The notes under the pieces are model-generated. The model did no database searches. It had not been told where the DNA came from and worked only from the letters and a program-made list of their open reading frames with translations. Made by a program: the position numbers and the translations under genes. Shown in pieces: positions 1 to 64,000 of a stretch of 64,000 nucleotides of DNA (the stretch's first letter is position 1; each line of letters starts with the position of its first letter). The stretch lies in the sequence record MK327931.1. One strand, given 5' to 3'.

Positions 1-152
1 AGGTTACCCGCCCTTTAGCCCCCTACGCATTTTGCCATAGTCCAATCCCTTTTATTTCAAAAAAGTCAAGGGATTACCTATGCATTTTTTTAACGCATAA
101 TTTTAAAAACGCCTTGACTTTTTTCTGAATCAGTACTAGATCCCTTTACGCA

Positions 153-362
153 TTAATCCTTCGTTACGCTAACGATTATCTGTGTATCCCCGTAGTCCTG
201 CCATACTTCCACGCCATCGGTCGCCCTGGTTAGTCGTGCTGTCATCTGCTTAATGGTCTTAGGCTTTAGTGGAACCTGTTGCAGTACTGTACGCATAGCA
301 TCATTGACGTTATCATGTACGCCTGCAATAGTACCTAGAACGCTGTATACTGTATAGAACAT
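153..362 (-). CDS. hypothetical early protein (69 aa)
   Basis: ORF track; AGGAGG SD upstream. Confidence 0.8.
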   Translation of the reverse strand: MFYTVYSVLGTIAGVHDNVNDAMRTVLQQVPLKPKTIKQMTARLTRATDGVEVWQDYGDTQIIVSVTKD

Positions 363-430
363 ATGTATGCCCTCCTGATATAGTTAAGGCCGCTACAAGG
401 CGGCCTATGATGTTTGGTGATGTGTAACGC

Positions 431-832
431 TTACAGTCCTAAGATAGTGCGTGCTTCGTTACGTTCCGTACACAGCTGCATGATGTGAGCAAGTAAGTCC
501 TTGCTAATGTATCCGGTGTTCATAGCTTCACGAATAGATACATCATACGCACCGAACCCCGTGCGAACGATACGCACATCATTCAGGTTAGTATTATAGA
601 TACCGCCGAGATCAACGGCTTCGAATACTACATCAACAGAATATTCATTGTTGCCATCGTGGAAGTTTTCCAGTGCAATAGTATTGGATACCGCCCAACG
701 TTTGCAGTTTCCAATGATGCGGCACTGTTCCGGTTGGATAGTACCATTACTTACAGCGTACTCCAGTGCATCTTTACCAAAAGTCCGAGCCAGTACTAAA
801 ACGTCAGCGAAGGAATTGATTGAGAAGGTCAT
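431..832 (-). CDS. hypothetical early protein (133 aa, MTFSINSF)
   Basis: start moved to ATG after AAGGAG; own promoter and hairpin at 850-915. Confidence 0.85.
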   Translation of the reverse strand: MTFSINSFADVLVLARTFGKDALEYAVSNGTIQPEQCRIIGNCKRWAVSNTIALENFHDGNNEYSVDVVFEAVDLGGIYNTNLNDVRIVRTGFGAYDVSIREAMNTGYISKDLLAHIMQLCTERNEARTILGL

Positions 833-921
833 GATAAAACTCCTTAATTTAGGAGGGAGAACCATTTCCCCCTCTCTATGTAAAACATTATACTTGATTC
901 TAAGTACTATGCAAGTACTTT

Positions 922-1254
922 TTACATTTTAATACCTGGATTCAGGTAGCGGTGAGATCCATATTCTGGATCGGTTTCGGTCCAGTACTGTAAATCGATA
1001 GTACCTTTCGCGTTAATCTTGTCTACCAGCTTATTCATCTTAGTGTATACTACGTCAGCATCGATGCGTTTAAAGCCAGTAGCTTTAGTGAAGTAGTAGT
1101 GATTTGCTTCACTATCATTAAGGATATACCGAGCACCGTTTGCAGTCTGTGCGATAATGATTGAGTATTCTACTTCCCGATCCAGACCGTCGATGAATAC
1201 AGATGAAACATTGGTACGGATGAAAGCTTTAACGATAGCGATTGAAGTACTCAT
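922..1254 (-). CDS. hypothetical early protein (110 aa)
   Basis: AGGAG SD; own TTGACA-TAATAA/AATAAT promoter. Confidence 0.85.
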   Translation of the reverse strand: MSTSIAIVKAFIRTNVSSVFIDGLDREVEYSIIIAQTANGARYILNDSEANHYYFTKATGFKRIDADVVYTKMNKLVDKINAKGTIDLQYWTETDPEYGSHRYLNPGIKM

Positions 1255-1403
1255 TTTGAATCTCCTAACTTTGTGGGCCGTCGCACCATTGCCGCCCTAC
1301 GAGATACATTATTGCAGTACTGATATACTTTGTCAATACTTTTTTTATTAATAGTTTTCACCCCACCAGCAGATAGTTACTCACCGTTATTAACTATATA
1401 TTT

Positions 1404-1487
1404 TAGATACACTCCTGCACCCAGTGGGCTAGTTTTTGTCTATGCGTATATAATAGCAAAGGGACTGACCGGAGTCAATCCCTTTTT
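1404..1487 (-). ncRNA. promoter-driven two-hairpin RNA module, family A copy 1
   Basis: TTGACT-17-TATTAT then TAG-ACAAAAA-CTA, GCCCACTGGGTGCA-GGAG-TGTATCT; no ORF. Confidence 0.6.
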
Positions 1488-1500
1488 TTATTCTTTTTTG

Positions 1501-1701
1501 TTAGATGATTCTCCAATCTTCTACGATCATGGTAAGATAACGGACCATCGATTCAAGTGATTCGAATTCCCGATAGTCTGCCGCTCCACCAGCGGTACAA
1601 GTACAGCCGATTAAACCATTTTGTAATTCCTTAATCTGTACATCGATAAGGTTGGCTTTAGCTTCTTTCAGTACTTCAACCAGGGCGATAGCGATAGACA
1701 T
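1501..1701 (-). CDS. hypothetical early protein (66 aa)
   Basis: GGAG SD; promoter cassette upstream. Confidence 0.8.
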   Translation of the reverse strand: MSIAIALVEVLKEAKANLIDVQIKELQNGLIGCTCTAGGAADYREFESLESMVRYLTMIVEDWRII

Positions 1702-1790
1702 AATGTTTTACTCCAAACTATTGACGGGAGAACTATTCCCCCGCTCTATGTAAAACATTATACATTACTGGTTAGTACTGTCAAATAGTT

Positions 1791-2048
1791 TTATGAAATA
1801 TCTTCGATGTAGTCGGCCCATTTCATTTTTTCAGTACTGTCAATGGCTACCGGATTATTTGGATCAAACCATTCACCATTCCCGCAATACATACCCACGG
1901 CAACGGTTTTATATCCATCCTGTGCAGTACTCCACGACATAGCACGATAGATATGGCCTTTAACTGGTTGCAATACTGGTAATGTTTTATGGTCTTCTAC
2001 GTAGGCCATAGCTTGAGGATTTACCCGATATTGTGTGAACTGTTCCAT
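1791..2048 (-). CDS. hypothetical early protein (85 aa)
   Basis: SD and own promoter. Confidence 0.8.
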   Translation of the reverse strand: MEQFTQYRVNPQAMAYVEDHKTLPVLQPVKGHIYRAMSWSTAQDGYKTVAVGMYCGNGEWFDPNNPVAIDSTEKMKWADYIEDIS

Positions 2049-2124
2049 TATGTTTCCCCTTGTAGTTAGTAAAGTTATTACATCAGTACTATCAAGCTAT
2101 GTCAATAGTACTGAAATAAAACTT

Positions 2125-2349
2125 TTAGATTAGATTATTGATGCCGTTGATGGTAGACTCGCTTTCTTCTTTCTCCCATTGGCGGTAGTACTTCCATGCT
2201 TCATGATATGTGGCGATTAGTTCATCTTTTTGATCCTGAGTACATGCCAGTACTGAATCACGGTGAGCGGTTTTATAGATAGAATCGAATGATTTCTTCT
2301 CTTCTGCCAGGTTAGCTACTTCCCGCATCAGTTCATCAAAGTTAGCCAT
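2125..2349 (-). CDS. hypothetical early protein (74 aa)
   Basis: AAGGAG SD and promoter cassette. Confidence 0.8.
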   Translation of the reverse strand: MANFDELMREVANLAEEKKSFDSIYKTAHRDSVLACTQDQKDELIATYHEAWKYYRQWEKEESESTINGINNLI

Positions 2350-2416
2350 TTTATTACTCCTTTTAGTGGGGGAGGATATCTCCCCCTATGCAAAACATTA
2401 TACTTTGTTTTAGTTA

Positions 2417-2680
2417 TTATGCAAGTACTTTTTTCATATAAAGATTATATTCTACACCGCCGTAACCTTCTACGATGATATGTTTTGCGTTATCACGTTT
2501 GCACATAGTGAAACCGTTGTTGATGTGTTCTGCATTTTCCAGGGCGACATCACCGATAGCGGCACATACGGCACTAATAACAGTATTCCGCAAAGTACTG
2601 GTATCATTAGCGGTCATAGTAGTTTGCAGTACTACGTTGTCGTATACGTGTGCATTGATAGTGATTTCGATAGTGTTCAT
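2417..2680 (-). CDS. hypothetical early protein (87 aa)
   Basis: CAGGAG SD and promoter cassette. Confidence 0.8.
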   Translation of the reverse strand: MNTIEITINAHVYDNVVLQTTMTANDTSTLRNTVISAVCAAIGDVALENAEHINNGFTMCKRDNAKHIIVEGYGGVEYNLYMKKVLA

Positions 2681-2766
2681 GGTGTATCTCCTGGACTGGC
2701 GGGAGAACTATTCCCCCGCTCTATGTAAAACATTATACGTTAATCTAACTACAATGCAAGTACTTT

Positions 2767-2958
2767 TTAAATTTTATTTCCGATATAGTCCGGTCTATTC
2801 TTTTCGGTCATACGCTTTGCTAATGTTTGCATATGGCTTATTGCGTTTAATGTGTCTTCCTCCAGGGATGAATCAACATAATCAGGATCATTCTTCACCT
2901 TGCAATGATTATGATAGCGTAGTACTGCCAGTACTTTTTTAACTTCTTCTACTGTCAT
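2767..2958 (-). CDS. hypothetical early protein (63 aa)
   Basis: ATGA-type coupling with upstream gene. Confidence 0.75.
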   Translation of the reverse strand: MTVEEVKKVLAVLRYHNHCKVKNDPDYVDSSLEEDTLNAISHMQTLAKRMTEKNRPDYIGNKI

Positions 2959-3227
2959 AATAAGTACCCCACTTCGTTAGCTTTCAGGTTAGTATCAATC
3001 ATCAGTGGATTTTTGTAGTTCACAAAACGATTAGTTTTCTCGATAGCGAATCCCATATAATCCAGCTTACTAACAGTACATTCATTCTTAAAAACTTCTT
3101 TCGCTGCATCGATGGCTGATTGCATGGATAACCGACCATCTAAATTAATGTTTCCAAATGATCCACCAGCAGAAGTAGGATTACCGTTCATATCTTTAAT
3201 GATCATAGTAGCGGAGTAGCTGGACAT
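2955..3227 (-). CDS. hypothetical early protein (90 aa)
   Basis: AAGGA SD and promoter cassette. Confidence 0.8.
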   Translation of the reverse strand: MSSYSATMIIKDMNGNPTSAGGSFGNINLDGRLSMQSAIDAAKEVFKNECTVSKLDYMGFAIEKTNRFVNYKNPLMIDTNLKANEVGYLL

Positions 3228-3314
3228 AATTTTGTTTCCTTTTAGTATCGGGGAGAACTATTCTCCCCTTGATGTAAACTATTATACAGTACTGATATAC
3301 TTTGTCAAATACTT

Positions 3315-3722
3315 TTATTCGCCCATATAGATTAAGTTATCATCGCCTACATAGGGATCGCAAACGTTGATTTCTTCGCAGTACTTCGTGAATACATCGC
3401 CATAGTGACCTAAACCACGATCCCAAAAACCAGTTCCGTGACCTTCGCGGGTAAGGAACAGATCATGACCAGCTTGCTCATAACCGTAATCAATAAACAT
3501 ACCGCGAACTACTTCCAGATCATTACCGTGTTTCTCAATGAAGCGAGAACATGCAATCACCGCCGCTTGACGTGCTTCATCAGATAACTCATAATCTTCC
3601 AGGTAATCGCCGTTATCATTATGTACAGTACTGAATTGCATAGCTTCAATGTAAGCTACAACCATTGCAGCATGATTTTTATCGTTAGTGATGTTCCGAG
3701 CGAGATTAGTAGTAGTAGACAT
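3315..3722 (-). CDS. conserved phage hypothetical protein (GHDxxLTRxGHGxGFWDR motif)
   Basis: motif recalled from small phage proteins; own promoter cassette. Confidence 0.8.
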   Translation of the reverse strand: MSTTTNLARNITNDKNHAAMVVAYIEAMQFSTVHNDNGDYLEDYELSDEARQAAVIACSRFIEKHGNDLEVVRGMFIDYGYEQAGHDLFLTREGHGTGFWDRGLGHYGDVFTKYCEEINVCDPYVGDDNLIYMGE

Positions 3723-3805
3723 GATTTTATTCCTTATTGTATTGGGGAGAACTATTCTCCCCTTGATGTAAACTATTATACAGTACTGATATACTTTGTC
3801 AATAC

Positions 3806-4027
3806 TTAATTACGTTTAAAATGATATGTGCCTTTATCATCCTGTACGCCCCACACTGATTTACCATCAACACCAGTGAAACCGGATTGTAATTCAATAT
3901 GGAAACCATTATTATCAACTACAAAAACTTTTTTATTTTCATCCCGATAACATTGATATTCTGAATCAACATTAAAGGCCGCATCATTCAGAAGATTGGA
4001 AGCGTAAATGCAAGTCATTGTAGTCAT
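3806..4027 (-). CDS. hypothetical early protein (73 aa, MTTMTC)
   Basis: start moved to ATG after AAGGA SD. Confidence 0.8.
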   Translation of the reverse strand: MTTMTCIYASNLLNDAAFNVDSEYQCYRDENKKVFVVDNNGFHIELQSGFTGVDGKSVWGVQDDKGTYHFKRN

Positions 4028-4150
4028 GATTTTATTCCTTATTACCAGGGAGAACCATTTCCCCCTCTCTATGTAAAACATTATACTTGATTCTAAGTAC
4101 AATGCAAGTACTTTTTATCAAATAGTTTTCAGTACTGAATACTTATATAA

Positions 4151-4240
4151 TAGATACACTTCCGCACCCTATGGGTCAGTGAGTTATCTCTCAATGAATA
4201 TATAATAGCAAAGGGACTGACCGGAGTCAATCCCTTTTTT
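4151..4240 (-). ncRNA. two-hairpin RNA module, family A copy 2
   Basis: TTGACT-17-TATTAT; TGAG-AGATAA-CTCA; CCCATAGGGTGCG-GAAG-TGTATCT. Confidence 0.6.
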
Positions 4241-4248
4241 AATCTTTT

Positions 4249-4833
4249 TTATCGTGTTACCTTACTTGCTTCTACATCACGCTTTTTATAGTACTGATTC
4301 CAGATATTGCGGGTTAAACCGTAATCAAGTACTTTAATAAGGCCATTACGATCCTGGCCGATATTCTGTTTTCTGATATCTCTTATCGTTAGTGTTGATA
4401 ATGTATCATCAACGTGTTGTAGTGCATCAGCAAAGCGGTGCTGGCGTTCAATGGCATTACGTTTAATATTGTACTTTAATTCATTGCACGCGTTTACGTG
4501 CTTTACACTGCCTTTACTTGCAGTACTCAACCGATCCATAACGATAAACATATTATCAGGATCGCATAAATGCATATGCACCTTTGCAAAGTACTGTTTC
4601 AATTGAGGGCGGTCATAATCTAAAAAATTCCATACCTTACATTCAGTTTCATTTTGTTCTACACCCGCATCACAATTCGCGACCTTGATCACTAACCGAT
4701 CATTTAAAGCGAATACAATACGGGAAGAACCCGCACCGATGATCTCCAGACCAGCTAACCGACAAGCTGAAAGGATCTCTTTGTTGGTTTCCATTTCTGA
4801 CAGGGTACGGATGAATTTAGTATAATTACGCAT
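4249..4833 (-). CDS. Ser/Thr protein kinase-like protein (194 aa)
   Basis: IGAGSSRIVF Gly loop, VIKVA, NETE, DIRKQNIG catalytic loop, LDYG; start after AAGGAG. Confidence 0.75.
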   Translation of the reverse strand: MRNYTKFIRTLSEMETNKEILSACRLAGLEIIGAGSSRIVFALNDRLVIKVANCDAGVEQNETECKVWNFLDYDRPQLKQYFAKVHMHLCDPDNMFIVMDRLSTASKGSVKHVNACNELKYNIKRNAIERQHRFADALQHVDDTLSTLTIRDIRKQNIGQDRNGLIKVLDYGLTRNIWNQYYKKRDVEASKVTR

Positions 4834-4864
4834 TGCATGTTCTCCTTGAGTTAATGAAACTATC

Positions 4865-5107
4865 TTACAGTACTTTACTATCAATGGCAACTACTTTTTT
4901 AACATTAACGGCGTGGATCACCTCCTTAGTGTTTTTAGTACTGAATACTTTCGCCGCCCCATTCACGACCGTGATACGATAGCGACCATTAACATCAACC
5001 ATATTAATAAAGTCCGGCGTGCTGAATGGTGTTGTTTTACATTTGAGTACTGTTAACAATTCCACCAGCGATGTAGTTTCTTTGATACGTTTTTCTAAAG
5101 TAATCAT
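4865..5107 (-). CDS. hypothetical early protein (80 aa)
   Basis: SD; duplicated 60-bp promoter/RBS upstream. Confidence 0.8.
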   Translation of the reverse strand: MITLEKRIKETTSLVELLTVLKCKTTPFSTPDFINMVDVNGRYRITVVNGAAKVFSTKNTKEVIHAVNVKKVVAIDSKVL

Positions 5108-5165
5108 TTTGTTTTTCCCCGTGTTGGTATGTACATATAGTACTAAAACATTTGAGTACTGTCAA

Positions 5166-5384
5166 TTAGATAATATTATATTTCTTAAAATAAAATGCGT
5201 CCTGTGTTGGTTGATACTCAATGCCATTGCCGTTATTGACTTCAACTAATAAACCTTTGTCAATAAGTTTTTTAATAGTACGATACCCTTGTTGAAAATT
5301 GGTAAAATGTGAATCATTACGAAAGGTATAACCGTGCTTAACTGCTTCATCAATAGTTTTCTTTTCGATTTTAGATAATTTCAT
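5166..5384 (-). CDS. hypothetical early protein (72 aa, MKLSKIE)
   Basis: start moved to ATG after GGGAG; same 60-bp promoter/RBS repeat. Confidence 0.8.
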   Translation of the reverse strand: MKLSKIEKKTIDEAVKHGYTFRNDSHFTNFQQGYRTIKKLIDKGLLVEVNNGNGIEYQPTQDAFYFKKYNII

Positions 5385-5437
5385 TTTGTTTCTCCCGTGT
5401 TGGTATATGTACATAGTACTAAAACATTTGAGTACTG

Positions 5438-5692
5438 TCAACGTGATATTAGTTTTATTTTCTTATTATATTGTTGGTGTTCATATAGGTTTATCTTTCC
5501 TGTGTTCTCAATTACTATTCTGTTGTTAGTGTCCACATCGATTACACGCAGTTTCCCGTTGCTTAACTTCCTTGGTAATAGGTTACCATTAATAAACTCA
5601 TTAGCAAGCTGTACGGCCTTTGTGATGATTCTCTTCGGTGCTTTATAGTGTACCCGTAAGATGTTATCTTTATATAGTTGAACCTTAATCAT
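5438..5692 (-). CDS. hypothetical protein, possibly RelE/ParE-like fold (84 aa)
   Basis: pattern KAVQL..F..G...PRKL..G.L...V....RIV......LYEHQQYN resembles a ParE-like family from memory. Confidence 0.6.
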   Translation of the reverse strand: MIKVQLYKDNILRVHYKAPKRIITKAVQLANEFINGNLLPRKLSNGKLRVIDVDTNNRIVIENTGKINLYEHQQYNKKIKLISR

Positions 5693-5753
5693 TTTGTTTG
5701 TCCTATAAAAAAGGCGGGAACTGATCCCGCCGTGTTGTTAGTACTGCAAGTTA

Positions 5754-6149
5754 TTAGATAACCTGGCGGCGTTTACTGAATACTGTTACACGATTACCCT
5801 TACGGTCGTGTCGGATCTCTTTCTGGTTGCGAATCAGTTCACTTGGACGCTTAAGGTTTGCCAGGTGATCCGCGTGAGTCCATGCGGTGTGGTTTACCTG
5901 TACTTTGATATCAGAATCAGCGATAAACTCATCTTGTGCGTCAAGTATTGCCGCCAGCATATCCGCTCGTTTTAGTTCTGCTGCTGTCAGTACTGGCTCA
6001 GGTGAATTCACAATATCAGAGATTTCTTTGAACTGTACGGCCCAGCGTTGACCTTTCGGTGCATCTTTGCCCATGTCTTTAAATGCTGCTCCTTCCTCGC
6101 GTGCAACAATACGGGCAGCTTCACGGGTAGCGTAGAATTTAGTAATCAT
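5754..6149 (-). CDS. hypothetical early protein, paralogue of 17936-18202
   Basis: shares (F/Y)ATRE.AR..AR..GA.FKDMG, G.RWA and DRKGNRVTV. Confidence 0.85.
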   Translation of the reverse strand: MITKFYATREAARIVAREEGAAFKDMGKDAPKGQRWAVQFKEISDIVNSPEPVLTAAELKRADMLAAILDAQDEFIADSDIKVQVNHTAWTHADHLANLKRPSELIRNQKEIRHDRKGNRVTVFSKRRQVI

Positions 6150-6244
6150 GGTATACATCCTATTAGTTGAGATAGTACTACAAGTTAGAGTCTATTATAA
6201 AGTACTATCTGGGCAATGTCAAATAGTACTTTAAATGGATTCTA

Positions 6245-6568
6245 TTACATGTCTTTCTTACGTTTTACATCGTAGTATCGAACTGTAATTTCTTTGTTGA
6301 TCTCTTCCTCGATGCGGTGAATAACTTTTTCTTTCGGGTTGAAACCTATAACGGTTTCTTTAATGATCTCCAAGCCCGTGTATTCGCCTTGTGTACCGTA
6401 ACCGTATGTAAAGGTTTCGTGTCCCAGGTCTTCCCAGCGGTCGCCAATTAACGCTGACACGTAGCAAGAGTGGTAAGTATTGCCGTTCCGATCAGTCCAG
6501 CGATTAACTTTAATGTCAAAGGAGGTTACAATTTTCAGTTCTACTTTCTGGGTAAGGATCATAGCCAT
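6245..6568 (-). CDS. hypothetical early protein, paralogue of 12363-12686
   Basis: shares RWTD..GNTYHSC.VS, E.FTYGY and RKKD. Confidence 0.85.
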   Translation of the reverse strand: MAMILTQKVELKIVTSFDIKVNRWTDRNGNTYHSCYVSALIGDRWEDLGHETFTYGYGTQGEYTGLEIIKETVIGFNPKEKVIHRIEEEINKEITVRYYDVKRKKDM

Positions 6569-6929
6569 TTTTATTTCTCTCTCTTTGTTAGGAGGGGAAC
6601 CATTCCCCTCGCTTGATGTAAACTATTATACAGTACTAAGATACTTTGTCAATACTTATTTTTTGGAAAGTTTACGCATTAATTCTACGCTTTCTTGTGA
6701 ACGTTTTGCTACCTGGCAAGCTGTATGGGCAGTAAACATTTTTGTATAGTCTGACGCTTTGCCACCAAACCGAGCGGCACGTTCACGGGCACTTGGAACT
6801 AATACTATTTCTTTCTTGCAGATAGTGCACTTAGCCATTTTTATTTCTCTCTCTTTGTTAGGAGGGGAACCGTTTCCCCTCACTTGATGTAAACTATTAT
6901 ACAGTACTAAGATACTTTATCAATACTTA
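6563..6929. repeat. about 95-bp near-identical direct repeats (6563-6657, 6833-6929) flanking one gene
   Basis: agccattttt(t)atttctctctctttgttaggaggggaacc...gatgtaaactattatacagtactaagatacttt in both. Confidence 0.9.
6656..6838 (-). CDS. small putative Zn-binding protein (60 aa; CxxC...HxxC)
   Basis: MAKCTIC...AHTACQ; start after GAGAG SD. Confidence 0.75.
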   Translation of the reverse strand: MAKCTICKKEIVLVPSARERAARFGGKASDYTKMFTAHTACQVAKRSQESVELMRKLSKK

Positions 6930-7202
6930 AGTATTGTAAATGTCGTGAATAGTGATAAAGTTTTTACGACCGTAAACCTGCAAATCAATATCAATGTAGT
7001 GCTTATCTAGTACATCCTCGACGCTTAACGCGGTGTCGTGGATATCTTCGTAGAATTGAGGATCTACAATCTTGCTTAAGTCATCCGGCGTTAACTTATC
7101 GTTAAGCCATTGAACCGCCTGGATATCTGCTTCACGTTTCCAGTCTTCCAGGTTAGTAGTCAGTACTTGTTCGATTTCGTTAGCTGTCAGTAGAATCCGC
7201 AT
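6927..7202 (-). CDS. hypothetical acidic early protein (91 aa)
   Basis: AAGGA SD and promoter. Confidence 0.8.
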   Translation of the reverse strand: MRILLTANEIEQVLTTNLEDWKREADIQAVQWLNDKLTPDDLSKIVDPQFYEDIHDTALSVEDVLDKHYIDIDLQVYGRKNFITIHDIYNT

Positions 7203-7271
7203 TTTTATGTTTCCTTATCAGTGGTTGATGTAAGTATTATACTCGTTTACTTTCTATTGTCAAACTATTTT

Positions 7272-7379
7272 ATCAGGGGAGTTTTTCGTATGTCTTACTC
7301 CTGGACTACTTAACAGGGTTACTTATTTCGTTCCCCGTCCTGATGTAAAACATTATACTTGATTCTAAGTACAATGCAA
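7272..7379 (-). ncRNA. promoter-driven 73-nt structured RNA, family B copy 1
   Basis: TTGCAT-17-TATAAT; ATCAGG..CCTGAT ends; GGAGT-AAGACATACGAAAA-ACTCC; no start codon. Confidence 0.6.
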
Positions 7380-7424
7380 GTACTTTTTTAAAAATAGTTT
7401 TCAGTACTAGCCACCAGCAAACAA

Positions 7425-7508
7425 TAGATACATTTATGCACCCTGTGGGCTGATTTGTTTCTATGCGTATATAATAGCAAAGGGACTGACCGGAGTCAAT
7501 CCCTTTTT
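7425..7508 (-). ncRNA. two-hairpin RNA module, family A copy 3
   Basis: TTGACT-17-TATTAT; GCCCACAGGGTGCA-TAAA-TGTATCT. Confidence 0.6.
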
Positions 7509-7517
7509 CAAATATTT

Positions 7518-7667
7518 TTAAACTTCTTTCGGGTTGCGATAGGTGATAGCGTTCGGGTACATTTGTTTAATGTTATTCCATGCCTGGTTAACATTATAAC
7601 CACTTGAGCGAATCAGTTGGTTACTACCGACACCTTGAAACACTACTTCGAATAAGAATTCTTTCAT
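7518..7667 (-). CDS. small hypothetical protein (49 aa, MKEFLFEV)
   Basis: read by hand; GAGGTG SD; coupled to upstream ORF. Confidence 0.7.
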   Translation of the reverse strand: MKEFLFEVVFQGVGSNQLIRSSGYNVNQAWNNIKQMYPNAITYRNPKEV

Positions 7668-7837
7668 GCTTTCACCTCGCTATCTGCTTTACCTTTACGC
7701 CAGGACATTACTAATTGTTCGCGTTGCCATAAGTCGAGTGATACAAAAAGTTTTGCGGTATCACTTTTAGGATACTCGCCAGTAGTACCTAACCGATAAA
7801 ACAGATCTTTCAGTACTGATAATTCTACTTGAATCAT
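7664..7837 (-). CDS. small hypothetical protein (57 aa, MIQVELS)
   Basis: read by hand; CAGGAG SD. Confidence 0.7.
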   Translation of the reverse strand: MIQVELSVLKDLFYRLGTTGEYPKSDTAKLFVSLDLWQREQLVMSWRKGKADSEVKA

Positions 7838-7926
7838 TTTATTACTCCTGATTGCGTTAATACTTCTACTATTGCATGAATGATCATAAGTACAGCTAAC
7901 ACAATAATCATCGGATTCATTTGCAT
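7834..7926 (-). CDS. small hydrophobic peptide (30 aa)
   Basis: read by hand; AAGGAG SD; single TM-like stretch. Confidence 0.6.
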   Translation of the reverse strand: MQMNPMIIVLAVLMIIHAIVEVLTQSGVIK

Positions 7927-7943
7927 AAGCTGTACTCCTTATA

Positions 7944-8156
7944 TTAATCTTTCAGCCAATGATCTTGAATGAATTTTTCACCGTATCCCTGTTTCATGGA
8001 TTCTAACAGGCGTTCGCGGTGAGCGGCGGCATATTGCTCAGTACTATGCGTTACGCCAGGCTGATAACGTGATACCCCATCCGGTCCGATGTATTGTACA
8101 TCCCACGGTTTTTCGTTAGTATCAGACCATTTACGAACGATTAGTTGACCTTGCAT
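7944..8156 (-). CDS. hypothetical early protein (70 aa)
   Basis: GAGG SD; promoter cassette. Confidence 0.8.
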   Translation of the reverse strand: MQGQLIVRKWSDTNEKPWDVQYIGPDGVSRYQPGVTHSTEQYAAAHRERLLESMKQGYGEKFIQDHWLKD

Positions 8157-8239
8157 TTTTCTTTCCTCTCAGTGGGGAGAATCATTTCTCCCCTTCATGT
8201 AACTTATTATACAGTACTAGATTATCTTGTCAATAGTTT

Positions 8240-8563
8240 TTATTCACCTTGTTTGAATTTAGTTTTCTCCATTGATTCCATGATTGCAACCAATACGCTG
8301 TGGATCTCGCTTAACGCGGAATCACTGAAAGCATTAATGAATAGTCGATCATTCTCGCGAATATTTTTAATGTACTTTTCAGCAGTAGTTGCGAATTCAT
8401 TCAACGGTAGATCAAATGCTTTATCCCATGATGGATGGCGTAATTGTAACAGTACTGGATTATCACGATCACCAGGGGAAAACGTACCAGTGATGAAACA
8501 TACGCCCGGAATACTTTCGAACTGGCAACGGACTTCCTTTGTGATAGTAGTATGAATGTACAT
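8240..8563 (-). CDS. hypothetical early protein (107 aa)
   Basis: GAGGA SD. Confidence 0.8.
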   Translation of the reverse strand: MYIHTTITKEVRCQFESIPGVCFITGTFSPGDRDNPVLLQLRHPSWDKAFDLPLNEFATTAEKYIKNIRENDRLFINAFSDSALSEIHSVLVAIMESMEKTKFKQGE

Positions 8564-8590
8564 TTATTGTTATCCTCTATTAAATTAATA

Positions 8591-8779
8591 TTACAGTTTA
8601 TGAATCAATTCTTTATCTAAGCGATAGCGTACATTATTAATAGTAACGGCATTGTTTTTAATGCTACGCTGTACAGGTCCACCAGCAATAACAAATGTTG
8701 CTTTATTACCCCGAACAATGATAGCACTTCCAGGATTACCGAAATCATCTTGTACTAAAATACTTGATAAGTTTTCCAT
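8591..8779 (-). CDS. hypothetical early protein (62 aa)
   Basis: GAGG SD; promoter cassette. Confidence 0.75.
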   Translation of the reverse strand: MENLSSILVQDDFGNPGSAIIVRGNKATFVIAGGPVQRSIKNNAVTINNVRYRLDKELIHKL

Positions 8780-8860
8780 TTTCATTTCCTCTTAGTAGGG
8801 GAAGATGTTTCCCCTTGATGTAAGTACTATAACACTACTGGATAGTACTGTCAATACTTT

Positions 8861-9118
8861 TTATCTCATAGATCTATGCCAACAATTACGCGGGGGACGT
8901 TTAAAAGTACTATCATGATCCTCCTGGCAAGTTATGCAGTACTTACATCCCTTAACAGCCTGGCGGCGATTCTCAGGGATTTTATCGCCACAGTCGAGGC
9001 AATGTATCAGTGATTCTATTTGTGCGTTAATTTGCTTTCTAGCGTGGTTTACGGCGGCCTGAATCACTGCGTTAATCTCGTCTTGTTCGGCCCCGTCTTT
9101 CGCGAATCCTACAGCCAT
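8861..9118 (-). CDS. TraR/DksA C4-type zinc-finger protein, YbiI-like
   Basis: MAVGFAKDGAEQDEI..., CLDCGDKIPENRRQAVKGCKYCITCQ matches the YbiI/TraR pattern. Confidence 0.9.
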   Translation of the reverse strand: MAVGFAKDGAEQDEINAVIQAAVNHARKQINAQIESLIHCLDCGDKIPENRRQAVKGCKYCITCQEDHDSTFKRPPRNCWHRSMR

Positions 9119-9315
9119 TATTTTAACCTTTTTCTATCATTAATTAATGCTTTCAGTACTATACTAATAACTTGCAATGATTCATCAATGACTATAAAAT
9201 TATTTTCTTTCATTAGATGATAGTTACCATTGATATTATATTCTAACGAGTACTGTTTACGTTTAATTTTTGATAATGTTTCTATTTGTTTTTGTACTGA
9301 TTTCATGCTAATCAT
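9118..9315 (-). CDS. hypothetical basic protein (65 aa)
   Basis: ORF track; TAATG coupling. Confidence 0.7.
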   Translation of the reverse strand: MISMKSVQKQIETLSKIKRKQYSLEYNINGNYHLMKENNFIVIDESLQVISIVLKALINDRKRLK

Positions 9316-9384
9316 TGTTAAACGTCCTGTAACGCATTCTAACGAGATAAACGGTTTAGTACTGGCATTGTATAGGGTAATGAA

Positions 9385-9415
9385 TTAAAGCCCACCAGCG
9401 TTAACCAGTGGGCTA
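9385..9415 (-). terminator. intrinsic terminator-like hairpin containing a Chi site
   Basis: agcccac..gtgggct stem followed by T-run on minus strand; CCACCAGC at 9392. Confidence 0.6.
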
Positions 9416-9420
9416 TAATC

Positions 9421-9564
9421 TTACATCTTGCGGATAATCTTAACAGTATCTTTCACCGATTTACCGTCTTGCTGGCATTGCTCGATCATTGCGTATTGTT
9501 CTGCGGTCAGATCCTCGCCAGTTTTTGCCAGTACTGCGTCGATGAATGAATCCAGTGCGATCAT
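9421..9564 (-). CDS. small hypothetical protein (47 aa), paralogue of 13303-13455
   Basis: read by hand; GKSVKDTVKII vs GKTINETASII. Confidence 0.7.
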   Translation of the reverse strand: MIALDSFIDAVLAKTGEDLTAEQYAMIEQCQQDGKSVKDTVKIIRKM

Positions 9565-9663
9565 TTTATTTCTCTCTTAGGTTAAGTTAACTACTGTTTA
9601 TAAAACTTATTATACAGTACTATCAAACGTTGTCAATATATTTAATAGTACTGGTAATATATT

Positions 9664-9843
9664 TTAGCGGTAATCGTCGTATGCTTTATTCACCTGGCGA
9701 ATGTAACTTTCAAAGGCTTCGTCTACCGTTTCATACTCCCGAACATAATCACCATAGGAAACTACATACATACCTTTTTGATCTTCAAACGTCATGATGA
9801 TAGAATCCAGACCAACGATTTCAGTTTTTGCGATGATAGCCAT
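9664..9843 (-). CDS. small hypothetical protein (59 aa, MAIIAKTE)
   Basis: read by hand; AAGGA SD and promoter. Confidence 0.75.
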   Translation of the reverse strand: MAIIAKTEIVGLDSIIMTFEDQKGMYVVSYGDYVREYETVDEAFESYIRQVNKAYDDYR

Positions 9844-9936
9844 TTTTTTAATTCCTTAGTAGTGTAGTTGATAAAACTTATTATGCCAGTACTATCAATC
9901 ATTGTCAATAGCTTTGATAGTACTGTGATAATATTT

Positions 9937-10149
9937 TTAGTTAATGATAGTCAGTGTAAAATTGTAATCACCACAGCGATATAGCACGTTATTCCCAAAT
10001 GTTCCAACTAATCGCACATCACACAAAACGCCGGTTTTTTCTTTTACTTCCTTGATACTTGTAACTCCTGTAATATCTTTATTAAAGTATTCATGATCTG
10101 AAAATAAAACTTGTTTTGCATTTTTTAATTTCGACCGGATATTAGCCAT
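9937..10149 (-). CDS. hypothetical early protein (70 aa)
   Basis: GAGAG SD; promoter cassette. Confidence 0.8.
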   Translation of the reverse strand: MANIRSKLKNAKQVLFSDHEYFNKDITGVTSIKEVKEKTGVLCDVRLVGTFGNNVLYRCGDYNFTLTIIN

Positions 10150-10244
10150 TTTGTTTTCTCTCTGTTAGTGGGGAGAAGTTTTTCTCCCCTTGATGTAAAC
10201 TATTATACAGTACTATAATCTATTGTCAAACTATTTTTTTTATA

Positions 10245-10586
10245 TTATTCGAAATCTTCTGGACCGGACTGATAATCATCTTCACCGTATGCACTTTCTA
10301 ACTTCTCGCCAGTGTGGTCATCAGTTAGTGAGTCATCCTCATAGTTCACGTCTACGCCAGTGATGTAAAACTGGCTATCGTCTGGATCATTGAAATTAAT
10401 TTTCTGTATGTTTACAATAACTGTATTGATGCCCAGGACACCGCCATCAGCCGTTACAAAGTACTGATATTTTTCACAACCGCCTGAATTGAAACCGTAA
10501 TTAATTTCGGCCCGACCATCATTTAAACGCAGTGCCTGAGCGATGATTTCATTTTCAAAGTTAGATTGAGCAATTGAGATAGTCAT
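10245..10586 (-). CDS. acidic conserved phage hypothetical protein (113 aa)
   Basis: DGGVL...NYED..L.DH....ESAYGE pattern; promoter cassette. Confidence 0.8.
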   Translation of the reverse strand: MTISIAQSNFENEIIAQALRLNDGRAEINYGFNSGGCEKYQYFVTADGGVLGINTVIVNIQKINFNDPDDSQFYITGVDVNYEDDSLTDDHTGEKLESAYGEDDYQSGPEDFE

Positions 10587-10707
10587 GATTTGTTTCCTTA
10601 TTACCAGGGGAAACCGTTTCCCCTTTCGATGTAAAACATTATACGCTTATTGAGATAGTTTGCAAGTACTTTTTAAAAATAGTTTTCAGTACTCAAACAT
10701 TATACAA

Positions 10708-10797
10708 TAGATACACTCCTGCACCCTGTGGGCTAGTGAGCTATCTCTCAATGAATATATAATAGCAAAATGGCTGACCGAAGTCAACCACTTTTTT
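10708..10797 (-). ncRNA. two-hairpin RNA module, family A copy 4
   Basis: TTGACT-17-TATTAT; TGAG-AGATAG-CTCA; GCCCACAGGGTGCA-GGAG-TGTATCT. Confidence 0.6.
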
Positions 10798-10934
10798 CAT
10801 TTATTTTTAGCTTTTAGAATCGCCGCCTTTCGTGTCATTCCTTGTTTGATGTACTCCTTTACTTTCGCTTTTTTAGCGTTTACCTTGTCTGCTTTCGTTT
10901 TAGGAGTACTGTAAATTATACCGTTAGGATTCAT
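10797..10934 (-). CDS. small very basic protein (45 aa)
   Basis: read by hand; MNPNGIIYSTPKTKADKVNAKKAK... Confidence 0.65.
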   Translation of the reverse strand: MNPNGIIYSTPKTKADKVNAKKAKVKEYIKQGMTRKAAILKAKNK

Positions 10935-11024
10935 TTAAATCACCATAAAGAATAGATAGGTTACTAACAACGCCGCGATCAATGCACCGACCAGGGCCGA
11001 ACTATAGTAAGCTAATGTTTTCAT
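10935..11024 (-). CDS. small hydrophobic peptide (29 aa)
   Basis: read by hand; coupled to neighbours. Confidence 0.55.
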   Translation of the reverse strand: MKTLAYYSSALVGALIAALLVTYLFFMVI

Positions 11025-11173
11025 TTTTTAGCCTGAAAATAATGTTTAATTTGTGCGGCGGTCAATGCACAATTACGCAGGAAGTTTTCTGTATAACTGC
11101 GGCGAGTACTGAAAGAGAATTGACCTTTGCCGTTGCCGATAGTAACATCAAACCGAGCGTTGTATTGTTTCAT
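11021..11173 (-). CDS. small hypothetical protein (50 aa, MKQYNARF)
   Basis: read by hand; AAGGAG SD; promoter cassette. Confidence 0.75.
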   Translation of the reverse strand: MKQYNARFDVTIGNGKGQFSFSTRRSYTENFLRNCALTAAQIKHYFQAKK

Positions 11174-11257
11174 TTTGATTCTCCTTGTATCAGGGGAGAA
11201 CCATTTCCCCCCCCTCTATGTAAACAATTATACAGTACTGGAAACTAATTGCAAGTA

Positions 11258-11404
11258 CTATTTTTTAGATTTACGCAAACTTTCTACCATCTCAGGAGTA
11301 AGGCCCGGCGGGTAGGAAACCACTTCATCCACAAAACGCAAAGGGAATACCCCAGCGAAAGGTGAACGTGCTTTCTTGTTAGTACTCTTTTTTGATGCTT
11401 TCAT
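11258..11404 (-). CDS. small basic protein (48 aa)
   Basis: read by hand; AAGGA SD; promoter cassette. Confidence 0.65.
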   Translation of the reverse strand: MKASKKSTNKKARSPFAGVFPLRFVDEVVSYPPGLTPEMVESLRKSKK

Positions 11405-11473
11405 TTCATATTCCTTAATTAGTGGGGAGAATCATTTCTCCCCTTCATGTAAAACATTATACAGTACTGAAAA

Positions 11474-11683
11474 CTAATTGCAAGTACTATTTGAAAGTAA
11501 ATGCTCATACGCTGCATTAACTACGTTTTCAATAACCGACTGTACAGAAAGATCCCCCACGTCCCGGCTATAGTAGAAATCGCTTACAGTGGTGTCATCG
11601 TATGCAAATACTTTACCAGGTACGGCATCAATCACATACATATTAACCTTTAAGATGTCGATCTTATCCTGTACAGTAAGCAT
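11474..11683 (-). CDS. hypothetical early protein (69 aa)
   Basis: ORF track; AAGG SD. Confidence 0.75.
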   Translation of the reverse strand: MLTVQDKIDILKVNMYVIDAVPGKVFAYDDTTVSDFYYSRDVGDLSVQSVIENVVNAAYEHLLSNSTCN

Positions 11684-11688
11684 ATTAA

Positions 11689-11961
11689 TTAACCTTTTAA
11701 GTACTGGCTTAAGTAGTCTTGTTGATCTTCGGTGATTGCAGCCATCTTCCCTAGTACTGGATTGATGATATAATCCCCTGTAACGTCCTGTAACGCATTC
11801 TCAGGCGGTTTAACGGCTGGGGTAGCCATAGCCATTGCCTGGACTTGTTCGACGCTGTAACGCTCATAAAGGCGGCATTCTTCCGGTGTTAACATAGCAT
11901 CAGTACGCTTCATCGGTTTAATGATGCTTTCGATCTCATTCAGTACTTGATTAACGTTCAT
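11689..11961 (-). CDS. hypothetical early protein (90 aa)
   Basis: ORF track; GGGA SD. Confidence 0.75.
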   Translation of the reverse strand: MNVNQVLNEIESIIKPMKRTDAMLTPEECRLYERYSVEQVQAMAMATPAVKPPENALQDVTGDYIINPVLGKMAAITEDQQDYLSQYLKG

Positions 11962-12012
11962 GGTATAATCCCCAATATAAGCGGCCTGAATCGACCGCTA
12001 ACGATGTTTTGA

Positions 12013-12282
12013 TTAATAGGTGTATGGTTGACGTTCAAACAATGATTGCACGTTGTACGCCCCACTAATGGGCTTTGCTGGTAAATCAATTTTATATTGT
12101 TCACGCTTAAAGATAATAAAACGGCAATTGTTTTTTACATCAAAATTGATTGAACGTTCCAGGAGTTTTCCATCGTGTACAAATACAAGATAACCGCTTG
12201 CTACTTGTTTTGTAGTACTGGTTGCAACCATAGACCGACGAACATGCGTACCTGCATCGATTAAAGTACTGATATTTTTCAT
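12013..12282 (-). CDS. hypothetical early protein (89 aa)
   Basis: GAGGA SD; own promoter. Confidence 0.8.
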   Translation of the reverse strand: MKNISTLIDAGTHVRRSMVATSTTKQVASGYLVFVHDGKLLERSINFDVKNNCRFIIFKREQYKIDLPAKPISGAYNVQSLFERQPYTY

Positions 12283-12362
12283 TATACGATCCTCTTAAGT
12301 TAATTTAATTTCTTTCCCCTATGCAGACACTATATCAAAGTATCTGCATAAAGTAAAGCTAA

Positions 12363-12686
12363 TTAAAGATCTTTTTTGCGTTTAACATTCTGTACAGTAC
12401 AATGCAACGGGATATTAAGATCATTGCACACACGAGTAAGGGAGGTTTCATCAGTATTAAGCCCGTCTACTGATTCCTTTAAGAGAGATAACGCCGTTTG
12501 TTGATATGCATCTTCATAGCCATAAGTAAATGATTCAACCGCCAGATCATTCAAACCGTTATCCAGTTCAACGCTTACATGACAAGAATGATAAGTATTG
12601 CCATATGAATCAGTCCAACGTTTACCGTCAACATTGATTGCACGGATTGCAGCCAGGGAAACGGTGTTAATGATAGTTTTAGCCAT
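12363..12686 (-). CDS. hypothetical early protein, paralogue of 6245-6568
   Basis: shared RWTD..GNTYHSC motif. Confidence 0.85.
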   Translation of the reverse strand: MAKTIINTVSLAAIRAINVDGKRWTDSYGNTYHSCHVSVELDNGLNDLAVESFTYGYEDAYQQTALSLLKESVDGLNTDETSLTRVCNDLNIPLHCTVQNVKRKKDL

Positions 12687-12775
12687 TTTTGTATTCCTTA
12701 AATTAATATGTTGTCTTGATAAAATCTATTATGCCAGTACTATCAAACTATGTCAATAGTACTGTGATAATATTT

Positions 12776-12919
12776 TTACTTACTTTTTGCTTTCTTTGCT
12801 GCTTCCACCTGGTCGGCCCATTCTTTACCCCATACTTGTAAATTATAATGGTACTGGCAAAGAGCAACGCCCCGCTTTAAACCCGTAATAGATTTCTGAC
12901 CACATTGACAAGTTTTCAT
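12776..12919 (-). CDS. small putative Zn-binding protein (47 aa; CxC...CxxH)
   Basis: read by hand; AAGGA SD; promoter cassette. Confidence 0.7.
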   Translation of the reverse strand: MKTCQCGQKSITGLKRGVALCQYHYNLQVWGKEWADQVEAAKKAKSK

Positions 12920-13005
12920 TTTAGTTTCCTTGTAGTGGGGAGAACCATTTCTCCCCTTGATGTAATGTATTATACTTTATTCGATTTACTTTGCAAGTAC
13001 TTTTT

Positions 13006-13233
13006 TTAATTTAATTCATCCAGGCAAAGGATACGCTCAACGCCCAAATCAGTTAAACTAATCGACGGCACTTGATAGGTTTCAATGTATGCTACACTTG
13101 CCCACTGACCGAACTCATTAACGGCCCAGGTATTCATTGCATTTTGCAATTCCGCACCTTCCTTGTTGGTAATTACAGCAACAGTAGAAGAATTACCAGT
13201 AGTACCAGATACGCGAGTGATTACGATAGCCAT
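13006..13233 (-). CDS. hypothetical early protein (75 aa)
   Basis: AGGA SD; own promoter. Confidence 0.8.
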   Translation of the reverse strand: MAIVITRVSGTTGNSSTVAVITNKEGAELQNAMNTWAVNEFGQWASVAYIETYQVPSISLTDLGVERILCLDELN

Positions 13234-13302
13234 TTTTTAATTCCTATTCAGTAGTTGATGTATGTATTATGTCAGTACTTAAAACTATTGTCAAACTATT
13301 TT

Positions 13303-13455
13303 TTAAAGTTTATCAATGATTGATGCCGTTTCATTGATAGTCTTGCCGTGTTTTGCACACGCGATAACTGCTTTAAATTCCTTTGATGACCAATCTTTCT
13401 TGCTGCATACTGACATTACTTGTAAAGTAAAACAATCCAGTTCATAAGTATTCAT
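13303..13455 (-). CDS. small hypothetical protein (50 aa), paralogue of 9421-9564
   Basis: read by hand; GAGGA SD. Confidence 0.7.
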   Translation of the reverse strand: MNTYELDCFTLQVMSVCSKKDWSSKEFKAVIACAKHGKTINETASIIDKL

Positions 13456-13669
13456 CTTTAAATCCTCAGTTAGTTAAGGTGTCTCGCCTTGATGTAATTA
13501 ATTATACGCTAATCTCTTAATCGTGCAAGTACTTTTTATTACTTTTTGCAAAATACTTTAAACGCTCTCAATCGCATTCTAACGACCTTAACTCCACCAG
13601 CTAGGGCGATGTATCAGATAATCAGTTTAATGCGTTAGGCGGTGCTAGTGGACTGGAATACTATAGACA

Positions 13670-13711
13670 CAAAAAAGCCCACTGTTTAAGGTGGGCTAGT
13701 GATTCAGTACT
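13670..13711 (-). terminator. intrinsic terminator, identical to 14406-14447
   Basis: agcccac-cttaaaca-gtgggct plus T6 on minus strand; 42-bp exact duplicate. Confidence 0.85.
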
Positions 13712-13718
13712 TTAATTT

Positions 13719-14201
13719 TTATGCTTCAACTTTGCGATGAGCTTCGATCCATTCCTCGCGAGTCATACCGCTTTCTTTGATAGCGTCCAGTACTACCGCA
13801 ATGCAGTTACCGCGTACAGGAATCAAATGTTCTTCCCCGTTATCAAGTACTACCGCTACACGTTCCTGAATCCATTTTTTAGGCTTAGATTCCGGCTTAT
13901 CTTCACCATACTTAACCGCCAGGGCTTTATGTGCCATTTCCACAACCACTTCCAGATCCAATCCAGACACTGCCGCCTGAATACTTTCAATTGTTGCTTG
14001 TAGTTCTGCTTCACGGGCTTTTTTCTGTTCTTCCAGTTCTGCTACCTTTTTGGCTTGCAGTTCTTTCGCAGTACTGTACGCAATGTTAAAATTGTTGCGT
14101 ACCGCTTTCATGGTATCGCTATCCAGTTCAGCCAGGATTTCTGCCGCTACGTTAGTTTCATTTGCTACCAGTGCTTTGATGAATGATTTTACATTAGCCA
14201 T
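13719..14201 (-). CDS. H-NS/StpA-like protein (160 aa) with divergent DNA-binding loop
   Basis: coiled coil plus GLDLEVVV; C-terminal VLDNGEEHLIPVRGNCIAVVLDAIKESGMTREEWI aligns by eye to H-NS [35 protein letters not shown]. Confidence 0.6.
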   Translation of the reverse strand: MANVKSFIKALVANETNVAAEILAELDSDTMKAVRNNFNIAYSTAKELQAKKVAELEEQKKAREAELQATIESIQAAVSGLDLEVVVEMAHKALAVKYGEDKPESKPKKWIQERVAVVLDNGEEHLIPVRGNCIAVVLDAIKESGMTREEWIEAHRKVEA

Positions 14202-14263
14202 TTTATAAATCCTCAATTAAAGTTTAGTTTACGTTAGATAGTGTATCAAAGTTTTCTCGACGT

Positions 14264-14352
14264 GTCCAGTTTTTCGTTCGACTTACTGGCGGTCTACTTA
14301 GTGCTCCCCGTCTTGATGTAATACATTCTACGCTTTTCTGTGGTAATGTCAA
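14264..14352 (-). promoter_or_regulatory. sigma70 promoter and structured 5' leader (family B RNA motif) of the H-NS-like gene
   Basis: TTGACA-17-TAGAAT; ACATCAAGACGGGGA..TAAGTAG..CCAGT-AAGTCGAACGAAAA-ACTGG. Confidence 0.65.
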
Positions 14353-14405
14353 CTACTTTTTTAAAACTATTTTTAAAGTATCTCAGTACTACGATACTAC
14401 AAAAA

Positions 14406-14447
14406 CAAAAAAGCCCACTGTTTAAGGTGGGCTAGTGATTCAGTACT
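14406..14447 (-). terminator. intrinsic terminator, identical to 13670-13711
   Basis: exact 42-bp duplicate. Confidence 0.85.
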
Positions 14448-14450
14448 AGA

Positions 14451-14750
14451 TTATAAACAGTTAATTACTCCGGTGTGCGTTACTTTCTCAGTATCCATAA
14501 CCGTGACCGATCCACGCTTAGTACTGGCATCATAATAAATTGTGGTGCTACCGTTTTCGTCTTCTTCATGGAACGGGCCGTTTTTAAATGCTTCCGGCTG
14601 GATCTCTAAATCCTTTAATACAATCTCGCCAGTTCTTTCATCGGTCATTGCAACAGTGCACTGAATGAATTTTTCATTACTTACATCTAATGACGCATTA
14701 ACAGCGAAAGAGGAAACAGATAAAGCCAGGGCGATGATTGCAATTTTCAT
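14451..14750 (-). CDS. putative exported protein (99 aa)
   Basis: signal peptide MKIAIIALALSVSSFAVNA. Confidence 0.8.
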   Translation of the reverse strand: MKIAIIALALSVSSFAVNASLDVSNEKFIQCTVAMTDERTGEIVLKDLEIQPEAFKNGPFHEEDENGSTTIYYDASTKRGSVTVMDTEKVTHTGVINCL

Positions 14751-14834
14751 TTGATTATCCTTAGTTACCAGGGGGAACCGCTCCCCCTTGCTATGTAAAA
14801 TATTATACAGTACTAAAAACTAATTGCAAGTACT

Positions 14835-15071
14835 TTATGATTTTTTATAAAACATTTCGGCAGTGATATTTTTACCCGTTGGCTGTACTTTATCCAGAAT
14901 TTTTTGATGCCCTGGCCGTCCAAATGAATATGATCCGTAAACCGTAAACCAGTAGTTACCCTCAGTGTTTACATGTACAGCACAATAGGGAACGCCCCGC
15001 GATTCATCACTAGTAAAGTGTGCTACCGTTCCCGTTACATTCGAAGTCGTTGATTTGATTTGTTCAAGCAT
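14835..15071 (-). CDS. hypothetical early protein (78 aa)
   Basis: AAGGA SD; promoter cassette. Confidence 0.8.
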   Translation of the reverse strand: MLEQIKSTTSNVTGTVAHFTSDESRGVPYCAVHVNTEGNYWFTVYGSYSFGRPGHQKILDKVQPTGKNITAEMFYKKS

Positions 15072-15178
15072 TTTCTTATTCCTTAGTTACCAGGGGAACC
15101 GCTCCCCTATGCAAAACATTATACGCGTTTAAAAACTAATAGCAAGTATTTTAATAAAAAGTATTTGGAAAATAATTG

Positions 15179-15260
15179 TTGACAAGTGCATCCAGTACTG
15201 GCATAATTACTACATCAAGACGAAACAGTCACTAACCCACCGGGTGCATAGATCCGTCTA
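15179..15260 (+). ncRNA. two-hairpin RNA module, family A copy 5 (plus strand)
   Basis: TTGACA-17-CATAAT; GAC-GAAACA-GTC; CCCACCGGGTGCA-TAGA-TCCGTCT; no ORF downstream. Confidence 0.55.
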
Positions 15261-15313
15261 TTAAATGATTCAGTACTGAAAAAGTAACGGGGAGTTATTA
15301 TCTCCCCGCGTTG

Positions 15314-15535
15314 TTATTTTGTAAGGTATAAACAGAAGTCACCTTTATTTGCTACGCCGCCAGTGTAACGCGATGAATAGTTAGAAATATCTTGTACTTC
15401 TGCTATTACCAGTGTATCATCATTCATTTCGTCGCAGAAGCAAACGGCTGGATCTTTTACGCCGATATTGTCGGCATGTTCCCGCATAGATTTAACCAGT
15501 GCTTCCAGTTGAGAAAGAGTAGTGATATTAGCCAT
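15314..15535 (-). CDS. hypothetical early protein (73 aa)
   Basis: start moved to ATG after GAGGA. Confidence 0.8.
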   Translation of the reverse strand: MANITTLSQLEALVKSMREHADNIGVKDPAVCFCDEMNDDTLVIAEVQDISNYSSRYTGGVANKGDFCLYLTK

Positions 15536-15621
15536 TGTATTTTCCTCATTACCAGGGAGAACCATTTCTCCCCTCTATGTAAACTATTATACAGTACTGA
15601 AAACTAATTGCAAGTACTTTT

Positions 15622-15825
15622 TTAATTTAATTGCTTTAAAACATACTCAAAGACACCACGCACATCATTGATCATCGCCTGGCGGTTAGCAGGTAACGCA
15701 TCAGGATCGCCACTATCCCAGGCATTGATAAAACTCCCCAAATCATGATAGATTTTATTCTGTAAGCCGATTAACTGTAATTCTTTTTCTTCAAGCTCTT
15801 TGATGCGGTCGATTAAATCACTCAT
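15622..15825 (-). CDS. hypothetical early protein (67 aa)
   Basis: start moved to ATG after ACTGAGGATTATCTA, the same leader as the upstream gene. Confidence 0.75.
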   Translation of the reverse strand: MSDLIDRIKELEEKELQLIGLQNKIYHDLGSFINAWDSGDPDALPANRQAMINDVRGVFEYVLKQLN

Positions 15826-15842
15826 TAGATAATCCTCAGTAC

Positions 15843-16127
15843 TTAACTGTAAGATCCGCAACGGTCGCAGTAGTGCCCGTCCTCGTCATCGTCAACGAAT
15901 TGACCGACGAAATGATCTACTTTCGCTTTCAGGTTATTATAATCGTTTTCTACTTCATTTAAACGCTTCTGGTAGTATTCCAGTGCTTTAAGATATGCCG
16001 CATCAGCAGTTTTCTCCTGCATAGCTAAATTCATGCCACGCGTTTCATCGTACAGCCAAAAACCATCGGTGCACTGGCTAATAGATAATGACTTGCTTAG
16101 TACTGTATAGTTAATTACTTTACCCAT
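15843..16127 (-). CDS. hypothetical protein, coiled coil plus C-terminal CxxC (94 aa)
   Basis: GAGGA SD; YCDRCG end. Confidence 0.8.
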   Translation of the reverse strand: MGKVINYTVLSKSLSISQCTDGFWLYDETRGMNLAMQEKTADAAYLKALEYYQKRLNEVENDYNNLKAKVDHFVGQFVDDDEDGHYCDRCGSYS

Positions 16128-16219
16128 TAGATAATCCTCAGTAAAGGCGGGAACTATTCCCCGCCTCGATATAAAGTATTATACGTTAATCTAACTACAA
16201 TGCAAGTACTTTTTAAATT

Positions 16220-16486
16220 TTATAATCCTTTTACTGCATCAGGTGCGACTACTCCATCAATGTATTGAACATCGTTTTCAACTTCACGGGCGGCATCATT
16301 CAGCAGATCAAAATTAAATTCCATTTCTTCCAGATCATCGAAATCAGGCTCATAACCATTAATTGTTGAATAAGTCCAAGTACCTTTTTCATAAGTTACG
16401 ACACTTACATCAGGGAAGAAATCTTGCACATGATCCATCGCATCCCGAACCAATTGATGTGCAGTTGTGATATTTAAAGTTTTCAT
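16220..16486 (-). CDS. hypothetical acidic early protein (88 aa)
   Basis: promoter cassette; D/E rich. Confidence 0.8.
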   Translation of the reverse strand: MKTLNITTAHQLVRDAMDHVQDFFPDVSVVTYEKGTWTYSTINGYEPDFDDLEEMEFNFDLLNDAAREVENDVQYIDGVVAPDAVKGL

Positions 16487-16579
16487 TTTGTTGCCCTTTT
16501 AGTGTGAGCGGGGAACCACTCCCCGCCTCGATGTAAAGTATTATACGCTTTTAAACTTAGTTTGCAAGTACTTTTTAAA

Positions 16580-17191
16580 TTAATATGCGATTGATTCTAC
16601 TACGTCATCAATAACATTGAATTGATATTCGTTACCCTCAATCAGTGCCGTAATGTTTTCAGTAGTGAATTGATCCTCATATGCATTCTCTAAATCACGG
16701 TACAACTTGCGGGATAATTCACGAATAGTTTCAGTGAGTAGTTCCTCAAGCTCATTAACTAACGTTTCTTGTTTTGCGGTTAAATCAGTGTAAGCCGATT
16801 CAATGTACCCGCTTACAGTATTCTCATGCGAGTAGTGGGAGTGAGAACGCTTTACACTCATCGCCAAATCATCTTCATTCAGCAGGTGACGGATTGAGCG
16901 ATACTTAGTTAATGCTCTTACCTTGCGTAAAAACTTCACTGCGTCAACGTGGTCAGTACTGATTGATGCACCGTCACCCTGGGACCAAAAACCACTGAAT
17001 TGTATTTCAGCTTCATTAATGCCATATTCCGGTAGTACTGTTTCTTTATAGTATTCAATTTCACTTTCAGAAAAATAATTGTCGTTTGAGTTTTTTTCAC
17101 GTTCCCGAACCAGTTCGATAGCTGACGTTTTTTGTTCTGCGTTCAATTCAGAAAAATCCATAACGAAAGTAGTAGTAGTGATAGTTTTCAT
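16580..17191 (-). CDS. conserved phage hypothetical acidic protein (203 aa; FSGFWSQGDGA motif)
   Basis: ORF track; GAGG SD; own promoter. Confidence 0.85.
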   Translation of the reverse strand: MKTITTTTFVMDFSELNAEQKTSAIELVREREKNSNDNYFSESEIEYYKETVLPEYGINEAEIQFSGFWSQGDGASISTDHVDAVKFLRKVRALTKYRSIRHLLNEDDLAMSVKRSHSHYSHENTVSGYIESAYTDLTAKQETLVNELEELLTETIRELSRKLYRDLENAYEDQFTTENITALIEGNEYQFNVIDDVVESIAY

Positions 17192-17259
17192 TTTGTAACC
17201 CTCATTCAGTAGTTGATGTAAGTATTATACGCTTTTAAAAACATTTGTCAAACTATTTT

Positions 17260-17369
17260 ATCAGGGGAGTTTTTCGTGTGCCTTACTCCTGGGCTACTTA
17301 ACGGGAAGTTACTTATTTCGTTCCCCGTCCTGATGTAAAACATTATACGCCTTTAAACATAGTTTGCAA
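17260..17369 (-). ncRNA. promoter-driven 75-nt structured RNA, family B copy 2
   Basis: near-identical to 7272-7346; TAAC/GTTA stem with variable loop; GGAGT-AAGGCACACGAAAA-ACTCC. Confidence 0.6.
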
Positions 17370-17414
17370 GTACTTTTTAAAAATAGTTTTCAGTACTGAA
17401 TATTTAAAAAAGTA

Positions 17415-17488
17415 TTGACAGCATTATCAAGTACTGGCATAATATACCCCATGACAACAGCTAACCCACCGGGTGCACAATTGTAACT
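17415..17488 (+). ncRNA. two-hairpin RNA module, family A copy 6 (plus strand)
   Basis: TTGACA-17-CATAAT; CCCACCGGGTGCA-CAAT-TGTAACT. Confidence 0.55.
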
Positions 17489-17508
17489 ATACTAAACTAC
17501 TTTTTCTA

Positions 17509-17587
17509 TAGATACACTCCCGCACCCTATGGGCTACGGCTTATCTGCCAATGAATACATTATGCCAGTACTGACAAAATAAGTCAA
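17509..17587 (-). ncRNA. two-hairpin RNA module, family A copy 7, convergent with copy 6
   Basis: TTGACT-17-CATAAT; GGC-AGATAA-GCC; GCCCATAGGGTGCG-GGAG-TGTATCT. Confidence 0.6.
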
Positions 17588-17617
17588 TACCGGCAATTGT
17601 AAAGATTTGTAAACTGC

Positions 17618-17848
17618 TTATACTGCAATCGCGTCCAGGCTATAATAATAATAAGTGCCGTATTGGTGTACTTTATTACCTTTTATTTCAGTACTGAATG
17701 AATCCGAACGGTTTGCATATGATGTTAATTTAAAGTACTTTGATTTGCTGATACGTTGCCATACACCGCAGATCCGCTGTAAGTAAGTAGTTTTATTCGT
17801 GGTAGTATCTTTTACAGTTTTAACTTCAGTCATATACATATTAGTCAT
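17618..17848 (-). CDS. hypothetical early protein (76 aa)
   Basis: GGAG SD; promoter cassette. Confidence 0.8.
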   Translation of the reverse strand: MTNMYMTEVKTVKDTTTNKTTYLQRICGVWQRISKSKYFKLTSYANRSDSFSTEIKGNKVHQYGTYYYYSLDAIAV

Positions 17849-17935
17849 TTTTATTACTCCAGGTTATAGGCGGGAAGAGTTCCCGCTCTCGATGTAAAAC
17901 ATTATACGCCATTAAACATAGTTTGCAAGTACTTT

Positions 17936-18202
17936 TTATTCAAGTACTGCAATCTTTTTAGTACGGTACACGGTCACGCGGTTGCCCTTTCGGTCGAGCT
18001 TTATTTCTACCACTCGACGCGATACACTATCAGGACTTTTCAACGCCGCTAACCAGTACTGTAATGATCTGGCGGTACTACGCTTTATAATGGCCCAACG
18101 TTTACCACGTTCCGATTGTACGCCCATATCTTTAAACGTTGCCCCGTCCTGGCGTGCGGCGATCCGAGCTTGTTCACGCGTCGCAAAATACTTAATATTC
18201 AT
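17936..18202 (-). CDS. hypothetical early protein, paralogue of 5754-6149
   Basis: shared motifs; start at MNIKYF. Confidence 0.8.
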   Translation of the reverse strand: MNIKYFATREQARIAARQDGATFKDMGVQSERGKRWAIIKRSTARSLQYWLAALKSPDSVSRRVVEIKLDRKGNRVTVYRTKKIAVLE

Positions 18203-18287
18203 GCTGTTGCCCTTATCGTTGGTGTATGAATAAAACACTATTATAAAGTACTATCGCAAAAAATGATAGTACTTTAAATAAATTCTA

Positions 18288-18527
18288 TTACATTCCAACC
18301 ATTGCAGCACGGATCGCAGTAGTGCTATATTTGAATCCGTCCGGCGTTTTATCTTGTCCAGTCTGTTCTAAAAATAACATCATATGACGGGCCGCATCAT
18401 TACGATTAGTATTGGCGGCAATAAAGTCCTGGGCCAACCGGTATAATGATTCATCGTTATTAATCCAAAGGCTTACATTCCAATGAGTTTTGTTTTTGTG
18501 ACCTAAGAACATTTTTGATTTAGCCAT
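18288..18527 (-). CDS. conserved phage hypothetical protein (79 aa; THWNVSLWINND motif)
   Basis: start moved to ATG after GAGGA. Confidence 0.8.
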   Translation of the reverse strand: MAKSKMFLGHKNKTHWNVSLWINNDESLYRLAQDFIAANTNRNDAARHMMLFLEQTGQDKTPDGFKYSTTAIRAAMVGM

Positions 18528-18620
18528 TTTTTTAATCCTCTTATATAGTGGGGAACTATTCCCCACCTGATGTAAAACATTATACGCTTTTAAACATAGT
18601 TTGCAAGTACTTTATTAAAC

Positions 18621-18983
18621 TTATTCGTAAATTTTGCCACTGTCAGCCCATACCAGGAAACGAGGCATATTATCCCATGCATCTTGTTTTAAATTTAAAC
18701 CGTGTAATACTTCTGTACTTTCCATTCCTGGTACTGGTTTACTATACACCGCGAAATTTTCGCCCATATACTGATAAACCATCGTCAAATCACTGGCGAT
18801 CATCTTATGGATCATCGCATCAAGCATCACGGTAGCGGCGTATTGTTCACGCTTAAGCGGCAACATTGTAATAAGTTCCCGATAAGCTGAAATGTGAATT
18901 TTTACCGTTTCAGCCGGAAGACCTTTCATCTCTTCACGGAAGTTGACCAGGTTAGAAATAATTTTATTGATTTGGGTCGCCAT
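18621..18983 (-). CDS. hypothetical early protein (120 aa)
   Basis: start moved to MATQIN; first promoter cassette of the zone at 19007-19072. Confidence 0.75.
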   Translation of the reverse strand: MATQINKIISNLVNFREEMKGLPAETVKIHISAYRELITMLPLKREQYAATVMLDAMIHKMIASDLTMVYQYMGENFAVYSKPVPGMESTEVLHGLNLKQDAWDNMPRFLVWADSGKIYE

Positions 18984-19302
18984 CGTATTAATCTCTTTTA
19001 AAGTGTAGCGGGAAGTGTTCCCGCTCTCGATGTAAAACATTATACGCCTTTAAACATAGTTTGCAAGTACTTTCTACATGTACTTTTAAAATAGTTTTCT
19101 TTCTATATAGGGGAACTATCATTCAGTACTATTATTCAGTACTGAATCAACCAAATCACTACTACACCCCATAAAACGGCCTCAGACGCATTCTAACGCA
19201 TTAATACACCTAAGCTATACATTTGCACCATTCCAATCATTCCAGGGCTTTACGGGCCGTTTAAACGCGTTAAATTATTTTCAATTATTTTGTTTTTAGC
19301 TA

Positions 19303-19382
19303 TTGACTCAGTACAGAAAAAGCGTATAATTACTACATAGACGCGAGAAAGCGGAAACCCCAGAGGGTGCGGAATTACGCCC
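19303..19382 (+). ncRNA. two-hairpin RNA module, family A copy 8
   Basis: TTGACT-16-TATAAT; CGC-GAGAAA-GCG; CCCAGAGGGTGCG-GAAT-TACGCCC. Confidence 0.55.
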
Positions 19383-19402
19383 AAAATTCAAGATATAAAA
19401 AA

Positions 19403-19485
19403 AGGATACACTCCCGCACCCTAGCAGGTAAACGCACTTTCTCAGTACTGAAATATAGTACCATAGTCCGGCCCAGGATAGCAAG
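19403..19485 (-). ncRNA. degenerate family A copy 9, convergent with copy 8
   Basis: GGGTGCG-GGAG-TGTATCC hairpin; weak promoter upstream. Confidence 0.4.
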
Positions 19486-19518
19486 CAAATTAATTAAAAC
19501 TTTTTTGCTTCCAGGGTA

Positions 19519-19598
19519 TTGCTTTATTTTTTCAGTACTGTATAATAGTTCCATCAAGTCGAGAAAGACTCAAGCCCACCGGGTGCATAGTTACGCCC
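19519..19598 (+). ncRNA. two-hairpin RNA module, family A copy 10
   Basis: TTGCTT-16-TATAAT; GTC-GAGAAA-GAC; GCCCACCGGGTGCA-TAGT-TACGCCC. Confidence 0.55.
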
Positions 19599-19643
19599 AA
19601 AATTCAGTACTGAAAAAATTTTTAAAAATATCCGTCCAGGCCG

Positions 19644-19675
19644 TTGACATTGCCCCCAGTTTATAAGATAATGAT
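19644..19675 (+). promoter_or_regulatory. rightward sigma70 promoter with no downstream ORF
   Basis: TTGACA-17-GATAAT. Confidence 0.6.
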
Positions 19676-19769
19676 TCCAGATTCAGAAAAATCTAACTCC
19701 AGATACTGCGGGGAAACTATCCCCACGCGGTAGGGGAACTATTGGAAAAAACAAAATAAAATTTTGATT

Positions 19770-19897
19770 TAGCCGTCTATACTTCCAGACGTGTAACCAT
19801 CTAGCCGTTTAGCCGTCCAAACGTCTAGCCATCCAGAAATCTAGCCGTCTAGATGGATAGCCATCTTTACTTCCAGACTTCTGGAGGGCTAGACATA
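19770..19897. repeat. degenerate 8-bp-period tandem array (TAGCCRTC / CARACGTC units)
   Basis: TAGCCRT at 19770, 19802, 19810, 19826, 19842, 19858, all multiples of 8 apart. Confidence 0.85.
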
Positions 19898-20933
19898 TCT
19901 ACGCCCAAAATCCATCCAGGGTAACTACACCCAAAATCCGTCAGTACTATACCATAGATCTATCTTTTGAAAGGGAGTATTCAGTACTGCCATCATAGCC
20001 CTCACTATGTTACCCTAGGAGGATGAAGACCATCATGTAGTACTGAATACTGTTAGAGGGAATCCACCAGCACAAGCTGGTGGTATAATGCTTTAGATTA
20101 AAATCAGTACTGACACCATTCTGTTAATATCAGTACTGTTATTACGATTTTCATATGAGGTTCAAAAAGATGTACCACCACAGGAGGAACTATCTTTTCT
20201 GTACTGTCTCACGACAGGAGGTAGAGTAAATGAATTGTTCGCAGCAACTCATCACCCCTTGAAGCTATGTAGAACATTATACAGTACTGAATCATAATGT
20301 CAATAGCTTTCTTTCATTATTCAGTACTGATATTCTTGAGAACTACCCGACTACAAACATCATTATATCCCACAAATCATAAACGTCCCAACGTAAATTT
20401 CAACTTTCGAAGATCCAACTTTTATTTCATAGGTACTCCAAAATTTTTAGGATCGAGATTTAGGATGGAGTACTAACCAACTTTTTGCTGGAGCCTCAAG
20501 GGGTAATTGAATTTTACCCCGAAGGGTAAAAGGGTAATTGTAATTAAGGTGAAAGTAATAATTCAGTACTAATCATTGCGTGATTACTTTTGATTACATT
20601 TGATGTAATTTGCAAAATGGAAAAGGAGCTTGGAAACTACAAAGTACGGCAGACTTCCTCTGCCTACTTAGTGGCATATCAGTACTGAATCATTCACACA
20701 CATTTCCGTGCATTCTTGTCTATACTAATCAGTACTGAATCATATATAATCATTCTGTGATTCTACGGTGCTCATATAAATGTTTATATATGATTACTTA
20801 TGACTACCTATGATTACGGGGTTTAGCCTGGGGAGAATCCTAGTGATCGCATTTGTCCAGGCTGAATTTTAACATATGCAACATATGTTAAAGCCTGTAT
20901 AATGCTTCCACTACGGAGCTTCCCCTAGCTATA

Positions 20934-21125
20934 TTACTTCCTATATATAATCATTAAGATATAGTAGTACTGATTATACTGTACATTCTCTTTAATATTA
21001 TAAGGGTCTATAGCAATCTCGGTACATCTATTAAATGCATATCTATTAAATGCCAGTGGAATTATAGATCTAATCCATACTTGTTCATTTTCTTTTAGTT
21101 TACTTATATAGAAGTTTTTATACAT
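20934..21125 (-). CDS. HKEYY-family tandem paralogue (63 aa)
   Basis: MYKNFYI...YYILMIIYRK. Confidence 0.8.
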   Translation of the reverse strand: MYKNFYISKLKENEQVWIRSIIPLAFNRYAFNRCTEIAIDPYNIKENVQYNQYYYILMIIYRK

Positions 21126-21140
21126 AGTATTCTCTATTAA

Positions 21141-21323
21141 TTAATATGATAGTACTAGTGTTAGTACTGAGCACAATTGTTCTTTGTAGTTCTTAGGGTA
21201 TATAGAATCTTTTATGCACTCATTGAAGTGCCATAGGTATAATCTTGGGTCGCATTCTTTATATATTCTTACGGGGACGAATGTTAGTTTTCTTATATAG
21301 AATTCTTTATGTTCTTTATTCAT
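21141..21323 (-). CDS. HKEYY-family tandem paralogue (60 aa)
   Basis: HKEFYI. Confidence 0.8.
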   Translation of the reverse strand: MNKEHKEFYIRKLTFVPVRIYKECDPRLYLWHFNECIKDSIYPKNYKEQLCSVLTLVLSY

Positions 21324-21328
21324 ATTAG

Positions 21329-21514
21329 TTAGTGTCTGTATATAAGTAATAGTAAGAATACGTACTGCACATCTTCATCTTTAGTATTGAGTACTGTACG
21401 TATTGCGTCATGGAACAAGAATATAGTACTTGGGTCATGAAAATTTAAAGGGGTTCTGGGTACGGCATGTTTGTAGTTCCCTTTAACAAATTGTGTGTAG
21501 TATTCTCTATGCAT
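21329..21514 (-). CDS. HKEYY-family tandem paralogue (61 aa)
   Basis: MHREYY...LLLIYRH. Confidence 0.85.
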   Translation of the reverse strand: MHREYYTQFVKGNYKHAVPRTPLNFHDPSTIFLFHDAIRTVLNTKDEDVQYVFLLLLIYRH

Positions 21515-21515
21515 A

Positions 21516-21701
21516 TTAGTACCTATATATTAGGGCGAGAATGTAGTACAATTCATATGGAATGTAATTTGGGGTGATCGCACACTGTGTATGGTAAATG
21601 AATTGTTCGGTATTTTTCTTATCCTTGATATCTATTGGGATTAGTGGTATAAGCATTTGGGAGTTTAGATCCAGATGGCTTAAGTAGAATTCTTTATGCA
21701 T
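21516..21701 (-). CDS. HKEYY-family tandem paralogue (61 aa)
   Basis: MHKEFY...LALIYRY. Confidence 0.85.
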   Translation of the reverse strand: MHKEFYLSHLDLNSQMLIPLIPIDIKDKKNTEQFIYHTQCAITPNYIPYELYYILALIYRY

Positions 21702-21710
21702 ATTGTTCTC

Positions 21711-21899
21711 TTAGAATACGAAAGCTAGGTACAGGGTATGATACAGTACTCGATGGTAGCTGTCAAAATCTAGTATACATGCTTTAGTGCACATAGTAAA
21801 ATACACTTTATCATTTTGTGCATTGATACCGCGAGGTTTATCTAATAGATTAGTTCTGAGGTACATTGGGAAATATTTTGTGTAGTATTCTTTATGCAT
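21711..21899 (-). CDS. HKEYY-family tandem paralogue (62 aa)
   Basis: start moved to MHKEYY. Confidence 0.85.
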   Translation of the reverse strand: MHKEYYTKYFPMYLRTNLLDKPRGINAQNDKVYFTMCTKACILDFDSYHRVLYHTLYLAFVF

Positions 21900-21900
21900 G

Positions 21901-22083
21901 TTAGTACCTGAATATAAGTAGGATAGTGTTATATAGCTGGTCATAACTACTACTATTTTCTATACTTCGTTCTATGCAGTTATTGAATCCCAGTACTGCC
22001 AAATCGTTATCCAGAGGGACTTTATATCTGGCGTAGTGTACAAAAATGCTGGGGAGAAATTGTGTGTAGTATTCTTTGTGCAT
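21901..22083 (-). CDS. HKEYY-family tandem paralogue (60 aa)
   Basis: MHKEYY...LLIFRY. Confidence 0.85.
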   Translation of the reverse strand: MHKEYYTQFLPSIFVHYARYKVPLDNDLAVLGFNNCIERSIENSSSYDQLYNTILLIFRY

Positions 22084-22084
22084 A

Positions 22085-22276
22085 TTAGTACCTATATATT
22101 AGTAAAAGGATGTGATACAGTACTCGATTATAGTCTTCAATATATATCGAGGATTTAGTGCACTGAATGAAGTAGTCTTTTTCGTAGTTTTTTTCTATAC
22201 CCAATGGTTCTGTTGGTACAAGGTGTTGGAGATACATTGGGAGTTTCTCTATGTAGTATTCTTTGTGGTTATTCAT
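22085..22276 (-). CDS. HKEYY-family tandem paralogue (63 aa)
   Basis: MNNHKEYY...LLLIYRY. Confidence 0.85.
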   Translation of the reverse strand: MNNHKEYYIEKLPMYLQHLVPTEPLGIEKNYEKDYFIQCTKSSIYIEDYNRVLYHILLLIYRY

Positions 22277-22277
22277 A

Positions 22278-22460
22278 TTAGTACCTGAATGTTAGCATTA
22301 CTACGTAGTACAGCATATATGGATTATCATCGTATATGAGCGTGTACTTAGTACATTGTTGGAACATTATCTTTGCGTGATCTTTTATTCCTATTGGTTC
22401 TGTTGGTATATGGTGCTGGAGATGCATAGGGATTTTATCCCTGTAGTATTCTTTGTGCAT
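22278..22460 (-). CDS. HKEYY-family tandem paralogue (60 aa)
   Basis: MHKEYY...MLTFRY. Confidence 0.85.
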   Translation of the reverse strand: MHKEYYRDKIPMHLQHHIPTEPIGIKDHAKIMFQQCTKYTLIYDDNPYMLYYVVMLTFRY

Positions 22461-22470
22461 GTTGTTCTCT

Positions 22471-22653
22471 TTAGTACTTATATATTAGGAGTAAAATGTT
22501 ATAGTACTGGTTCATTGCGTCATCATTTTCTATAGCACGTTTTACGCTATTCATGTAGTTAGATCGAGCGGCACGAGTTATGAGAAGAACTTTGTATGCA
22601 GCAAAGTATTTTTGCTGCACGGGTAGTTTAGAGATATAGTATTCTTTATACAT
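22471..22653 (-). CDS. HKEYY-family tandem paralogue (60 aa)
   Basis: start moved to MYKEYY; ends LLLIYKY. Confidence 0.85.
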   Translation of the reverse strand: MYKEYYISKLPVQQKYFAAYKVLLITRAARSNYMNSVKRAIENDDAMNQYYNILLLIYKY

Positions 22654-23317
22654 AGTTTGTAATATACGTAATGAGGTGATGCATTTTCTTATTAGTACTG
22701 ATAATTTCCTGTACATGTTTTGTCAGATTGTACGCGTTTTTATAGAGTACTGGATTATCGATTACAGTACTGTACATGAATAGTTCTTCTTCCTGTAGTT
22801 CTTTGTGTTCTAGTTCTTTGAGGAAATCTACAATTGATTTAGTTTCTTCTGAACGTTGTGCTTGCCAGAAGTGCATATTCTCGTGTACTTTTTCTGCATC
22901 AGTAGAGTATATGCCACCCATTTGGAATTGTGCTGTATTGACATCGTGGGAGGTGTTACAATTCCCGAAGAAGTATGTATTCCCGAAGTATAGCATTAAA
23001 GTGCACGGGGTATTATCCAACTGCATATTGATGATGAAGGATGCGTTCTTTAGTACCTTTGTGCTCGTATTAGTACTCAATACTTTTAAATCAGTATTAT
23101 AGATATTCATATAATGAACAGCTATATTATTTTTCTTCATGTACAATTCAAGGTTCTTTGATACGTTAACTCCATTTGTACTGGATTTTTCCTTTTTATT
23201 TCGTTTCTTTAGTACATTCGGGTGATACGTATATGCAGATGTAACTGATTCTGCCTGAATACTATTGAGGTACTTAAAGTGCTTAAGGTATTGTTTGCTG
23301 TGTGCATTAAGTTTCAT
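22646..23317 (-). CDS. hypothetical protein (223 aa) interrupting the paralogue array
   Basis: ORF track; AAGGA SD. Confidence 0.8.
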   Translation of the reverse strand: MKLNAHSKQYLKHFKYLNSIQAESVTSAYTYHPNVLKKRNKKEKSSTNGVNVSKNLELYMKKNNIAVHYMNIYNTDLKVLSTNTSTKVLKNASFIINMQLDNTPCTLMLYFGNTYFFGNCNTSHDVNTAQFQMGGIYSTDAEKVHENMHFWQAQRSEETKSIVDFLKELEHKELQEEELFMYSTVIDNPVLYKNAYNLTKHVQEIISTNKKMHHLITYITNYV

Positions 23318-23327
23318 TTGGTTTCCT

Positions 23328-23507
23328 TTATATAGATGCCAGGGCGAGGATTTCCCTGTAGGGATTATCTTGTGTTAGTACAGCATAAATGCAGCTATTG
23401 AGATTAATATTTTTAGTACTTTTTGTTCCTAGTTTGTAGTACTTCACGAAGGTGTCGTACATGAAACGGTCTTTTATGGTTATACGTTCTCTATAGAATT
23501 GTTGCAT
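23328..23507 (-). CDS. HKEYY-related paralogue (59 aa, MQQFYRE...YREILALASI)
   Basis: read by hand; AAGGA SD. Confidence 0.75.
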   Translation of the reverse strand: MQQFYRERITIKDRFMYDTFVKYYKLGTKSTKNINLNSCIYAVLTQDNPYREILALASI

Positions 23508-23515
23508 AGTATTCC

Positions 23516-23698
23516 TTAAATAGCGATTAGTTTCATTACTTCTCTGTATGTGTACTTTTCGTTTTGTGCATCTCTTGTGACGACATATAGGAAGGTGTGT
23601 TTATCTTTTTTGTTCCCGCAATTGTAGAAAATATTGAACTTATTGAAGTTGAATCTTTCGGCGTGTTGTAGTTTAGTTAAATAGAATTCTATGTTCAT
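23516..23698 (-). CDS. HKEYY-related paralogue (60 aa)
   Basis: MNIEFYL...YTYREVMKLIAI. Confidence 0.8.
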   Translation of the reverse strand: MNIEFYLTKLQHAERFNFNKFNIFYNCGNKKDKHTFLYVVTRDAQNEKYTYREVMKLIAI

Positions 23699-23706
23699 TT
23701 TCTTCC

Positions 23707-23892
23707 TTACATTTCAATAAGTTTAAGTACTGCTCGGTACGTGTACTTAGTTGTTAGTGCTTCTTTAATAGAAATGCAGAAGTAATGTTGTTTGTCTCTT
23801 ATACTGCCGCGTTTGTAGTACCACACATGGGAGTTGTGACTGTACTTGTCTCTGTCGGATAGTTGTTGGTAGTAGTAGCTTATATGATTCAT
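23707..23892 (-). CDS. HKEYY-related paralogue (61 aa)
   Basis: ...YTYRAVLKLIEM. Confidence 0.8.
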   Translation of the reverse strand: MNHISYYYQQLSDRDKYSHNSHVWYYKRGSIRDKQHYFCISIKEALTTKYTYRAVLKLIEM

Positions 23893-24101
23893 TATAATGT
23901 AATTAGCCTTACTATATTAAAGTACTCGGTCCCTGGTGTACCTTGTAGTATATTACGCACGACATTTTTTTGGTGCTGGATGATTGCTGAAGGTGCGGTT
24001 CTTTTTAGTTTTTTTAAAGTACTGAATTCTTGTTTAAGTATGAACTGTACATCTTTAGGGAGAATATCTATGTAGTACTGATGAATGTTTGTAGTTTTCA
24101 T
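23892..24101 (-). CDS. HKEYY-related paralogue (69 aa)
   Basis: HQYYIDILP...YFNIVRLITL. Confidence 0.8.
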   Translation of the reverse strand: MKTTNIHQYYIDILPKDVQFILKQEFSTLKKLKRTAPSAIIQHQKNVVRNILQGTPGTEYFNIVRLITL

Positions 24102-24111
24102 ATAGCACCTT

Positions 24112-24306
24112 TTAGAACTTAAAGATGAGGTTCAGGATAGAGCGGTACTTAGTTTCAGGGAACTGATGTTCTATTGCATAACGTGTCGCCATCCTGAAAT
24201 CGTAATTGTAATATAGATTATCCTTTCTCATAGGTGGTGCTAAAGAGAATGATAGCTGGTCTTGCTTGTGTAGTTTACTACCATAGAAATCTTTATGATT
24301 ATTCAT
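24112..24306 (-). CDS. HKEYY-related paralogue (64 aa)
   Basis: MNNHKDFY...YRSILNLIFKF. Confidence 0.8.
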   Translation of the reverse strand: MNNHKDFYGSKLHKQDQLSFSLAPPMRKDNLYYNYDFRMATRYAIEHQFPETKYRSILNLIFKF

Positions 24307-24508
24307 AGAAGTAGATTAGTCCTATTAAACCTGAGTACATAATATTTTTGTTATTGCATTCGATTGCTTCTAGAGTACTACGTATACAATTATTAAAGCA
24401 ATCTCTACCGAAGTGAGTATTGGTACTTACAGGTGATACACTCCTTAGAAACAATTGTTCTTCGTTGCTAAGGTATTTGGTGTAGAATTCTTTATGTTCA
24501 GTATTCAT
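24299..24508 (-). CDS. HKEYY-related paralogue (69 aa)
   Basis: HKEFYT...LIGLIYFY. Confidence 0.8.
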   Translation of the reverse strand: MNTEHKEFYTKYLSNEEQLFLRSVSPVSTNTHFGRDCFNNCIRSTLEAIECNNKNIMYSGLIGLIYFYE

Positions 24509-24509
24509 A

Positions 24510-24713
24510 TTAGTACTCGATTAAAAGGGCAAGGATATAATAGTATTGCATACTTTCTGCCCCTTGTAAAGCATTTCTTATGATATTACTCCTGTACGAG
24601 TTCAGGAGTTTAGGACAACGTTTGTAGTGTATAAAAGTATTTTGTGTATACAGTAGGCTTTCTCGTAGACCTTTTGTTGGTAGTGCATCGATGTAGTACT
24701 GTTCAATGTTCAT
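24510..24713 (-). CDS. HKEYY-related paralogue (67 aa)
   Basis: EQYYIDALP...YYYILALLIEY. Confidence 0.8.
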   Translation of the reverse strand: MNIEQYYIDALPTKGLRESLLYTQNTFIHYKRCPKLLNSYRSNIIRNALQGAESMQYYYILALLIEY

Positions 24714-24937
24714 ATAGATAGCAGTACTAAGATTTTTGATAATTGTTTATTGCTATCCCCGCAGATGTTGCTGTGTAAAATACTCACAATGAGGGTATCA
24801 ATTGCATTGTTCATCATAAGGGTGCATCTTGGACTATTATAATTTTTTAGCTCAATTAGCCACGAACTATCCGAGAGAAATTCCCCGTACTCTAGTTCAT
24901 TTAGAGTATTGAGGTAGTACTTAAGAGTATTTGTCAT
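24710..24937 (-). CDS. HKEYY-related paralogue (75 aa), first gene of the operon
   Basis: GGAG SD; KYYL...ILVLLSI. Confidence 0.75.
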   Translation of the reverse strand: MTNTLKYYLNTLNELEYGEFLSDSSWLIELKNYNSPRCTLMMNNAIDTLIVSILHSNICGDSNKQLSKILVLLSI

Positions 24938-24959
24938 GTGTAGTTCTCCTTATATTCCT

Positions 24960-24992
24960 TCTATAGTACACCAGTACTGAAAGGATGTCAAG
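24960..24992 (-). promoter_or_regulatory. sigma70 promoter driving the HKEYY operon
   Basis: TTGACA-17-TACTAT with AGTACT in spacer. Confidence 0.75.
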
Positions 24993-25039
24993 GGTTTTCT
25001 TTATGGGGTAAATATGATATAATGAATAAGGAGGGATTT

Positions 25040-26176
25040 ATGTTACCTTTTGTTAGAATGTTAAATTATGGGAACGTAGCACCAGAAAAACTAAAAGTTC
25101 GTGATATTGTTGCAGGTGCTAATTCATTATTACTAATAACCGAGGATAATGAATTATGGGTGCGTGGTAATAATTCGTATGGCAAATTAGGTATAGGAAC
25201 TGATACTATAGTGAATGTAACCGAGTGGACTAAAGTTAGAGATGATGTTAAGTTTGCTTGTGCTAGTAATTTAGTATGCGTTGTATTAACTGTAGATAAT
25301 AAAATTTTCTACTGTGGTGATGAATGGTTTGAATCTGGTGGTTCGACAAGTTCTAAAGTTGTTACATGGAAAGATGTTACGACACAATTTAGTGCAGTGA
25401 ATCTAAGCACAGTACGTGAAATGAAAATGACTTCTTATTGTGTAGGATTACTTACAAATGATAATAGATTATATGCTAAAGGATATGATAATAACCAATC
25501 ATTTGGTGGTTCAACAAGCAAAGTTAATGCTGTATTAGTTGCGTCAAATGTTTCAAAATTCTACACTTCTCTATCTGGTACTATATATTCTAGTACTACT
25601 GGTGGTTACTACCGCTGTGGTATAAGCAATACTGGAGCATTGGGTACTAGCACAAATTTAACTTCTTATAATTTGTACTCTGCTCCCGAATTTGCATCCG
25701 AATGTGCAGTTGGTATGTCAACATTAAACTCTGGTATATTATATTATGATACTAATGGTAGCACTAGATATGTTATAGCAGGTCAAAATAGATATTATCA
25801 ACTAGGTAATTCTTCTTCAAATACCACAAACGTATATTCGTATACAGAATTAACCGGATATAGAGGCAGGTTTAGGGATTTGTGGAGTGATATGAATAAC
25901 TCTGTTCTTTCTTTTGCTATAAGCACAGATGGCAATACTTTATATTATGCTGGTACTAACACTACACTATCTTCTGGTGACCCTGGTGTTGAATATTCAT
26001 CTACATTTAAAGAAGTACCACACGGGTTTAATGATATAACAAAGGCGGCATCGTTAGCCTATCTATCTATAGTGCAAGATTCAACGGGATGGTATTATTC
26101 TGGAAATGCAACTACGTTATATGGTTTGCCATCGAGTGATGAATTTATACCATTACCATTACCAACAATAATTTAA
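25040..26176 (+). CDS. MLPF-leader RCC1/BLIP-II-like beta-propeller 1 (378 aa)
   Basis: LWVRGNNSYGKLGIG repeats; start at MLPFVRM after AAGGAGG. Confidence 0.85.
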   Translation: MLPFVRMLNYGNVAPEKLKVRDIVAGANSLLLITEDNELWVRGNNSYGKLGIGTDTIVNVTEWTKVRDDVKFACASNLVCVVLTVDNKIFYCGDEWFESGGSTSSKVVTWKDVTTQFSAVNLSTVREMKMTSYCVGLLTNDNRLYAKGYDNNQSFGGSTSKVNAVLVASNVSKFYTSLSGTIYSSTTGGYYRCGISNTGALGTSTNLTSYNLYSAPEFASECAVGMSTLNSGILYYDTNGSTRYVIAGQNRYYQLGNSSSNTTNVYSYTELTGYRGRFRDLWSDMNNSVLSFAISTDGNTLYYAGTNTTLSSGDPGVEYSSTFKEVPHGFNDITKAASLAYLSIVQDSTGWYYSGNATTLYGLPSSDEFIPLPLPTII

Positions 26177-26247
26177 ATACAGGCCAGTACTTGATACTGG
26201 CTTTTCTTTTTTGTATTAAATATAGTATAATGAATAAGGAGGGAAAT

Positions 26248-27450
26248 ATGTTACCTTTTGGAAGAATGGTTAAGTACGCAAATATTGCACCAGGTCCAGA
26301 ACCTGTAGAGTTCTCAGATGTTTTACAACAACATTATACAAACTGTATGTATCTCCATAACCCAACTAATACTTTATATGGTTATGGTAGTAATAACTTT
26401 TACCAATTTGGTCTTGGGAATTCAGCAGCAGTTTCGTCATTTACAGTACTTGCAAGGAACTGTGCAGCCTTTTGGCTTGGTGTTCAAGGTTCATTGATGA
26501 TTGATTTGGATAATAAAATATACTACACTGGGTCGGTTGGTGCATTTTCTGATTATGGAGATGCAACACCTGTTAATGGTTATTTGACAACATGGACTGA
26601 TGTTACTGTTGCATTTAATAAAATAGGTGTTATGGCTAATATGATCAAGAGTGTATATATAGGTGAAAGTACTAGAATATTATTAACCGATGGTAGAGTA
26701 ATTGCGTGTGGAAGAAATACTAATGGTGAATGTGGCTCTGGTAATAAAAATTCCATCCCTACACTCACAGTTATGACTAATATGGGTGAAGTTACACATA
26801 TGGCATGTTCATTACAAGGAACGCACTATATCAAATCAAATAAAGATGCATGGTTTTGTGGTAAGGATAACTTTGGTGAAAGTGGATGTGGTGGTAGTTT
26901 TGTTGTATATTTGAACAAATTCGTGATTAGTAATGTAGAACATATTAGTACTACATACGATGTTACTTGGTGGTTTACTACTGGTGGGCCTGTATATTAT
27001 AGCGGGGCTAACAGTTCTGGACAAGCTGGTAATGGTACGACTACATCGGTAAATCAGCTAACACCAATTAGGAACACATCGGTCACGGTTGATGTAAGTA
27101 AGTACAGTACTTTTATTTGTCCAAGTAATATGGGAAATGCATCAATTGGTGCACCTATGGCACAATACGCACCATATGTTAGAAGTAGTGGTGCTAACTC
27201 ATATGGTCAAGAAGGTAATGGAACTAATACATTAGTTAGAACTTGGAATATTTTTAATCTTAGTGCAATAAGTGGTGGTTATGACAATGTTCTTATGGCA
27301 TCTAAAGATTGGAGCAGAACCATAATAATTACTAAAGATTATAAATTATATGCATGTGGTGGCTGGAATGGTAGTGGTGGTAGATTACCTGATGGCACTT
27401 ATAGTATTACTACACTAACATTAATGCCAACGCAGTTATGGCAACAATAG
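26248..27450 (+). CDS. MLPF-leader RCC1-like beta-propeller 2 (400 aa)
   Basis: YGYGSNNFYQFGLG, SGANSSGQAGNG repeats. Confidence 0.85.
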   Translation: MLPFGRMVKYANIAPGPEPVEFSDVLQQHYTNCMYLHNPTNTLYGYGSNNFYQFGLGNSAAVSSFTVLARNCAAFWLGVQGSLMIDLDNKIYYTGSVGAFSDYGDATPVNGYLTTWTDVTVAFNKIGVMANMIKSVYIGESTRILLTDGRVIACGRNTNGECGSGNKNSIPTLTVMTNMGEVTHMACSLQGTHYIKSNKDAWFCGKDNFGESGCGGSFVVYLNKFVISNVEHISTTYDVTWWFTTGGPVYYSGANSSGQAGNGTTTSVNQLTPIRNTSVTVDVSKYSTFICPSNMGNASIGAPMAQYAPYVRSSGANSYGQEGNGTNTLVRTWNIFNLSAISGGYDNVLMASKDWSRTIIITKDYKLYACGGWNGSGGRLPDGTYSITTLTLMPTQLWQQ

Positions 27451-27458
27451 GAGGGAAT

Positions 27459-28568
27459 ATGTTACCTTTTGGAAGAATGATTAGGTATGGAAATATTGTC
27501 CCTGGTCCTAAAAAAATAATTAAAGTTGGTGCTTCTACCCAAGGCCAATTCTTATTGACTGATTCACATGATTTATATTACATAGGTAGAAATCAAGGTG
27601 GTGAATCTGGAAATGGTAATACCAACACGGTGTCTTCGTGGACATTAGTAAGTGCAGATGTTTCTAATTTTTTCGTGGGTGATCGTACACTTGTTATTAT
27701 TAAAAATGATAATACGATATGGACATCAGGTCAAACGTACTGGTTCTCATCTTCTACAACTACTTCTTACAGTACTGTATTAGTTGAAAGAACTAATTGG
27801 TTTACCAATGCTATACCAGTAAGTGAAATTGCTAATATTGTATGCACAAATGGTTTAATATTTGTACTTAGCACTAATTCAGTACTCTATGGTGCAGGAG
27901 ATAATGGATATCGTGGTTCTTTGGGTATTGGTTCATCATCAATTTACACATTAACTCAATGTGCTACGAACGTTCGTAAAGTAATGACCAATGCGAATGA
28001 TAGTATGTATCTTACATTAGATAATAAGCTATATAGTTCTGGATGGAATAGTAGTGGGCAGCATGGTACGGGGAACCAAACACAAATTAACACTTGGGGA
28101 TTGCGTAGTTCTGGTGTAATCGATGCAGCCATTGGTGGTAATGCATTAAATTACTATAATGGTACATCATATTTCGTATGTGGTCAAACTCCAAACTTTC
28201 TTAGTTCAGGTACGACTACATTCCGTGCAGTTCCTTTAAGTACTTTGCCTAATAGTTCTCCATTGTTTATGACGAATTCACCTGCCTTAAATACTGCTAC
28301 ACAAATGGTAATTACTAGTACATATCAGAAGGGTGTTGGGGCGAACCGTGGTTTGGGATTAAACAATTCTCAAACTGGTGCTATATATAGTGCTACCAAT
28401 TTACAATTACCCGTTGAAGTTAGTGAGATTAGGGATGTTCTTTTTAGTGATGGTTTGACATCGATATTAACCAAAAATGGAGACGTGTATAGTACTGGAT
28501 CGTATTACGCCATTCCAGGTGCAATCGAGGATGTTGCAGTCTTTACTAAAATTGATTTACCAAAATAA
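27459..28568 (+). CDS. MLPF-leader RCC1-like beta-propeller 3 (369 aa)
   Basis: SSGWNSSGQHGTG repeats. Confidence 0.85.
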   Translation: MLPFGRMIRYGNIVPGPKKIIKVGASTQGQFLLTDSHDLYYIGRNQGGESGNGNTNTVSSWTLVSADVSNFFVGDRTLVIIKNDNTIWTSGQTYWFSSSTTTSYSTVLVERTNWFTNAIPVSEIANIVCTNGLIFVLSTNSVLYGAGDNGYRGSLGIGSSSIYTLTQCATNVRKVMTNANDSMYLTLDNKLYSSGWNSSGQHGTGNQTQINTWGLRSSGVIDAAIGGNALNYYNGTSYFVCGQTPNFLSSGTTTFRAVPLSTLPNSSPLFMTNSPALNTATQMVITSTYQKGVGANRGLGLNNSQTGAIYSATNLQLPVEVSEIRDVLFSDGLTSILTKNGDVYSTGSYYAIPGAIEDVAVFTKIDLPK

Positions 28569-28638
28569 CATAATGCCAGTACTCTGTACTGGCTTTCTTA
28601 TTTGTATTAAATATAGTATAATGAATAAAGGAGGGAAT

Positions 28639-29808
28639 ATGTTACCTTTTGGAAGAATGATTAAGTACGGAAATATTGCACCTGCTAAACCAAATATTAA
28701 AAAAATACTTGCTAACAACTATAATGTTGCTGTTTTAACAAACAGTGGTGATTTATATGTGCGTGGTGAGAATGCAAATGGTCTTTTGGGTTTAGGTCAC
28801 AAAAATACTGTTACTACATGGACTTATAGTACTTCTGGTGTTCAAGATTTTTGGATGGGAGCCACGACGATAGTTCTTAAGAAAAGCAATGATGAAATAT
28901 GGTACAGTGGAAGTTCAACAACTGTTGGTATGAAAGGGGCAGCAGTATCAATATGGACTTCTGCTATGCCAACATTCGATACATTAACATTACCAATATT
29001 AGATATAGCAGTTAGTTATCAGACTACAAGTGTGTTACTGTCAGACCAAACAATATGGAGTACTGGAGTGGGGTCAGATGGTCAGTTGGGTGATGGGACA
29101 ACAACTAACAATATTGCTGGTAAATTCGTCAAAAGTACTGTTCCGGCCGCAGCAAATCAATTACCTGTTAAATTGTTTGCAAGTAATTTAATGCACGGTT
29201 ATGTTACAAACCAAGGATGGCTATTTTATACAGGAAGAGTAAATGCAGTTACAAGTTCAGGAAGTAAGTTATATACTATATATTATGGTGCTCCTACCAG
29301 CTTAAGAAATACAATTAATATCAAGTACTACACGGAGAATGGTACTTCAATGGCAATGGCAATTGGTACTGATCCAAATGGAAAAACCATCATCGCAAAT
29401 GGCGGTTCGAGAATATTTGGTGCACAAGCAGATGGGACAAATGGTTCTCTCAATGATTATAGAGCATTTGAGGTTCAAACTGCTTCACTAATGCCACCCG
29501 GTGATGTAGTAAGCATTGCTAACAATACTTCATATTATAACCAAGTTATTGCTACAACAGATGGTATATATTGTTGCGGCTACAATCAATCTTCAGAAGC
29601 TGGTATGTTAGGTATTGGTACATCTACCAATGCATTGGTATATACCAAAGCAATCGTGCCTGATGGGTTTGATTATAGTAAGTCGCAGATGGCAGGTGGG
29701 TATAACCGAACTTATATAACTGATGGTAATTTTGTATATAGCACAGGGACAAATGTCACATATGGTGGCGTTAGTAGCTTAGAATTTGTATTAGATTCAC
29801 CAGTTTAA
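28639..29808 (+). CDS. MLPF-leader RCC1-like beta-propeller 4 (389 aa)
   Basis: LYVRGENANGLLGLG, WSTGVGSDGQLGDG. Confidence 0.85.
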   Translation: MLPFGRMIKYGNIAPAKPNIKKILANNYNVAVLTNSGDLYVRGENANGLLGLGHKNTVTTWTYSTSGVQDFWMGATTIVLKKSNDEIWYSGSSTTVGMKGAAVSIWTSAMPTFDTLTLPILDIAVSYQTTSVLLSDQTIWSTGVGSDGQLGDGTTTNNIAGKFVKSTVPAAANQLPVKLFASNLMHGYVTNQGWLFYTGRVNAVTSSGSKLYTIYYGAPTSLRNTINIKYYTENGTSMAMAIGTDPNGKTIIANGGSRIFGAQADGTNGSLNDYRAFEVQTASLMPPGDVVSIANNTSYYNQVIATTDGIYCCGYNQSSEAGMLGIGTSTNALVYTKAIVPDGFDYSKSQMAGGYNRTYITDGNFVYSTGTNVTYGGVSSLEFVLDSPV

Positions 29809-29879
29809 ATATATGCCAGTACTCTGTACTGGCATTCTTATTTGTATTAAATATAGTATAATGAATAAAGGAGGGAAAT

Positions 29880-31028
29880 ATGTTACCTTTTGCAAGAATG
29901 ATGAATTATGGGAATATTGCCCCTGGTAAGGATAGGCGTTTTAAAATATATTCAAGTGATTCTATGTATCTTCATGATACTTATACTAATAAGTTGTATG
30001 CATCTTCTGCGACGAATTGGGGTACTGGAACAGGTGTAGCATCGAGTAAATTTATTCTTTGTGCAGAGAATGTTAAACGAGTTCTATTGGAAGATAACAG
30101 TAGTAGTTGTCAATTGTATGAAGAGAAAGGTACTGGAAAAGTTTTTATCACTGGTAACACGAAGGCATTCACTGGTGTAACTGATACAAAAACTTTGTGG
30201 ACGGACTGTACTACGTGGATAACATCAGGTGGTATTAATGTTTCTGATATAAAATACATGAGTAGTTTTAATGATATGAAGGTGAATTTGATAACAAACG
30301 ATGGTACGTTGTATTGTTGTGGAGTTAACAATAACTCGAACCTATCATCATTTGGTGATGGTACAAACATTAATTCTTTTAACACATTCAAAAGGGTAGA
30401 TACTATAACTTCGGTTAAAAAGGCAGTTGGTAACATATACCTAAAAGAAGATAATACTTTATGGGGTTGTGGTTTTAACTATTACTATCAGTTAGGTACA
30501 GGTAATCAAACTTCTATTACTGGGGTGACGATGATTGCTTCGGATGTTATAGATTTTGATGTAAGTTATCAAAGTACATTTTTTATTAAATCGGATAATA
30601 ATTTGTACGCTTGTGGTAAACAGTTCGGTGCACAATACGGGAACGAATTTGGCACAGGTGGTACTTCTTCATCTACCGATATACAATACAAAACTCCGAC
30701 ATTATTGAGTTCAGGAGTTTATACTCTATATACTTGTGTTAGTAACATGGCATCACATATAGCTAAAGGTGATGAAGTTCTATACGCATCTGGGTCGAAT
30801 GGATTTGGTCAATTAGGTGTTGGTAATAATATTAATCAGTACTCATATACTCCTTCGTATACTTCGTTTAATAGTTCGTGTAATTTGGTACGCACTCCAT
30901 CTGGTTCACTTATACTTACGGACACTGAGCAATTATATTATTGTGGGTATGCTATGGTAGTAATGGGGGGAATTGCTGGACAAAACATTCTTAGTTATAC
31001 AGAAGTTGATATGTCATTTATACAATGA
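29880..31028 (+). CDS. MLPF-leader RCC1-like beta-propeller 5 (382 aa)
   Basis: WGCGFNYYYQLGTG, ASGSNGFGQLGVG. Confidence 0.85.
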   Translation: MLPFARMMNYGNIAPGKDRRFKIYSSDSMYLHDTYTNKLYASSATNWGTGTGVASSKFILCAENVKRVLLEDNSSSCQLYEEKGTGKVFITGNTKAFTGVTDTKTLWTDCTTWITSGGINVSDIKYMSSFNDMKVNLITNDGTLYCCGVNNNSNLSSFGDGTNINSFNTFKRVDTITSVKKAVGNIYLKEDNTLWGCGFNYYYQLGTGNQTSITGVTMIASDVIDFDVSYQSTFFIKSDNNLYACGKQFGAQYGNEFGTGGTSSSTDIQYKTPTLLSSGVYTLYTCVSNMASHIAKGDEVLYASGSNGFGQLGVGNNINQYSYTPSYTSFNSSCNLVRTPSGSLILTDTEQLYYCGYAMVVMGGIAGQNILSYTEVDMSFIQ

Positions 31029-31099
31029 TTTAATGCCAGTACACTGTACTGGCTTTCTTATTTGTATTAAATATAGTATAATGAATAAAGGAGGAATTT

Positions 31100-32242
31100 A
31101 TGTTACCTTTTGCAAGAATGATGAATTATGGGAATATTGCACCAGAACCAAAACCTCTATTTAAAAATAGATTACAAGCAAATTATAATACTCGTTTTTA
31201 TTTGCATGTTAATGGTGACTTGTACTGGTATGGTTCATCTTCATTTGGACAAGGTGGTAATGGTTCATTACAATCATCCACCGTATGGACCCGTGTGAAT
31301 AATAATATTGAACGTTACTGGGGTGGTGTTCTTGGTTCCATTGCCATTAAGAATGATGGAACTATTTGGTTCACAGGTGCTAGTATAGTAATGCCACAAA
31401 TCGGAACAAATACAAATGGGGTTTGGATTGATGTAACCCAGTACTTCACTGATTTTGGTGTCAGTGCTGATGATATTGATGGTATTGCTGTTGGGCAGAA
31501 TTTGCGTGTATTTTTAAAAAATGGAAAATGGTTCTACTGTGGTACTGGCGAAGCTGGTGTATTTGGTAACGCGTCAACAGCTAATGTCACATCGTTCAGA
31601 TACAGCACTATAGAAAATGTTAAAAGTTATGGCTGTTCTTTGCTCAGTACTGGGTTAGTACTTGATGATGGCTCCTATTGGTATGCAGGAAATACTGTTG
31701 CTCCTGGTAGTACAAAAACATCAAATATATTAAGTTTTACAAAAGACAATACGATCACCAATGCTATACAAGCTGTAAATACATACCGTACTTCATATAT
31801 ATTTCTTAATGATGGTTCAGTGAAGGTTGCTTCACCAAATGCATATGGTCAAGCTGGTGTAGGTACAGTATCAGCAGTACCAATGAGTACATTAATTCCC
31901 AATTTATCATTCCAAGGTGAAATAGAGTTGGTGGGTGGTTTATCCAACAACGAAGGGAATGGATGTGTTGTTAAAAATAATAATAAGTTATATACTTGTG
32001 GTCGAAATACCTATGGTCTATGTGGTGTTAATCAAACATCCGAAAATATACTAACTTTCACCGAAATGGTTCTTGATGCATTAGAAGGAAGACGAATTTC
32101 AGGCTTCGTAAATGATAATTTCTATTCAATGATAATTGATGAAAATAACAATTTGTATATGTGTGGTTTGGCTGAACTTGGAAATGTTCCAGTCAATAGA
32201 GTTCCAACAAGGGTTCCTGATTCACTTCTACCGTGGAAATAA
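31100..32242 (+). CDS. MLPF-leader RCC1-like beta-propeller 6 (380 aa)
   Basis: LYTCGRNTYGLCG. Confidence 0.85.
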   Translation: MLPFARMMNYGNIAPEPKPLFKNRLQANYNTRFYLHVNGDLYWYGSSSFGQGGNGSLQSSTVWTRVNNNIERYWGGVLGSIAIKNDGTIWFTGASIVMPQIGTNTNGVWIDVTQYFTDFGVSADDIDGIAVGQNLRVFLKNGKWFYCGTGEAGVFGNASTANVTSFRYSTIENVKSYGCSLLSTGLVLDDGSYWYAGNTVAPGSTKTSNILSFTKDNTITNAIQAVNTYRTSYIFLNDGSVKVASPNAYGQAGVGTVSAVPMSTLIPNLSFQGEIELVGGLSNNEGNGCVVKNNNKLYTCGRNTYGLCGVNQTSENILTFTEMVLDALEGRRISGFVNDNFYSMIIDENNNLYMCGLAELGNVPVNRVPTRVPDSLLPWK

Positions 32243-32312
32243 TATAATGCCAGTATCAAGTACTGGCATTTCTTTTTGATTAAATATAGTATAACAAATA
32301 AAGGAGGGAATT

Positions 32313-33500
32313 ATGTTACCTTTTGCAAGAATGATGAATTATGGGAATATTGCCCCAGTACCACTTCAAATTAAGAAAATAATCCCAACTGATTTAGATG
32401 TTGTGGTTCTGTATACGGATGGTCAACTATATGCACGTGGGAATAATAGTTTTGGGAAATTCGGTAGAGGAAACAACACTGCATTAAAATCATGGACATT
32501 AATTAGAGAAAACGTTAACGATTGCTGGCTTACACAAGGAACTTTATTAGTAAAAGACAATGACTCAAATTATTATTACTGTGGATATGGTAGTCATATT
32601 GGTTTATCAACTAGTACTACTACGTTTTTAAGTTATAACCAATATATTCAAAATTTGTACACACAAAGTTCAAGTACTTCAATTAAACAGATGTATGGAG
32701 GTACTACGTGGTTTACTTTCTTAATGGACAATAATACAATATGGAGTACAGGGTGGAACAGTGCTAGACAATTCGCCGATGGAACGGGAACTACTTATGA
32801 AATAACCGATGGTTCATTTGTAAAAGCGGTCACACCTAATGTTGATATTGCACAAATACAGTCAACAAATAACTGTGTATTGTTGTTTGATAAACAAAAT
32901 AATTTATATATTGGTGGTGTTACATCCGGTATAAGTTCCGCGACTACATGGACTTCATATAATCAATATACTTTATATCAACCAAATACAACATACACAA
33001 AAACGTTACAATACACAGGATGCTCAACTGGTGCAGTAAGTGCTTTAGTTGAAAATCCAAATACAGGAGCACGTCAGTTCCTTGTCGGTGGGTTAGCTAA
33101 TAATGGGGCATGGGGAAATAACACTACATCTAGCTCTGTTAATGGAGTTTTAGGAAATAACAGTACGACGTTACCACCCGGTACTTTGTATTCAATTCAT
33201 ACTGGATACCCACCACAATCTAGTATACTAATTACGAGTACTGGTGTATATGCAACTGGTTTAAATGCCAGTAGTTATGCTGGTTCATTGGGTATTGGTA
33301 CTAGTGCAACTGTTGGTAAGTTTACTGCATGTCCAATGCCTACACAAATAACATATTCTATGTATGATAAAATAAAAATATATAGAGGTTCATATCGTAC
33401 ATTTCTAACTGATATGAAAAATATATATTCAACCGGAACTTATGATGATGGTGGTCCTAGTACAACTAGATATGTACTAGATACACCCCGACAATTATAA
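32313..33500 (+). CDS. MLPF-leader RCC1-like beta-propeller 7 (395 aa)
   Basis: LYARGNNSFGKFGRG. Confidence 0.85.
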   Translation: MLPFARMMNYGNIAPVPLQIKKIIPTDLDVVVLYTDGQLYARGNNSFGKFGRGNNTALKSWTLIRENVNDCWLTQGTLLVKDNDSNYYYCGYGSHIGLSTSTTTFLSYNQYIQNLYTQSSSTSIKQMYGGTTWFTFLMDNNTIWSTGWNSARQFADGTGTTYEITDGSFVKAVTPNVDIAQIQSTNNCVLLFDKQNNLYIGGVTSGISSATTWTSYNQYTLYQPNTTYTKTLQYTGCSTGAVSALVENPNTGARQFLVGGLANNGAWGNNTTSSSVNGVLGNNSTTLPPGTLYSIHTGYPPQSSILITSTGVYATGLNASSYAGSLGIGTSATVGKFTACPMPTQITYSMYDKIKIYRGSYRTFLTDMKNIYSTGTYDDGGPSTTRYVLDTPRQL

Positions 33501-33572
33501 TATAATAGCCAGTACTCAGTACTGGCTTTTCTTTTTGTATTAAATATATTATAATGAATAAAGGAGGGAATT

Positions 33573-34310
33573 ATGTTACCTTTTGGAAGAATGATTAAGT
33601 ACGGGAATGAAATTGAATATAAGCCACATGGTGAACAATTAATCACGACAATAGGAACAACACAATTTACAGTTCCTGCTGGCGTTACCGAAATATCAGT
33701 ATGTGTTATTTCGCCGGGTGGTCAACGTGGTGCTGGCGGCGGCTTATCGTGGCGTAATAATATTCCGGTTACTAGTGGTGAGTACTTAAGTGTTTCTCTT
33801 ACGCATACCAACACTACTACACCAGTTGAAAACGGTTTATATCGTGGAACTGAAAAACTATGTGTTAGCTTCACTGGTGCATATACGGTTGGTGGACTAG
33901 GTGGAAAAGCTGCTAACGCTATTAATGATGGTGGTGGTAATGGTGGCAATACTGGTGTAAGTGGTGGTGCAGTCATTGGTGGTGGTGCTGGTGGCTACAC
34001 AGGTAAAGGTGGTAACGGAGATGCAATCACTGGTGAAAATGGTGCTGGCGGCGGCGGGGGCGGTGGTACATTCTATAATACCTCGTTCATTGGTACGGGT
34101 GGTGGTACTGGTATCATTGTTCAAGGTGCTAATGGTATTGGTGGTAGCTACGGTGGTTCATATAATGGTGGTGCTGGTAGTGGTGGTGCTGGTAAGATGT
34201 ATGGTGGTGGTGGTAGTATATGGGATAATTCTTCTTATACGGCTGCTGGTGGTGGTGCTGTGCGAATAATATGGGGAAATGGGAGATATTATCCTAACAA
34301 TTCAGTATAA
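33573..34310 (+). CDS. MLPF-leader glycine-rich protein (tail-fibre-type Gly-rich domain, 245 aa)
   Basis: FTVPAGVTEISVCVISPGG...GGGAVRIIWG pattern; same leader, no propeller repeats. Confidence 0.8.
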   Translation: MLPFGRMIKYGNEIEYKPHGEQLITTIGTTQFTVPAGVTEISVCVISPGGQRGAGGGLSWRNNIPVTSGEYLSVSLTHTNTTTPVENGLYRGTEKLCVSFTGAYTVGGLGGKAANAINDGGGNGGNTGVSGGAVIGGGAGGYTGKGGNGDAITGENGAGGGGGGGTFYNTSFIGTGGGTGIIVQGANGIGGSYGGSYNGGAGSGGAGKMYGGGGSIWDNSSYTAAGGGAVRIIWGNGRYYPNNSV

Positions 34311-34380
34311 AATATAGGCCAGTACAGAGTACTGGCTTTTCTTTTTGATTAAATATAGTATAATGAATAAAGGAGGAAAT

Positions 34381-35556
34381 ATGTTACCTTTTGCAAGAAT
34401 GGTTAAGTATGGAAATATTAAACCTGCACCTTCTGGTGTATTAAAGATTAGTACATCGTCATCACATATGGGTATGTTATTTGATAGTGGTAACTTATAT
34501 CTACGTGGAAGTGGTGCACATTATAGGCTAGGAAATAATAGTACGGAGTATGTACAAAATGGGTGGGTACAGTGTCCATATAAAGTTTCTAATGTTTGGT
34601 GTTTATTCGCAGGGACAATTATACTTACGACTGACGGAGAATTTTACTTAGCAGGGCAAATGAACTATGTCGGTGTATCTGCATCACCTGTTCCCGGATG
34701 GACTAATATTACATCTATATTGTCTACAATTCCAAGCCTTACTACAGTTCAAGATATAGCTTCTACCGAAACTACCGCATCCAATGGTTCTTTGTTAATT
34801 CTGTTAAGTGATGGTAACTTATATGGGATAGGCCGTAATGCTGGGGGTGAATTGGGTGTTACTGGAATAAAATCAACACCTATTTTGATTAACACGGGTG
34901 TTACTTTAATCGCAGGAACACAGTCGGGTGGTGCTTTCCATTTTGTAAAAAATGGACAATATTACAGATGTGGTAATAATGCAAGTTATAACCTAGGTTC
35001 AAGTTCATCTAAACTATCCACATTTACAGTAAGTACTGATATATCTGGAACAGTTATTGGTATTTCATGTACTCCTGAAACCACTTCAGTACTTACATCC
35101 AATAGAAATAAGATTAATGTATATACTGCTGGAAAAAACACTGATTATTGTTTAGGAATAGGGTATGGCGACACTACTATTATCATGAGTCCATTTAGTA
35201 CCACTCCTGTAATTAGTGGTATTATACCAGATGCTGGGTCGATGAACAATCACAGTTTGAATTATTTTATAATGGCAATGACACAGAATGGTAAACTTTA
35301 TACATGTGGTAGTGGTGTTCCTCTTGGTTGGCCTGTTACTACTGCATCAGAAAGATCTTATTACCACCAGGTACAATATGAGGATATGGATGTTGCACCA
35401 GATGTTAATGCATTTTCAGTACAAGGTGGTTCTGGTGTGTTATACGCGTTAGTAGGGACTAATGAGGTGTACTGGTGTGGTAACGGGTCTATGTTTCAGG
35501 AACAGAGTCCAGGTACACAACAAGTTAAAATGAAGAAAATGATTTTACCAGAATAG
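34381..35556 (+). CDS. MLPF-leader RCC1-like beta-propeller 8 (391 aa)
   Basis: LYGIGRNAGGELG; close to 37908-39077. Confidence 0.85.
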   Translation: MLPFARMVKYGNIKPAPSGVLKISTSSSHMGMLFDSGNLYLRGSGAHYRLGNNSTEYVQNGWVQCPYKVSNVWCLFAGTIILTTDGEFYLAGQMNYVGVSASPVPGWTNITSILSTIPSLTTVQDIASTETTASNGSLLILLSDGNLYGIGRNAGGELGVTGIKSTPILINTGVTLIAGTQSGGAFHFVKNGQYYRCGNNASYNLGSSSSKLSTFTVSTDISGTVIGISCTPETTSVLTSNRNKINVYTAGKNTDYCLGIGYGDTTIIMSPFSTTPVISGIIPDAGSMNNHSLNYFIMAMTQNGKLYTCGSGVPLGWPVTTASERSYYHQVQYEDMDVAPDVNAFSVQGGSGVLYALVGTNEVYWCGNGSMFQEQSPGTQQVKMKKMILPE

Positions 35557-35564
35557 GAGTGAAT

Positions 35565-36707
35565 ATGTTACCTTTTGGAAGAATGGTTAAGTACGGGAAT
35601 ATTATAATCCCACTTGATATAAAAAAAGTGGATTTAACAATAAATGGTTGTATAATACTTACAAGTGATGGTAAATTATATGCAAGTGGGACTCAATCAG
35701 CAGGTCAATTTGGATTAGGAAATAGAACAACACTTACAGTACGTACATTAATAGCCGAAAATGTGGTTAATTTTTGGTTTAGTCAGTCTGGATTAACTAT
35801 TTTAAAAAATGATAGTTCATATTGGTTTAGTGGAGCAGCATATGCCTATGGAGATAGTGGTAATGTTTTTATTAACATTGATAGTTTAATCAAAGACAAA
35901 TTTGACAATGCGAGTGAAATATATGTTGCACGTGATCATGCAACTATTATTGTAAACTCAGATGGTTCAGTTTGGGTTTTAGGTTCTAATTTATATAGTA
36001 TGATTGGGTTAGCAAGTACTACAACAAACGCCCCTACATGGACACAAAATACAAACCTTACTGGTGTTTCTAAAATGCAATTTGGTCATCTGAACGCATG
36101 TGGAATAAGATCGAATGGCGACGTTGTTGCGTGGGGTGAGAACAGATTCAACTGCTTCACAACTGTGGGCGGTACTGGTTACCTGACACCAAGAGTAGTT
36201 AAGTCAAATGTGATTGATTTTTATTTAACTGCAACATCTTGTTTTATGTGGAGTGATGCTACTTCTGTTTATTTTAGTGGCTATACTGGGGACACTGGAT
36301 TATTAAATTCTGCGGCTGGTACTACCTTTCAGTCATACAATATATACAGTGTAGCTCAACCGGAAACATATGTAAGTTCAGAGTTTCGTTTTATAAAGCA
36401 TACAAACTACAACTATGGTAATGCTGTTAACTTACCAGTATACGTTAAATTTAGAATTAATGGTGAAGTTTATAGTAGTGGATATAACTTAAGTAGTAGT
36501 TTGGGGGTAAATTCCGTTTCCACCAGCGTAAAAAATACAACTTTAGTTCCAGGTGCATCAAAAATGACATCGTGGGTGGCTGGTGATACTAATGTTAAAT
36601 TAGCTACTATTGATGGTAGTTTATATGGTGCAGGTAACGTACAATATATTTTAGATAAACCAAGTCAAGAAATTTATCCCACATATCAAAATTTAAATAT
36701 AATATAA
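35565..36707 (+). CDS. MLPF-leader RCC1-like beta-propeller 9 (380 aa)
   Basis: LYASGTQSAGQFGLG, VVAWGENRF. Confidence 0.85.
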   Translation: MLPFGRMVKYGNIIIPLDIKKVDLTINGCIILTSDGKLYASGTQSAGQFGLGNRTTLTVRTLIAENVVNFWFSQSGLTILKNDSSYWFSGAAYAYGDSGNVFINIDSLIKDKFDNASEIYVARDHATIIVNSDGSVWVLGSNLYSMIGLASTTTNAPTWTQNTNLTGVSKMQFGHLNACGIRSNGDVVAWGENRFNCFTTVGGTGYLTPRVVKSNVIDFYLTATSCFMWSDATSVYFSGYTGDTGLLNSAAGTTFQSYNIYSVAQPETYVSSEFRFIKHTNYNYGNAVNLPVYVKFRINGEVYSSGYNLSSSLGVNSVSTSVKNTTLVPGASKMTSWVAGDTNVKLATIDGSLYGAGNVQYILDKPSQEIYPTYQNLNII

Positions 36708-36717
36708 AGGAGGGAAT

Positions 36718-37897
36718 ATGTTACCTTTTTCTAGAATGGTTAAGTACGGGAATATAGCACCTGTATATGAATCTAGTGTGATTAAAATGCAAGCACCATC
36801 AGCTTTTACCAACAACACATTGATGATTCTGTATAAGAACGGTGATTTGTGGGGTATTGGCGGTAACAATGCTGGTATATTCGGTCTTGGAAATACAACG
36901 ACACAGACCAAATGGGGTCGCTTAATGCAAAATGTGAAAAATTTTTGGTGCACAAGGAATGCTTCATATAGCTTAGTTCAGACCAATGATAATAAATTTT
37001 ATTATGCAGGTTGGAACCTTTGGACTGGTACATCTAGTGCAGTTCAAAGTACTACATTTGTTGATTGTACGTCTTATTTTTCAGGTTTTAATGTGGATAA
37101 TATCAAGGAGATATATCCAAATGTTCGTAATATGTTTTTACTAACAAATGATAGTGTTCTTTACGCAATAGGTGATAATTCGACCTATGAGTTGGGTAGT
37201 AGTTCATCTACACTTACATCATTTACACAGGTTAATATTAATGTTAAAAAGGTTAGTTCATTTTTCAATAGTCCGACTTGGATAATTAAAAATGATAATT
37301 CAGTATGGCGATGTGGTAAAACTAGTACTGGTACATTGTTAACTGGTTCTGCTACTGATACGTTGACGATTTGGACAAAGTATAGTTTTCCTACAGGACA
37401 GTACCCCGTTGATATAATTTCATATAACAATATGTTGGGTATAGTTCTTAATGTAGATAATACTTATCCGCTATATGGTGTAGGGTCACAAAATTCACGG
37501 ACAATTAGGAAATGGTGTTCTATCTAATACTAATAAGATATCTTTAACGCCACAAAGTACTTATTTACAATTAACTAATGTTTCCGATTTTGAATTTATA
37601 CAAACATATTCACAAAATCCTAGGGGATTATTATATAGAAATGGAAGTCGTATTTTTGGAACAGGGTATAATAATTATGGACAGCTTGGTAACAATTCAT
37701 CTAATAATGCTTCAATTTTCGTCCAAGCACAATTTCCAAATTCTGTAGTTTATGATCCGTCAACATCGTTGGTTGCTGCGAATGACAATGCATTATTTGC
37801 ATATGTGAATGGGAAATTATACTACACTGGTATGTCTCCAGTAGGGACAGTTGTTGGTACATGGACTTTAACTGAATACCAATTGCCACAAATTTAA
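36718..37897 (+). pseudogene. MLPF-leader beta-propeller with a single +1 frameshift near 37490-37498
   Basis: ORF stops at 37527 but the +1 frame continues GQLGNG...GTGYNNYGQLGNN...LPQI to TAA 37897; span 1180 nt = 3n+1. Confidence 0.8.
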
Positions 37898-37907
37898 GGA
37901 GAAAATT

Positions 37908-39077
37908 ATGTTACCTTTTGGAAGAATGTTAAAGTACGGAAATATTAAACCAACTCTTCCTGAAATAAAGAAATTGGATGGTAGTCAATTACATGTCGGA
38001 TTACTTTATAGTACAGGGAATATGTACATGCGTGGTTCTGGTTCGAACTATAAATTAGGTACAGGGGATGCTAGTGATGTATTAGGTGGTTGGGTACATG
38101 TACCCTATGAAGTTGATGATTTTTGGGCGTGTGTATCCGGTACATTAATAAAGACTGTTGATAATAAATTATATTGTGCAGGTCTATACATGGGTGGATA
38201 TTTTGGGGCTAGTGGTTCATATGTTAACTGGACTGAAGTAACTTCATTATTTGTAGGTATTGACGTGTCGCAAATAAAGAATATAGAATTTACGTCAGCG
38301 GGTACTTCCGGTAGTACACTAATATTGATGTTAGATGGTCGTTTATATGGGTTCGGTATGAACAGTAGATCTGAGTTAGGTGTTAATAACAAAGTTGTAT
38401 CTCCCATTCTTATAGATACTGGGGTAAGTGCAATAGGAGCACATAAGTTAGGCGGTTCATCGTTCCATTATATAAAAGGCGGTAAGTACTACAGATGTGG
38501 AACATCGGTTGGTAGTAATATTGGAAGTTCTTCTTTAACTACTTTTACGGTATTGAGTATTCCTGATAACGTTATATCTATGCAAATATTATATGACAAC
38601 GTACAGTTATTATGTTTAGGAAGTTCTGGATATAGTATCTATATGGCTGGTTCTAATGATTATGGTGGAAGAGGTGTTGGCGGTTCTACGGTTTATACTA
38701 CATTCAGGAAAATAGATCTTACAGGATTTGGTGTTGTTCCCAGTGAAATACTATTTGAAAATGCTGGAAATGGTTATGTTAATATATCAACTGATAGTAC
38801 TGGAGTATATACATGTGGTGGTGGAGCGGGTGTTAACGGTTTAGGTAGACCAACTAATGTAATACCAAGTTCACAGTTGGGAGTAGTTCAGTTCAGTACT
38901 GGAGTAGAACAATCAAATATAAGTCGTGTGTATTCACAGAGTTCGAGTTCTGTTATATATTGTATAGTCAATAATGAATTGTACTGGGCTGGTAGTAATT
39001 CATATTTTACTGATCAAACCACAAATACTGGTACACAATTTTCATTTATTAAGATGAAGGATATGCCTTCTGCTTAG
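37908..39077 (+). CDS. MLPF-leader RCC1-like beta-propeller 10 (389 aa)
   Basis: LYGFGMNSRSELG. Confidence 0.85.
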   Translation: MLPFGRMLKYGNIKPTLPEIKKLDGSQLHVGLLYSTGNMYMRGSGSNYKLGTGDASDVLGGWVHVPYEVDDFWACVSGTLIKTVDNKLYCAGLYMGGYFGASGSYVNWTEVTSLFVGIDVSQIKNIEFTSAGTSGSTLILMLDGRLYGFGMNSRSELGVNNKVVSPILIDTGVSAIGAHKLGGSSFHYIKGGKYYRCGTSVGSNIGSSSLTTFTVLSIPDNVISMQILYDNVQLLCLGSSGYSIYMAGSNDYGGRGVGGSTVYTTFRKIDLTGFGVVPSEILFENAGNGYVNISTDSTGVYTCGGGAGVNGLGRPTNVIPSSQLGVVQFSTGVEQSNISRVYSQSSSSVIYCIVNNELYWAGSNSYFTDQTTNTGTQFSFIKMKDMPSA

Positions 39078-39148
39078 ATTTTATGCCAGTGCCTTGTACT
39101 GGCATTTTTTGTCCTAAATATAATAACGATTTACATTTGGAGGATACA

Positions 39149-39554
39149 ATGCTACCCTTTCGAAGAATTATCACATCATCAAAAAAGAACATACAACCTT
39201 CTGTTACAAAAATAGCTTCATCTGATAAGACAGTTTTTGCCCTTATGTCAGATGGTACGTTGTACAGTAGAGGTTCTCAATAGTTTGGGTTATTAATATT
39301 TTTCTAATCATATTATAACTTTATTAGGTGTTTACTCAACTGGTTATAACACAAGACAATTAGGTATAGGTACACAAACCGATGCGTCGGCCTATACCAA
39401 ATGTGTACTACCAATAGAGATGAATAACGTATATGTTACAGCAACTTTATACAGAACTTACTTAACCGATGGTATACAAATTTACAGTACTGGACAAAAT
39501 ATTACAGACGGTGGAGTTGCCAGTACTGTATTTGTCAAAGATTCACCATTTTAG
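39149..39554 (+). pseudogene. internally deleted MLPF-leader propeller relic
   Basis: MLPFRR...LYSRGSQ* then, in another frame, GVYSTGYNTRQLGIG...RTYLTDG..YSTG...DSPF*, like the C-termini of propellers 4 and 7. Confidence 0.8.
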
Positions 39555-40197
39555 GAATATTGTACAGAGTGTATGCAGTTATTTTAGAACTCTTTTTAAA
39601 TTCATCATAGAGAAAATTCAAAATTCTGGAGCATTCAATATACTTTTCAATATCTTTATGGATTAATGAGTACTGAAACATTAAATCAGATGATATATTG
39701 TAGGTACTACCTTTTAAACTGTTTAAAATATCACAGATTTCAGGGTTTACGGGTACTTCGTCAAAATTATCATCTAAAACATTTATTTCAAAATCAAAGC
39801 CATCTTTGTTTTTGATTAATTTGATAATAGAATCACCATAAACATTATATTGTTTTAATGGATTTACTACAATGTTAAAAAGATTGGATGTATTACAATC
39901 AATATCCATAAAGTATGTATTATCATTGTACTTAATATTGAAACATCCGTACTCAATAAAATCACCAGGAGTTATTGATGAGTTTCTTCTCGTTTCAACA
40001 TAAGAAGCTTTAATTTTGTTTTTATGTAAAAGAGTAATAAATTTCTTAGACTGTTTAGCACCAGCTAAGTAAGTATTATAACTTGGTCTTTTAAAGATTA
40101 TAGGACTAGACTTCTCGCCAGAGAAATATTTTTTTATAAATTTACGTTGTTTAAAAAAATAGTTTTTATAAAACAAACCTAATTTTGATTTCATCAT
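39535..40197 (-). CDS. hypothetical protein (220 aa)
   Basis: ORF track; AAGGAG SD. Confidence 0.8.
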   Translation of the reverse strand: MMKSKLGLFYKNYFFKQRKFIKKYFSGEKSSPIIFKRPSYNTYLAGAKQSKKFITLLHKNKIKASYVETRRNSSITPGDFIEYGCFNIKYNDNTYFMDIDCNTSNLFNIVVNPLKQYNVYGDSIIKLIKNKDGFDFEINVLDDNFDEVPVNPEICDILNSLKGSTYNISSDLMFQYSLIHKDIEKYIECSRILNFLYDEFKKSSKITAYTLYNIPKMVNL

Positions 40198-40238
40198 AAC
40201 TCCTTATACATCCAGTACTTAATAGTACTGGATTTTTA

Positions 40239-40610
40239 TTATGACATACGCTTATTATGAATGGAATTATGAATGGATTTTAAATAATTATATAATTTTA
40301 TCAATCCACTACCAGTAGCTACAAACAGTAGTGCTGTTGGTATCATACATCCAAACATGGTTATTAATTCATGTATTTCCATACCATCACTATTTGGTCC
40401 CACATCAAATATAACAACCAAAACAACACCTAAAATGCTTAGACAATAATATCCCATAAAGACCATAAAAGTGATATATCCGGCACTTGATTTAATATTA
40501 CATAACATATTATACACTGGATTAATACAGAAGAAGTATAATAACCATACCAGTGTTCCAGTACTGAACATAATAATTGAAATAATGGAAAATATCTCAC
40601 GGTAACTCAT
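40239..40610 (-). CDS. small 3-TM membrane paralogue
   Basis: three hydrophobic segments, basic C-terminus. Confidence 0.8.
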   Translation of the reverse strand: MSYREIFSIISIIMFSTGTLVWLLYFFCINPVYNMLCNIKSSAGYITFMVFMGYYCLSILGVVLVVIFDVGPNSDGMEIHELITMFGCMIPTALLFVATGSGLIKLYNYLKSIHNSIHNKRMS

Positions 40611-40611
40611 A

Positions 40612-40974
40612 TTATTTCCTCATACCCAAACGTTGGTGGATTTCAGAGATCTTTATATACAATAGTACCACAAGGTGCAGTACTAAACAACATATAATTA
40701 CGGCTAATACCAATGAACATATCATAAGACCGAAGGTTATTGTATTCAAAGAGGATGTGAACAGTCCAATTATTAATACAATAAAACCAAAATTGAATAC
40801 TGTACCCAACACAGTATATGCTGGACTATATCTCTTTTGGATTACATCATATATATTTGATAATGGTCGCTTATGGAAGTACTTCCCAATGCACACGAAT
40901 GCATTCAGTGAGAAGATAAATGTATACGCCATTACTAGTAATTGACCAACGAAAGATAATTCTATCCCGTTCAT
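40612..40974 (-). CDS. small 3-TM membrane paralogue
   Basis: start moved to MNGIEL after GAGG; GKYFHKR. Confidence 0.8.
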   Translation of the reverse strand: MNGIELSFVGQLLVMAYTFIFSLNAFVCIGKYFHKRPLSNIYDVIQKRYSPAYTVLGTVFNFGFIVLIIGLFTSSLNTITFGLMICSLVLAVIICCLVLHLVVLLYIKISEIHQRLGMRK

Positions 40975-40975
40975 A

Positions 40976-41344
40976 CTAACCTCGTTTACGTTTTTTAATT
41001 GTACTGTGCATCTTTTCGAAATAGGGAACCAAAACATATTGAACAGTTTGCCAGATAACCATTAGATTATGCACTGCACCACCAAGGATACCAAACACTA
41101 GAACAATAATTGCCATAATAGGATCACCGTCTACCATACCCCATTTAAAGATATGTAAAATCCAAGCAATGACTAGACAAAATAAACTAAGCCAATACGT
41201 AATGAAAAATCCGGCTTGTAATTCATAATCATCAGCAATTTCATCGTATACCGTTTCTAAAAATGATACACAAAAGAATTTACCAATTATAACCACAGTA
41301 CTAATAAACAGCATAGCAGTTAAGATAATAAGAGCAATTTCCAT
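40976..41344 (-). CDS. small 3-TM membrane paralogue
   Basis: GKFF motif, ends KKRKRG. Confidence 0.8.
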   Translation of the reverse strand: MEIALIILTAMLFISTVVIIGKFFCVSFLETVYDEIADDYELQAGFFITYWLSLFCLVIAWILHIFKWGMVDGDPIMAIIVLVFGILGGAVHNLMVIWQTVQYVLVPYFEKMHSTIKKRKRG

Positions 41345-41658
41345 TACATCCCTCGTTTACGCTTTTGATTGCGTCTAAATTCTGTTAGTCCACGGCTAAT
41401 CGGCGGCATCAGACTACATAAAAAAGTAACAGTTGTTGGTAGTAACATCAAGTCAATCATTGCTGTATTATCAGGTGGATCACATACCAAATAATACAAA
41501 CAAGTAATACTAATAATGGTTGACCCAATAAAAGGAATACAAAATTCTTTTATCTGTTTTTCAACATAATCAAACATCTTCAGTACAAATAAAAATCCAA
41601 CCCAACACATAATGAAATAGAATGAATACAACGTGTAAATCAATGTTACGATATCCAT
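41344..41658 (-). CDS. small 3-TM membrane paralogue
   Basis: ends QKRKRGM; TAATG coupling. Confidence 0.8.
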   Translation of the reverse strand: MDIVTLIYTLYSFYFIMCWVGFLFVLKMFDYVEKQIKEFCIPFIGSTIISITCLYYLVCDPPDNTAMIDLMLLPTTVTFLCSLMPPISRGLTEFRRNQKRKRGM

Positions 41659-41996
41659 TAGTACCTCGCATCAGGAACTTTAGCACGTAATTTATGAACG
41701 ACTGGGAACAACAACAAACTTACATATGCAATAGTTGAACCCCAATAGAATACTAATACAATTGGTTCACCATTAGAACGGAAACCTCTACTAATCATTG
41801 AGTAGTGAATAATAGGCATAATCATCGCCATACCAAACCATGCGTGTAATTTTAATTGCAGCATGTTATCAGCGATGAATACTGAAATTGGTCGTTTGAA
41901 GAACCACATCAGAAAGTAGAATCCAGCACTAATAATATAGTACAAAGTACTAACTTTCATATACCACGGCAGTAAATCAATAAAGTACTCCATCAT
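41658..41996 (-). CDS. small 3-TM membrane paralogue
   Basis: WFFKR; ends LRAKVP. Confidence 0.8.
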   Translation of the reverse strand: MMEYFIDLLPWYMKVSTLYYIISAGFYFLMWFFKRPISVFIADNMLQLKLHAWFGMAMIMPIIHYSMISRGFRSNGEPIVLVFYWGSTIAYVSLLLFPVVHKLRAKVPDARY

Positions 41997-42340
41997 TCCT
42001 CCGGTATCTTATTTCGAAGTTCAATCATAACACAACAAATTTTAATGGTCAATATAAAAGTTAAACATATCATCCCAAGTGTGCCGTAAACTGCGGAAAA
42101 AGCTGGTAGTACCTTTCCTGTGAGTGTTGCTACAATACATGCAATCAATGTTGATGCAAACAACGATTGATTAATGACAGAATTCATAAAATCTTCACCA
42201 TTACGTTTATAGAATTGTCGTTTAAAATACCATCCTAGAAACATAACTACCCAAAATGATACATAAGTTGTTAGAATAATCCCTGCAAGTGAATGTGCAA
42301 CTGGACTACTCCTTAAAAACTCAAGATAAGCTTCAAACAT
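41993..42340 (-). CDS. small 3-TM membrane paralogue
   Basis: WYFKR; ends LRNKIPEE. Confidence 0.8.
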   Translation of the reverse strand: MFEAYLEFLRSSPVAHSLAGIILTTYVSFWVVMFLGWYFKRQFYKRNGEDFMNSVINQSLFASTLIACIVATLTGKVLPAFSAVYGTLGMICLTFILTIKICCVMIELRNKIPEE

Positions 42341-42678
42341 TAGAAGTCTCCGCGAATTTTATCTCTACCATGAATAATGAGATGGATTAAGTATACAACT
42401 AACCAAATGAACAACCCAAAGAATACAATATATTGTGAGATTGAGTTCAAGTGAGGATTAGCACAATAAATTAAGTGTGCCATAAGACCAACAATTGCAA
42501 ACAAACCTTGAACAAGTGTGTAAAGAACTAGTGATGAATTCCTCACTGGATACAGTTTAAAAACAATTTTCTTTTTAAAATACCATAGTACTACAACTAG
42601 TGCATGATAAAAGAAAAAACCAAACAGATAAATCAAAGTAATACTAATCATTGTATCTGATTTAAAAAATTCTAACAT
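42340..42678 (-). CDS. small 3-TM membrane paralogue
   Basis: start at TAATG overlap; WYFKKKIVFKLY. Confidence 0.8.
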   Translation of the reverse strand: MLEFFKSDTMISITLIYLFGFFFYHALVVVLWYFKKKIVFKLYPVRNSSLVLYTLVQGLFAIVGLMAHLIYCANPHLNSISQYIVFFGLFIWLVVYLIHLIIHGRDKIRGDF

Positions 42679-43019
42679 TAGAATCCCCATTTAAAGTTAT
42701 TACGAGCTTTAATAATAAAGTACATAGTACACACCAATAACCAGACGATTAGTCCTGAAAACACAACATATTGTGTAATGTGTGGTGTGTTATCAATTTG
42801 TAACATGTAAATCACATATGTCATCACACCAAATAAAATAAACCCACCTTGTATAATGCTATATACAACTAAGAATACATTATCATACGAATACAATTTA
42901 AAAACAACTTTCCTTTTAAAATACCAAAGACTAATTACAATTGAATGATAAAACAAGAATACAAACATGTATATCAGTGTAATACCAAGCATTATATTAG
43001 ATTCAAAAAACTCACGCAT
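42678..43019 (-). CDS. small 3-TM membrane paralogue
   Basis: WYFKRKVVFKLY; closest to the downstream neighbour. Confidence 0.8.
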   Translation of the reverse strand: MREFFESNIMLGITLIYMFVFLFYHSIVISLWYFKRKVVFKLYSYDNVFLVVYSIIQGGFILFGVMTYVIYMLQIDNTPHITQYVVFSGLIVWLLVCTMYFIIKARNNFKWGF

Positions 43020-43084
43020 TGGGTGTCTCCAGTGATTAAACTTTTGTTATAGTACTACACATTGTTAGTACTGTCAATATTGAA

Positions 43085-43855
43085 TTAAATTTTCTCAAGG
43101 AACAAGTTTTCGCACTGTTCTTCCCAATCGTATGGGTTGTTGTTATATACTGCCGAAATCAACAGTGGCATACGCAGTGAAGGTGAACGAAGAGAATCTT
43201 CATGTTTTAACATCCAGTTCAGAATTGCTTTACTACCGTTACTGTTAACACCTTTAGATGCAAGGATATTAGTCTTAGTCATTACATTTTCAATATGAAT
43301 CATGATATCACTTTTAGTCTGAATCTGTAAATCCACGTACACAGAACGAGACATAAGAGCAGCATAATGAGCAGACATTTTAGTTTTAGCTTTAGCATCT
43401 AACGCTAAATCTTTGTTAGTAATGAATACGATGCGACCATTAAAATCAAAGCTATTAGGAATTCCGTTAGTGCTCAAGTACTTAGAGCTAGTCATATAAG
43501 ACACGGTACGCTTACCACTATCCAGTACTGCTTTGAGCAGGTTCATACCGTCTTCAGAATCAAAAATACTGTCCATATCGTCCAGTACTAACACGTTGGT
43601 GCTGTGACGATTCTTGTACAGAACTTCGTACAGAGCCAGTGTAGTCATCTTACCACTGATAGTAGCTACGTTCCATTCTGCTGCGTCATGAGCCTTCTGG
43701 AGACGTTGGGACAAGGTGTAAGTCTTACCAACACCAGGAGCACCACTGACAACCATACTTTTTACAGTACTGCTATCATCGAGCAAACACTCAAGAGCAA
43801 CCATCATGGAGTTGAAGTTTTTCTGAATTTGAATGCTGCGTGCTTCTCTGGTCAT
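43085..43855 (-). CDS. AAA+/P-loop ATPase (256 aa)
   Basis: Walker A GAPGVGKT, Walker B LVLDD, IVFITN sensor, ALMSR. Confidence 0.9.
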   Translation of the reverse strand: MTREARSIQIQKNFNSMMVALECLLDDSSTVKSMVVSGAPGVGKTYTLSQRLQKAHDAAEWNVATISGKMTTLALYEVLYKNRHSTNVLVLDDMDSIFDSEDGMNLLKAVLDSGKRTVSYMTSSKYLSTNGIPNSFDFNGRIVFITNKDLALDAKAKTKMSAHYAALMSRSVYVDLQIQTKSDIMIHIENVMTKTNILASKGVNSNGSKAILNWMLKHEDSLRSPSLRMPLLISAVYNNNPYDWEEQCENLFLEKI

Positions 43856-43923
43856 TTCTTTACCCTCTTCAGTTGATGAAATGATTATAGCAAAAAGGGC
43901 TGACCGAAGTCAACCCTTTTGTT

Positions 43924-45042
43924 TTAGATAATTTGTACTTCACCATAGATCTGCACGATTTGCTTTCCTGGATTCTCTTCAATGAGTTTAAGGAAAGATT
44001 TCAATGCTCCAATATGGTCTTCATAATACGCAATACGAATGAAGTTATATCCATTTTTTATTGCGTATTCTGTTTTGATTTTATCGTGTTTTTTCCTCAT
44101 AAGTCCGTTTCCCCATCCTGATTCACGTTCTTCAAAGTGATTACTACCATCATATTCAAATAACGTATTAATATCACGAATATAAAAATCATATGGAAGT
44201 TTTGATTTATTTTTTAAATCAGGAAATGTTTTCTCTCTTTCAGTAACAAACATTCCTCTCAAAAACTCTTTACAATCATTATGACCAAATGAGTGTGTTT
44301 CTAATTGGGAACAACATCCACACTTTTGTGCTTGTTTACTAGTAAACGCATAATAGTCTTGATTACACTCGTGTCCTTTATCACATATATATTTTACATA
44401 ATAACGACCATTTGATTTCTTGTAAACTTCTTTTAATGTATATCCTAGTTCATTACAGCGTGTGTTAGCAATTGTTTCACGCATTTCAGGTGTTATAAAA
44501 TATCTAACGTTCATTGATGTTTTTGTAATTATATCATTTATTCTTCGTGGTTGTGTAAATCCATCGGAATATGTGAATTTAATATATGACATTATCCCAT
44601 TGTCTAAATGTTCATTTTCATATATATAGCATCCTCTTTCCTCAAGAGAACCCAATTTGGTTACATAGTAATAATAATTTTCATCTGTATAGGTAAATGA
44701 TGGCTTGAATTTATTGTTTGTTATTTTTTCAAGCTTTGTTTTTAAACCAGTTATTTTATAATTATCATACAATACCCCATTATACATAATCAGTAAATTG
44801 TTATTACTATTTCCGTTTTTACCAAACTCACGTGATGATTTAACTGATAATCCAATAATAGTAATATTGTCAATATCTTTGTTTTTTAATTTTGCTTCTA
44901 TGTCATCAACATGATCCTTAGCAGTGAGTCCTTTTGAAACCCTTTTTATATCTTCAGGCTTCATCCATTCAAAACGCATACCAAGTTCTTCATGAAAATA
45001 AACTTTTTCACCATCTTCATTTAAATAATACTGTTCAAACAT
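43924..45042 (-). CDS. putative free-standing (homing-type) endonuclease with Zn-ribbon and Vsr/DUF559-like C-terminus (372 aa)
   Basis: CDKGH...CGCC; EKTFPDL..K..LPYDFY...FEYDG..HF...HDKIK..YA..NG...IRI. Confidence 0.7.
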   Translation of the reverse strand: MFEQYYLNEDGEKVYFHEELGMRFEWMKPEDIKRVSKGLTAKDHVDDIEAKLKNKDIDNITIIGLSVKSSREFGKNGNSNNNLLIMYNGVLYDNYKITGLKTKLEKITNNKFKPSFTYTDENYYYYVTKLGSLEERGCYIYENEHLDNGIMSYIKFTYSDGFTQPRRINDIITKTSMNVRYFITPEMRETIANTRCNELGYTLKEVYKKSNGRYYVKYICDKGHECNQDYYAFTSKQAQKCGCCSQLETHSFGHNDCKEFLRGMFVTEREKTFPDLKNKSKLPYDFYIRDINTLFEYDGSNHFEERESGWGNGLMRKKHDKIKTEYAIKNGYNFIRIAYYEDHIGALKSFLKLIEENPGKQIVQIYGEVQII

Positions 45043-45271
45043 TACTTAATACTCCTTTCCAGTACTGAACCCGTCCAGCACCATTAATCTTAGCTTTAAT
45101 CTTATCTTTTTCGACAAGACCTTCTTTGAAATCGATGGAAGTATTATCGCACTGAATTACATCTAAGTCAAGTACTTCTTGTGTACTTAATGAAGTATTA
45201 TCTGCAATTTGTTGTAAAGTAATTACATCAGTACCGAAGAATTCAGCTAATCGTATAAAAGATAGTTTCAT
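45035..45271 (-). CDS. hypothetical protein (78 aa)
   Basis: GAGG SD; fused promoter upstream. Confidence 0.8.
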   Translation of the reverse strand: MKLSFIRLAEFFGTDVITLQQIADNTSLSTQEVLDLDVIQCDNTSIDFKEGLVEKDKIKAKINGAGRVQYWKGVLSNV

Positions 45272-45336
45272 TTGTTACCTCTTGTGTTGATGAAATAATT
45301 ATAGCAAAAAGGGCTGACCGAAGTCAACCCTTTATG

Positions 45337-45696
45337 TTATTCTAATTCACTCATAGTACTAATAGTTAATCCCATTTCTTCTGCAATGTTGCATAACATA
45401 CCAACTGCATTACGAAGAATATCAGTGTTGTCCACCGATAATGATGAGTTTTCATTTACAGTTGAAGACTCAATGTAGTACTCAAAATAACGAGAAGTTG
45501 AACGCACAACTTTAACACCTTCATAGTTCTGTAGTTCAGAGTTGATACGCTCGATGAGCGAATCTTCCAGTACTCGATAGTCACCATTCATTCCACGTTT
45601 CCATCCATCAGCAGGACGGAAATAAAAAGTTTTTGTACGTTGAATTGTTGAGATTGTTAGTGGGTTGTATTCTGCGATTTCACTTAAAGATGCCAT
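45337..45696 (-). CDS. hypothetical protein (119 aa)
   Basis: GAGGA SD; own promoter. Confidence 0.8.
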   Translation of the reverse strand: MASLSEIAEYNPLTISTIQRTKTFYFRPADGWKRGMNGDYRVLEDSLIERINSELQNYEGVKVVRSTSRYFEYYIESSTVNENSSLSVDNTDILRNAVGMLCNIAEEMGLTISTMSELE

Positions 45697-45802
45697 GTTG
45701 TATTCCTCATTTGGTGATGTACATAATACAGAAAGATAGAACAGGTGTCAATGTTTATATATCAAATATCCAAATACTTTGGTGTATCACATACTACATC
45801 AA

Positions 45803-45997
45803 CTAATCCTCGCTGAAGACAACAAGAAGGAATGACACGAACAATGCCGCATAACAAGGAGCTATCTTCATGTACCACGGGACTTCATAATACCATGTAC
45901 CTAATTCATCCCACGAAAAGAGTATACTCAAACCGAAGCCGATTAGCGATAGTACAATAAAAGAAATCCAGAAACGCGTTGAATATACTAATAACAT
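45803..45997 (-). CDS. small 2-TM membrane protein (64 aa)
   Basis: two hydrophobic segments; AAGGA SD. Confidence 0.75.
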   Translation of the reverse strand: MLLVYSTRFWISFIVLSLIGFGLSILFSWDELGTWYYEVPWYMKIAPCYAALFVSFLLVVFSED

Positions 45998-46035
45998 GTT
46001 ATGTTCCTTTGTGTAACCGAAGTCAACCCTTTCCT

Positions 46036-46551
46036 TTAATAATTATTCATTTCATCTTTGATTTGTTCTTCAATTTCGTCGAACATATCAGTACTAGATT
46101 CGTTCTTACTACTTACGTTCTGCATATCTTTAACGTACTGTGGACATTCAACATCAGTAAACTTATACCACGTAGGCTTCATCTGGAGCTTCTCAATCAA
46201 ACGATCACGAGACATTTTAATCTCTGACTCCGTTGGTACGTAGTCATTACAAAACTCAGTAGGGAAGCCGCTAATGTCGTTTACTTCAGTGTTTTGAATC
46301 TTCATACCACGACGCAGACATTCGTTGACAATATCAATATGACGCTTCTGTAAGTACAATAACTTGTCGTAAAAGAATGTCACATGACCTGAACCTAACA
46401 GATAAGTACTATTAATTTTGAAATCACGTACACGCTTACGTGCTTGAACGTGTTTTTGTACAGCACCAAATACACGTGGGAGTTCACGATATTCAGCCAT
46501 CAGATGTTGGTCAGCAAGTTCTTTAACGTGTACTAAGTTAATGCGTGTCAT
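46036..46551 (-). CDS. denV: pyrimidine-dimer DNA glycosylase / endonuclease V with acidic C-terminal extension
   Basis: [41 protein letters not shown] as in T4 DenV. Confidence 0.95.
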
Positions 46552-46618
46552 GTATTCATCCTCTCGTCTTGATGAAATAATTATAGCAAAAAGGGCTGAC
46601 CGAAGTCAACCCTTTTCT

Positions 46619-46888
46619 TTATTCAATGATCCCCAACTTCACAATCTCATACCCGTCCAGATAGCCGTAGGAACACTCAGGTGTTTCATAAGATGAACCA
46701 TCATGGATGCCCTGGCATTGACTTTTGGAATTCTCAAGCAATCGTTGCAGTACTGATACGTCATCAAGAACGTAATACAAGTTAGCATATAGGTCAGTTA
46801 CAATACAGTACTCCAACATATCAAATGTATCAATCGAAATTTCAACCTTAGCAAATCGTTTCTTTTCTTTATTATACAGTGCGTACAT
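46619..46888 (-). CDS. hypothetical protein (89 aa), paralogue of 48760-49014
   Basis: MYALYNK...YEIVKL vs MFALRNK...YEILQL. Confidence 0.75.
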   Translation of the reverse strand: MYALYNKEKKRFAKVEISIDTFDMLEYCIVTDLYANLYYVLDDVSVLQRLLENSKSQCQGIHDGSSYETPECSYGYLDGYEIVKLGIIE

Positions 46889-46889
46889 A

Positions 46890-47261
46890 TTAATCTCCAT
46901 AATCAAGTTTAACTAACTTACCACCCAGATACCCAAAGTTTTCTGGCTTCGCATCTGAATAGAAGAAGTCAGTACTTAACTCTGAATTCAATGCTAAAGC
47001 ACACAACTCCACCCAAAATAAACCCCTATGTTGAACTGGCTTACAACGTTTCTGTACAGTTACTAGTCCAGTACATGATGACCACAACGTAGGACAGATA
47101 CTACTATCACTACGATTGGAGTACTGCATCCACGAACGTTCATTGAGGTTAGCTATCATCCCTGTTAAGAATAGCTTCCAACTTTTAAAGGTTGGAATCT
47201 TGATAGCATATTCCCCAATGAGGATAACAGTTCGTGTTGCACCTTTCAAATCTATATTCAT
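46890..47261 (-). CDS. minimal protein-kinase-like protein (123 aa)
   Basis: GATRTV, YAIKIP, NE, DAKPENFG, LDYG. Confidence 0.65.
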   Translation of the reverse strand: MNIDLKGATRTVILIGEYAIKIPTFKSWKLFLTGMIANLNERSWMQYSNRSDSSICPTLWSSCTGLVTVQKRCKPVQHRGLFWVELCALALNSELSTDFFYSDAKPENFGYLGGKLVKLDYGD

Positions 47262-47269
47262 ATTTTTAA

Positions 47270-47521
47270 TTAGAAGAACACAAACCAAGTCCAGAACAAA
47301 TTCCACATTACAAATAAAGACATAGTGGTTTTATGTACAATATCAGCAGTACTGGTCCATCCTCCACCGTGTCCTATTCCATTTATGAATAGAACTAAGA
47401 ACAAGATACCATTTACTACAATAGTACATACTAAGTACACAAATACATTCCATGCAAGTCCAGGGGATACTAAAGTAAATGGTAAAACTATTAGTAGTAT
47501 TAGAACTAATAATATTTTCAT
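47270..47521 (-). CDS. small membrane protein (83 aa)
   Basis: hydrophobic segments; GAGG SD. Confidence 0.75.
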   Translation of the reverse strand: MKILLVLILLIVLPFTLVSPGLAWNVFVYLVCTIVVNGILFLVLFINGIGHGGGWTSTADIVHKTTMSLFVMWNLFWTWFVFF

Positions 47522-47560
47522 TTATCGCCTCACTTAATTAACGTGACATATCACGTAATA

Positions 47561-47737
47561 TTAGTACGAATCAGATTCCCAGTACTCGATTGCTTCTTTC
47601 AGCAATTCTTTAGCACGTTGTTTTGCAATGCGAGCGGGGAACTGATATGTGTACATTAACTGACGCTTCACTTCATTCAGTGAAAGCTGTTCATGGTACA
47701 GTGCATCCATCAGTCGATTACGAGTACGTAGTTTCAT
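47561..47737 (-). CDS. small hypothetical protein (58 aa, MKLRTRN)
   Basis: read by hand; AAGGA SD. Confidence 0.7.
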   Translation of the reverse strand: MKLRTRNRLMDALYHEQLSLNEVKRQLMYTYQFPARIAKQRAKELLKEAIEYWESDSY

Positions 47738-47748
47738 ATAAGTTATCC

Positions 47749-48303
47749 TTATTTCAAAGAATCATAGTAAGCAGTGTCAAAGATTGGAGTCATAATAACA
47801 TAGTCAATACGGTCAATGTAAGTTGAACTCCACATTTCTGGTTTGTCATATAACTGACGCTCGCGTTCATTCATACGAGTCAGTACTTCTTCCAATTTAC
47901 TACGTGAATCCATCAATGTATTACTCGAACCATAAGTGAAGTACTCAGTCCAATGATATTCATATTCAGTACTGATAGATTGAATAGTACCATCTTTGAA
48001 ATGAGCTAAGGCATAACCTTTCTCTACAAAGTTATCAGGTGGAAGAACACCATCTGGATTAGTTTTCAATGCTTGTGCTAACTTTTCTTTAATTTCATTT
48101 AACGTGCATACTGAACGAATGTTCTTCAGGTTTGATACTTGAAAATCACTGTACTTTCCAAAGAAAAAGACACGCCAATCTTTAGGTTCATTATCAGATA
48201 CGGTAGCATCAGGGTGATGGGCGAGTAAACGAAGAAGGCCAGCTTTGTGACCGTTAATGTAGATTTCATGGATGTGGTTAGCAGTTTTCTTAAAAGTAAT
48301 CAT
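47749..48303 (-). CDS. hypothetical protein (184 aa)
   Basis: GAGGA SD; promoter and hairpin cassette at 48322-48380. Confidence 0.8.
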   Translation of the reverse strand: MITFKKTANHIHEIYINGHKAGLLRLLAHHPDATVSDNEPKDWRVFFFGKYSDFQVSNLKNIRSVCTLNEIKEKLAQALKTNPDGVLPPDNFVEKGYALAHFKDGTIQSISTEYEYHWTEYFTYGSSNTLMDSRSKLEEVLTRMNERERQLYDKPEMWSSTYIDRIDYVIMTPIFDTAYYDSLK

Positions 48304-48379
48304 GGTAGTTCCTCGATTGTAGGGATGAGAAGTTCATCCCCTTGATAAGCATTATACAGTACTGAATGTGTTTGTCAAC

Positions 48380-48760
48380 TCAAAATAAATTCATTTCATG
48401 TGCGTATTGTGGTTCAAGATAAGATAAGTTTTTGAAACTGTCTTTCAATTCTGCATCATCTACGTACACAGTACCAGGTACATTCCCCATAGTGAAGCCA
48501 ACCCAAACAGTCATGTTTCCAGTTCCTAAGCGGGGCATTGATAGCGTCCCGTCAGGTGAAACATCAAACGCTACACTAAAGTCATCCGTTACAACTTCCG
48601 AACCATTTTCCAGAATAATACAACCACGTTCTTTAAGCTTCTGAATGTGGATAGAAGCCTCTACTGCACGTTTAAAGTTATAGTAAGACTCTTTATCCTC
48701 AAACATAGATTGTTTAACCAGACGCTTGTTTAGCTCGGTTACTTTGTACATTTGTCGCAT
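48380..48760 (-). CDS. hypothetical protein (126 aa)
   Basis: start at TAATG overlap. Confidence 0.75.
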   Translation of the reverse strand: MRQMYKVTELNKRLVKQSMFEDKESYYNFKRAVEASIHIQKLKERGCIILENGSEVVTDDFSVAFDVSPDGTLSMPRLGTGNMTVWVGFTMGNVPGTVYVDDAELKDSFKNLSYLEPQYAHEMNLF

Positions 48761-49014
48761 TACTTCAACTCCCACAGTTGTAGAATTTCATAAGAGCCTG
48801 GTGGTGCTGGATTGATAATCTCAGGGTATTCAGTACTGTTAGGATTACCACCAGCATTGAACTCAGCAAGTAATAATTCGAGTTCATTCCTATCATGTAC
48901 AACAAACACGCAATATCCAGTTCCTTCTTCAAGAACTGTAGTTGACCCCGCACAATCCCATACGGTATCAATACATAATAATTCTTTAGTGTTTTTATTA
49001 CGCAACGCAAACAT
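48760..49014 (-). CDS. hypothetical protein (84 aa), paralogue of 46619-46888
   Basis: AGGAG SD. Confidence 0.8.
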   Translation of the reverse strand: MFALRNKNTKELLCIDTVWDCAGSTTVLEEGTGYCVFVVHDRNELELLLAEFNAGGNPNSTEYPEIINPAPPGSYEILQLWELK

Positions 49015-49023
49015 ATTTGTCTC

Positions 49024-49368
49024 CTATCGATTCGGCATATTCTTTCGTAGTCGCAAGAGAAATTCAACCACTGACCATGTTGTAATGAAGGCAATATAAG
49101 TTGCAAGGAATCCAGTAAGAATAAATGCAACCAGCGTACTACCATTTGGGGAATCAGTTTTAATGCCGATGACACCATCGGCTACAGTGAAACATGTAGC
49201 CATTAATGTGTAACCTACGTACAACACAAAGAAAAACTCATTCTCCATTGAAGGATAGAAACGGTTAAACACTTTATAAAATTTAAAGTACAGTAGGATT
49301 ATACCAACAAAGGCATAGAATGTAAACAGTGTTGTTATAATATATGAGATTAGGTTCAAATTATACAT
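49024..49368 (-). CDS. small 3-TM membrane paralogue
   Basis: YFKFYKVFNRFYP; ends LRKNMPNR. Confidence 0.8.
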   Translation of the reverse strand: MYNLNLISYIITTLFTFYAFVGIILLYFKFYKVFNRFYPSMENEFFFVLYVGYTLMATCFTVADGVIGIKTDSPNGSTLVAFILTGFLATYIAFITTWSVVEFLLRLRKNMPNR

Positions 49369-49369
49369 A

Positions 49370-49717
49370 TCAACGCTCCGGTAGATTATCACGTAATGTT
49401 TTAATTCGATGATACATTTTCATACCAATATTACCAAAGATACCATATCCAAGTACTAAAATGTATGCGATAAGCATAGTAATAATTACTATAGTACCAA
49501 AACTATAATGTACACTACTGATACCCATTGTAGTTTCAACGATTATTTGAGAAACTGAAAGAATCAAAAGTACAACTACAATTGGATGATTTGGGTACAT
49601 TCGGTTGAACAACGTTTTGTACTTAAAGAAGCACAGTACTCCACCAAATAAGAAGTAAACAATGTAAATGCAAGCAACAGCATAGGCAAACATGTTAGTG
49701 TAATAAATCATTACCAA
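49370..49717 (-). CDS. small 3-TM membrane paralogue
   Basis: FFKYKTLFNRMYP; ends LRDNLPER. Confidence 0.8.
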   Translation of the reverse strand: MVMIYYTNMFAYAVACIYIVYFLFGGVLCFFKYKTLFNRMYPNHPIVVVLLILSVSQIIVETTMGISSVHYSFGTIVIITMLIAYILVLGYGIFGNIGMKMYHRIKTLRDNLPER

Positions 49718-49720
49718 TCC

Positions 49721-50059
49721 TTACTTTTCAGGGATATTAGAACGCCATATATCAATGCGATGAACTAGTCCAAAGAACAACCATACTGGAACGGCAGCTA
49801 TCATAACAACAAATGAAAACCCAGTCAAGACCGATACCAGATTTAATTCATCAGTACTATACCCACATATCAGTACTTCTAATATTCCCCACGTACATGC
49901 ACAAAACATCAAGAATGAAATTGGGGCATCATAGTAGATACGTTCATATAAAGTAGTGTATCGGAAGAATGCAATAATGTAGCAAAACATATAATACACC
50001 CAAACCAAAGATACTACATAAAATGATACTTTGTTTATTAATTCAAAATATTGTTCCAT
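49721..50059 (-). CDS. small 3-TM membrane paralogue
   Basis: FFRYTTLYERIY; ends WRSNIPEK. Confidence 0.8.
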   Translation of the reverse strand: MEQYFELINKVSFYVVSLVWVYYMFCYIIAFFRYTTLYERIYYDAPISFLMFCACTWGILEVLICGYSTDELNLVSVLTGFSFVVMIAAVPVWLFFGLVHRIDIWRSNIPEK

Positions 50060-50061
50060 TT

Positions 50062-50343
50062 TTACCCCAATATATATTCAGAGAGTAATGTATTAGCTTC
50101 ATCTTTGTTCTTAAGGTAATACATGTAATATAGATTCGGTTCACCATCTTTAGCACTCAAATCGAAGTACTTTAAACTATGTACTTTCATAGTAAAAACA
50201 AATAATGACTTAAAACCAATCTCACCGTACTTAATAAACAGTTCATCCAAATGAATGTAACTTTTTGATTTGGATAATTCTTTAACGTCTGCATCAATTT
50301 CAGATAAAAGATGCTTACCTATTAAGTTTTCAAATGAACGCAT
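50062..50343 (-). CDS. hypothetical protein (93 aa)
   Basis: AAGGA SD. Confidence 0.75.
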   Translation of the reverse strand: MRSFENLIGKHLLSEIDADVKELSKSKSYIHLDELFIKYGEIGFKSLFVFTMKVHSLKYFDLSAKDGEPNLYYMYYLKNKDEANTLLSEYILG

Positions 50344-50404
50344 GATTTTATCCTTTACCGCAATTTTTATGGTTTATTAAGAATACATCAGAACATCAGT
50401 TCTG

Positions 50405-51046
50405 TCAATAAAAAACTGGATCTTCTTCAGTAATTGGTATTTCTCTACGCACATCACACGAAAGAGGATCAGTAATGAATACATTCCCATCTTTATCCAT
50501 CATCACATTACTTGAATGAATGTCTGGTACAAAACGCCCGTGAAACTCTTTCATGATGTTAGCAGCGACCGTTGCAATAGCAATCTCTTCAGAATTTCCA
50601 CGCATATCATTCACTGAAGTTGCGTACTGACCAGCATGTGCATACGAATACAAATCTCCAATTTTAGTACTAACAAAGTCATCATAATTATTTTTTTGTT
50701 TAATTATAGGATAGTACTTGTCCATCTCATACCATCCAAAGTTTCCTTGTTCGTTTGCACTGTAGATCACAGGAAGAAACTTGGTTCCTGCGTTTTCAAT
50801 GCAGTACTTTGCATAAGCACGAAAACCATCCCAGCGTGAAGTGGTTACTTTAAATGCACTTCCAGGATAGTTTTTATGTTCAACTACTACAGAGTACATC
50901 CCCATTCCAAGCAAAGTAAGTCCAGCAGCTTTAACTTGTGGAAAGATTACGCGTTCAGCATAAGGAATATCAAACTCCATCGCACAACGAGTTTTTGATG
51001 GACGCAAAATGTCAATTAAAGTTTTGAATATTTCTTGCTTAGTCAT
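50405..51046 (-). CDS. T7 gp0.7-like Ser/Thr protein kinase
   Basis: LGMGMYSVV.EH...PGSAFKV....DG..AY..YC...LP.IY, DIHSSNVM, FITDPLS parallel T7 kinase LGNGHFSAAYSH..LPNRVIKV, DMHSGNIM, YITDPVS. Confidence 0.85.
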   Translation of the reverse strand: MTKQEIFKTLIDILRPSKTRCAMEFDIPYAERVIFPQVKAAGLTLLGMGMYSVVVEHKNYPGSAFKVTTSRWDGFRAYAKYCIENAGTKFLPVIYSANEQGNFGWYEMDKYYPIIKQKNNYDDFVSTKIGDLYSYAHAGQYATSVNDMRGNSEEIAIATVAANIMKEFHGRFVPDIHSSNVMMDKDGNVFITDPLSCDVRREIPITEEDPVFY

Positions 51047-51115
51047 TACTTTATCCTCTGTAGTTAATACCAACATCATAACAAAAAAGGCTGACCGAAG
51101 TCAACCCTTTTATTA

Positions 51116-51535
51116 TCATTTACAGTTTTCTATAACTATTGCACGTTTTAGTATTTTACTTTCATAAACATACTTAAGATGACCTTCTTCACGAATACGA
51201 TTGAACACATATCCTAGTTTATCTTTTAGTACTGAAGCGGTATCAATGTCAAGATTAACTTCAACCCCTCCTGTTAATTTAACTTTATATGTAAAGCTAA
51301 AAGCATCACCAGATTCAACCAATGGGACTACTTGTTCATACGTATTCAACATAACTCGTTCATCATTAACTAAATTATATATTACTATATCACAAGTTTT
51401 TACCCCAATTTCCTCTAAGGTAGGAGCATTGTCTACTATAACATCTTTTACTGTATTAGCAACCTGTTTAGCATCTGCTGCATATACATTAAAACTAAAA
51501 AGTACTAAAATAATACTTAAAAAAATCTTTTTCAT
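51116..51535 (-). CDS. putative exported protein (139 aa)
   Basis: signal peptide MKKIFLSIILVLFSFNVYA. Confidence 0.8.
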   Translation of the reverse strand: MKKIFLSIILVLFSFNVYAADAKQVANTVKDVIVDNAPTLEEIGVKTCDIVIYNLVNDERVMLNTYEQVVPLVESGDAFSFTYKVKLTGGVEVNLDIDTASVLKDKLGYVFNRIREEGHLKYVYESKILKRAIVIENCK

Positions 51536-51544
51536 TATATATCC

Positions 51545-51874
51545 TTATTTTATTTTACACGTCATATCGGGTTGTGCTGGTTTATTATTTTTAAACGGAT
51601 TAGGTTTTTTATCTTTCTTTTTATCTTTTAAAGGTTTTTTGTCTTCTTTTTTATCTTTATCTTTGTCTTTTTTATTTTTATCAGGTTCAGAGGGAGTATT
51701 ACATTGTGCTGGGGGTTGATTAGTTGGAGTACAGCTATTGTCTGATGGGAGTATTACTTCTTTACAATTGTAAAATAGTAAACTTTTATTTGTGGTTAAA
51801 TTATGAAAACGATAGTTACGTTCATTATTATAATAAATTGTTTTAGTACTTTCAATGTCATTACACATTGCCAC
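51545..51874 (-). CDS. Lys/Asp-rich low-complexity protein, possibly the 3' half of a frameshifted gene
   Basis: KDKDKDKKEDKK tract; GTG start, weak SD. Confidence 0.55.
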   Translation of the reverse strand: MAMCNDIESTKTIYYNNERNYRFHNLTTNKSLLFYNCKEVILPSDNSCTPTNQPPAQCNTPSEPDKNKKDKDKDKKEDKKPLKDKKKDKKPNPFKNNKPAQPDMTCKIK

Positions 51875-51878
51875 GGAA

Positions 51879-52130
51879 TCACCGAAACTCTTTTTCTATT
51901 CCCATTACATCAGTCTTACGCTCAGATAGTATACCTGAAGTATATGAATCTTTGTTGTCAAACGCATTAAATCCAATAGTTCTGTCGGTGTCGTGTATTA
52001 TTCCTTTTGTGTATGAGGTAGTATAGAACTCCCCATTTCTGAAATCCTGCCTTGCTACGGAGCAATGATAATCTGCACCATAAGCAGTACTGGAAAATAA
52101 TACAATTCCAAATATAATATATTTTTTCAT
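51879..52130 (-). CDS. putative exported protein (83 aa)
   Basis: start moved to MKKYIIFGIVLFSSTAYG after GAGGG. Confidence 0.75.
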   Translation of the reverse strand: MKKYIIFGIVLFSSTAYGADYHCSVARQDFRNGEFYTTSYTKGIIHDTDRTIGFNAFDNKDSYTSGILSERKTDVMGIEKEFR

Positions 52131-52201
52131 TGTAATCCCTCTTCTTAATTCCTCTTTTGTATTTACAAAAAAAGGCTGACCGAAGTCAACCTTTAGTTTT
52201 A

Positions 52202-53746
52202 TCATTTACCGTATTTGCTCATGATGTCCTTTTCCCAATGAGTTACGTTACCGTTATCGTAATCTTTAAAGGAATTATCAAGAGTAGTTAATGCATATTC
52301 GTATGCTTCAGGTGATTCAATGTCAACATCATCAGCACCATTTACTAAATCAGTCCATGCTTTTTGTAGTTTACGAGCATTTTTACCAACATTACTTTTA
52401 ATCCAACTAATGTTTTTGTTGATACTCTTATTATCAGCACCAGCTTTTTTACCAATATCGGATATCCACATCATTAGCTTTTGGAGTTCATGAATGGAGT
52501 TGTCGTTCATTTCACGATCTTTAGCCAATTCTGCTTCCATGCCATCAGTATCAGTACCATCTTTAGAACCTACATCAATTCCATGTTTAGCTAATAGTTT
52601 ACCAAGTTCAAAGAATGCTGCCTCAGCAGGGAAGTCATAACCTTTGTCTTTGTAGTTGTTCCATGCACTATCAAACTCATCTACAAATCGGTTGGCATAA
52701 TCTGGATTGTCCACGAGAGCTTTGTACACTGCCATTGCATGTTCAAATCCTTCTTTGTCAGAACCAAACTCTCCCATTTCTGGACGATGAATGTAACCAT
52801 CCATATCAACAGTATCAGGTAAATCATCATGAGATGTTTCAGCATCTTTCTGGTCAACTGCACCTTCTTCATCTGCACGAACTAAGTAACCATCTTTTGA
52901 TACTTTCTCACCATGTTCAGCTTCATACTTTTTCATAGTATTGAATGCAGAATTCATAACAGTGATGAATCGAGACTTCTCACCTGGTGAGTAAGAATCT
53001 AATGCTGCTTTAATAGCATCATGTACTAATTGAATCTTATCATCTTTGCCTTCAAGACGATTTTCTAACTTAGCAAGAACATTCTTAACTTGCTGGGCGT
53101 TAGCACGGTCTTCTTTACCTATACGGTTAACAGTATGGAGGATGCTTTCAAGACTTGCTTCTTCAGCAGTCGCTTCTTCTTGTCCTTCAAGTGCACGCAT
53201 GATAGTACTGAATACTTCAGTTGGTTCAGTACTGGTATTTCCACTCATTGCATCAAGTACAGCTTGTGCTTTGACTTTTAATTCTTCTTTAGGTACAGAT
53301 TGCAATTCTTTCACAATACCTTGGATAAGTTGTGGTTTATTAGCAAAAATCTTACCTAACTTATCAGACAATTCTTTGACAGGGTTAACCGCCTTTGGTG
53401 CTTCTTGTTTTGGTTCTTCTTTCGCAGGAGAAGACTTTTCTTTTTCTTCACGTTCCATATCAGCTAGGCGTTGTTTTTGTGTAGCATTAAGAAGTCCCAA
53501 TGAATTAACATAACGTAGCTTTTCTAGCTCAGTCATGTTCTCAGTACTCTTAACTTCACCTGCTTCTGCGTTTGCTTTACCAGCTAGACCAGTTCCTTGG
53601 TTACGTGATCCACGTGAACCTTGACCTGCTTGATAACTATTTGGTCGGCGGTTGCGTTCACTCCATTTATCCGAGTGACCAGCCATGTTACCACCATTTT
53701 TATCAGTAAAATTACTTGGCATTTGATTTCTCTCCATAGATTTCAT
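52202..53746 (-). CDS. acidic helical protein (514 aa), likely late/virion-associated
   Basis: TATAAATA late box upstream; shares YxxSLGLL and SLES..H..NR blocks with 53992-54375. Confidence 0.8.
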   Translation of the reverse strand: MKSMERNQMPSNFTDKNGGNMAGHSDKWSERNRRPNSYQAGQGSRGSRNQGTGLAGKANAEAGEVKSTENMTELEKLRYVNSLGLLNATQKQRLADMEREEKEKSSPAKEEPKQEAPKAVNPVKELSDKLGKIFANKPQLIQGIVKELQSVPKEELKVKAQAVLDAMSGNTSTEPTEVFSTIMRALEGQEEATAEEASLESILHTVNRIGKEDRANAQQVKNVLAKLENRLEGKDDKIQLVHDAIKAALDSYSPGEKSRFITVMNSAFNTMKKYEAEHGEKVSKDGYLVRADEEGAVDQKDAETSHDDLPDTVDMDGYIHRPEMGEFGSDKEGFEHAMAVYKALVDNPDYANRFVDEFDSAWNNYKDKGYDFPAEAAFFELGKLLAKHGIDVGSKDGTDTDGMEAELAKDREMNDNSIHELQKLMMWISDIGKKAGADNKSINKNISWIKSNVGKNARKLQKAWTDLVNGADDVDIESPEAYEYALTTLDNSFKDYDNGNVTHWEKDIMSKYGK

Positions 53747-53762
53747 TTTTTCTCTATGTCTA

Positions 53763-53770
53763 TATTTATA
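53763..53770 (-). promoter_or_regulatory. T4-type late promoter TATAAATA
   Basis: reverse complement of tatttata; overlaps a TTGACT-TATACT sigma70 promoter. Confidence 0.7.
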
Positions 53771-53808
53771 GTATAAAGAAAAGGCTGACCGAAGTCAACC
53801 TTATTTTG

Positions 53809-53922
53809 TTACTTAGATTGTTCTTGTGCAGGTGGATTTACTTTTTGATCCACTACATAGAATACACCACCAACCAGTACTGCGGCGATGAGTGCAGCAA
53901 CTACAAATTTCAAACCTTGCAT
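53809..53922 (-). CDS. small single-TM protein (37 aa)
   Basis: read by hand; GAGG SD. Confidence 0.7.
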   Translation of the reverse strand: MQGLKFVVAALIAAVLVGGVFYVVDQKVNPPAQEQSK

Positions 53923-53991
53923 ATATGATACCTCAGTTATATTGAGAAGTTATGATACAACAAAGGGCTGACCTTAGTCAACCCCTTTTTA

Positions 53992-54375
53992 TTACTTCTT
54001 GAACTTATGTTTTTCACTTTCGATTGCATTCACGATTTCATCATGAATTTTACGAAGATTGTGAGTTTTCTTGAGAGAATCATGCAATGCACGGAATGCA
54101 GAGTGTACAGTTGCTTTAAAGTGCTCTTTAGGAGTTACTTTAAGTTTCTCGATAATATCACGTACATAGATTGGGTGATCTTCAAACACACGGTTTAGCT
54201 CGTGGCCTAGAGACTCTAGACTAAACGCTTTTTCACGTGAAGGACGATCATGTGCAAGACTTTGGTCAGGTTTTAGAAGACCTAGTGAATCTAGATATTT
54301 GTGCTTATGTGCATTGTCTAGACCAGAAATATCAACATCATGGGATGGATCTTTCTTATTCCATTTATCAACCAT
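53992..54375 (-). CDS. His-rich short paralogue of 52202-53746 (127 aa)
   Basis: DKW, KYLDSLGLL, SLESLGHELNR; late box at 54412-54419. Confidence 0.8.
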   Translation of the reverse strand: MVDKWNKKDPSHDVDISGLDNAHKHKYLDSLGLLKPDQSLAHDRPSREKAFSLESLGHELNRVFEDHPIYVRDIIEKLKVTPKEHFKATVHSAFRALHDSLKKTHNLRKIHDEIVNAIESEKHKFKK

Positions 54376-54411
54376 TTTTATAACTCCTATAAGAGATAAA
54401 TTTTACTATAA

Positions 54412-54419
54412 TATTTATA
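54412..54419 (-). promoter_or_regulatory. T4-type late promoter TATAAATA
   Basis: reverse complement of tatttata upstream of 54375. Confidence 0.7.
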
Positions 54420-54490
54420 GTTCCTGTGTCATTTATATGAACTGACATAGAAAATTATATCATATTAAAAATGGTTGTCCCAAAGTTAAA

Positions 54491-54934
54491 TCAGTACTGA
54501 TCAAGTTCAGATGTAAAAATGAATGCATCCATGTCTTCCAACGTAAGTTTTAAGTCTGGTACGTACTTAAGAATAACGCACTCTGGCTTCTTAATAGCAG
54601 CTTGATAAGCAGCAATGGCAAGGGATTCCAACTGCTGTGCTGTATAATTTTTACGTTCTGCATTAAAAACTTTGTTTTTGATATCACCACCTGGGAGTTT
54701 TTCAAACTCACGCATAACTGCGGTAAGAACATCGTCAGCAGTGTTACTATATACCCATTGGGGTAATTGCATTACATTATAAATCACACCACTATCATCC
54801 ATCAAAGAGATCCATTTATATCCATCACTCGCACTAAACAAACGCCCTTTTAGTACTGTGTTATTAGTTAAATTTACAAATGCAAAAATATCTTGTTCGT
54901 TAAGTTCAATACTATTAACATTTACCCAACTCAT
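54491..54934 (-). CDS. hypothetical protein (147 aa)
   Basis: start moved to MSWV after GGGGA. Confidence 0.75.
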   Translation of the reverse strand: MSWVNVNSIELNEQDIFAFVNLTNNTVLKGRLFSASDGYKWISLMDDSGVIYNVMQLPQWVYSNTADDVLTAVMREFEKLPGGDIKNKVFNAERKNYTAQQLESLAIAAYQAAIKKPECVILKYVPDLKLTLEDMDAFIFTSELDQY

Positions 54935-54947
54935 TACGATTCCCCAT

Positions 54948-55520
54948 TCATAAATCACGAACAATATTCATTAAACACAATTTAGGTTTTATAGCATTCA
55001 ACACCCATATGCATTCTTTGTAAGTAGCTATTATATCATCTAAATGCTCAGTTACAATGCTTTCTTGAAAATATTCTTCATCATTGAGCTTTGCTAATTT
55101 AGTAACATCACACGTAGGCACTATAGGTCTGGATTGTACACCCATTCCATTATTGATATTAGTGAAATGTACAAAATGGTACTTCACAACACCTTTATCT
55201 AGATTTACTATACATGACAAGTTTTCCAACTCAGTTAGTTCTTTACTACAAGTAACATTAATGAAACCAGTATTATAGGCTCTATAATCATCTACTGATA
55301 TCTCAAAATCATTACGCTGAAATATAAGTGAAATGAGTTTGTCCAGTGGTTTTACATTCATATATTTTAATGAATTTACGTATGATACTTCAATCTTAGA
55401 TGAAATTATTTTTTTACTAAGTGCAGTCAATTCTTTATTAGATTTACCTGTTAATACTATAGGTTTAAACCTAGAACTCTTATTTTTCTTTGATACTTTA
55501 AAACGACCTTTACGATTCAT
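54948..55520 (-). CDS. hypothetical protein (190 aa)
   Basis: start moved to MNRK after GAGGA. Confidence 0.75.
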   Translation of the reverse strand: MNRKGRFKVSKKNKSSRFKPIVLTGKSNKELTALSKKIISSKIEVSYVNSLKYMNVKPLDKLISLIFQRNDFEISVDDYRAYNTGFINVTCSKELTELENLSCIVNLDKGVVKYHFVHFTNINNGMGVQSRPIVPTCDVTKLAKLNDEEYFQESIVTEHLDDIIATYKECIWVLNAIKPKLCLMNIVRDL

Positions 55521-55527
55521 ATTTTCC

Positions 55528-55749
55528 TCAATTAATAATTTCACATTTAACGTGTGGTTTATATAACATAATTAACCCATTTTTAAGTACAATGATTGTT
55601 CCTCGGTCAGTAATAGAAACGTTTTTAATTATACTTTTTTTATATGTTTCAACATATTTCTCTTCGTAATTTATACATTTAACATATTCTTTTTGTTTAG
55701 CACTTACAACAGTACTGAATAATATCAGTACAAGTACTATATATTTCAT
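55528..55749 (-). CDS. putative exported protein (73 aa)
   Basis: signal peptide MKYIVLVLILFSTVVSA. Confidence 0.75.
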   Translation of the reverse strand: MKYIVLVLILFSTVVSAKQKEYVKCINYEEKYVETYKKSIIKNVSITDRGTIIVLKNGLIMLYKPHVKCEIIN

Positions 55750-55801
55750 TACTATACCTTATAAACAAAAAGGAATTCATTTAAGAATTCCTATTTTACA
55801 A

Positions 55802-56095
55802 TCATTTATCTAACATACCATTGTGTAAACGTTCATATACTTCAGTTCGACGCAAATTCACAATATCTTCTGCGTATTTTAATGTAAATGCCCATGCTTT
55901 TGGATGTACGTTAAGCTTCATACGAATTCGATTTTTCATCAACTCTCCACTTAAACGAATAAATTCGTGTACACCACGACTACCGTATTCAGTAATTAAA
56001 TCATTAATGTACATATCACGAAGAGTTTCATCTGCACATTCTTTAACCATTTCTACGTCAGCGACGATGCTTTCATTAACTGAAGTACTGATCAT
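55802..56095 (-). CDS. hypothetical protein (97 aa)
   Basis: AAGG SD. Confidence 0.75.
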   Translation of the reverse strand: MISTSVNESIVADVEMVKECADETLRDMYINDLITEYGSRGVHEFIRLSGELMKNRIRMKLNVHPKAWAFTLKYAEDIVNLRRTEVYERLHNGMLDK

Positions 56096-56106
56096 TTTAA
56101 TTTACC

Positions 56107-56373
56107 TTATTTAAATTCGACTGTAATTTTATCACCTTCAACTACGAACTTACAGTTGTAGCGACGTGCCATATCCATGTACATATGCTCAGAGTACCAG
56201 GGAACATCAATAATCGGATGCTCTGCGTATTGTAGAACTTCACGGTCGCCAACTGTAGTGATGACGAAAGAAATGTTCATCTCTCGTAAAAACAGTTCAG
56301 CACCAGGAGAACGATTAATAAATTCAGTATCATTACGTAAAGTAAATCCATTATATTGTAATTTAAGCTTCAT
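56107..56373 (-). CDS. hypothetical protein (88 aa)
   Basis: GAGGA SD. Confidence 0.8.
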   Translation of the reverse strand: MKLKLQYNGFTLRNDTEFINRSPGAELFLREMNISFVITTVGDREVLQYAEHPIIDVPWYSEHMYMDMARRYNCKFVVEGDKITVEFK

Positions 56374-56387
56374 ATGTTATCCTCTAT

Positions 56388-56732
56388 TCAATACCATTCT
56401 TTAAAACCATTAAGTTCGGCTATGTGAGTAATTATAACACATATAACATTCAGGTCAAGTATAATTTGATCATAATTTAATTTTATACGATCATCATTAT
56501 ATGCCCTAAAGACTACATCGTAATCAAAGAAATTTGCGTTTTCATCATTCATTGAAACGATTCGGTATCTACGTCTTCCATCTGTATTGAATATTGTTAA
56601 ACACTGTTGAAACTTTCTCATTAACTGTTTAGATAGGATATTATAATATTCAATATCTTTTTGTGAATTACGTGGGTCATCAGGAAGATAGAATGAAACA
56701 AATTTCTTTAATTCTATTTGAGTTTTATCCAT
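56388..56732 (-). CDS. hypothetical protein (114 aa)
   Basis: GAGG SD. Confidence 0.8.
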   Translation of the reverse strand: MDKTQIELKKFVSFYLPDDPRNSQKDIEYYNILSKQLMRKFQQCLTIFNTDGRRRYRIVSMNDENANFFDYDVVFRAYNDDRIKLNYDQIILDLNVICVIITHIAELNGFKEWY

Positions 56733-57165
56733 ATATTACCTCATGTGTTTCTCTTTTACTTTGTCGGAACTCATCCTTTGCTTCCTTAACTGACATGATA
56801 CGAACTAATTTAGCACTACCGCAATAGTACTGAACCTGATTACGACCAATGTCTACATGGTGGTCTGGAACTTCATATACAGATATAGCAAACCCAGCAC
56901 GATGCAATTTACCTAAGTCCATAGTGAAGAATCTGAACAAATCTTTCAAACTTTGACAGCCAAATACCCATCCACTTTTGATTGAATAGATCCCATCCTC
57001 AGTTGGTTCAGGTTGGAATTGAGAAGGTGTAGTCATGAGCATACGGTCAAATCCATTTTTAGTACTGTATCTGGTTGAATACCGTGCAAACGGACCTACA
57101 GTTCGTGCAGGATCTAAGTTAGGTTCAATGTAACTAAATTTAAGTTCAAAACGATATACATACAT
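56725..57165 (-). CDS. conserved phage hypothetical protein (146 aa; GPF...P.P.ED...FG..S...FF...GF....YEV...G..QV)
   Basis: GAGGA SD; fused promoter upstream. Confidence 0.8.
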   Translation of the reverse strand: MYVYRFELKFSYIEPNLDPARTVGPFARYSTRYSTKNGFDRMLMTTPSQFQPEPTEDGIYSIKSGWVFGCQSLKDLFRFFTMDLGKLHRAGFAISVYEVPDHHVDIGRNQVQYYCGSAKLVRIMSVKEAKDEFRQSKRETHEVIYG

Positions 57166-57219
57166 AATTAAAATCCTCTAATTTATTAAGAGAATTATAA
57201 CAAAAAAGGCTGACCGAAG

Positions 57220-57411
57220 TCAACCTTTGTTTTGAAGTTCTTGAACTAATTGTCGTACTTCGTTAATATTTTTACACTGCTTTACAGTGAAGTAATCATA
57301 CTTACGACCATAGGTTCTTGGGTCATCACCTTCCATATACTGCTGCACATCAAAGATTTGTAAGTAGGGATGCTGCATAACACGAATATTATCACTTTGA
57401 TAAATCAACAT
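57220..57411 (-). CDS. hypothetical protein (63 aa)
   Basis: start moved to MLIYQ after AAGGA. Confidence 0.75.
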   Translation of the reverse strand: MLIYQSDNIRVMQHPYLQIFDVQQYMEGDDPRTYGRKYDYFTVKQCKNINEVRQLVQELQNKG

Positions 57412-57415
57412 AATA

Positions 57416-57766
57416 TCAATCCTTATATTTACACAAGCCACCAAAACTAGTTTCTTTAGCACCACGACGCATCATAACTAATTTAGCATATTGTGTGCCA
57501 TTACTATCTTCATATACATCTACTTCAATAAACGCTAAGAAGTTAGGGTCTGTGTCGTTAGAAAACTCAGTGAAGCTAATGTCGCCTACTGTATGCTCTT
57601 TAACAAACGTATATGATTGTCCATCAATATATACAATATCTCGATCGTCACTATCACCTTGATAGATATGTTTAATATTACCATCGGTACAAACTAAACC
57701 TTCCAATGGTTCAGCATATGACAATCCACACATTAACATACATACAAAAAATAAAATAATTTTCAT
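57416..57766 (-). CDS. putative exported protein, paralogue of 58158-58517
   Basis: signal peptide; C...G....DG..Y.F pattern. Confidence 0.8.
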   Translation of the reverse strand: MKIILFFVCMLMCGLSYAEPLEGLVCTDGNIKHIYQGDSDDRDIVYIDGQSYTFVKEHTVGDISFTEFSNDTDPNFLAFIEVDVYEDSNGTQYAKLVMMRRGAKETSFGGLCKYKD

Positions 57767-57768
57767 GA

Positions 57769-58146
57769 TTATTTTCCTCCAACGTTAAGTGATTTCTTGT
57801 ACTGATATTCTTTATAAGTACTATACCATATATCACCAACGTAAATCAAGTACCACGTAGCAGGATAAAGAGCCAATCCAGTACTGATATATACGAACTT
57901 TTGGTCAAGGACATCAAATACATACAGAAGGAAAGTTACTCCCATAATGCAAGAACAAATTAACCACAAGTTATAAGCAATCGAATCGCAAGCAAAAATA
58001 GAATCAAGCTTAGAAATTAGGACATATTTGTTTGTTAAAATGAAATGAATTACTGCAACTAAACAATATCCTGCCATAAAAATAGAAATTAAAAAAGACA
58101 GAATAATTGGAATATTCAACAACAAAAGTAAAATAGTGTTTACCAT
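57769..58146 (-). CDS. 3-TM membrane protein (125 aa)
   Basis: hydrophobic segments. Confidence 0.75.
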   Translation of the reverse strand: MVNTILLLLLNIPIILSFLISIFMAGYCLVAVIHFILTNKYVLISKLDSIFACDSIAYNLWLICSCIMGVTFLLYVFDVLDQKFVYISTGLALYPATWYLIYVGDIWYSTYKEYQYKKSLNVGGK

Positions 58147-58157
58147 TTTTTTAAGTC

Positions 58158-58517
58158 CTATATTTCACAGTGTAAGTTCAATTTATCTATATCTAGGTCA
58201 CGGCGTACCGATGAGTCCAAGTAAATTACTATATAGATATCACCATTACCAGTTCTTGGGTCTACAATTAATATTACGTTTGCTAATGTACCAGAATCAT
58301 CTCTATAAGTCGAGATTTTTTTATTACCGATAATACTTTCTACTTTAAAACGATAAATCACACCATCAACAACTATATTTTTACCATTTCTAGGGTCGTT
58401 AGTCAATACATGCCACGTTCCCTTAGTACTACGACAATATGTTTCTGCTGCTGCACCATAACTAAAACATGAAAATAATGCACACACAAGTGCTATTAAT
58501 TTTATATAACTCTTCAT
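58158..58517 (-). CDS. putative exported protein, paralogue of 57416-57766
   Basis: signal peptide; GAGG SD. Confidence 0.8.
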   Translation of the reverse strand: MKSYIKLIALVCALFSCFSYGAAAETYCRSTKGTWHVLTNDPRNGKNIVVDGVIYRFKVESIIGNKKISTYRDDSGTLANVILIVDPRTGNGDIYIVIYLDSSVRRDLDIDKLNLHCEI

Positions 58518-58595
58518 AACAAACCTCTAACGAGAAATACTTCTGTACTATATATATGTACAGAAGTATTTAATACTATAGAGATATTTTCACTG

Positions 58596-58922
58596 TTACA
58601 TCTTATTCGTGAACTTGAATTTGATAATATCAATCCAAATTTTAACATTTCCTGCAAATAGTGCTTTGATTAGCCACATAATTGCAACAAAGTTCTCAAC
58701 TAAATCCAAAGTTTTAACTACTGCACCGAGTGGGAAGATAAAACTCAAAACCCATACAATTACTGAAACCACAACGACTGTATAGAAAATACGCACAATC
58801 GGTGAATCAAGCATAAACAACTCAGAGAACTCTTTTTTATCATTATCATCAGTAATAAAGCATTCGTAAACCAGAAGCCAAATCAGAATTAAAGACGGAA
58901 TTGAAATTAGTACTGATAGCAT
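58596..58922 (-). CDS. 3-TM membrane protein (108 aa)
   Basis: hydrophobic segments; GAGG SD; own promoter. Confidence 0.8.
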   Translation of the reverse strand: MLSVLISIPSLILIWLLVYECFITDDNDKKEFSELFMLDSPIVRIFYTVVVVSVIVWVLSFIFPLGAVVKTLDLVENFVAIMWLIKALFAGNVKIWIDIIKFKFTNKM

Positions 58923-58979
58923 ATTTTTTACCTCAAGTTTAAGTGTTAAGTTTCAGACTACAGGAACCATTATACAGTA

Positions 58980-59222
58980 CTACGAACGTTTGTCAACATT
59001 TGTTTCTTCAATAAGCATAAGATAACTTAACACGAAGAGTAATACCGAAATAATATCAATAACTGTAAAGCTCACTGGAATGATAATAGACACCAGTACT
59101 AATGCCACGTTTAGCAAGAATACAGTAGTGAGATCTACCATCGTTCGTCTAGTGGCTAATGCCACTAGTGTAGGATAGAACATAAACAATAGTGCAACAA
59201 CAAAACTTAGTACTAGATACAT
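58980..59222 (-). CDS. small 2-3 TM protein, T4 Imm-like hydropathy (80 aa)
   Basis: FYPTLVALATRR...VFLLN pattern reminiscent of superinfection-immunity proteins. Confidence 0.55.
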   Translation of the reverse strand: MYLVLSFVVALLFMFYPTLVALATRRTMVDLTTVFLLNVALVLVSIIIPVSFTVIDIISVLLFVLSYLMLIEETNVDKRS

Positions 59223-59875
59223 TTCTTTTTCACCTTAATAAAATTATAACACAAAACCACATCAACATCTGGTTCATCATACAAGTACTCAAAACGTTCT
59301 TTACTTCGTTTAGTACCGATATACTCACCATTCTTATGCCAACGCCATCCACCATCCTTTGGTTGTTCAGACTTAAGTACTGGGTGATAGCACAGGACAA
59401 TTTCTTCTGGACCTTCAATTAGGTTCTTGTACTTATTCATAATCTGTTCAAGCGTATCTGCTACACCATAAGATGGATGCATAAGATAAGACTCAGGACG
59501 TGGACGTCCACTTGGTAGAATATCATCAGTACTATTAAAGATAGCACGGAAGTCTTCAGATGTGTATAGACTTCCATCTTCATGGATCATTGGGTATTCA
59601 TCCACTACATCGTAATCAGTGAAGTGTTCAATTGCATGTCCAGGTCGATAACCTGCAAGGATACCTGCATGTTTAGTCTGGACAATAGTCATAACAGATG
59701 TATTGTTGTTTACAGTTGGATCATGAATTTCAGCCCAGAACGGATGATTTGGGTCAAAAGTTGCATTTACCAATGTACACTCACCAATGTAATCAAACAT
59801 AGTTTCCTTGAAGTTTAAAGAAACCCCACGTAATGCCCAGTCAGGTGAAGTGATGAAATTAAGATTAACTAACAT
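59213..59875 (-). CDS. conserved phage hypothetical protein (GWRWHKxGxYIG motif)
   Basis: GAGGA SD before MLVNLN; alternative start 59800. Confidence 0.8.
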   Translation of the reverse strand: MLVNLNFITSPDWALRGVSLNFKETMFDYIGECTLVNATFDPNHPFWAEIHDPTVNNNTSVMTIVQTKHAGILAGYRPGHAIEHFTDYDVVDEYPMIHEDGSLYTSEDFRAIFNSTDDILPSGRPRPESYLMHPSYGVADTLEQIMNKYKNLIEGPEEIVLCYHPVLKSEQPKDGGWRWHKNGEYIGTKRSKERFEYLYDEPDVDVVLCYNFIKVKKKCI

Positions 59876-59906
59876 AAGTATCCTCAGATGCAATTTTTTG
59901 ATGTGG

Positions 59907-60122
59907 TTATTGTATCAAAGATGTATCTATTTGTACAACATTTATTGTAACTATTTCGTACATATAGTCAGGTGCATTGAACTCAGCATACCACTCAATG
60001 ATCTCACAGGCAGCATCAACTTGGTTGTTCGCATTAACACGTCTTGCATAGGTACTAGACATTTTATATCTACCATTTACATACACGTTATATACACCAT
60101 GACACCACCACATCTTAGTCAT
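59907..60122 (-). CDS. hypothetical protein (71 aa)
   Basis: ORF track; overlap coupling. Confidence 0.7.
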   Translation of the reverse strand: MTKMWWCHGVYNVYVNGRYKMSSTYARRVNANNQVDAACEIIEWYAEFNAPDYMYEIVTINVVQIDTSLIQ

Positions 60123-60333
60123 TTATGCTAGGCCATACTTTGTATTGTAAGTTCTGGTATTGAAATTTACCAATTTCATTTTTCTTACGGAATGATTCAT
60201 CTACTTGAATTTCCGCATCGTACTGACCATCAGCCTGTACAACGTACTTAAATTCTTCTACGTGTGAAAAACGTTGACCTTCACCTTCTGGTTTATAGAC
60301 TTGTACTAAACCTTCAACTAGATATAAATTCAT
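60115..60333 (-). CDS. hypothetical protein (72 aa)
   Basis: GAGGA SD. Confidence 0.75.
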   Translation of the reverse strand: MNLYLVEGLVQVYKPEGEGQRFSHVEEFKYVVQADGQYDAEIQVDESFRKKNEIGKFQYQNLQYKVWPSIND

Positions 60334-60336
60334 TTA

Positions 60337-60558
60337 TCATTCCTCATCACTTTCAGTTAGCATAATGCTATGTACAGTTTCCACATAGCGGTGTGTTTTG
60401 GGTGTGTTATACTTTGTAATTTCATCAAACAATTTAAACAGTGCATCTACTTCACTAAGAGCACGAATGAATACATCCATCTTGGTGACTACTCTGGAAA
60501 ACCCGCGTATGTTATTAAATTCAGAGACGTGTTCATACACAACATAGTATCTATTCAT
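60337..60558 (-). CDS. hypothetical protein (73 aa)
   Basis: ATGA coupling. Confidence 0.75.
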   Translation of the reverse strand: MNRYYVVYEHVSEFNNIRGFSRVVTKMDVFIRALSEVDALFKLFDEITKYNTPKTHRYVETVHSIMLTESDEE

Positions 60559-61073
60559 ATATTAAAAAGTTCCATGAATTCATTGAATAAAGAAGTTCTA
60601 ATGCACATAACAAATTCAAAGTCAACATCGATGGTGTCAAGTAGTTTGAACAACTTTGGTACTAATGGATCATTCACCTCAAAGTTATGAATCAAACTTT
60701 GTTGAAACACATTTTCTTCAGTACTATAATCAATAACAAAATATTCAGCAATACCAGGTGGTGTGTAAACATCATATAAAATATGGCGGTGATGATTTGT
60801 TTTAGAACTAGGGGAATATATAAGTTCTATTTCATAAGATTTATCAGCACTGCGTGCGTAACAAACAATATCAGTACTTGTTATTTCTGAACCATCACTT
60901 CTCTCTGAAAAACAAACATCAGCATAGCGTTTTCCAGAGAGATTCAAAAGATCATGAGTTGTTTTACCATAACAGAAATCAGTTTCAATGCGTATCACAT
61001 CTTGATATTCAATTGGTCTTGTATCGCGGCGTTCACGATTAAACACTAATTTCAACAACTCATTAATATCCAT
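60555..61073 (-). CDS. hypothetical protein (172 aa)
   Basis: TAATG coupling. Confidence 0.8.
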   Translation of the reverse strand: MDINELLKLVFNRERRDTRPIEYQDVIRIETDFCYGKTTHDLLNLSGKRYADVCFSERSDGSEITSTDIVCYARSADKSYEIELIYSPSSKTNHHRHILYDVYTPPGIAEYFVIDYSTEENVFQQSLIHNFEVNDPLVPKLFKLLDTIDVDFEFVMCIRTSLFNEFMELFNI

Positions 61074-61273
61074 TACTTAGTCTCAATAACCTTTAGATTT
61101 ACAAAGTCACCTTTAACCTTCATACATTTGTATTCAGTGCGAGTTTCATCACCAGCATCACGAGGCCAATGAGTTGCAGAGTAACACTGATCAGGTGTTT
61201 TATATACACCTTCACCAACGGTGCGAGTGATTTCACCATTAGTTAGTACTACTGCAAGATATAAAGTAAACAT
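61073..61273 (-). CDS. small exported/periplasmic protein with two Cys (66 aa)
   Basis: AAGGA SD. Confidence 0.7.
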   Translation of the reverse strand: MFTLYLAVVLTNGEITRTVGEGVYKTPDQCYSATHWPRDAGDETRTEYKCMKVKGDFVNLKVIETK

Positions 61274-61281
61274 ATTAGTCC

Positions 61282-61428
61282 TTAGAATAATTTATTAATA
61301 ATAATAGCACCCAAACCAAGTACTGCAATAATTGCAGATACCCACATTACCGCGTTCACTGCACCTGTGAGTTCTTTATCAAACTCTCGGCACTTCTTGC
61401 GGTAATCTTCCCACTCTTTGTTATTCAC
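61282..61428 (-). CDS. small C-terminally anchored membrane protein (48 aa)
   Basis: read by hand; AGGAG SD, GTG start overlapping upstream TGA. Confidence 0.7.
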   Translation of the reverse strand: MNNKEWEDYRKKCREFDKELTGAVNAVMWVSAIIAVLGLGAIIINKLF

Positions 61429-61640
61429 ACTACCACTCCTAATAGGTCGGTAGCTTTCTTGAGAACTACATCAATCGTTTCCAGTACTGCACCTTTGTGT
61501 TCAATTGATACAATATTATTATAAGTATCAAGGTCCAAGTACTCCATATATTCTGTTTTGAATACACGAACTTCAGTACTGGTGATTTTAATATCACAAC
61601 CTTTATCCCAAATAACCTGCATCATTTCATTGGTAGTCAT
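61425..61640 (-). CDS. hypothetical protein (71 aa)
   Basis: TAATG coupling. Confidence 0.75.
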   Translation of the reverse strand: MTTNEMMQVIWDKGCDIKITSTEVRVFKTEYMEYLDLDTYNNIVSIEHKGAVLETIDVVLKKATDLLGVVV

Positions 61641-61915
61641 TATTCAACCTTATCATAAACAAGTTTGTGTGTGCTTAGTACTTTGTTGTGATGTCCAGGG
61701 CATTCATATACATACAATCGCTCCTGACGTTTTTCCCAACCACCACAGATACGACCTGATTGTGTACATATTTCATACTCGTTAATAAAAGACTTGCCTG
61801 TGAATGTACAATCCTGACGAACTAAGTCTTTTGCACTAAACCTGCCGTCATCATTACATGCTGTAAGAAACATTGTACAGAATACAAAGACAACTGTCAA
61901 TAGTTTTTTAATCAT
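61640..61915 (-). CDS. putative lipoprotein (91 aa)
   Basis: lipobox LTAC; four further Cys. Confidence 0.8.
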   Translation of the reverse strand: MIKKLLTVVFVFCTMFLTACNDDGRFSAKDLVRQDCTFTGKSFINEYEICTQSGRICGGWEKRQERLYVYECPGHHNKVLSTHKLVYDKVE

Positions 61916-62280
61916 TGAATATCACCCCAACGGAAACCTTTCATATAATTCAAATTCACCTCAACTAGTTCATGTGTTTTTGTACACCAAATGGAGAGAG
62001 TTTTTGTAACATCACCAGGTTCAGATTCATAATTCACACAATAACCTTCAATGCGTAGAGTTTTGTTAGTCCAATGTTCCCACTCAATCCAAATTTCATT
62101 TGGATAATAAACCATATCTTCTTTGAACGTATGGAATTGATCCATTGGTAAATGACCTTTAACTTCAATTACTTCAGCACTTCGAGCCAGTTTTTCAAGC
62201 TTGTACTTTATTTCAGCAAGATATTCTTCATCATTCAGACGAGTGAATAAATCTGTTGCACGGGTTGTATCAAGGCTCAT
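61912..62280 (-). CDS. hypothetical protein (122 aa)
   Basis: GGAG SD; ATGA coupling. Confidence 0.8.
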   Translation of the reverse strand: MSLDTTRATDLFTRLNDEEYLAEIKYKLEKLARSAEVIEVKGHLPMDQFHTFKEDMVYYPNEIWIEWEHWTNKTLRIEGYCVNYESEPGDVTKTLSIWCTKTHELVEVNLNYMKGFRWGDIQ

Positions 62281-62528
62281 TGTTGTACTCCATTAATCAC
62301 TGAAGTGTTGATTCGTGTTTTTCCGCTAGTGTATCCAGTACTGGTGTTTGCATTAGGACAATAAACTGTATACAACGTTGCACCAGCACCTTCCTGTTGC
62401 ATACGATAAATCTTACATCCTGCTTCTTTTAATTCAGTAGGGAGTTCAAAATCACTTGTGCGTTCTTTGGTTGAAGCATCACATGCAGTGAGTAAAAATG
62501 CGACGAGTACTGCTACAATGTATTTCAT
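62277..62528 (-). CDS. putative lipoprotein (83 aa)
   Basis: lipobox LTAC; GGAGG SD. Confidence 0.85.
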   Translation of the reverse strand: MKYIVAVLVAFLLTACDASTKERTSDFELPTELKEAGCKIYRMQQEGAGATLYTVYCPNANTSTGYTSGKTRINTSVINGVQQ

Positions 62529-62836
62529 TAACGAACCTCCACTTCTTGAGAAAGAGCATGAGTCAGTGCATTTGAGTTCGAACCATTCATTTCACGCTGA
62601 CATACAAACATAATGGCATCTTGTACTGAACCTGCGATTTCATACTCACGACCTTCTGGATCAGTTACCAGATGTTCAACGATACAACCACCTCTCAGTA
62701 CAGAAGCACCAGTACTTACACTAATTCTGTAACCTAAGAAATCAAACTGCATACATGCGTCAGTAGGTTTCATCCAATAACCGCTGTTTTGATTCAAATC
62801 GATGATTACAAAACCTTGAGTGTTAGTTTGAAACAT
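62528..62836 (-). CDS. hypothetical protein (102 aa)
   Basis: GAGGA SD; structured leader upstream. Confidence 0.8.
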   Translation of the reverse strand: MFQTNTQGFVIIDLNQNSGYWMKPTDACMQFDFLGYRISVSTGASVLRGGCIVEHLVTDPEGREYEIAGSVQDAIMFVCQREMNGSNSNALTHALSQEVEVR

Positions 62837-62865
62837 AGTTAATTCCTCATTTAATTTAAAAGGGC

Positions 62866-62917
62866 GGGAACGCAGTGACGAGTACGATTATGCTGTCTTT
62901 CCTTTCACTGCATTCCC
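62866..62917 (-). promoter_or_regulatory. 13-bp stem leader hairpin with 26-nt loop
   Basis: GGGAATGCAGTGA pairs with TCACTGCGTTCCC directly after a TTGACA-TATAAT promoter. Confidence 0.65.
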
Positions 62918-62954
62918 TTTGATATAAACATTATACTGCTATTATTCAGTACTG

Positions 62955-63233
62955 TCAATCGATATAAGTACCTTTTTTAACATCACAGACTTCTTCCATC
63001 CAATGTGGATTTTCGTTTTTATCAGTGAAGATTTGTTCTGCTTCTTCTTTTGTTTCAGCTAGGACAATACGATCCCCTTCATCCAAATCACGGATACGAT
63101 ACACTTTCAGTTCTTGTTTCTTCTCAAGGATATTACACAGTTCACGTGCTTTTTCTTCATCGCACTTCCCTTCATTAGCATAAAACCAAATTGCTTTTTT
63201 AATAAGGTCACGTTCTTCTTTAGAAAAAGACAT
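62955..63233 (-). CDS. hypothetical protein (92 aa)
   Basis: start moved to MSFSKE after AGGA; own promoter. Confidence 0.75.
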   Translation of the reverse strand: MSFSKEERDLIKKAIWFYANEGKCDEEKARELCNILEKKQELKVYRIRDLDEGDRIVLAETKEEAEQIFTDKNENPHWMEEVCDVKKGTYID

Positions 63234-63403
63234 AATATTTCCTATCATTTGTTAAAGTGGATTTCGTTTGATATAAACATTATACAGTACTGATATCTTC
63301 TGTCAAGTATTAATCACCAAAAATCATCATATACCCAAAGCAAGCAACACAGATGACTAAAACTAACAATACCAACGATAGCCTCTAACATCATTTTATA
63401 TCC

Positions 63404-63604
63404 TTAATCGATAATTTTATATTCACGATGACCATAGAAGCCAGCTTCAAGGATGCGATTACCATCAGCATCTTCCAAGTCCCAACCACGGGATGTTTCG
63501 GCAATAATAGTCATGATGTGACCTCTTGGGAAAATTCCACTCAGAGTGGATACATCCTCAAGTAATTGAACTTTCTTTCCAACATTGGAATTCGGTTTAA
63601 ACAT
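63404..63604 (-). CDS. hypothetical protein (66 aa)
   Basis: start moved to MFKPN after AAGGG. Confidence 0.75.
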   Translation of the reverse strand: MFKPNSNVGKKVQLLEDVSTLSGIFPRGHIMTIIAETSRGWDLEDADGNRILEAGFYGHREYKIID

Positions 63605-63614
63605 TTTATGGCCC

Positions 63615-63797
63615 TTATTCATTGATCACATCAAGTACTTTGTCCAGCTTTTTACCAATACTTTCCTTTGGTTTCTCACCATTCTGGAATACATTAGTAC
63701 TGCAATACTCAGGACGCGTATTAGGAAACTTCTCGTTCATCCAGGAGTGACCGTAAACACCCAGCATGATGCCAACGATAAGAATGATAATTTGCAT
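63615..63797 (-). CDS. small N-anchored membrane protein (60 aa)
   Basis: GAGGA SD; hydrophobic N-terminus. Confidence 0.75.
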   Translation of the reverse strand: MQIIILIVGIMLGVYGHSWMNEKFPNTRPEYCSTNVFQNGEKPKESIGKKLDKVLDVINE

Positions 63798-63812
63798 GAT
63801 AATTTCCTCTGA

Positions 63813-64000
63813 TTAAATGTTAGTAGTATAGTACTTGATTTCGTTTTGAATTGCAAGTTCTATTTGTTTATTGAAAAGAATTCCAAACTCTTTAATTGAT
63901 TCACAATCGAATTCAATAGAAAAAGTATACTCTGGTACACGTACATTGTCAATACCCAAATACTCTTTTATGTAAATTTTAATGAGTTTACATAGTGCAG
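63813..64000 (-). CDS. partial hypothetical protein running in from beyond the window
   Basis: open frame ...LCKLIKIYIKEYLG...KYYTTNI*. Confidence 0.65.
   Translation of the reverse strand, partial: ALCKLIKIYIKEYLGIDNVRVPEYTFSIEFDCESIKEFGILFNKQIELAIQNEIKYYTTNI

What the first reader, a model, noticed from the sequence alone, without database searches (positions are those of the whole stretch)
25005..39554. Thirteen-cassette display system: a common MLPFxRMxxYGN leader on divergent beta-propellers
Seen: every gene starts with the same roughly 15-aa peptide, then diverges into RCC1/BLIP-II-like repeats rich in S, T, N, G and Y. Most are preceded by one roughly 65-bp DNA module (GCCAGTA/TACTGGC terminator, TAAATAT, TATAAT, AAGGAGG) that continues as near-identical DNA into the leader. 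The leader is not a Sec signal (basic, no hydrophobic core). Established: TATAAATA-type boxes are T4-like late promoters, and propellers are common binding scaffolds. Inference: the leader is a docking tag that loads interchangeable binding heads onto a virion site, while the repeated DNA allows accordion-like gain, loss and swapping. Such arrays have been noted in this phage group as far as I recall, but I know of no mechanism for them.
Basis: partly seen in the sequence, partly recalled or inferred. Interest (0 to 1): 0.8.

Follow-up and report, generated by a model that had tools for sequence, protein, structure and literature searches.

The report
Shared address tag on phage binding proteins
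A giant E. coli phage carries a row of 13 late genes whose very different binding proteins all begin with the same 12-15 residue peptide, most likely an address tag that attaches them to the virus particle, and the genes are shuffled between related phages at a repeated DNA joint.

Summary
The window is the first 64 kb of jumbo coliphage vB_EcoM_G17 (Asteriusvirus). Exactly 13 ORFs start with MLPFxR, all on the + strand at 25040-39149:
- ten intact RCC1-like 7-bladed propellers
- one glycine-rich, tail-fibre-adhesin-like protein
- one frameshifted propeller
- one deletion remnant

Seven are preceded by a near-identical hairpin + TAAATA box + SD module.

New here:
- MLPF is invariant in 70 listed genes from 8 sources spanning Asteriusvirus, Eneladusvirus and Mimasvirus, despite synonymous codon changes.
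- The leader sits on unrelated cargo: RCC1, Kelch, ConA-like lectin and Gly-rich domains.
- It lies outside the predicted fold in both AlphaFold models.
- It is not followed by a T4-type protease site.

Published virion proteomes list leader proteins: 8 in phAPEC6, 7 in CBB, 3 in JP4, and at least one in GAP32. The TAAATA box matches that of the structural genes. Cassette order and content differ among G17, phAPEC6 and 121Q, and 27 of 29 homology-block ends fall at the module/leader.

Best reading: a virion-attachment tag on interchangeable accessory adhesins, shuffled by PeSL-like recombination. The docking site, and whether it is external or internal, is not shown. The RCC1 array was already noted in the literature. 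I found no description of the shared leader.

The parts
25002..25039 (+). Promoter-like box (TAAATATGATATAAT) and SD of the first cassette; no upstream hairpin
25040..26176 (+). Cassette A: leader MLPFVRMLNYGN + RCC1-like propeller (378 aa). No close orthologue in phAPEC6 or 121Q
26181..26247 (+). Module copy: hairpin GCCAGTAC..ATACTGGC, T-run, TAAATA box/TATAAT, AAGGAGG
26248..27450 (+). Cassette B: leader + propeller (400 aa)
27459..28568 (+). Cassette C: leader + propeller (369 aa). SD only, no module. 99% identical copy sits at a different array position in phAPEC6 and 121Q
28573..28638 (+). Module copy
28639..29808 (+). Cassette D: leader + propeller (389 aa). AlphaFold model: residues 1-20 low confidence, 7-bladed propeller from about residue 20
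29813..29879 (+). Module copy
29880..31028 (+). Cassette E: leader + propeller (382 aa)
31033..31099 (+). Module copy (95% identical over 111 nt to the copy at 29813)
31100..32242 (+). Cassette F: leader + propeller (380 aa). 98% identical to the phAPEC6 41.23-kDa protein detected in virions
32246..32312 (+). Module copy
32313..33500 (+). Cassette G: leader + propeller (395 aa)
33506..33572 (+). Module copy
33573..34310 (+). Cassette H: same leader on a non-propeller glycine-rich protein (245 aa; phrog_4474). AlphaFold pLDDT 90.7 with residues 1-19 disordered. Best PDB match is the cyanophage Pam3 tail fibre
34316..34380 (+). Module copy
34381..35556 (+). Cassette I: leader + propeller (391 aa)
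35565..36707 (+). Cassette J: leader + propeller (380 aa). SD only. No close orthologue in phAPEC6 or 121Q
36718..37527 (+). Cassette K, N-terminal part: leader + truncated propeller (269 aa). 99% identical to phAPEC6 gp007 (30.06 kDa), which was detected in virions
37484..37906 (+). Cassette K, C-terminal part in the +1 frame (about 125 aa plus stop, propeller blades). The frameshift lies within an RCC1 'GQLGNG' motif, and the 269-aa truncation is shared with phAPEC6 and 121Q
37908..39077 (+). Cassette L: leader + propeller (389 aa). SD only. 99% identical to phAPEC6 gp010, detected in virions
39083..39148 (+). Degenerate module copy (hairpin GCCAGTGC..GTACTGGC, CCTAAATATAAT)
39149..39283 (+). 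Cassette M remnant: second leader subtype MLPFRRIITSS, 44 aa
39285..39533 (+). Out-of-frame C-terminal remnant of cassette M (44% identical to residues 299-388 of cassette D). Internal deletion, so a decaying copy

Best explanation
The region is a hyperplastic array of late-expressed, minor virion proteins.

Anatomy. Each protein has three parts:
- (1) An N-terminal peptide with MLPF invariant, then xR[MI]xxYGN in this genus. It is flexible and not part of the fold.
- (2) A short proline-rich linker (I-A-P-x-P).
- (3) A stand-alone binding domain. Here that is ten intact RCC1-like 7-bladed propellers, one frameshifted propeller and one glycine-rich domain of the tail-fibre-adhesin type. Other genera also carry Kelch propellers and ConA-like lectins.

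Mechanism (inferred). The peptide is an address tag that docks each protein to one shared site on the particle. About a dozen different heads then compete for the same positions and are each present in low copy. Because the cargo folds are those of receptor- or glycan-binding modules, and the proteins are poor in charged residues, the site is most likely external (fibre, hair or tail), and the proteins would act as accessory adhesins.

Turnover (shown by comparison, mechanism inferred). A repeat of about 111 nt, made of terminator hairpin, TAAATA late-type box, SD and the first 40-45 nt of the leader, flanks the cassettes. It provides the homology for unequal or inter-phage recombination, which moves, adds, deletes and replaces whole cassettes without disturbing their expression.
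For: Leader is real and selected at the protein level:
- 13 of 13 cassettes carry it.
- MLPF is invariant in all 70 leader-bearing genes listed from G17, phAPEC6, 121Q, Serratia BF, Yersinia fHe-Yen9-04, GAP32, CBB and one IMG/VR contig. Synonymous variation is seen at L (TTA/CTA/TTG), P (CCT/CCA/CCC) and F (TTT/TTC).
- It persists in the genes that lack the DNA module.

Leader is separable from cargo:
- pLDDT is 45-66 over residues 1-20 in both models, and the folds begin at about residue 20.
- Homologous cargo in non-jumbo phages aligns only from residue 11-36.
- The same leader sits on RCC1, Kelch, RCC1+Kelch, Laminin_G_3-like and Gly-rich cargo.

Virion association:
- phAPEC6 Table 1 lists 8 array proteins, which I matched to leader ORFs by molecular weight.
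- The CBB MS table lists CBB_536, 537, 548, 549, 551, 552 and 553, with up to 50.7% coverage. All start with MLPF.
- GAP32 gp001 was found by MS.
- JP4 lists 3.

Late expression: TAAATA lies 30-50 nt upstream of MCP, scaffold, baseplate and other MS-verified structural genes, and 31-36 nt upstream of the array genes.

Cargo points outward:
- The Gly-rich model best matches the Pam3 tail fibre gp24 and the Bxb1 tail tip, and BFVD 'baseplate component' and 'minor tail protein' entries.
- Pam3 gp24 is a docking domain plus a receptor-binding Gly-rich domain (PMC9608196).
- The CR9 RCC1 homologue is annotated 'tail protein' and lies next to a tail-fibre gene.
- Array proteins have only about 6% K+R and 6% D+E, with pI 5.1-9.2.

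Shuffling:
- Cassette order is A-B-C-D-E-F-G-H-I-J-K-L-M in G17, E'-F-C-B'-D'-G'-H-X-I'-K-Y-L-M in phAPEC6 and E-F-C-F2-G-H-E2-X-I-K-Y-M in 121Q.
- 27 of 29 homology-block ends lie within -100..+50 nt of a leader ATG, against 13.5% expected.
- Decaying copies are present.
Against: - No experiment shows that the leader is needed or sufficient for incorporation, and no partner is identified.
- MS coverage in the Asteriusvirus phages is low: 3-17% in phAPEC6 and single peptides in JP4. Both lists also contain non-structural enzymes, so some carry-over cannot be excluded.
- The external location rests on fold analogy and composition only. 121Q and phAPEC6 have an unassigned inner body.
- The Foldseek match of the Gly-rich cargo to Pam3 gp24 has probability 0.98 but TM only 0.29.
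- BLAST blocks would tend to end in any conserved joint, so the boundary statistic shows cassette-wise exchange rather than the exact crossover point.
- The module also contains a perfect TATAAT, so the promoter class is not proven.
Confidence: 0.55

Rival explanations
1. T4-internal-protein-like system. The leader is a capsid-targeting sequence that loads the proteins onto the prohead scaffolding core. They end up inside the head, possibly forming or joining the inner body, and are ejected with the DNA. The divergent propellers would act as BLIP-II-style tight-binding inhibitors of host defence proteins.
For: - The phage belongs to the T4 superfamily, with a T4-like prohead protease/scaffold and an L-x-E maturation site in the major capsid protein.
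[quoted passage not shown] This is the closest published anatomy.
- Fast turnover between close relatives fits an arms race.
- 121Q and phAPEC6 have an inner body of unknown composition.
- The proteins are virion-associated in low amounts.
Against: - No conserved protease site follows the leader. Only 5 of 34 array proteins have [LI]xE in the first 45 residues, and never at a fixed position.
- The cargo is 40-kDa rigid propellers, lectin-like domains and a tail-fibre-type Gly-rich domain.
- The proteins are charge-poor and near neutral, unlike basic DNA-associated internal proteins.
- Passage of a 7-bladed propeller through a tail tube would need unfolding (inference).
Confidence: 0.2
2. The leader has no targeting role. 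It is conserved because it is part of the expression and recombination cassette: the translation-initiation region, mRNA structure, and gene conversion among repeats. Virion incorporation, if real, is mediated by the folded domains.
For: - Within Asteriusvirus the first four codons are almost invariant even at synonymous sites: ATG TTA CCT TTT in 34 of 38 copies.
- The DNA repeat runs uninterrupted from the SD into the leader.
- Block boundaries fall 34-45 nt into the leader.
Against: - Across genera the codons differ (CCT vs CCA/CCC, TTA/CTA/TTG) while MLPF stays invariant.
- Positions 10-12 (Y-G-N) are kept through synonymous changes (TAC/TAT, GGA/GGG, AAT/AAC) within G17 itself.
- The leader is kept in genes without the module, and in genera whose upstream DNA is unrelated.
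- Unrelated folds would each need their own docking surface.
Confidence: 0.1
3. The database annotation is correct: these are 'DNA condensation / regulator of chromosome condensation' proteins that organise the packaged genome, as the phAPEC6 authors suggested.
For: - Pfam RCC1 repeats.
- Presence in virions, and an inner body in phAPEC6/121Q.
Against: - The name comes only from the fold family.
- The proteins are not basic: net charge -5 to +7 and about 6% K+R.
- The same leader and locus carry lectin-like, Kelch and Gly-rich fibre-type proteins.
- CBB has the leader array without any RCC1 protein.
- A DNA-organising core would not be expected to differ in content between near-identical phages.
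Confidence: 0.05

Closest known systems
T4 internal proteins (IPI, IPII, IPIII, Alt) with their capsid targeting sequence (CTS)
   Same: A short conserved N-terminal leader on otherwise unrelated cargo. The locus is hypervariable between related T4-superfamily phages, and the products end up in the virion (PMC3012670).
   Different: - No protease site follows the leader here.
- The cargo is large, charge-poor binding domains rather than small basic proteins.
- The location in the particle is unknown.
- I did not align the leader to the T4 CTS.
PeSL cassettes (promoter-early stem-loop) of T4-type phages
   Same: A composite stem-loop terminator plus promoter plus SD repeated between non-essential genes of a hyperplastic region. 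Differences between close relatives are whole-cassette insertions, deletions and replacements with junctions in the repeat (PMC2839356, PMC4122927).
   Different: - The box shared with the structural genes is the late-type TAAATA, not a sigma-70 early promoter.
- The stem is GCCAGTAC/GTACTGGC rather than GGGG/CCCC.
- The repeat continues 40-45 nt into the coding sequence, so the recombination joint and the protein tag are one unit.
- Mini-circles were not tested.
Stand-alone tail-fibre adhesins with an N-terminal attachment element: S16/T2-type gp38 and cyanophage Pam3 gp24
   Same: A small protein made of an N-terminal docking part plus a glycine-rich receptor-binding domain with a variable tip (PMC9608196). 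Cassette H is the structural counterpart.
   Different: The docking part there is a folded helical domain. Here it is a 12-15 residue peptide, and it is shared by about a dozen unrelated heads in one genome.
Multi-receptor-binding-protein sets with common N-terminal anchor domains (CBA120 TSP1-4, G7C, Klebsiella jumbo phages RaK2/K64-1)
   Same: Many alternative binding or enzymatic heads share a common N-terminal attachment principle, in related large myoviruses. This rests on my own knowledge and was not checked here.
   Different: - Those anchors are structured domains of 100 or more residues on trimeric spikes.
- No depolymerase domains were seen among the cargo examined here.
- RaK2 and K64-1 did not appear among the records listed for either cargo search.

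Membership tests
RCC1-like beta-propeller (Pfam RCC1 / RCC1_2 / RLD) | RCC1 repeat signature detectable by profile HMM | tested here: met
   Six of the 8 propellers scanned pass the RCC1_2 gathering score (22 bits, scores 22.4-39.2). WD40_RLD is matched in all 8 but below its cut-off of 150.
RCC1-like beta-propeller (Pfam RCC1 / RCC1_2 / RLD) | Seven-bladed propeller fold | tested here: met
   AlphaFold pLDDT 84.8, pTM 0.85. Foldseek top hits are UVR8, HERC2 RLD, RPGR and RCC1, E 1e-21 to 1e-16, TM 0.65-0.77.
RCC1-like beta-propeller (Pfam RCC1 / RCC1_2 / RLD) | Chromatin/DNA-condensation or GEF activity (basis of the database name) | not testable with these tools
   Composition argues against DNA binding: about 6% K+R and pI 5.1-9.2. 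There is no functional data.
T4-type capsid targeting sequence (CTS) system | Short conserved N-terminal leader on divergent cargo in a variable locus | tested here: met
T4-type capsid targeting sequence (CTS) system | Leader followed by a prohead-protease site ([LI]-x-E) and removed on maturation | tested here: not met
   The capsid protein has KVMLTE|S giving the reported 37-kDa mature form. Only 5 of 34 array proteins have [LI]xE in residues 1-45, at varying positions. Actual processing is not testable here.
T4-type capsid targeting sequence (CTS) system | Products located inside the head and ejected into the host | not testable with these tools
   Only bulk virion MS is available.
T4-type capsid targeting sequence (CTS) system | Sequence similarity of the leader to the T4 CTS | not tested
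   I made no alignment to the T4 CTS.
PeSL regulatory/recombination cassettes | Composite stem-loop terminator plus promoter plus SD repeated between genes of a hyperplastic region | tested here: met
   Seven full copies, one degenerate, one promoter-only.
PeSL regulatory/recombination cassettes | Promoter is a strong sigma-70-like early promoter | tested here: inconclusive
   - The module has a perfect TATAAT but no consistent -35; only weak CTGGCA-N16/17-TATAGT matches appear in 2 copies.
- It carries the TAAATA box shared with structural genes.
- There is no transcript data.
PeSL regulatory/recombination cassettes | Differences between close relatives are cassette-wise with junctions in the repeat | tested here: met
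   27 of 29 block ends fall within -100..+50 of a leader ATG, and near-identical cassettes sit in different orders.
PeSL regulatory/recombination cassettes | Formation of excised mini-circles | not testable with these tools
   Needs inverse PCR or long reads on infected cells.
Glycine-rich tail-fibre adhesin (Pam3 gp24 / S16 gp38 type; Pfam Gly_rich_2) - cassette H only | Glycine-rich domain by sequence profile | tested here: inconclusive
   - The G17 protein itself has no Pfam hit.
- Its Serratia BF homologues hit PF21722 below threshold (17.9 and 20.2 bits against 24.3).
- Many database homologues carry PF21722, and it matches phrog_4474 at E 4e-67.
Glycine-rich tail-fibre adhesin (Pam3 gp24 / S16 gp38 type; Pfam Gly_rich_2) - cassette H only | Fold match to a solved fibre adhesin | tested here: inconclusive
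   Best PDB hit is 7ypx (Pam3 fibre), E 7.5e-4 and probability 0.98, but TM 0.29. BFVD hits to Gly-rich domain proteins reach TM up to 0.74.
Glycine-rich tail-fibre adhesin (Pam3 gp24 / S16 gp38 type; Pfam Gly_rich_2) - cassette H only | Folded N-terminal attachment domain | tested here: not met
   Only a disordered 19-residue leader precedes the domain.

The most novel reading that the evidence does not exclude
Rak2-like jumbo phages use a natural peptide-tag display system. A 12-15 residue N-terminal address (MLPF...) is sufficient to plug any folded binding domain into one shared external socket on the virion. Each particle would then carry a random sample of about a dozen adhesins (population-level bet-hedging). 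The tag's own DNA doubles as the recombination joint that exchanges heads between phages. A second tag (M-[LIF]-E-[LM]-[LM]...) may do the same in rV5-like phages.
Probability: 0.3. Interest if true: 0.8.

Novelty: new variant of a known kind. Interest (0 to 1): 0.62.

Why it matters
**Biology.** If the leader is a portable virion-address tag, it would explain how these very large phages keep and exchange a repertoire of accessory binding proteins. It would also replace a misleading database name ('DNA condensation protein') that has spread through dozens of genomes.

**Use.** It would give a very short natural tag for loading foreign proteins onto a jumbo-phage particle.

**Evolution.** Fusing the protein tag and the recombination joint into one repeat extends the PeSL idea from gene regulation to protein targeting.

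**Testability.** The question is directly testable with a laboratory coliphage; Sharanji, which carries an identical array, is recorded with E. coli K-12 MG1655 as host.

Tried and rejected
- Profile search of the propeller alignment against 1.84 billion representatives. It was swamped by 120,676 RCC1 hits, mostly giant multi-repeat proteins, so it gave no census of the leader. The only use: most of the listed best-scoring stretches start at profile position 18 or later (none before position 9), and only the phage proteins match from position 1.
- IMG/VR scan for the SD + leader DNA pattern. It returned only 121Q itself and one 355-kb contig. That contig still supplied an RCC1+Kelch 667-aa cargo.
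- Word-based homologue search with cassette D. It found few relatives but did find a diverged leader, MIPFVRILKHNN.
- Literature. The Sharanji paper, a 2026 jumbo-phage review and the Iyer et al. comparative paper do not mention RCC1, propellers or the leader. No cryo-EM paper locating these proteins was found. The phAPEC6 supplements are not held, so peptide-level evidence on whether the N-terminus is retained could not be read.
- PDB sequence search with the Gly-rich profile found nothing meaningful.
- Leader as part of the propeller (Velcro closure): rejected. It has low pLDDT outside the fold and is also present on non-propeller cargo.
- Hair or whisker fibres made of the RCC1 proteins: unlikely. 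CBB is hairy yet has no RCC1 homologue. Hairs carrying leader proteins at their tips is not excluded.
- Only part of a full genome was scanned for other MLPF starts: 64 kb of G17, plus 1-18 kb and 135-285 kb of phAPEC6. About 52% of the phAPEC6 genome was not scanned.
- Searches were input errors.

Full report
**Identity and context.** The window is the first 64 kb of Escherichia phage vB_EcoM_G17 (MK327931.1, 370.8 kb, genus Asteriusvirus, the 121Q/PBECO4 group of Rak2-like jumbo myoviruses), with identical coordinates. The array is also 100% identical in phage Sharanji. G17 annotates the genes as hypothetical proteins. Relatives call them 'regulator of chromosome condensation' or 'putative DNA condensation protein'. 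The array lies between a minus-strand run of 60-75 aa paralogues (20.9-24.9 kb) and a minus-strand run of small, apparently membrane-spanning paralogues (40.2-43.0 kb). It is not inside the main structural module.

**Checking the observation.**
- A six-frame scan finds exactly 13 ORF starts of the form MLPFxR, all on the + strand between 25040 and 39149. A relaxed pattern finds no other ORF start in the window.
- Twelve share MLPFxRMxxY[GA]N. The last, a 44-aa remnant, shares MLPFxR.
- After residue 16 the paralogues are only 21-38% identical, leaving aside the remnant. Five of the 11 invariant columns of a 15-sequence alignment lie in the first 12 residues.
- The DNA module is equally real. 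A 28-mer containing the TAAATA box, TATAAT and AAGGAGG occurs 7 times (0 expected). The hairpin CCAGTA-N-TACTGG occurs 7 times in the array (0.04 expected). The repeat unit spans about 111 nt, from the hairpin into the leader codons, with two copies 95% identical.
One cassette (33573-34310) is a glycine-rich non-propeller. Cassette K (36718) is a +1 frameshifted propeller whose last 125 residues continue in another frame. Cassette M (39149) is an internal-deletion remnant.

**What the proteins are.**
- Eight of nine proteins tested hit Pfam RCC1-type models.
- An AlphaFold model of cassette D (pLDDT 84.8, pTM 0.85) is a 7-bladed propeller. Its best PDB matches are UVR8, HERC2 RLDs and RCC1 (TM about 0.65-0.77).
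- Residues 1-20 have pLDDT 50-65 and lie outside the fold.
- Cassette H has no Pfam hit but matches phrog_4474. Its model (pLDDT 90.7) also leaves residues 1-19 disordered.
- Cassette H's best solved match is the cyanophage Pam3 tail fibre gp24 (probability 0.98, though TM only 0.29), followed by a Bxb1 tail-tip protein. In BFVD it matches glycine-rich domain proteins, some annotated as baseplate or minor tail proteins.
- Pam3 gp24 is an N-terminal docking domain plus a glycine-rich receptor-binding domain and resembles the S16 gp38 adhesin (PMC9608196).
- All array proteins are poor in charged residues (about 6% K+R, about 6% D+E, pI 5.1-9.2) and 43-58% S/T/N/G/Y. This does not fit the 'DNA condensation' label.

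**The leader beyond this phage.**
- tblastn shows the propellers across Rak2-like jumbo phages of Escherichia, Salmonella, Erwinia, Serratia, Yersinia, Cronobacter, Klebsiella and Xanthomonas. There the alignments start at residue 1. In smaller phages they start at residue 11-36.
- Syntenic arrays, always next to the membrane-protein paralogues where I examined them, were read in Serratia BF, Yersinia fHe-Yen9-04, GAP32 and CBB.
- Every gene in them starts with MLPF: MLPFPIISNT or MLPFxRIxxYGN in Eneladusvirus, and MLPF[PS]R[LM]xxY[GA]N in Mimasvirus.
- The cargo there includes ConA/Laminin_G_3-like 'virion structural proteins', Kelch propellers, Gly-rich proteins and, in an IMG/VR contig, a 667-aa RCC1+Kelch fusion.
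- Over the 70 genes listed, MLPF is invariant while its codons vary (CCT in Asteriusvirus, CCA/CCC elsewhere; TTA/CTA/TTG; TTT/TTC). Y-G-N is kept through synonymous changes. The conservation is therefore at the protein level.
- Two subtypes exist (YGN and IISNT). In Asteriusvirus the IISNT-like copy is the decaying last cassette.

**Are they in the particle?**
- The phAPEC6 virion proteome lists eight 'DNA condensation'/hypothetical proteins. Their masses match leader ORFs of the phAPEC6 array to within 0.01 kDa.
- Three of the eight are 98-99% identical to G17 cassettes F, K and L.
- Three of the five undetected ORFs are not annotated in the GenBank record, so they may not have been searchable. 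This is inference.
- In CBB, seven of nine MLPF proteins are in the MS table with 9.5-50.7% coverage.
- GAP32 gp001 was found by MS. JP4 lists three at single-peptide level, about 200-fold less abundant than a 24-kDa major component.
- So leader-bearing proteins are minor virion components in at least two genera. The truncated 269-aa product of cassette K is also detected, which fits incorporation through the N-terminal part.

**Timing.** In phAPEC6, MS-verified structural genes (major capsid, scaffold, baseplate wedge and others) carry TAAATA about 30-50 nt upstream of the start. Neighbouring non-structural genes show sigma-70-like or no such boxes. The CBB paper reports ATAAATA as the putative late motif of CBB/GAP32. 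The array module has TAAATA at -36 to -31. Late expression is thus likely but not measured, and the module also holds a perfect TATAAT.

**Targeting signal of which kind?**
- The phage has a T4-type prohead protease. Its capsid protein has KVMLTE|S at residue 43, giving 37.2 kDa, which agrees with the 37 kDa reported for mature 121Q capsid protein.
- Yet only 5 of 34 array proteins contain [LI]xE in the first 45 residues, never at a fixed place. A defining CTS feature is therefore not met.
- Together with the adhesin- or lectin-type cargo and the charge-poor composition, I favour an uncleaved docking tag for an external site. I keep the internal, ejected-inhibitor reading as the main rival (0.2).
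- No MLPF start exists among the structural genes of phAPEC6 (135-285 kb) or elsewhere in the window, so the tag is specific to this array.

**Turnover.**
- Cassette order and content differ among three phages of one genus. G17 has A B C D E F G H I J K L M. phAPEC6 has E' F C B' D' G' H X I' K Y L M. 121Q has E F C F2 G H E2 X I(frameshifted) K Y M.
- Near-identical cassettes (C, F, K, L at 98-100%) sit beside alleles of 51-86% identity or beside unrelated genes.
- Of 29 homology-block ends inside the array, 27 lie within -100..+50 nt of a leader ATG, typically 34-45 nt into the leader (13.5% expected, binomial P about 1e-21). Caveat: BLAST blocks naturally stop at a shared joint, so this shows cassette-wise exchange rather than exact crossovers.
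- This is the behaviour described for PeSL terminator-promoter cassettes in T4-type phages, which need less than 50 bp of homology (PMC2839356, PMC4122927). The difference is that the repeat here extends into the coding leader.

**Novelty and verdict.** The RCC1 paralogue array and its presence in virions are published (phAPEC6 and CBB papers). The following were not found in the literature I could search:
- the shared N-terminal leader
- its presence on unrelated cargo
- its conservation across genera
- the lack of a protease site
- the coupling of the tag to the recombination joint

I rate it a new variant of known kinds (CTS-like leader, PeSL-like cassette, gp38-like adhesins), with interest 0.62. 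All three of its own refutation tests fail to refute it as far as public data allow, but the docking role and site remain inferred.

Noticed in passing
Proteins P0029-P0129; locus L014 (Cronobacter phage CR9) 7916-9082 and 11063-11707: Homologues of the Gly-rich cargo outside the jumbo phages are also stand-alone proteins of about 250 aa. Many start with a different short conserved N-terminus, M-[LIF]-E-[LMAT]-[LM] (MLELL.., MIELLAISGTKP.., and PVP-SE1 'protein 19' MFEMML..). In CR9 the lectin-like virion protein starts MNEILIVGG. The RCC1-like 'tail protein' next to a tail-fibre gene starts MFPIPALTL. A parallel tag-plus-head arrangement may exist in rV5-like phages.
   Followed up: partly
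window 36718-37906: Cassette K carries a +1 frameshift inside an RCC1 'GQLGNG' motif (around 37494-37500). The 269-aa truncation is shared by G17, phAPEC6 and 121Q. The 269-aa product (phAPEC6 gp007) was still detected in virions. A fixed pseudogene, a functional truncation or translational frameshifting cannot be told apart.
   Followed up: partly
window 39149-39533; L007 18463-19615: The last cassette uses the second leader subtype (MLPFRRIITSS, close to the MLPFPIISNT of Eneladusvirus). It is decaying in all three Asteriusvirus genomes compared: an internal deletion in G17 and early truncation in phAPEC6 and 121Q.
   Followed up: partly
window 20934-24937, minus strand: A tandem run of at least 15 small (59-75 aa) ORFs on the minus strand, several visibly paralogous, interrupted by one 223-aa gene. 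[quoted passage not shown] Function unknown, with no PHROG hit for the two tested.
   Followed up: no
window 40239-43019, minus strand: A run of small, hydrophobic, apparently multi-pass membrane protein paralogues. It sits next to the MLPF array in all five genomes where I looked (G17, Serratia BF, Yersinia fHe-Yen9-04, CBB, phAPEC6). The linkage is conserved across genera and unexplained.
   Followed up: no
window 43924-45042, minus strand: HNH/homing-endonuclease-like gene (phrog_559, E 7e-24) just beyond the membrane-protein run.
   Followed up: no
window 26191-26247, 28477-28638, 34345-34380; JP4_581, P0002, P0014, P0028: Mechanical ORFs and some deposited annotations start upstream of the true ATG and read through the promoter/SD module (translating to ..ICIKYSIMNKGGN-MLPF..). 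This hides the common N-terminus in databases and may be why it went unremarked.
   Followed up: partly
window 40210-40233: A hairpin with the same CCAGTAC/GTACTGG stem as the array terminators lies between two minus-strand genes outside the array. A similar CCCAGTACTGATCTAGTACT sequence lies upstream of the phAPEC6 baseplate wedge gene. The stem may be a genome-wide terminator or protein-binding motif.
   Followed up: no
window 20001-40000: GC skew is positive from about 20 to 40 kb and negative elsewhere in the window. This includes 20-25 kb, where the genes are on the minus strand, so the skew switch does not simply follow coding strand.
   Followed up: no
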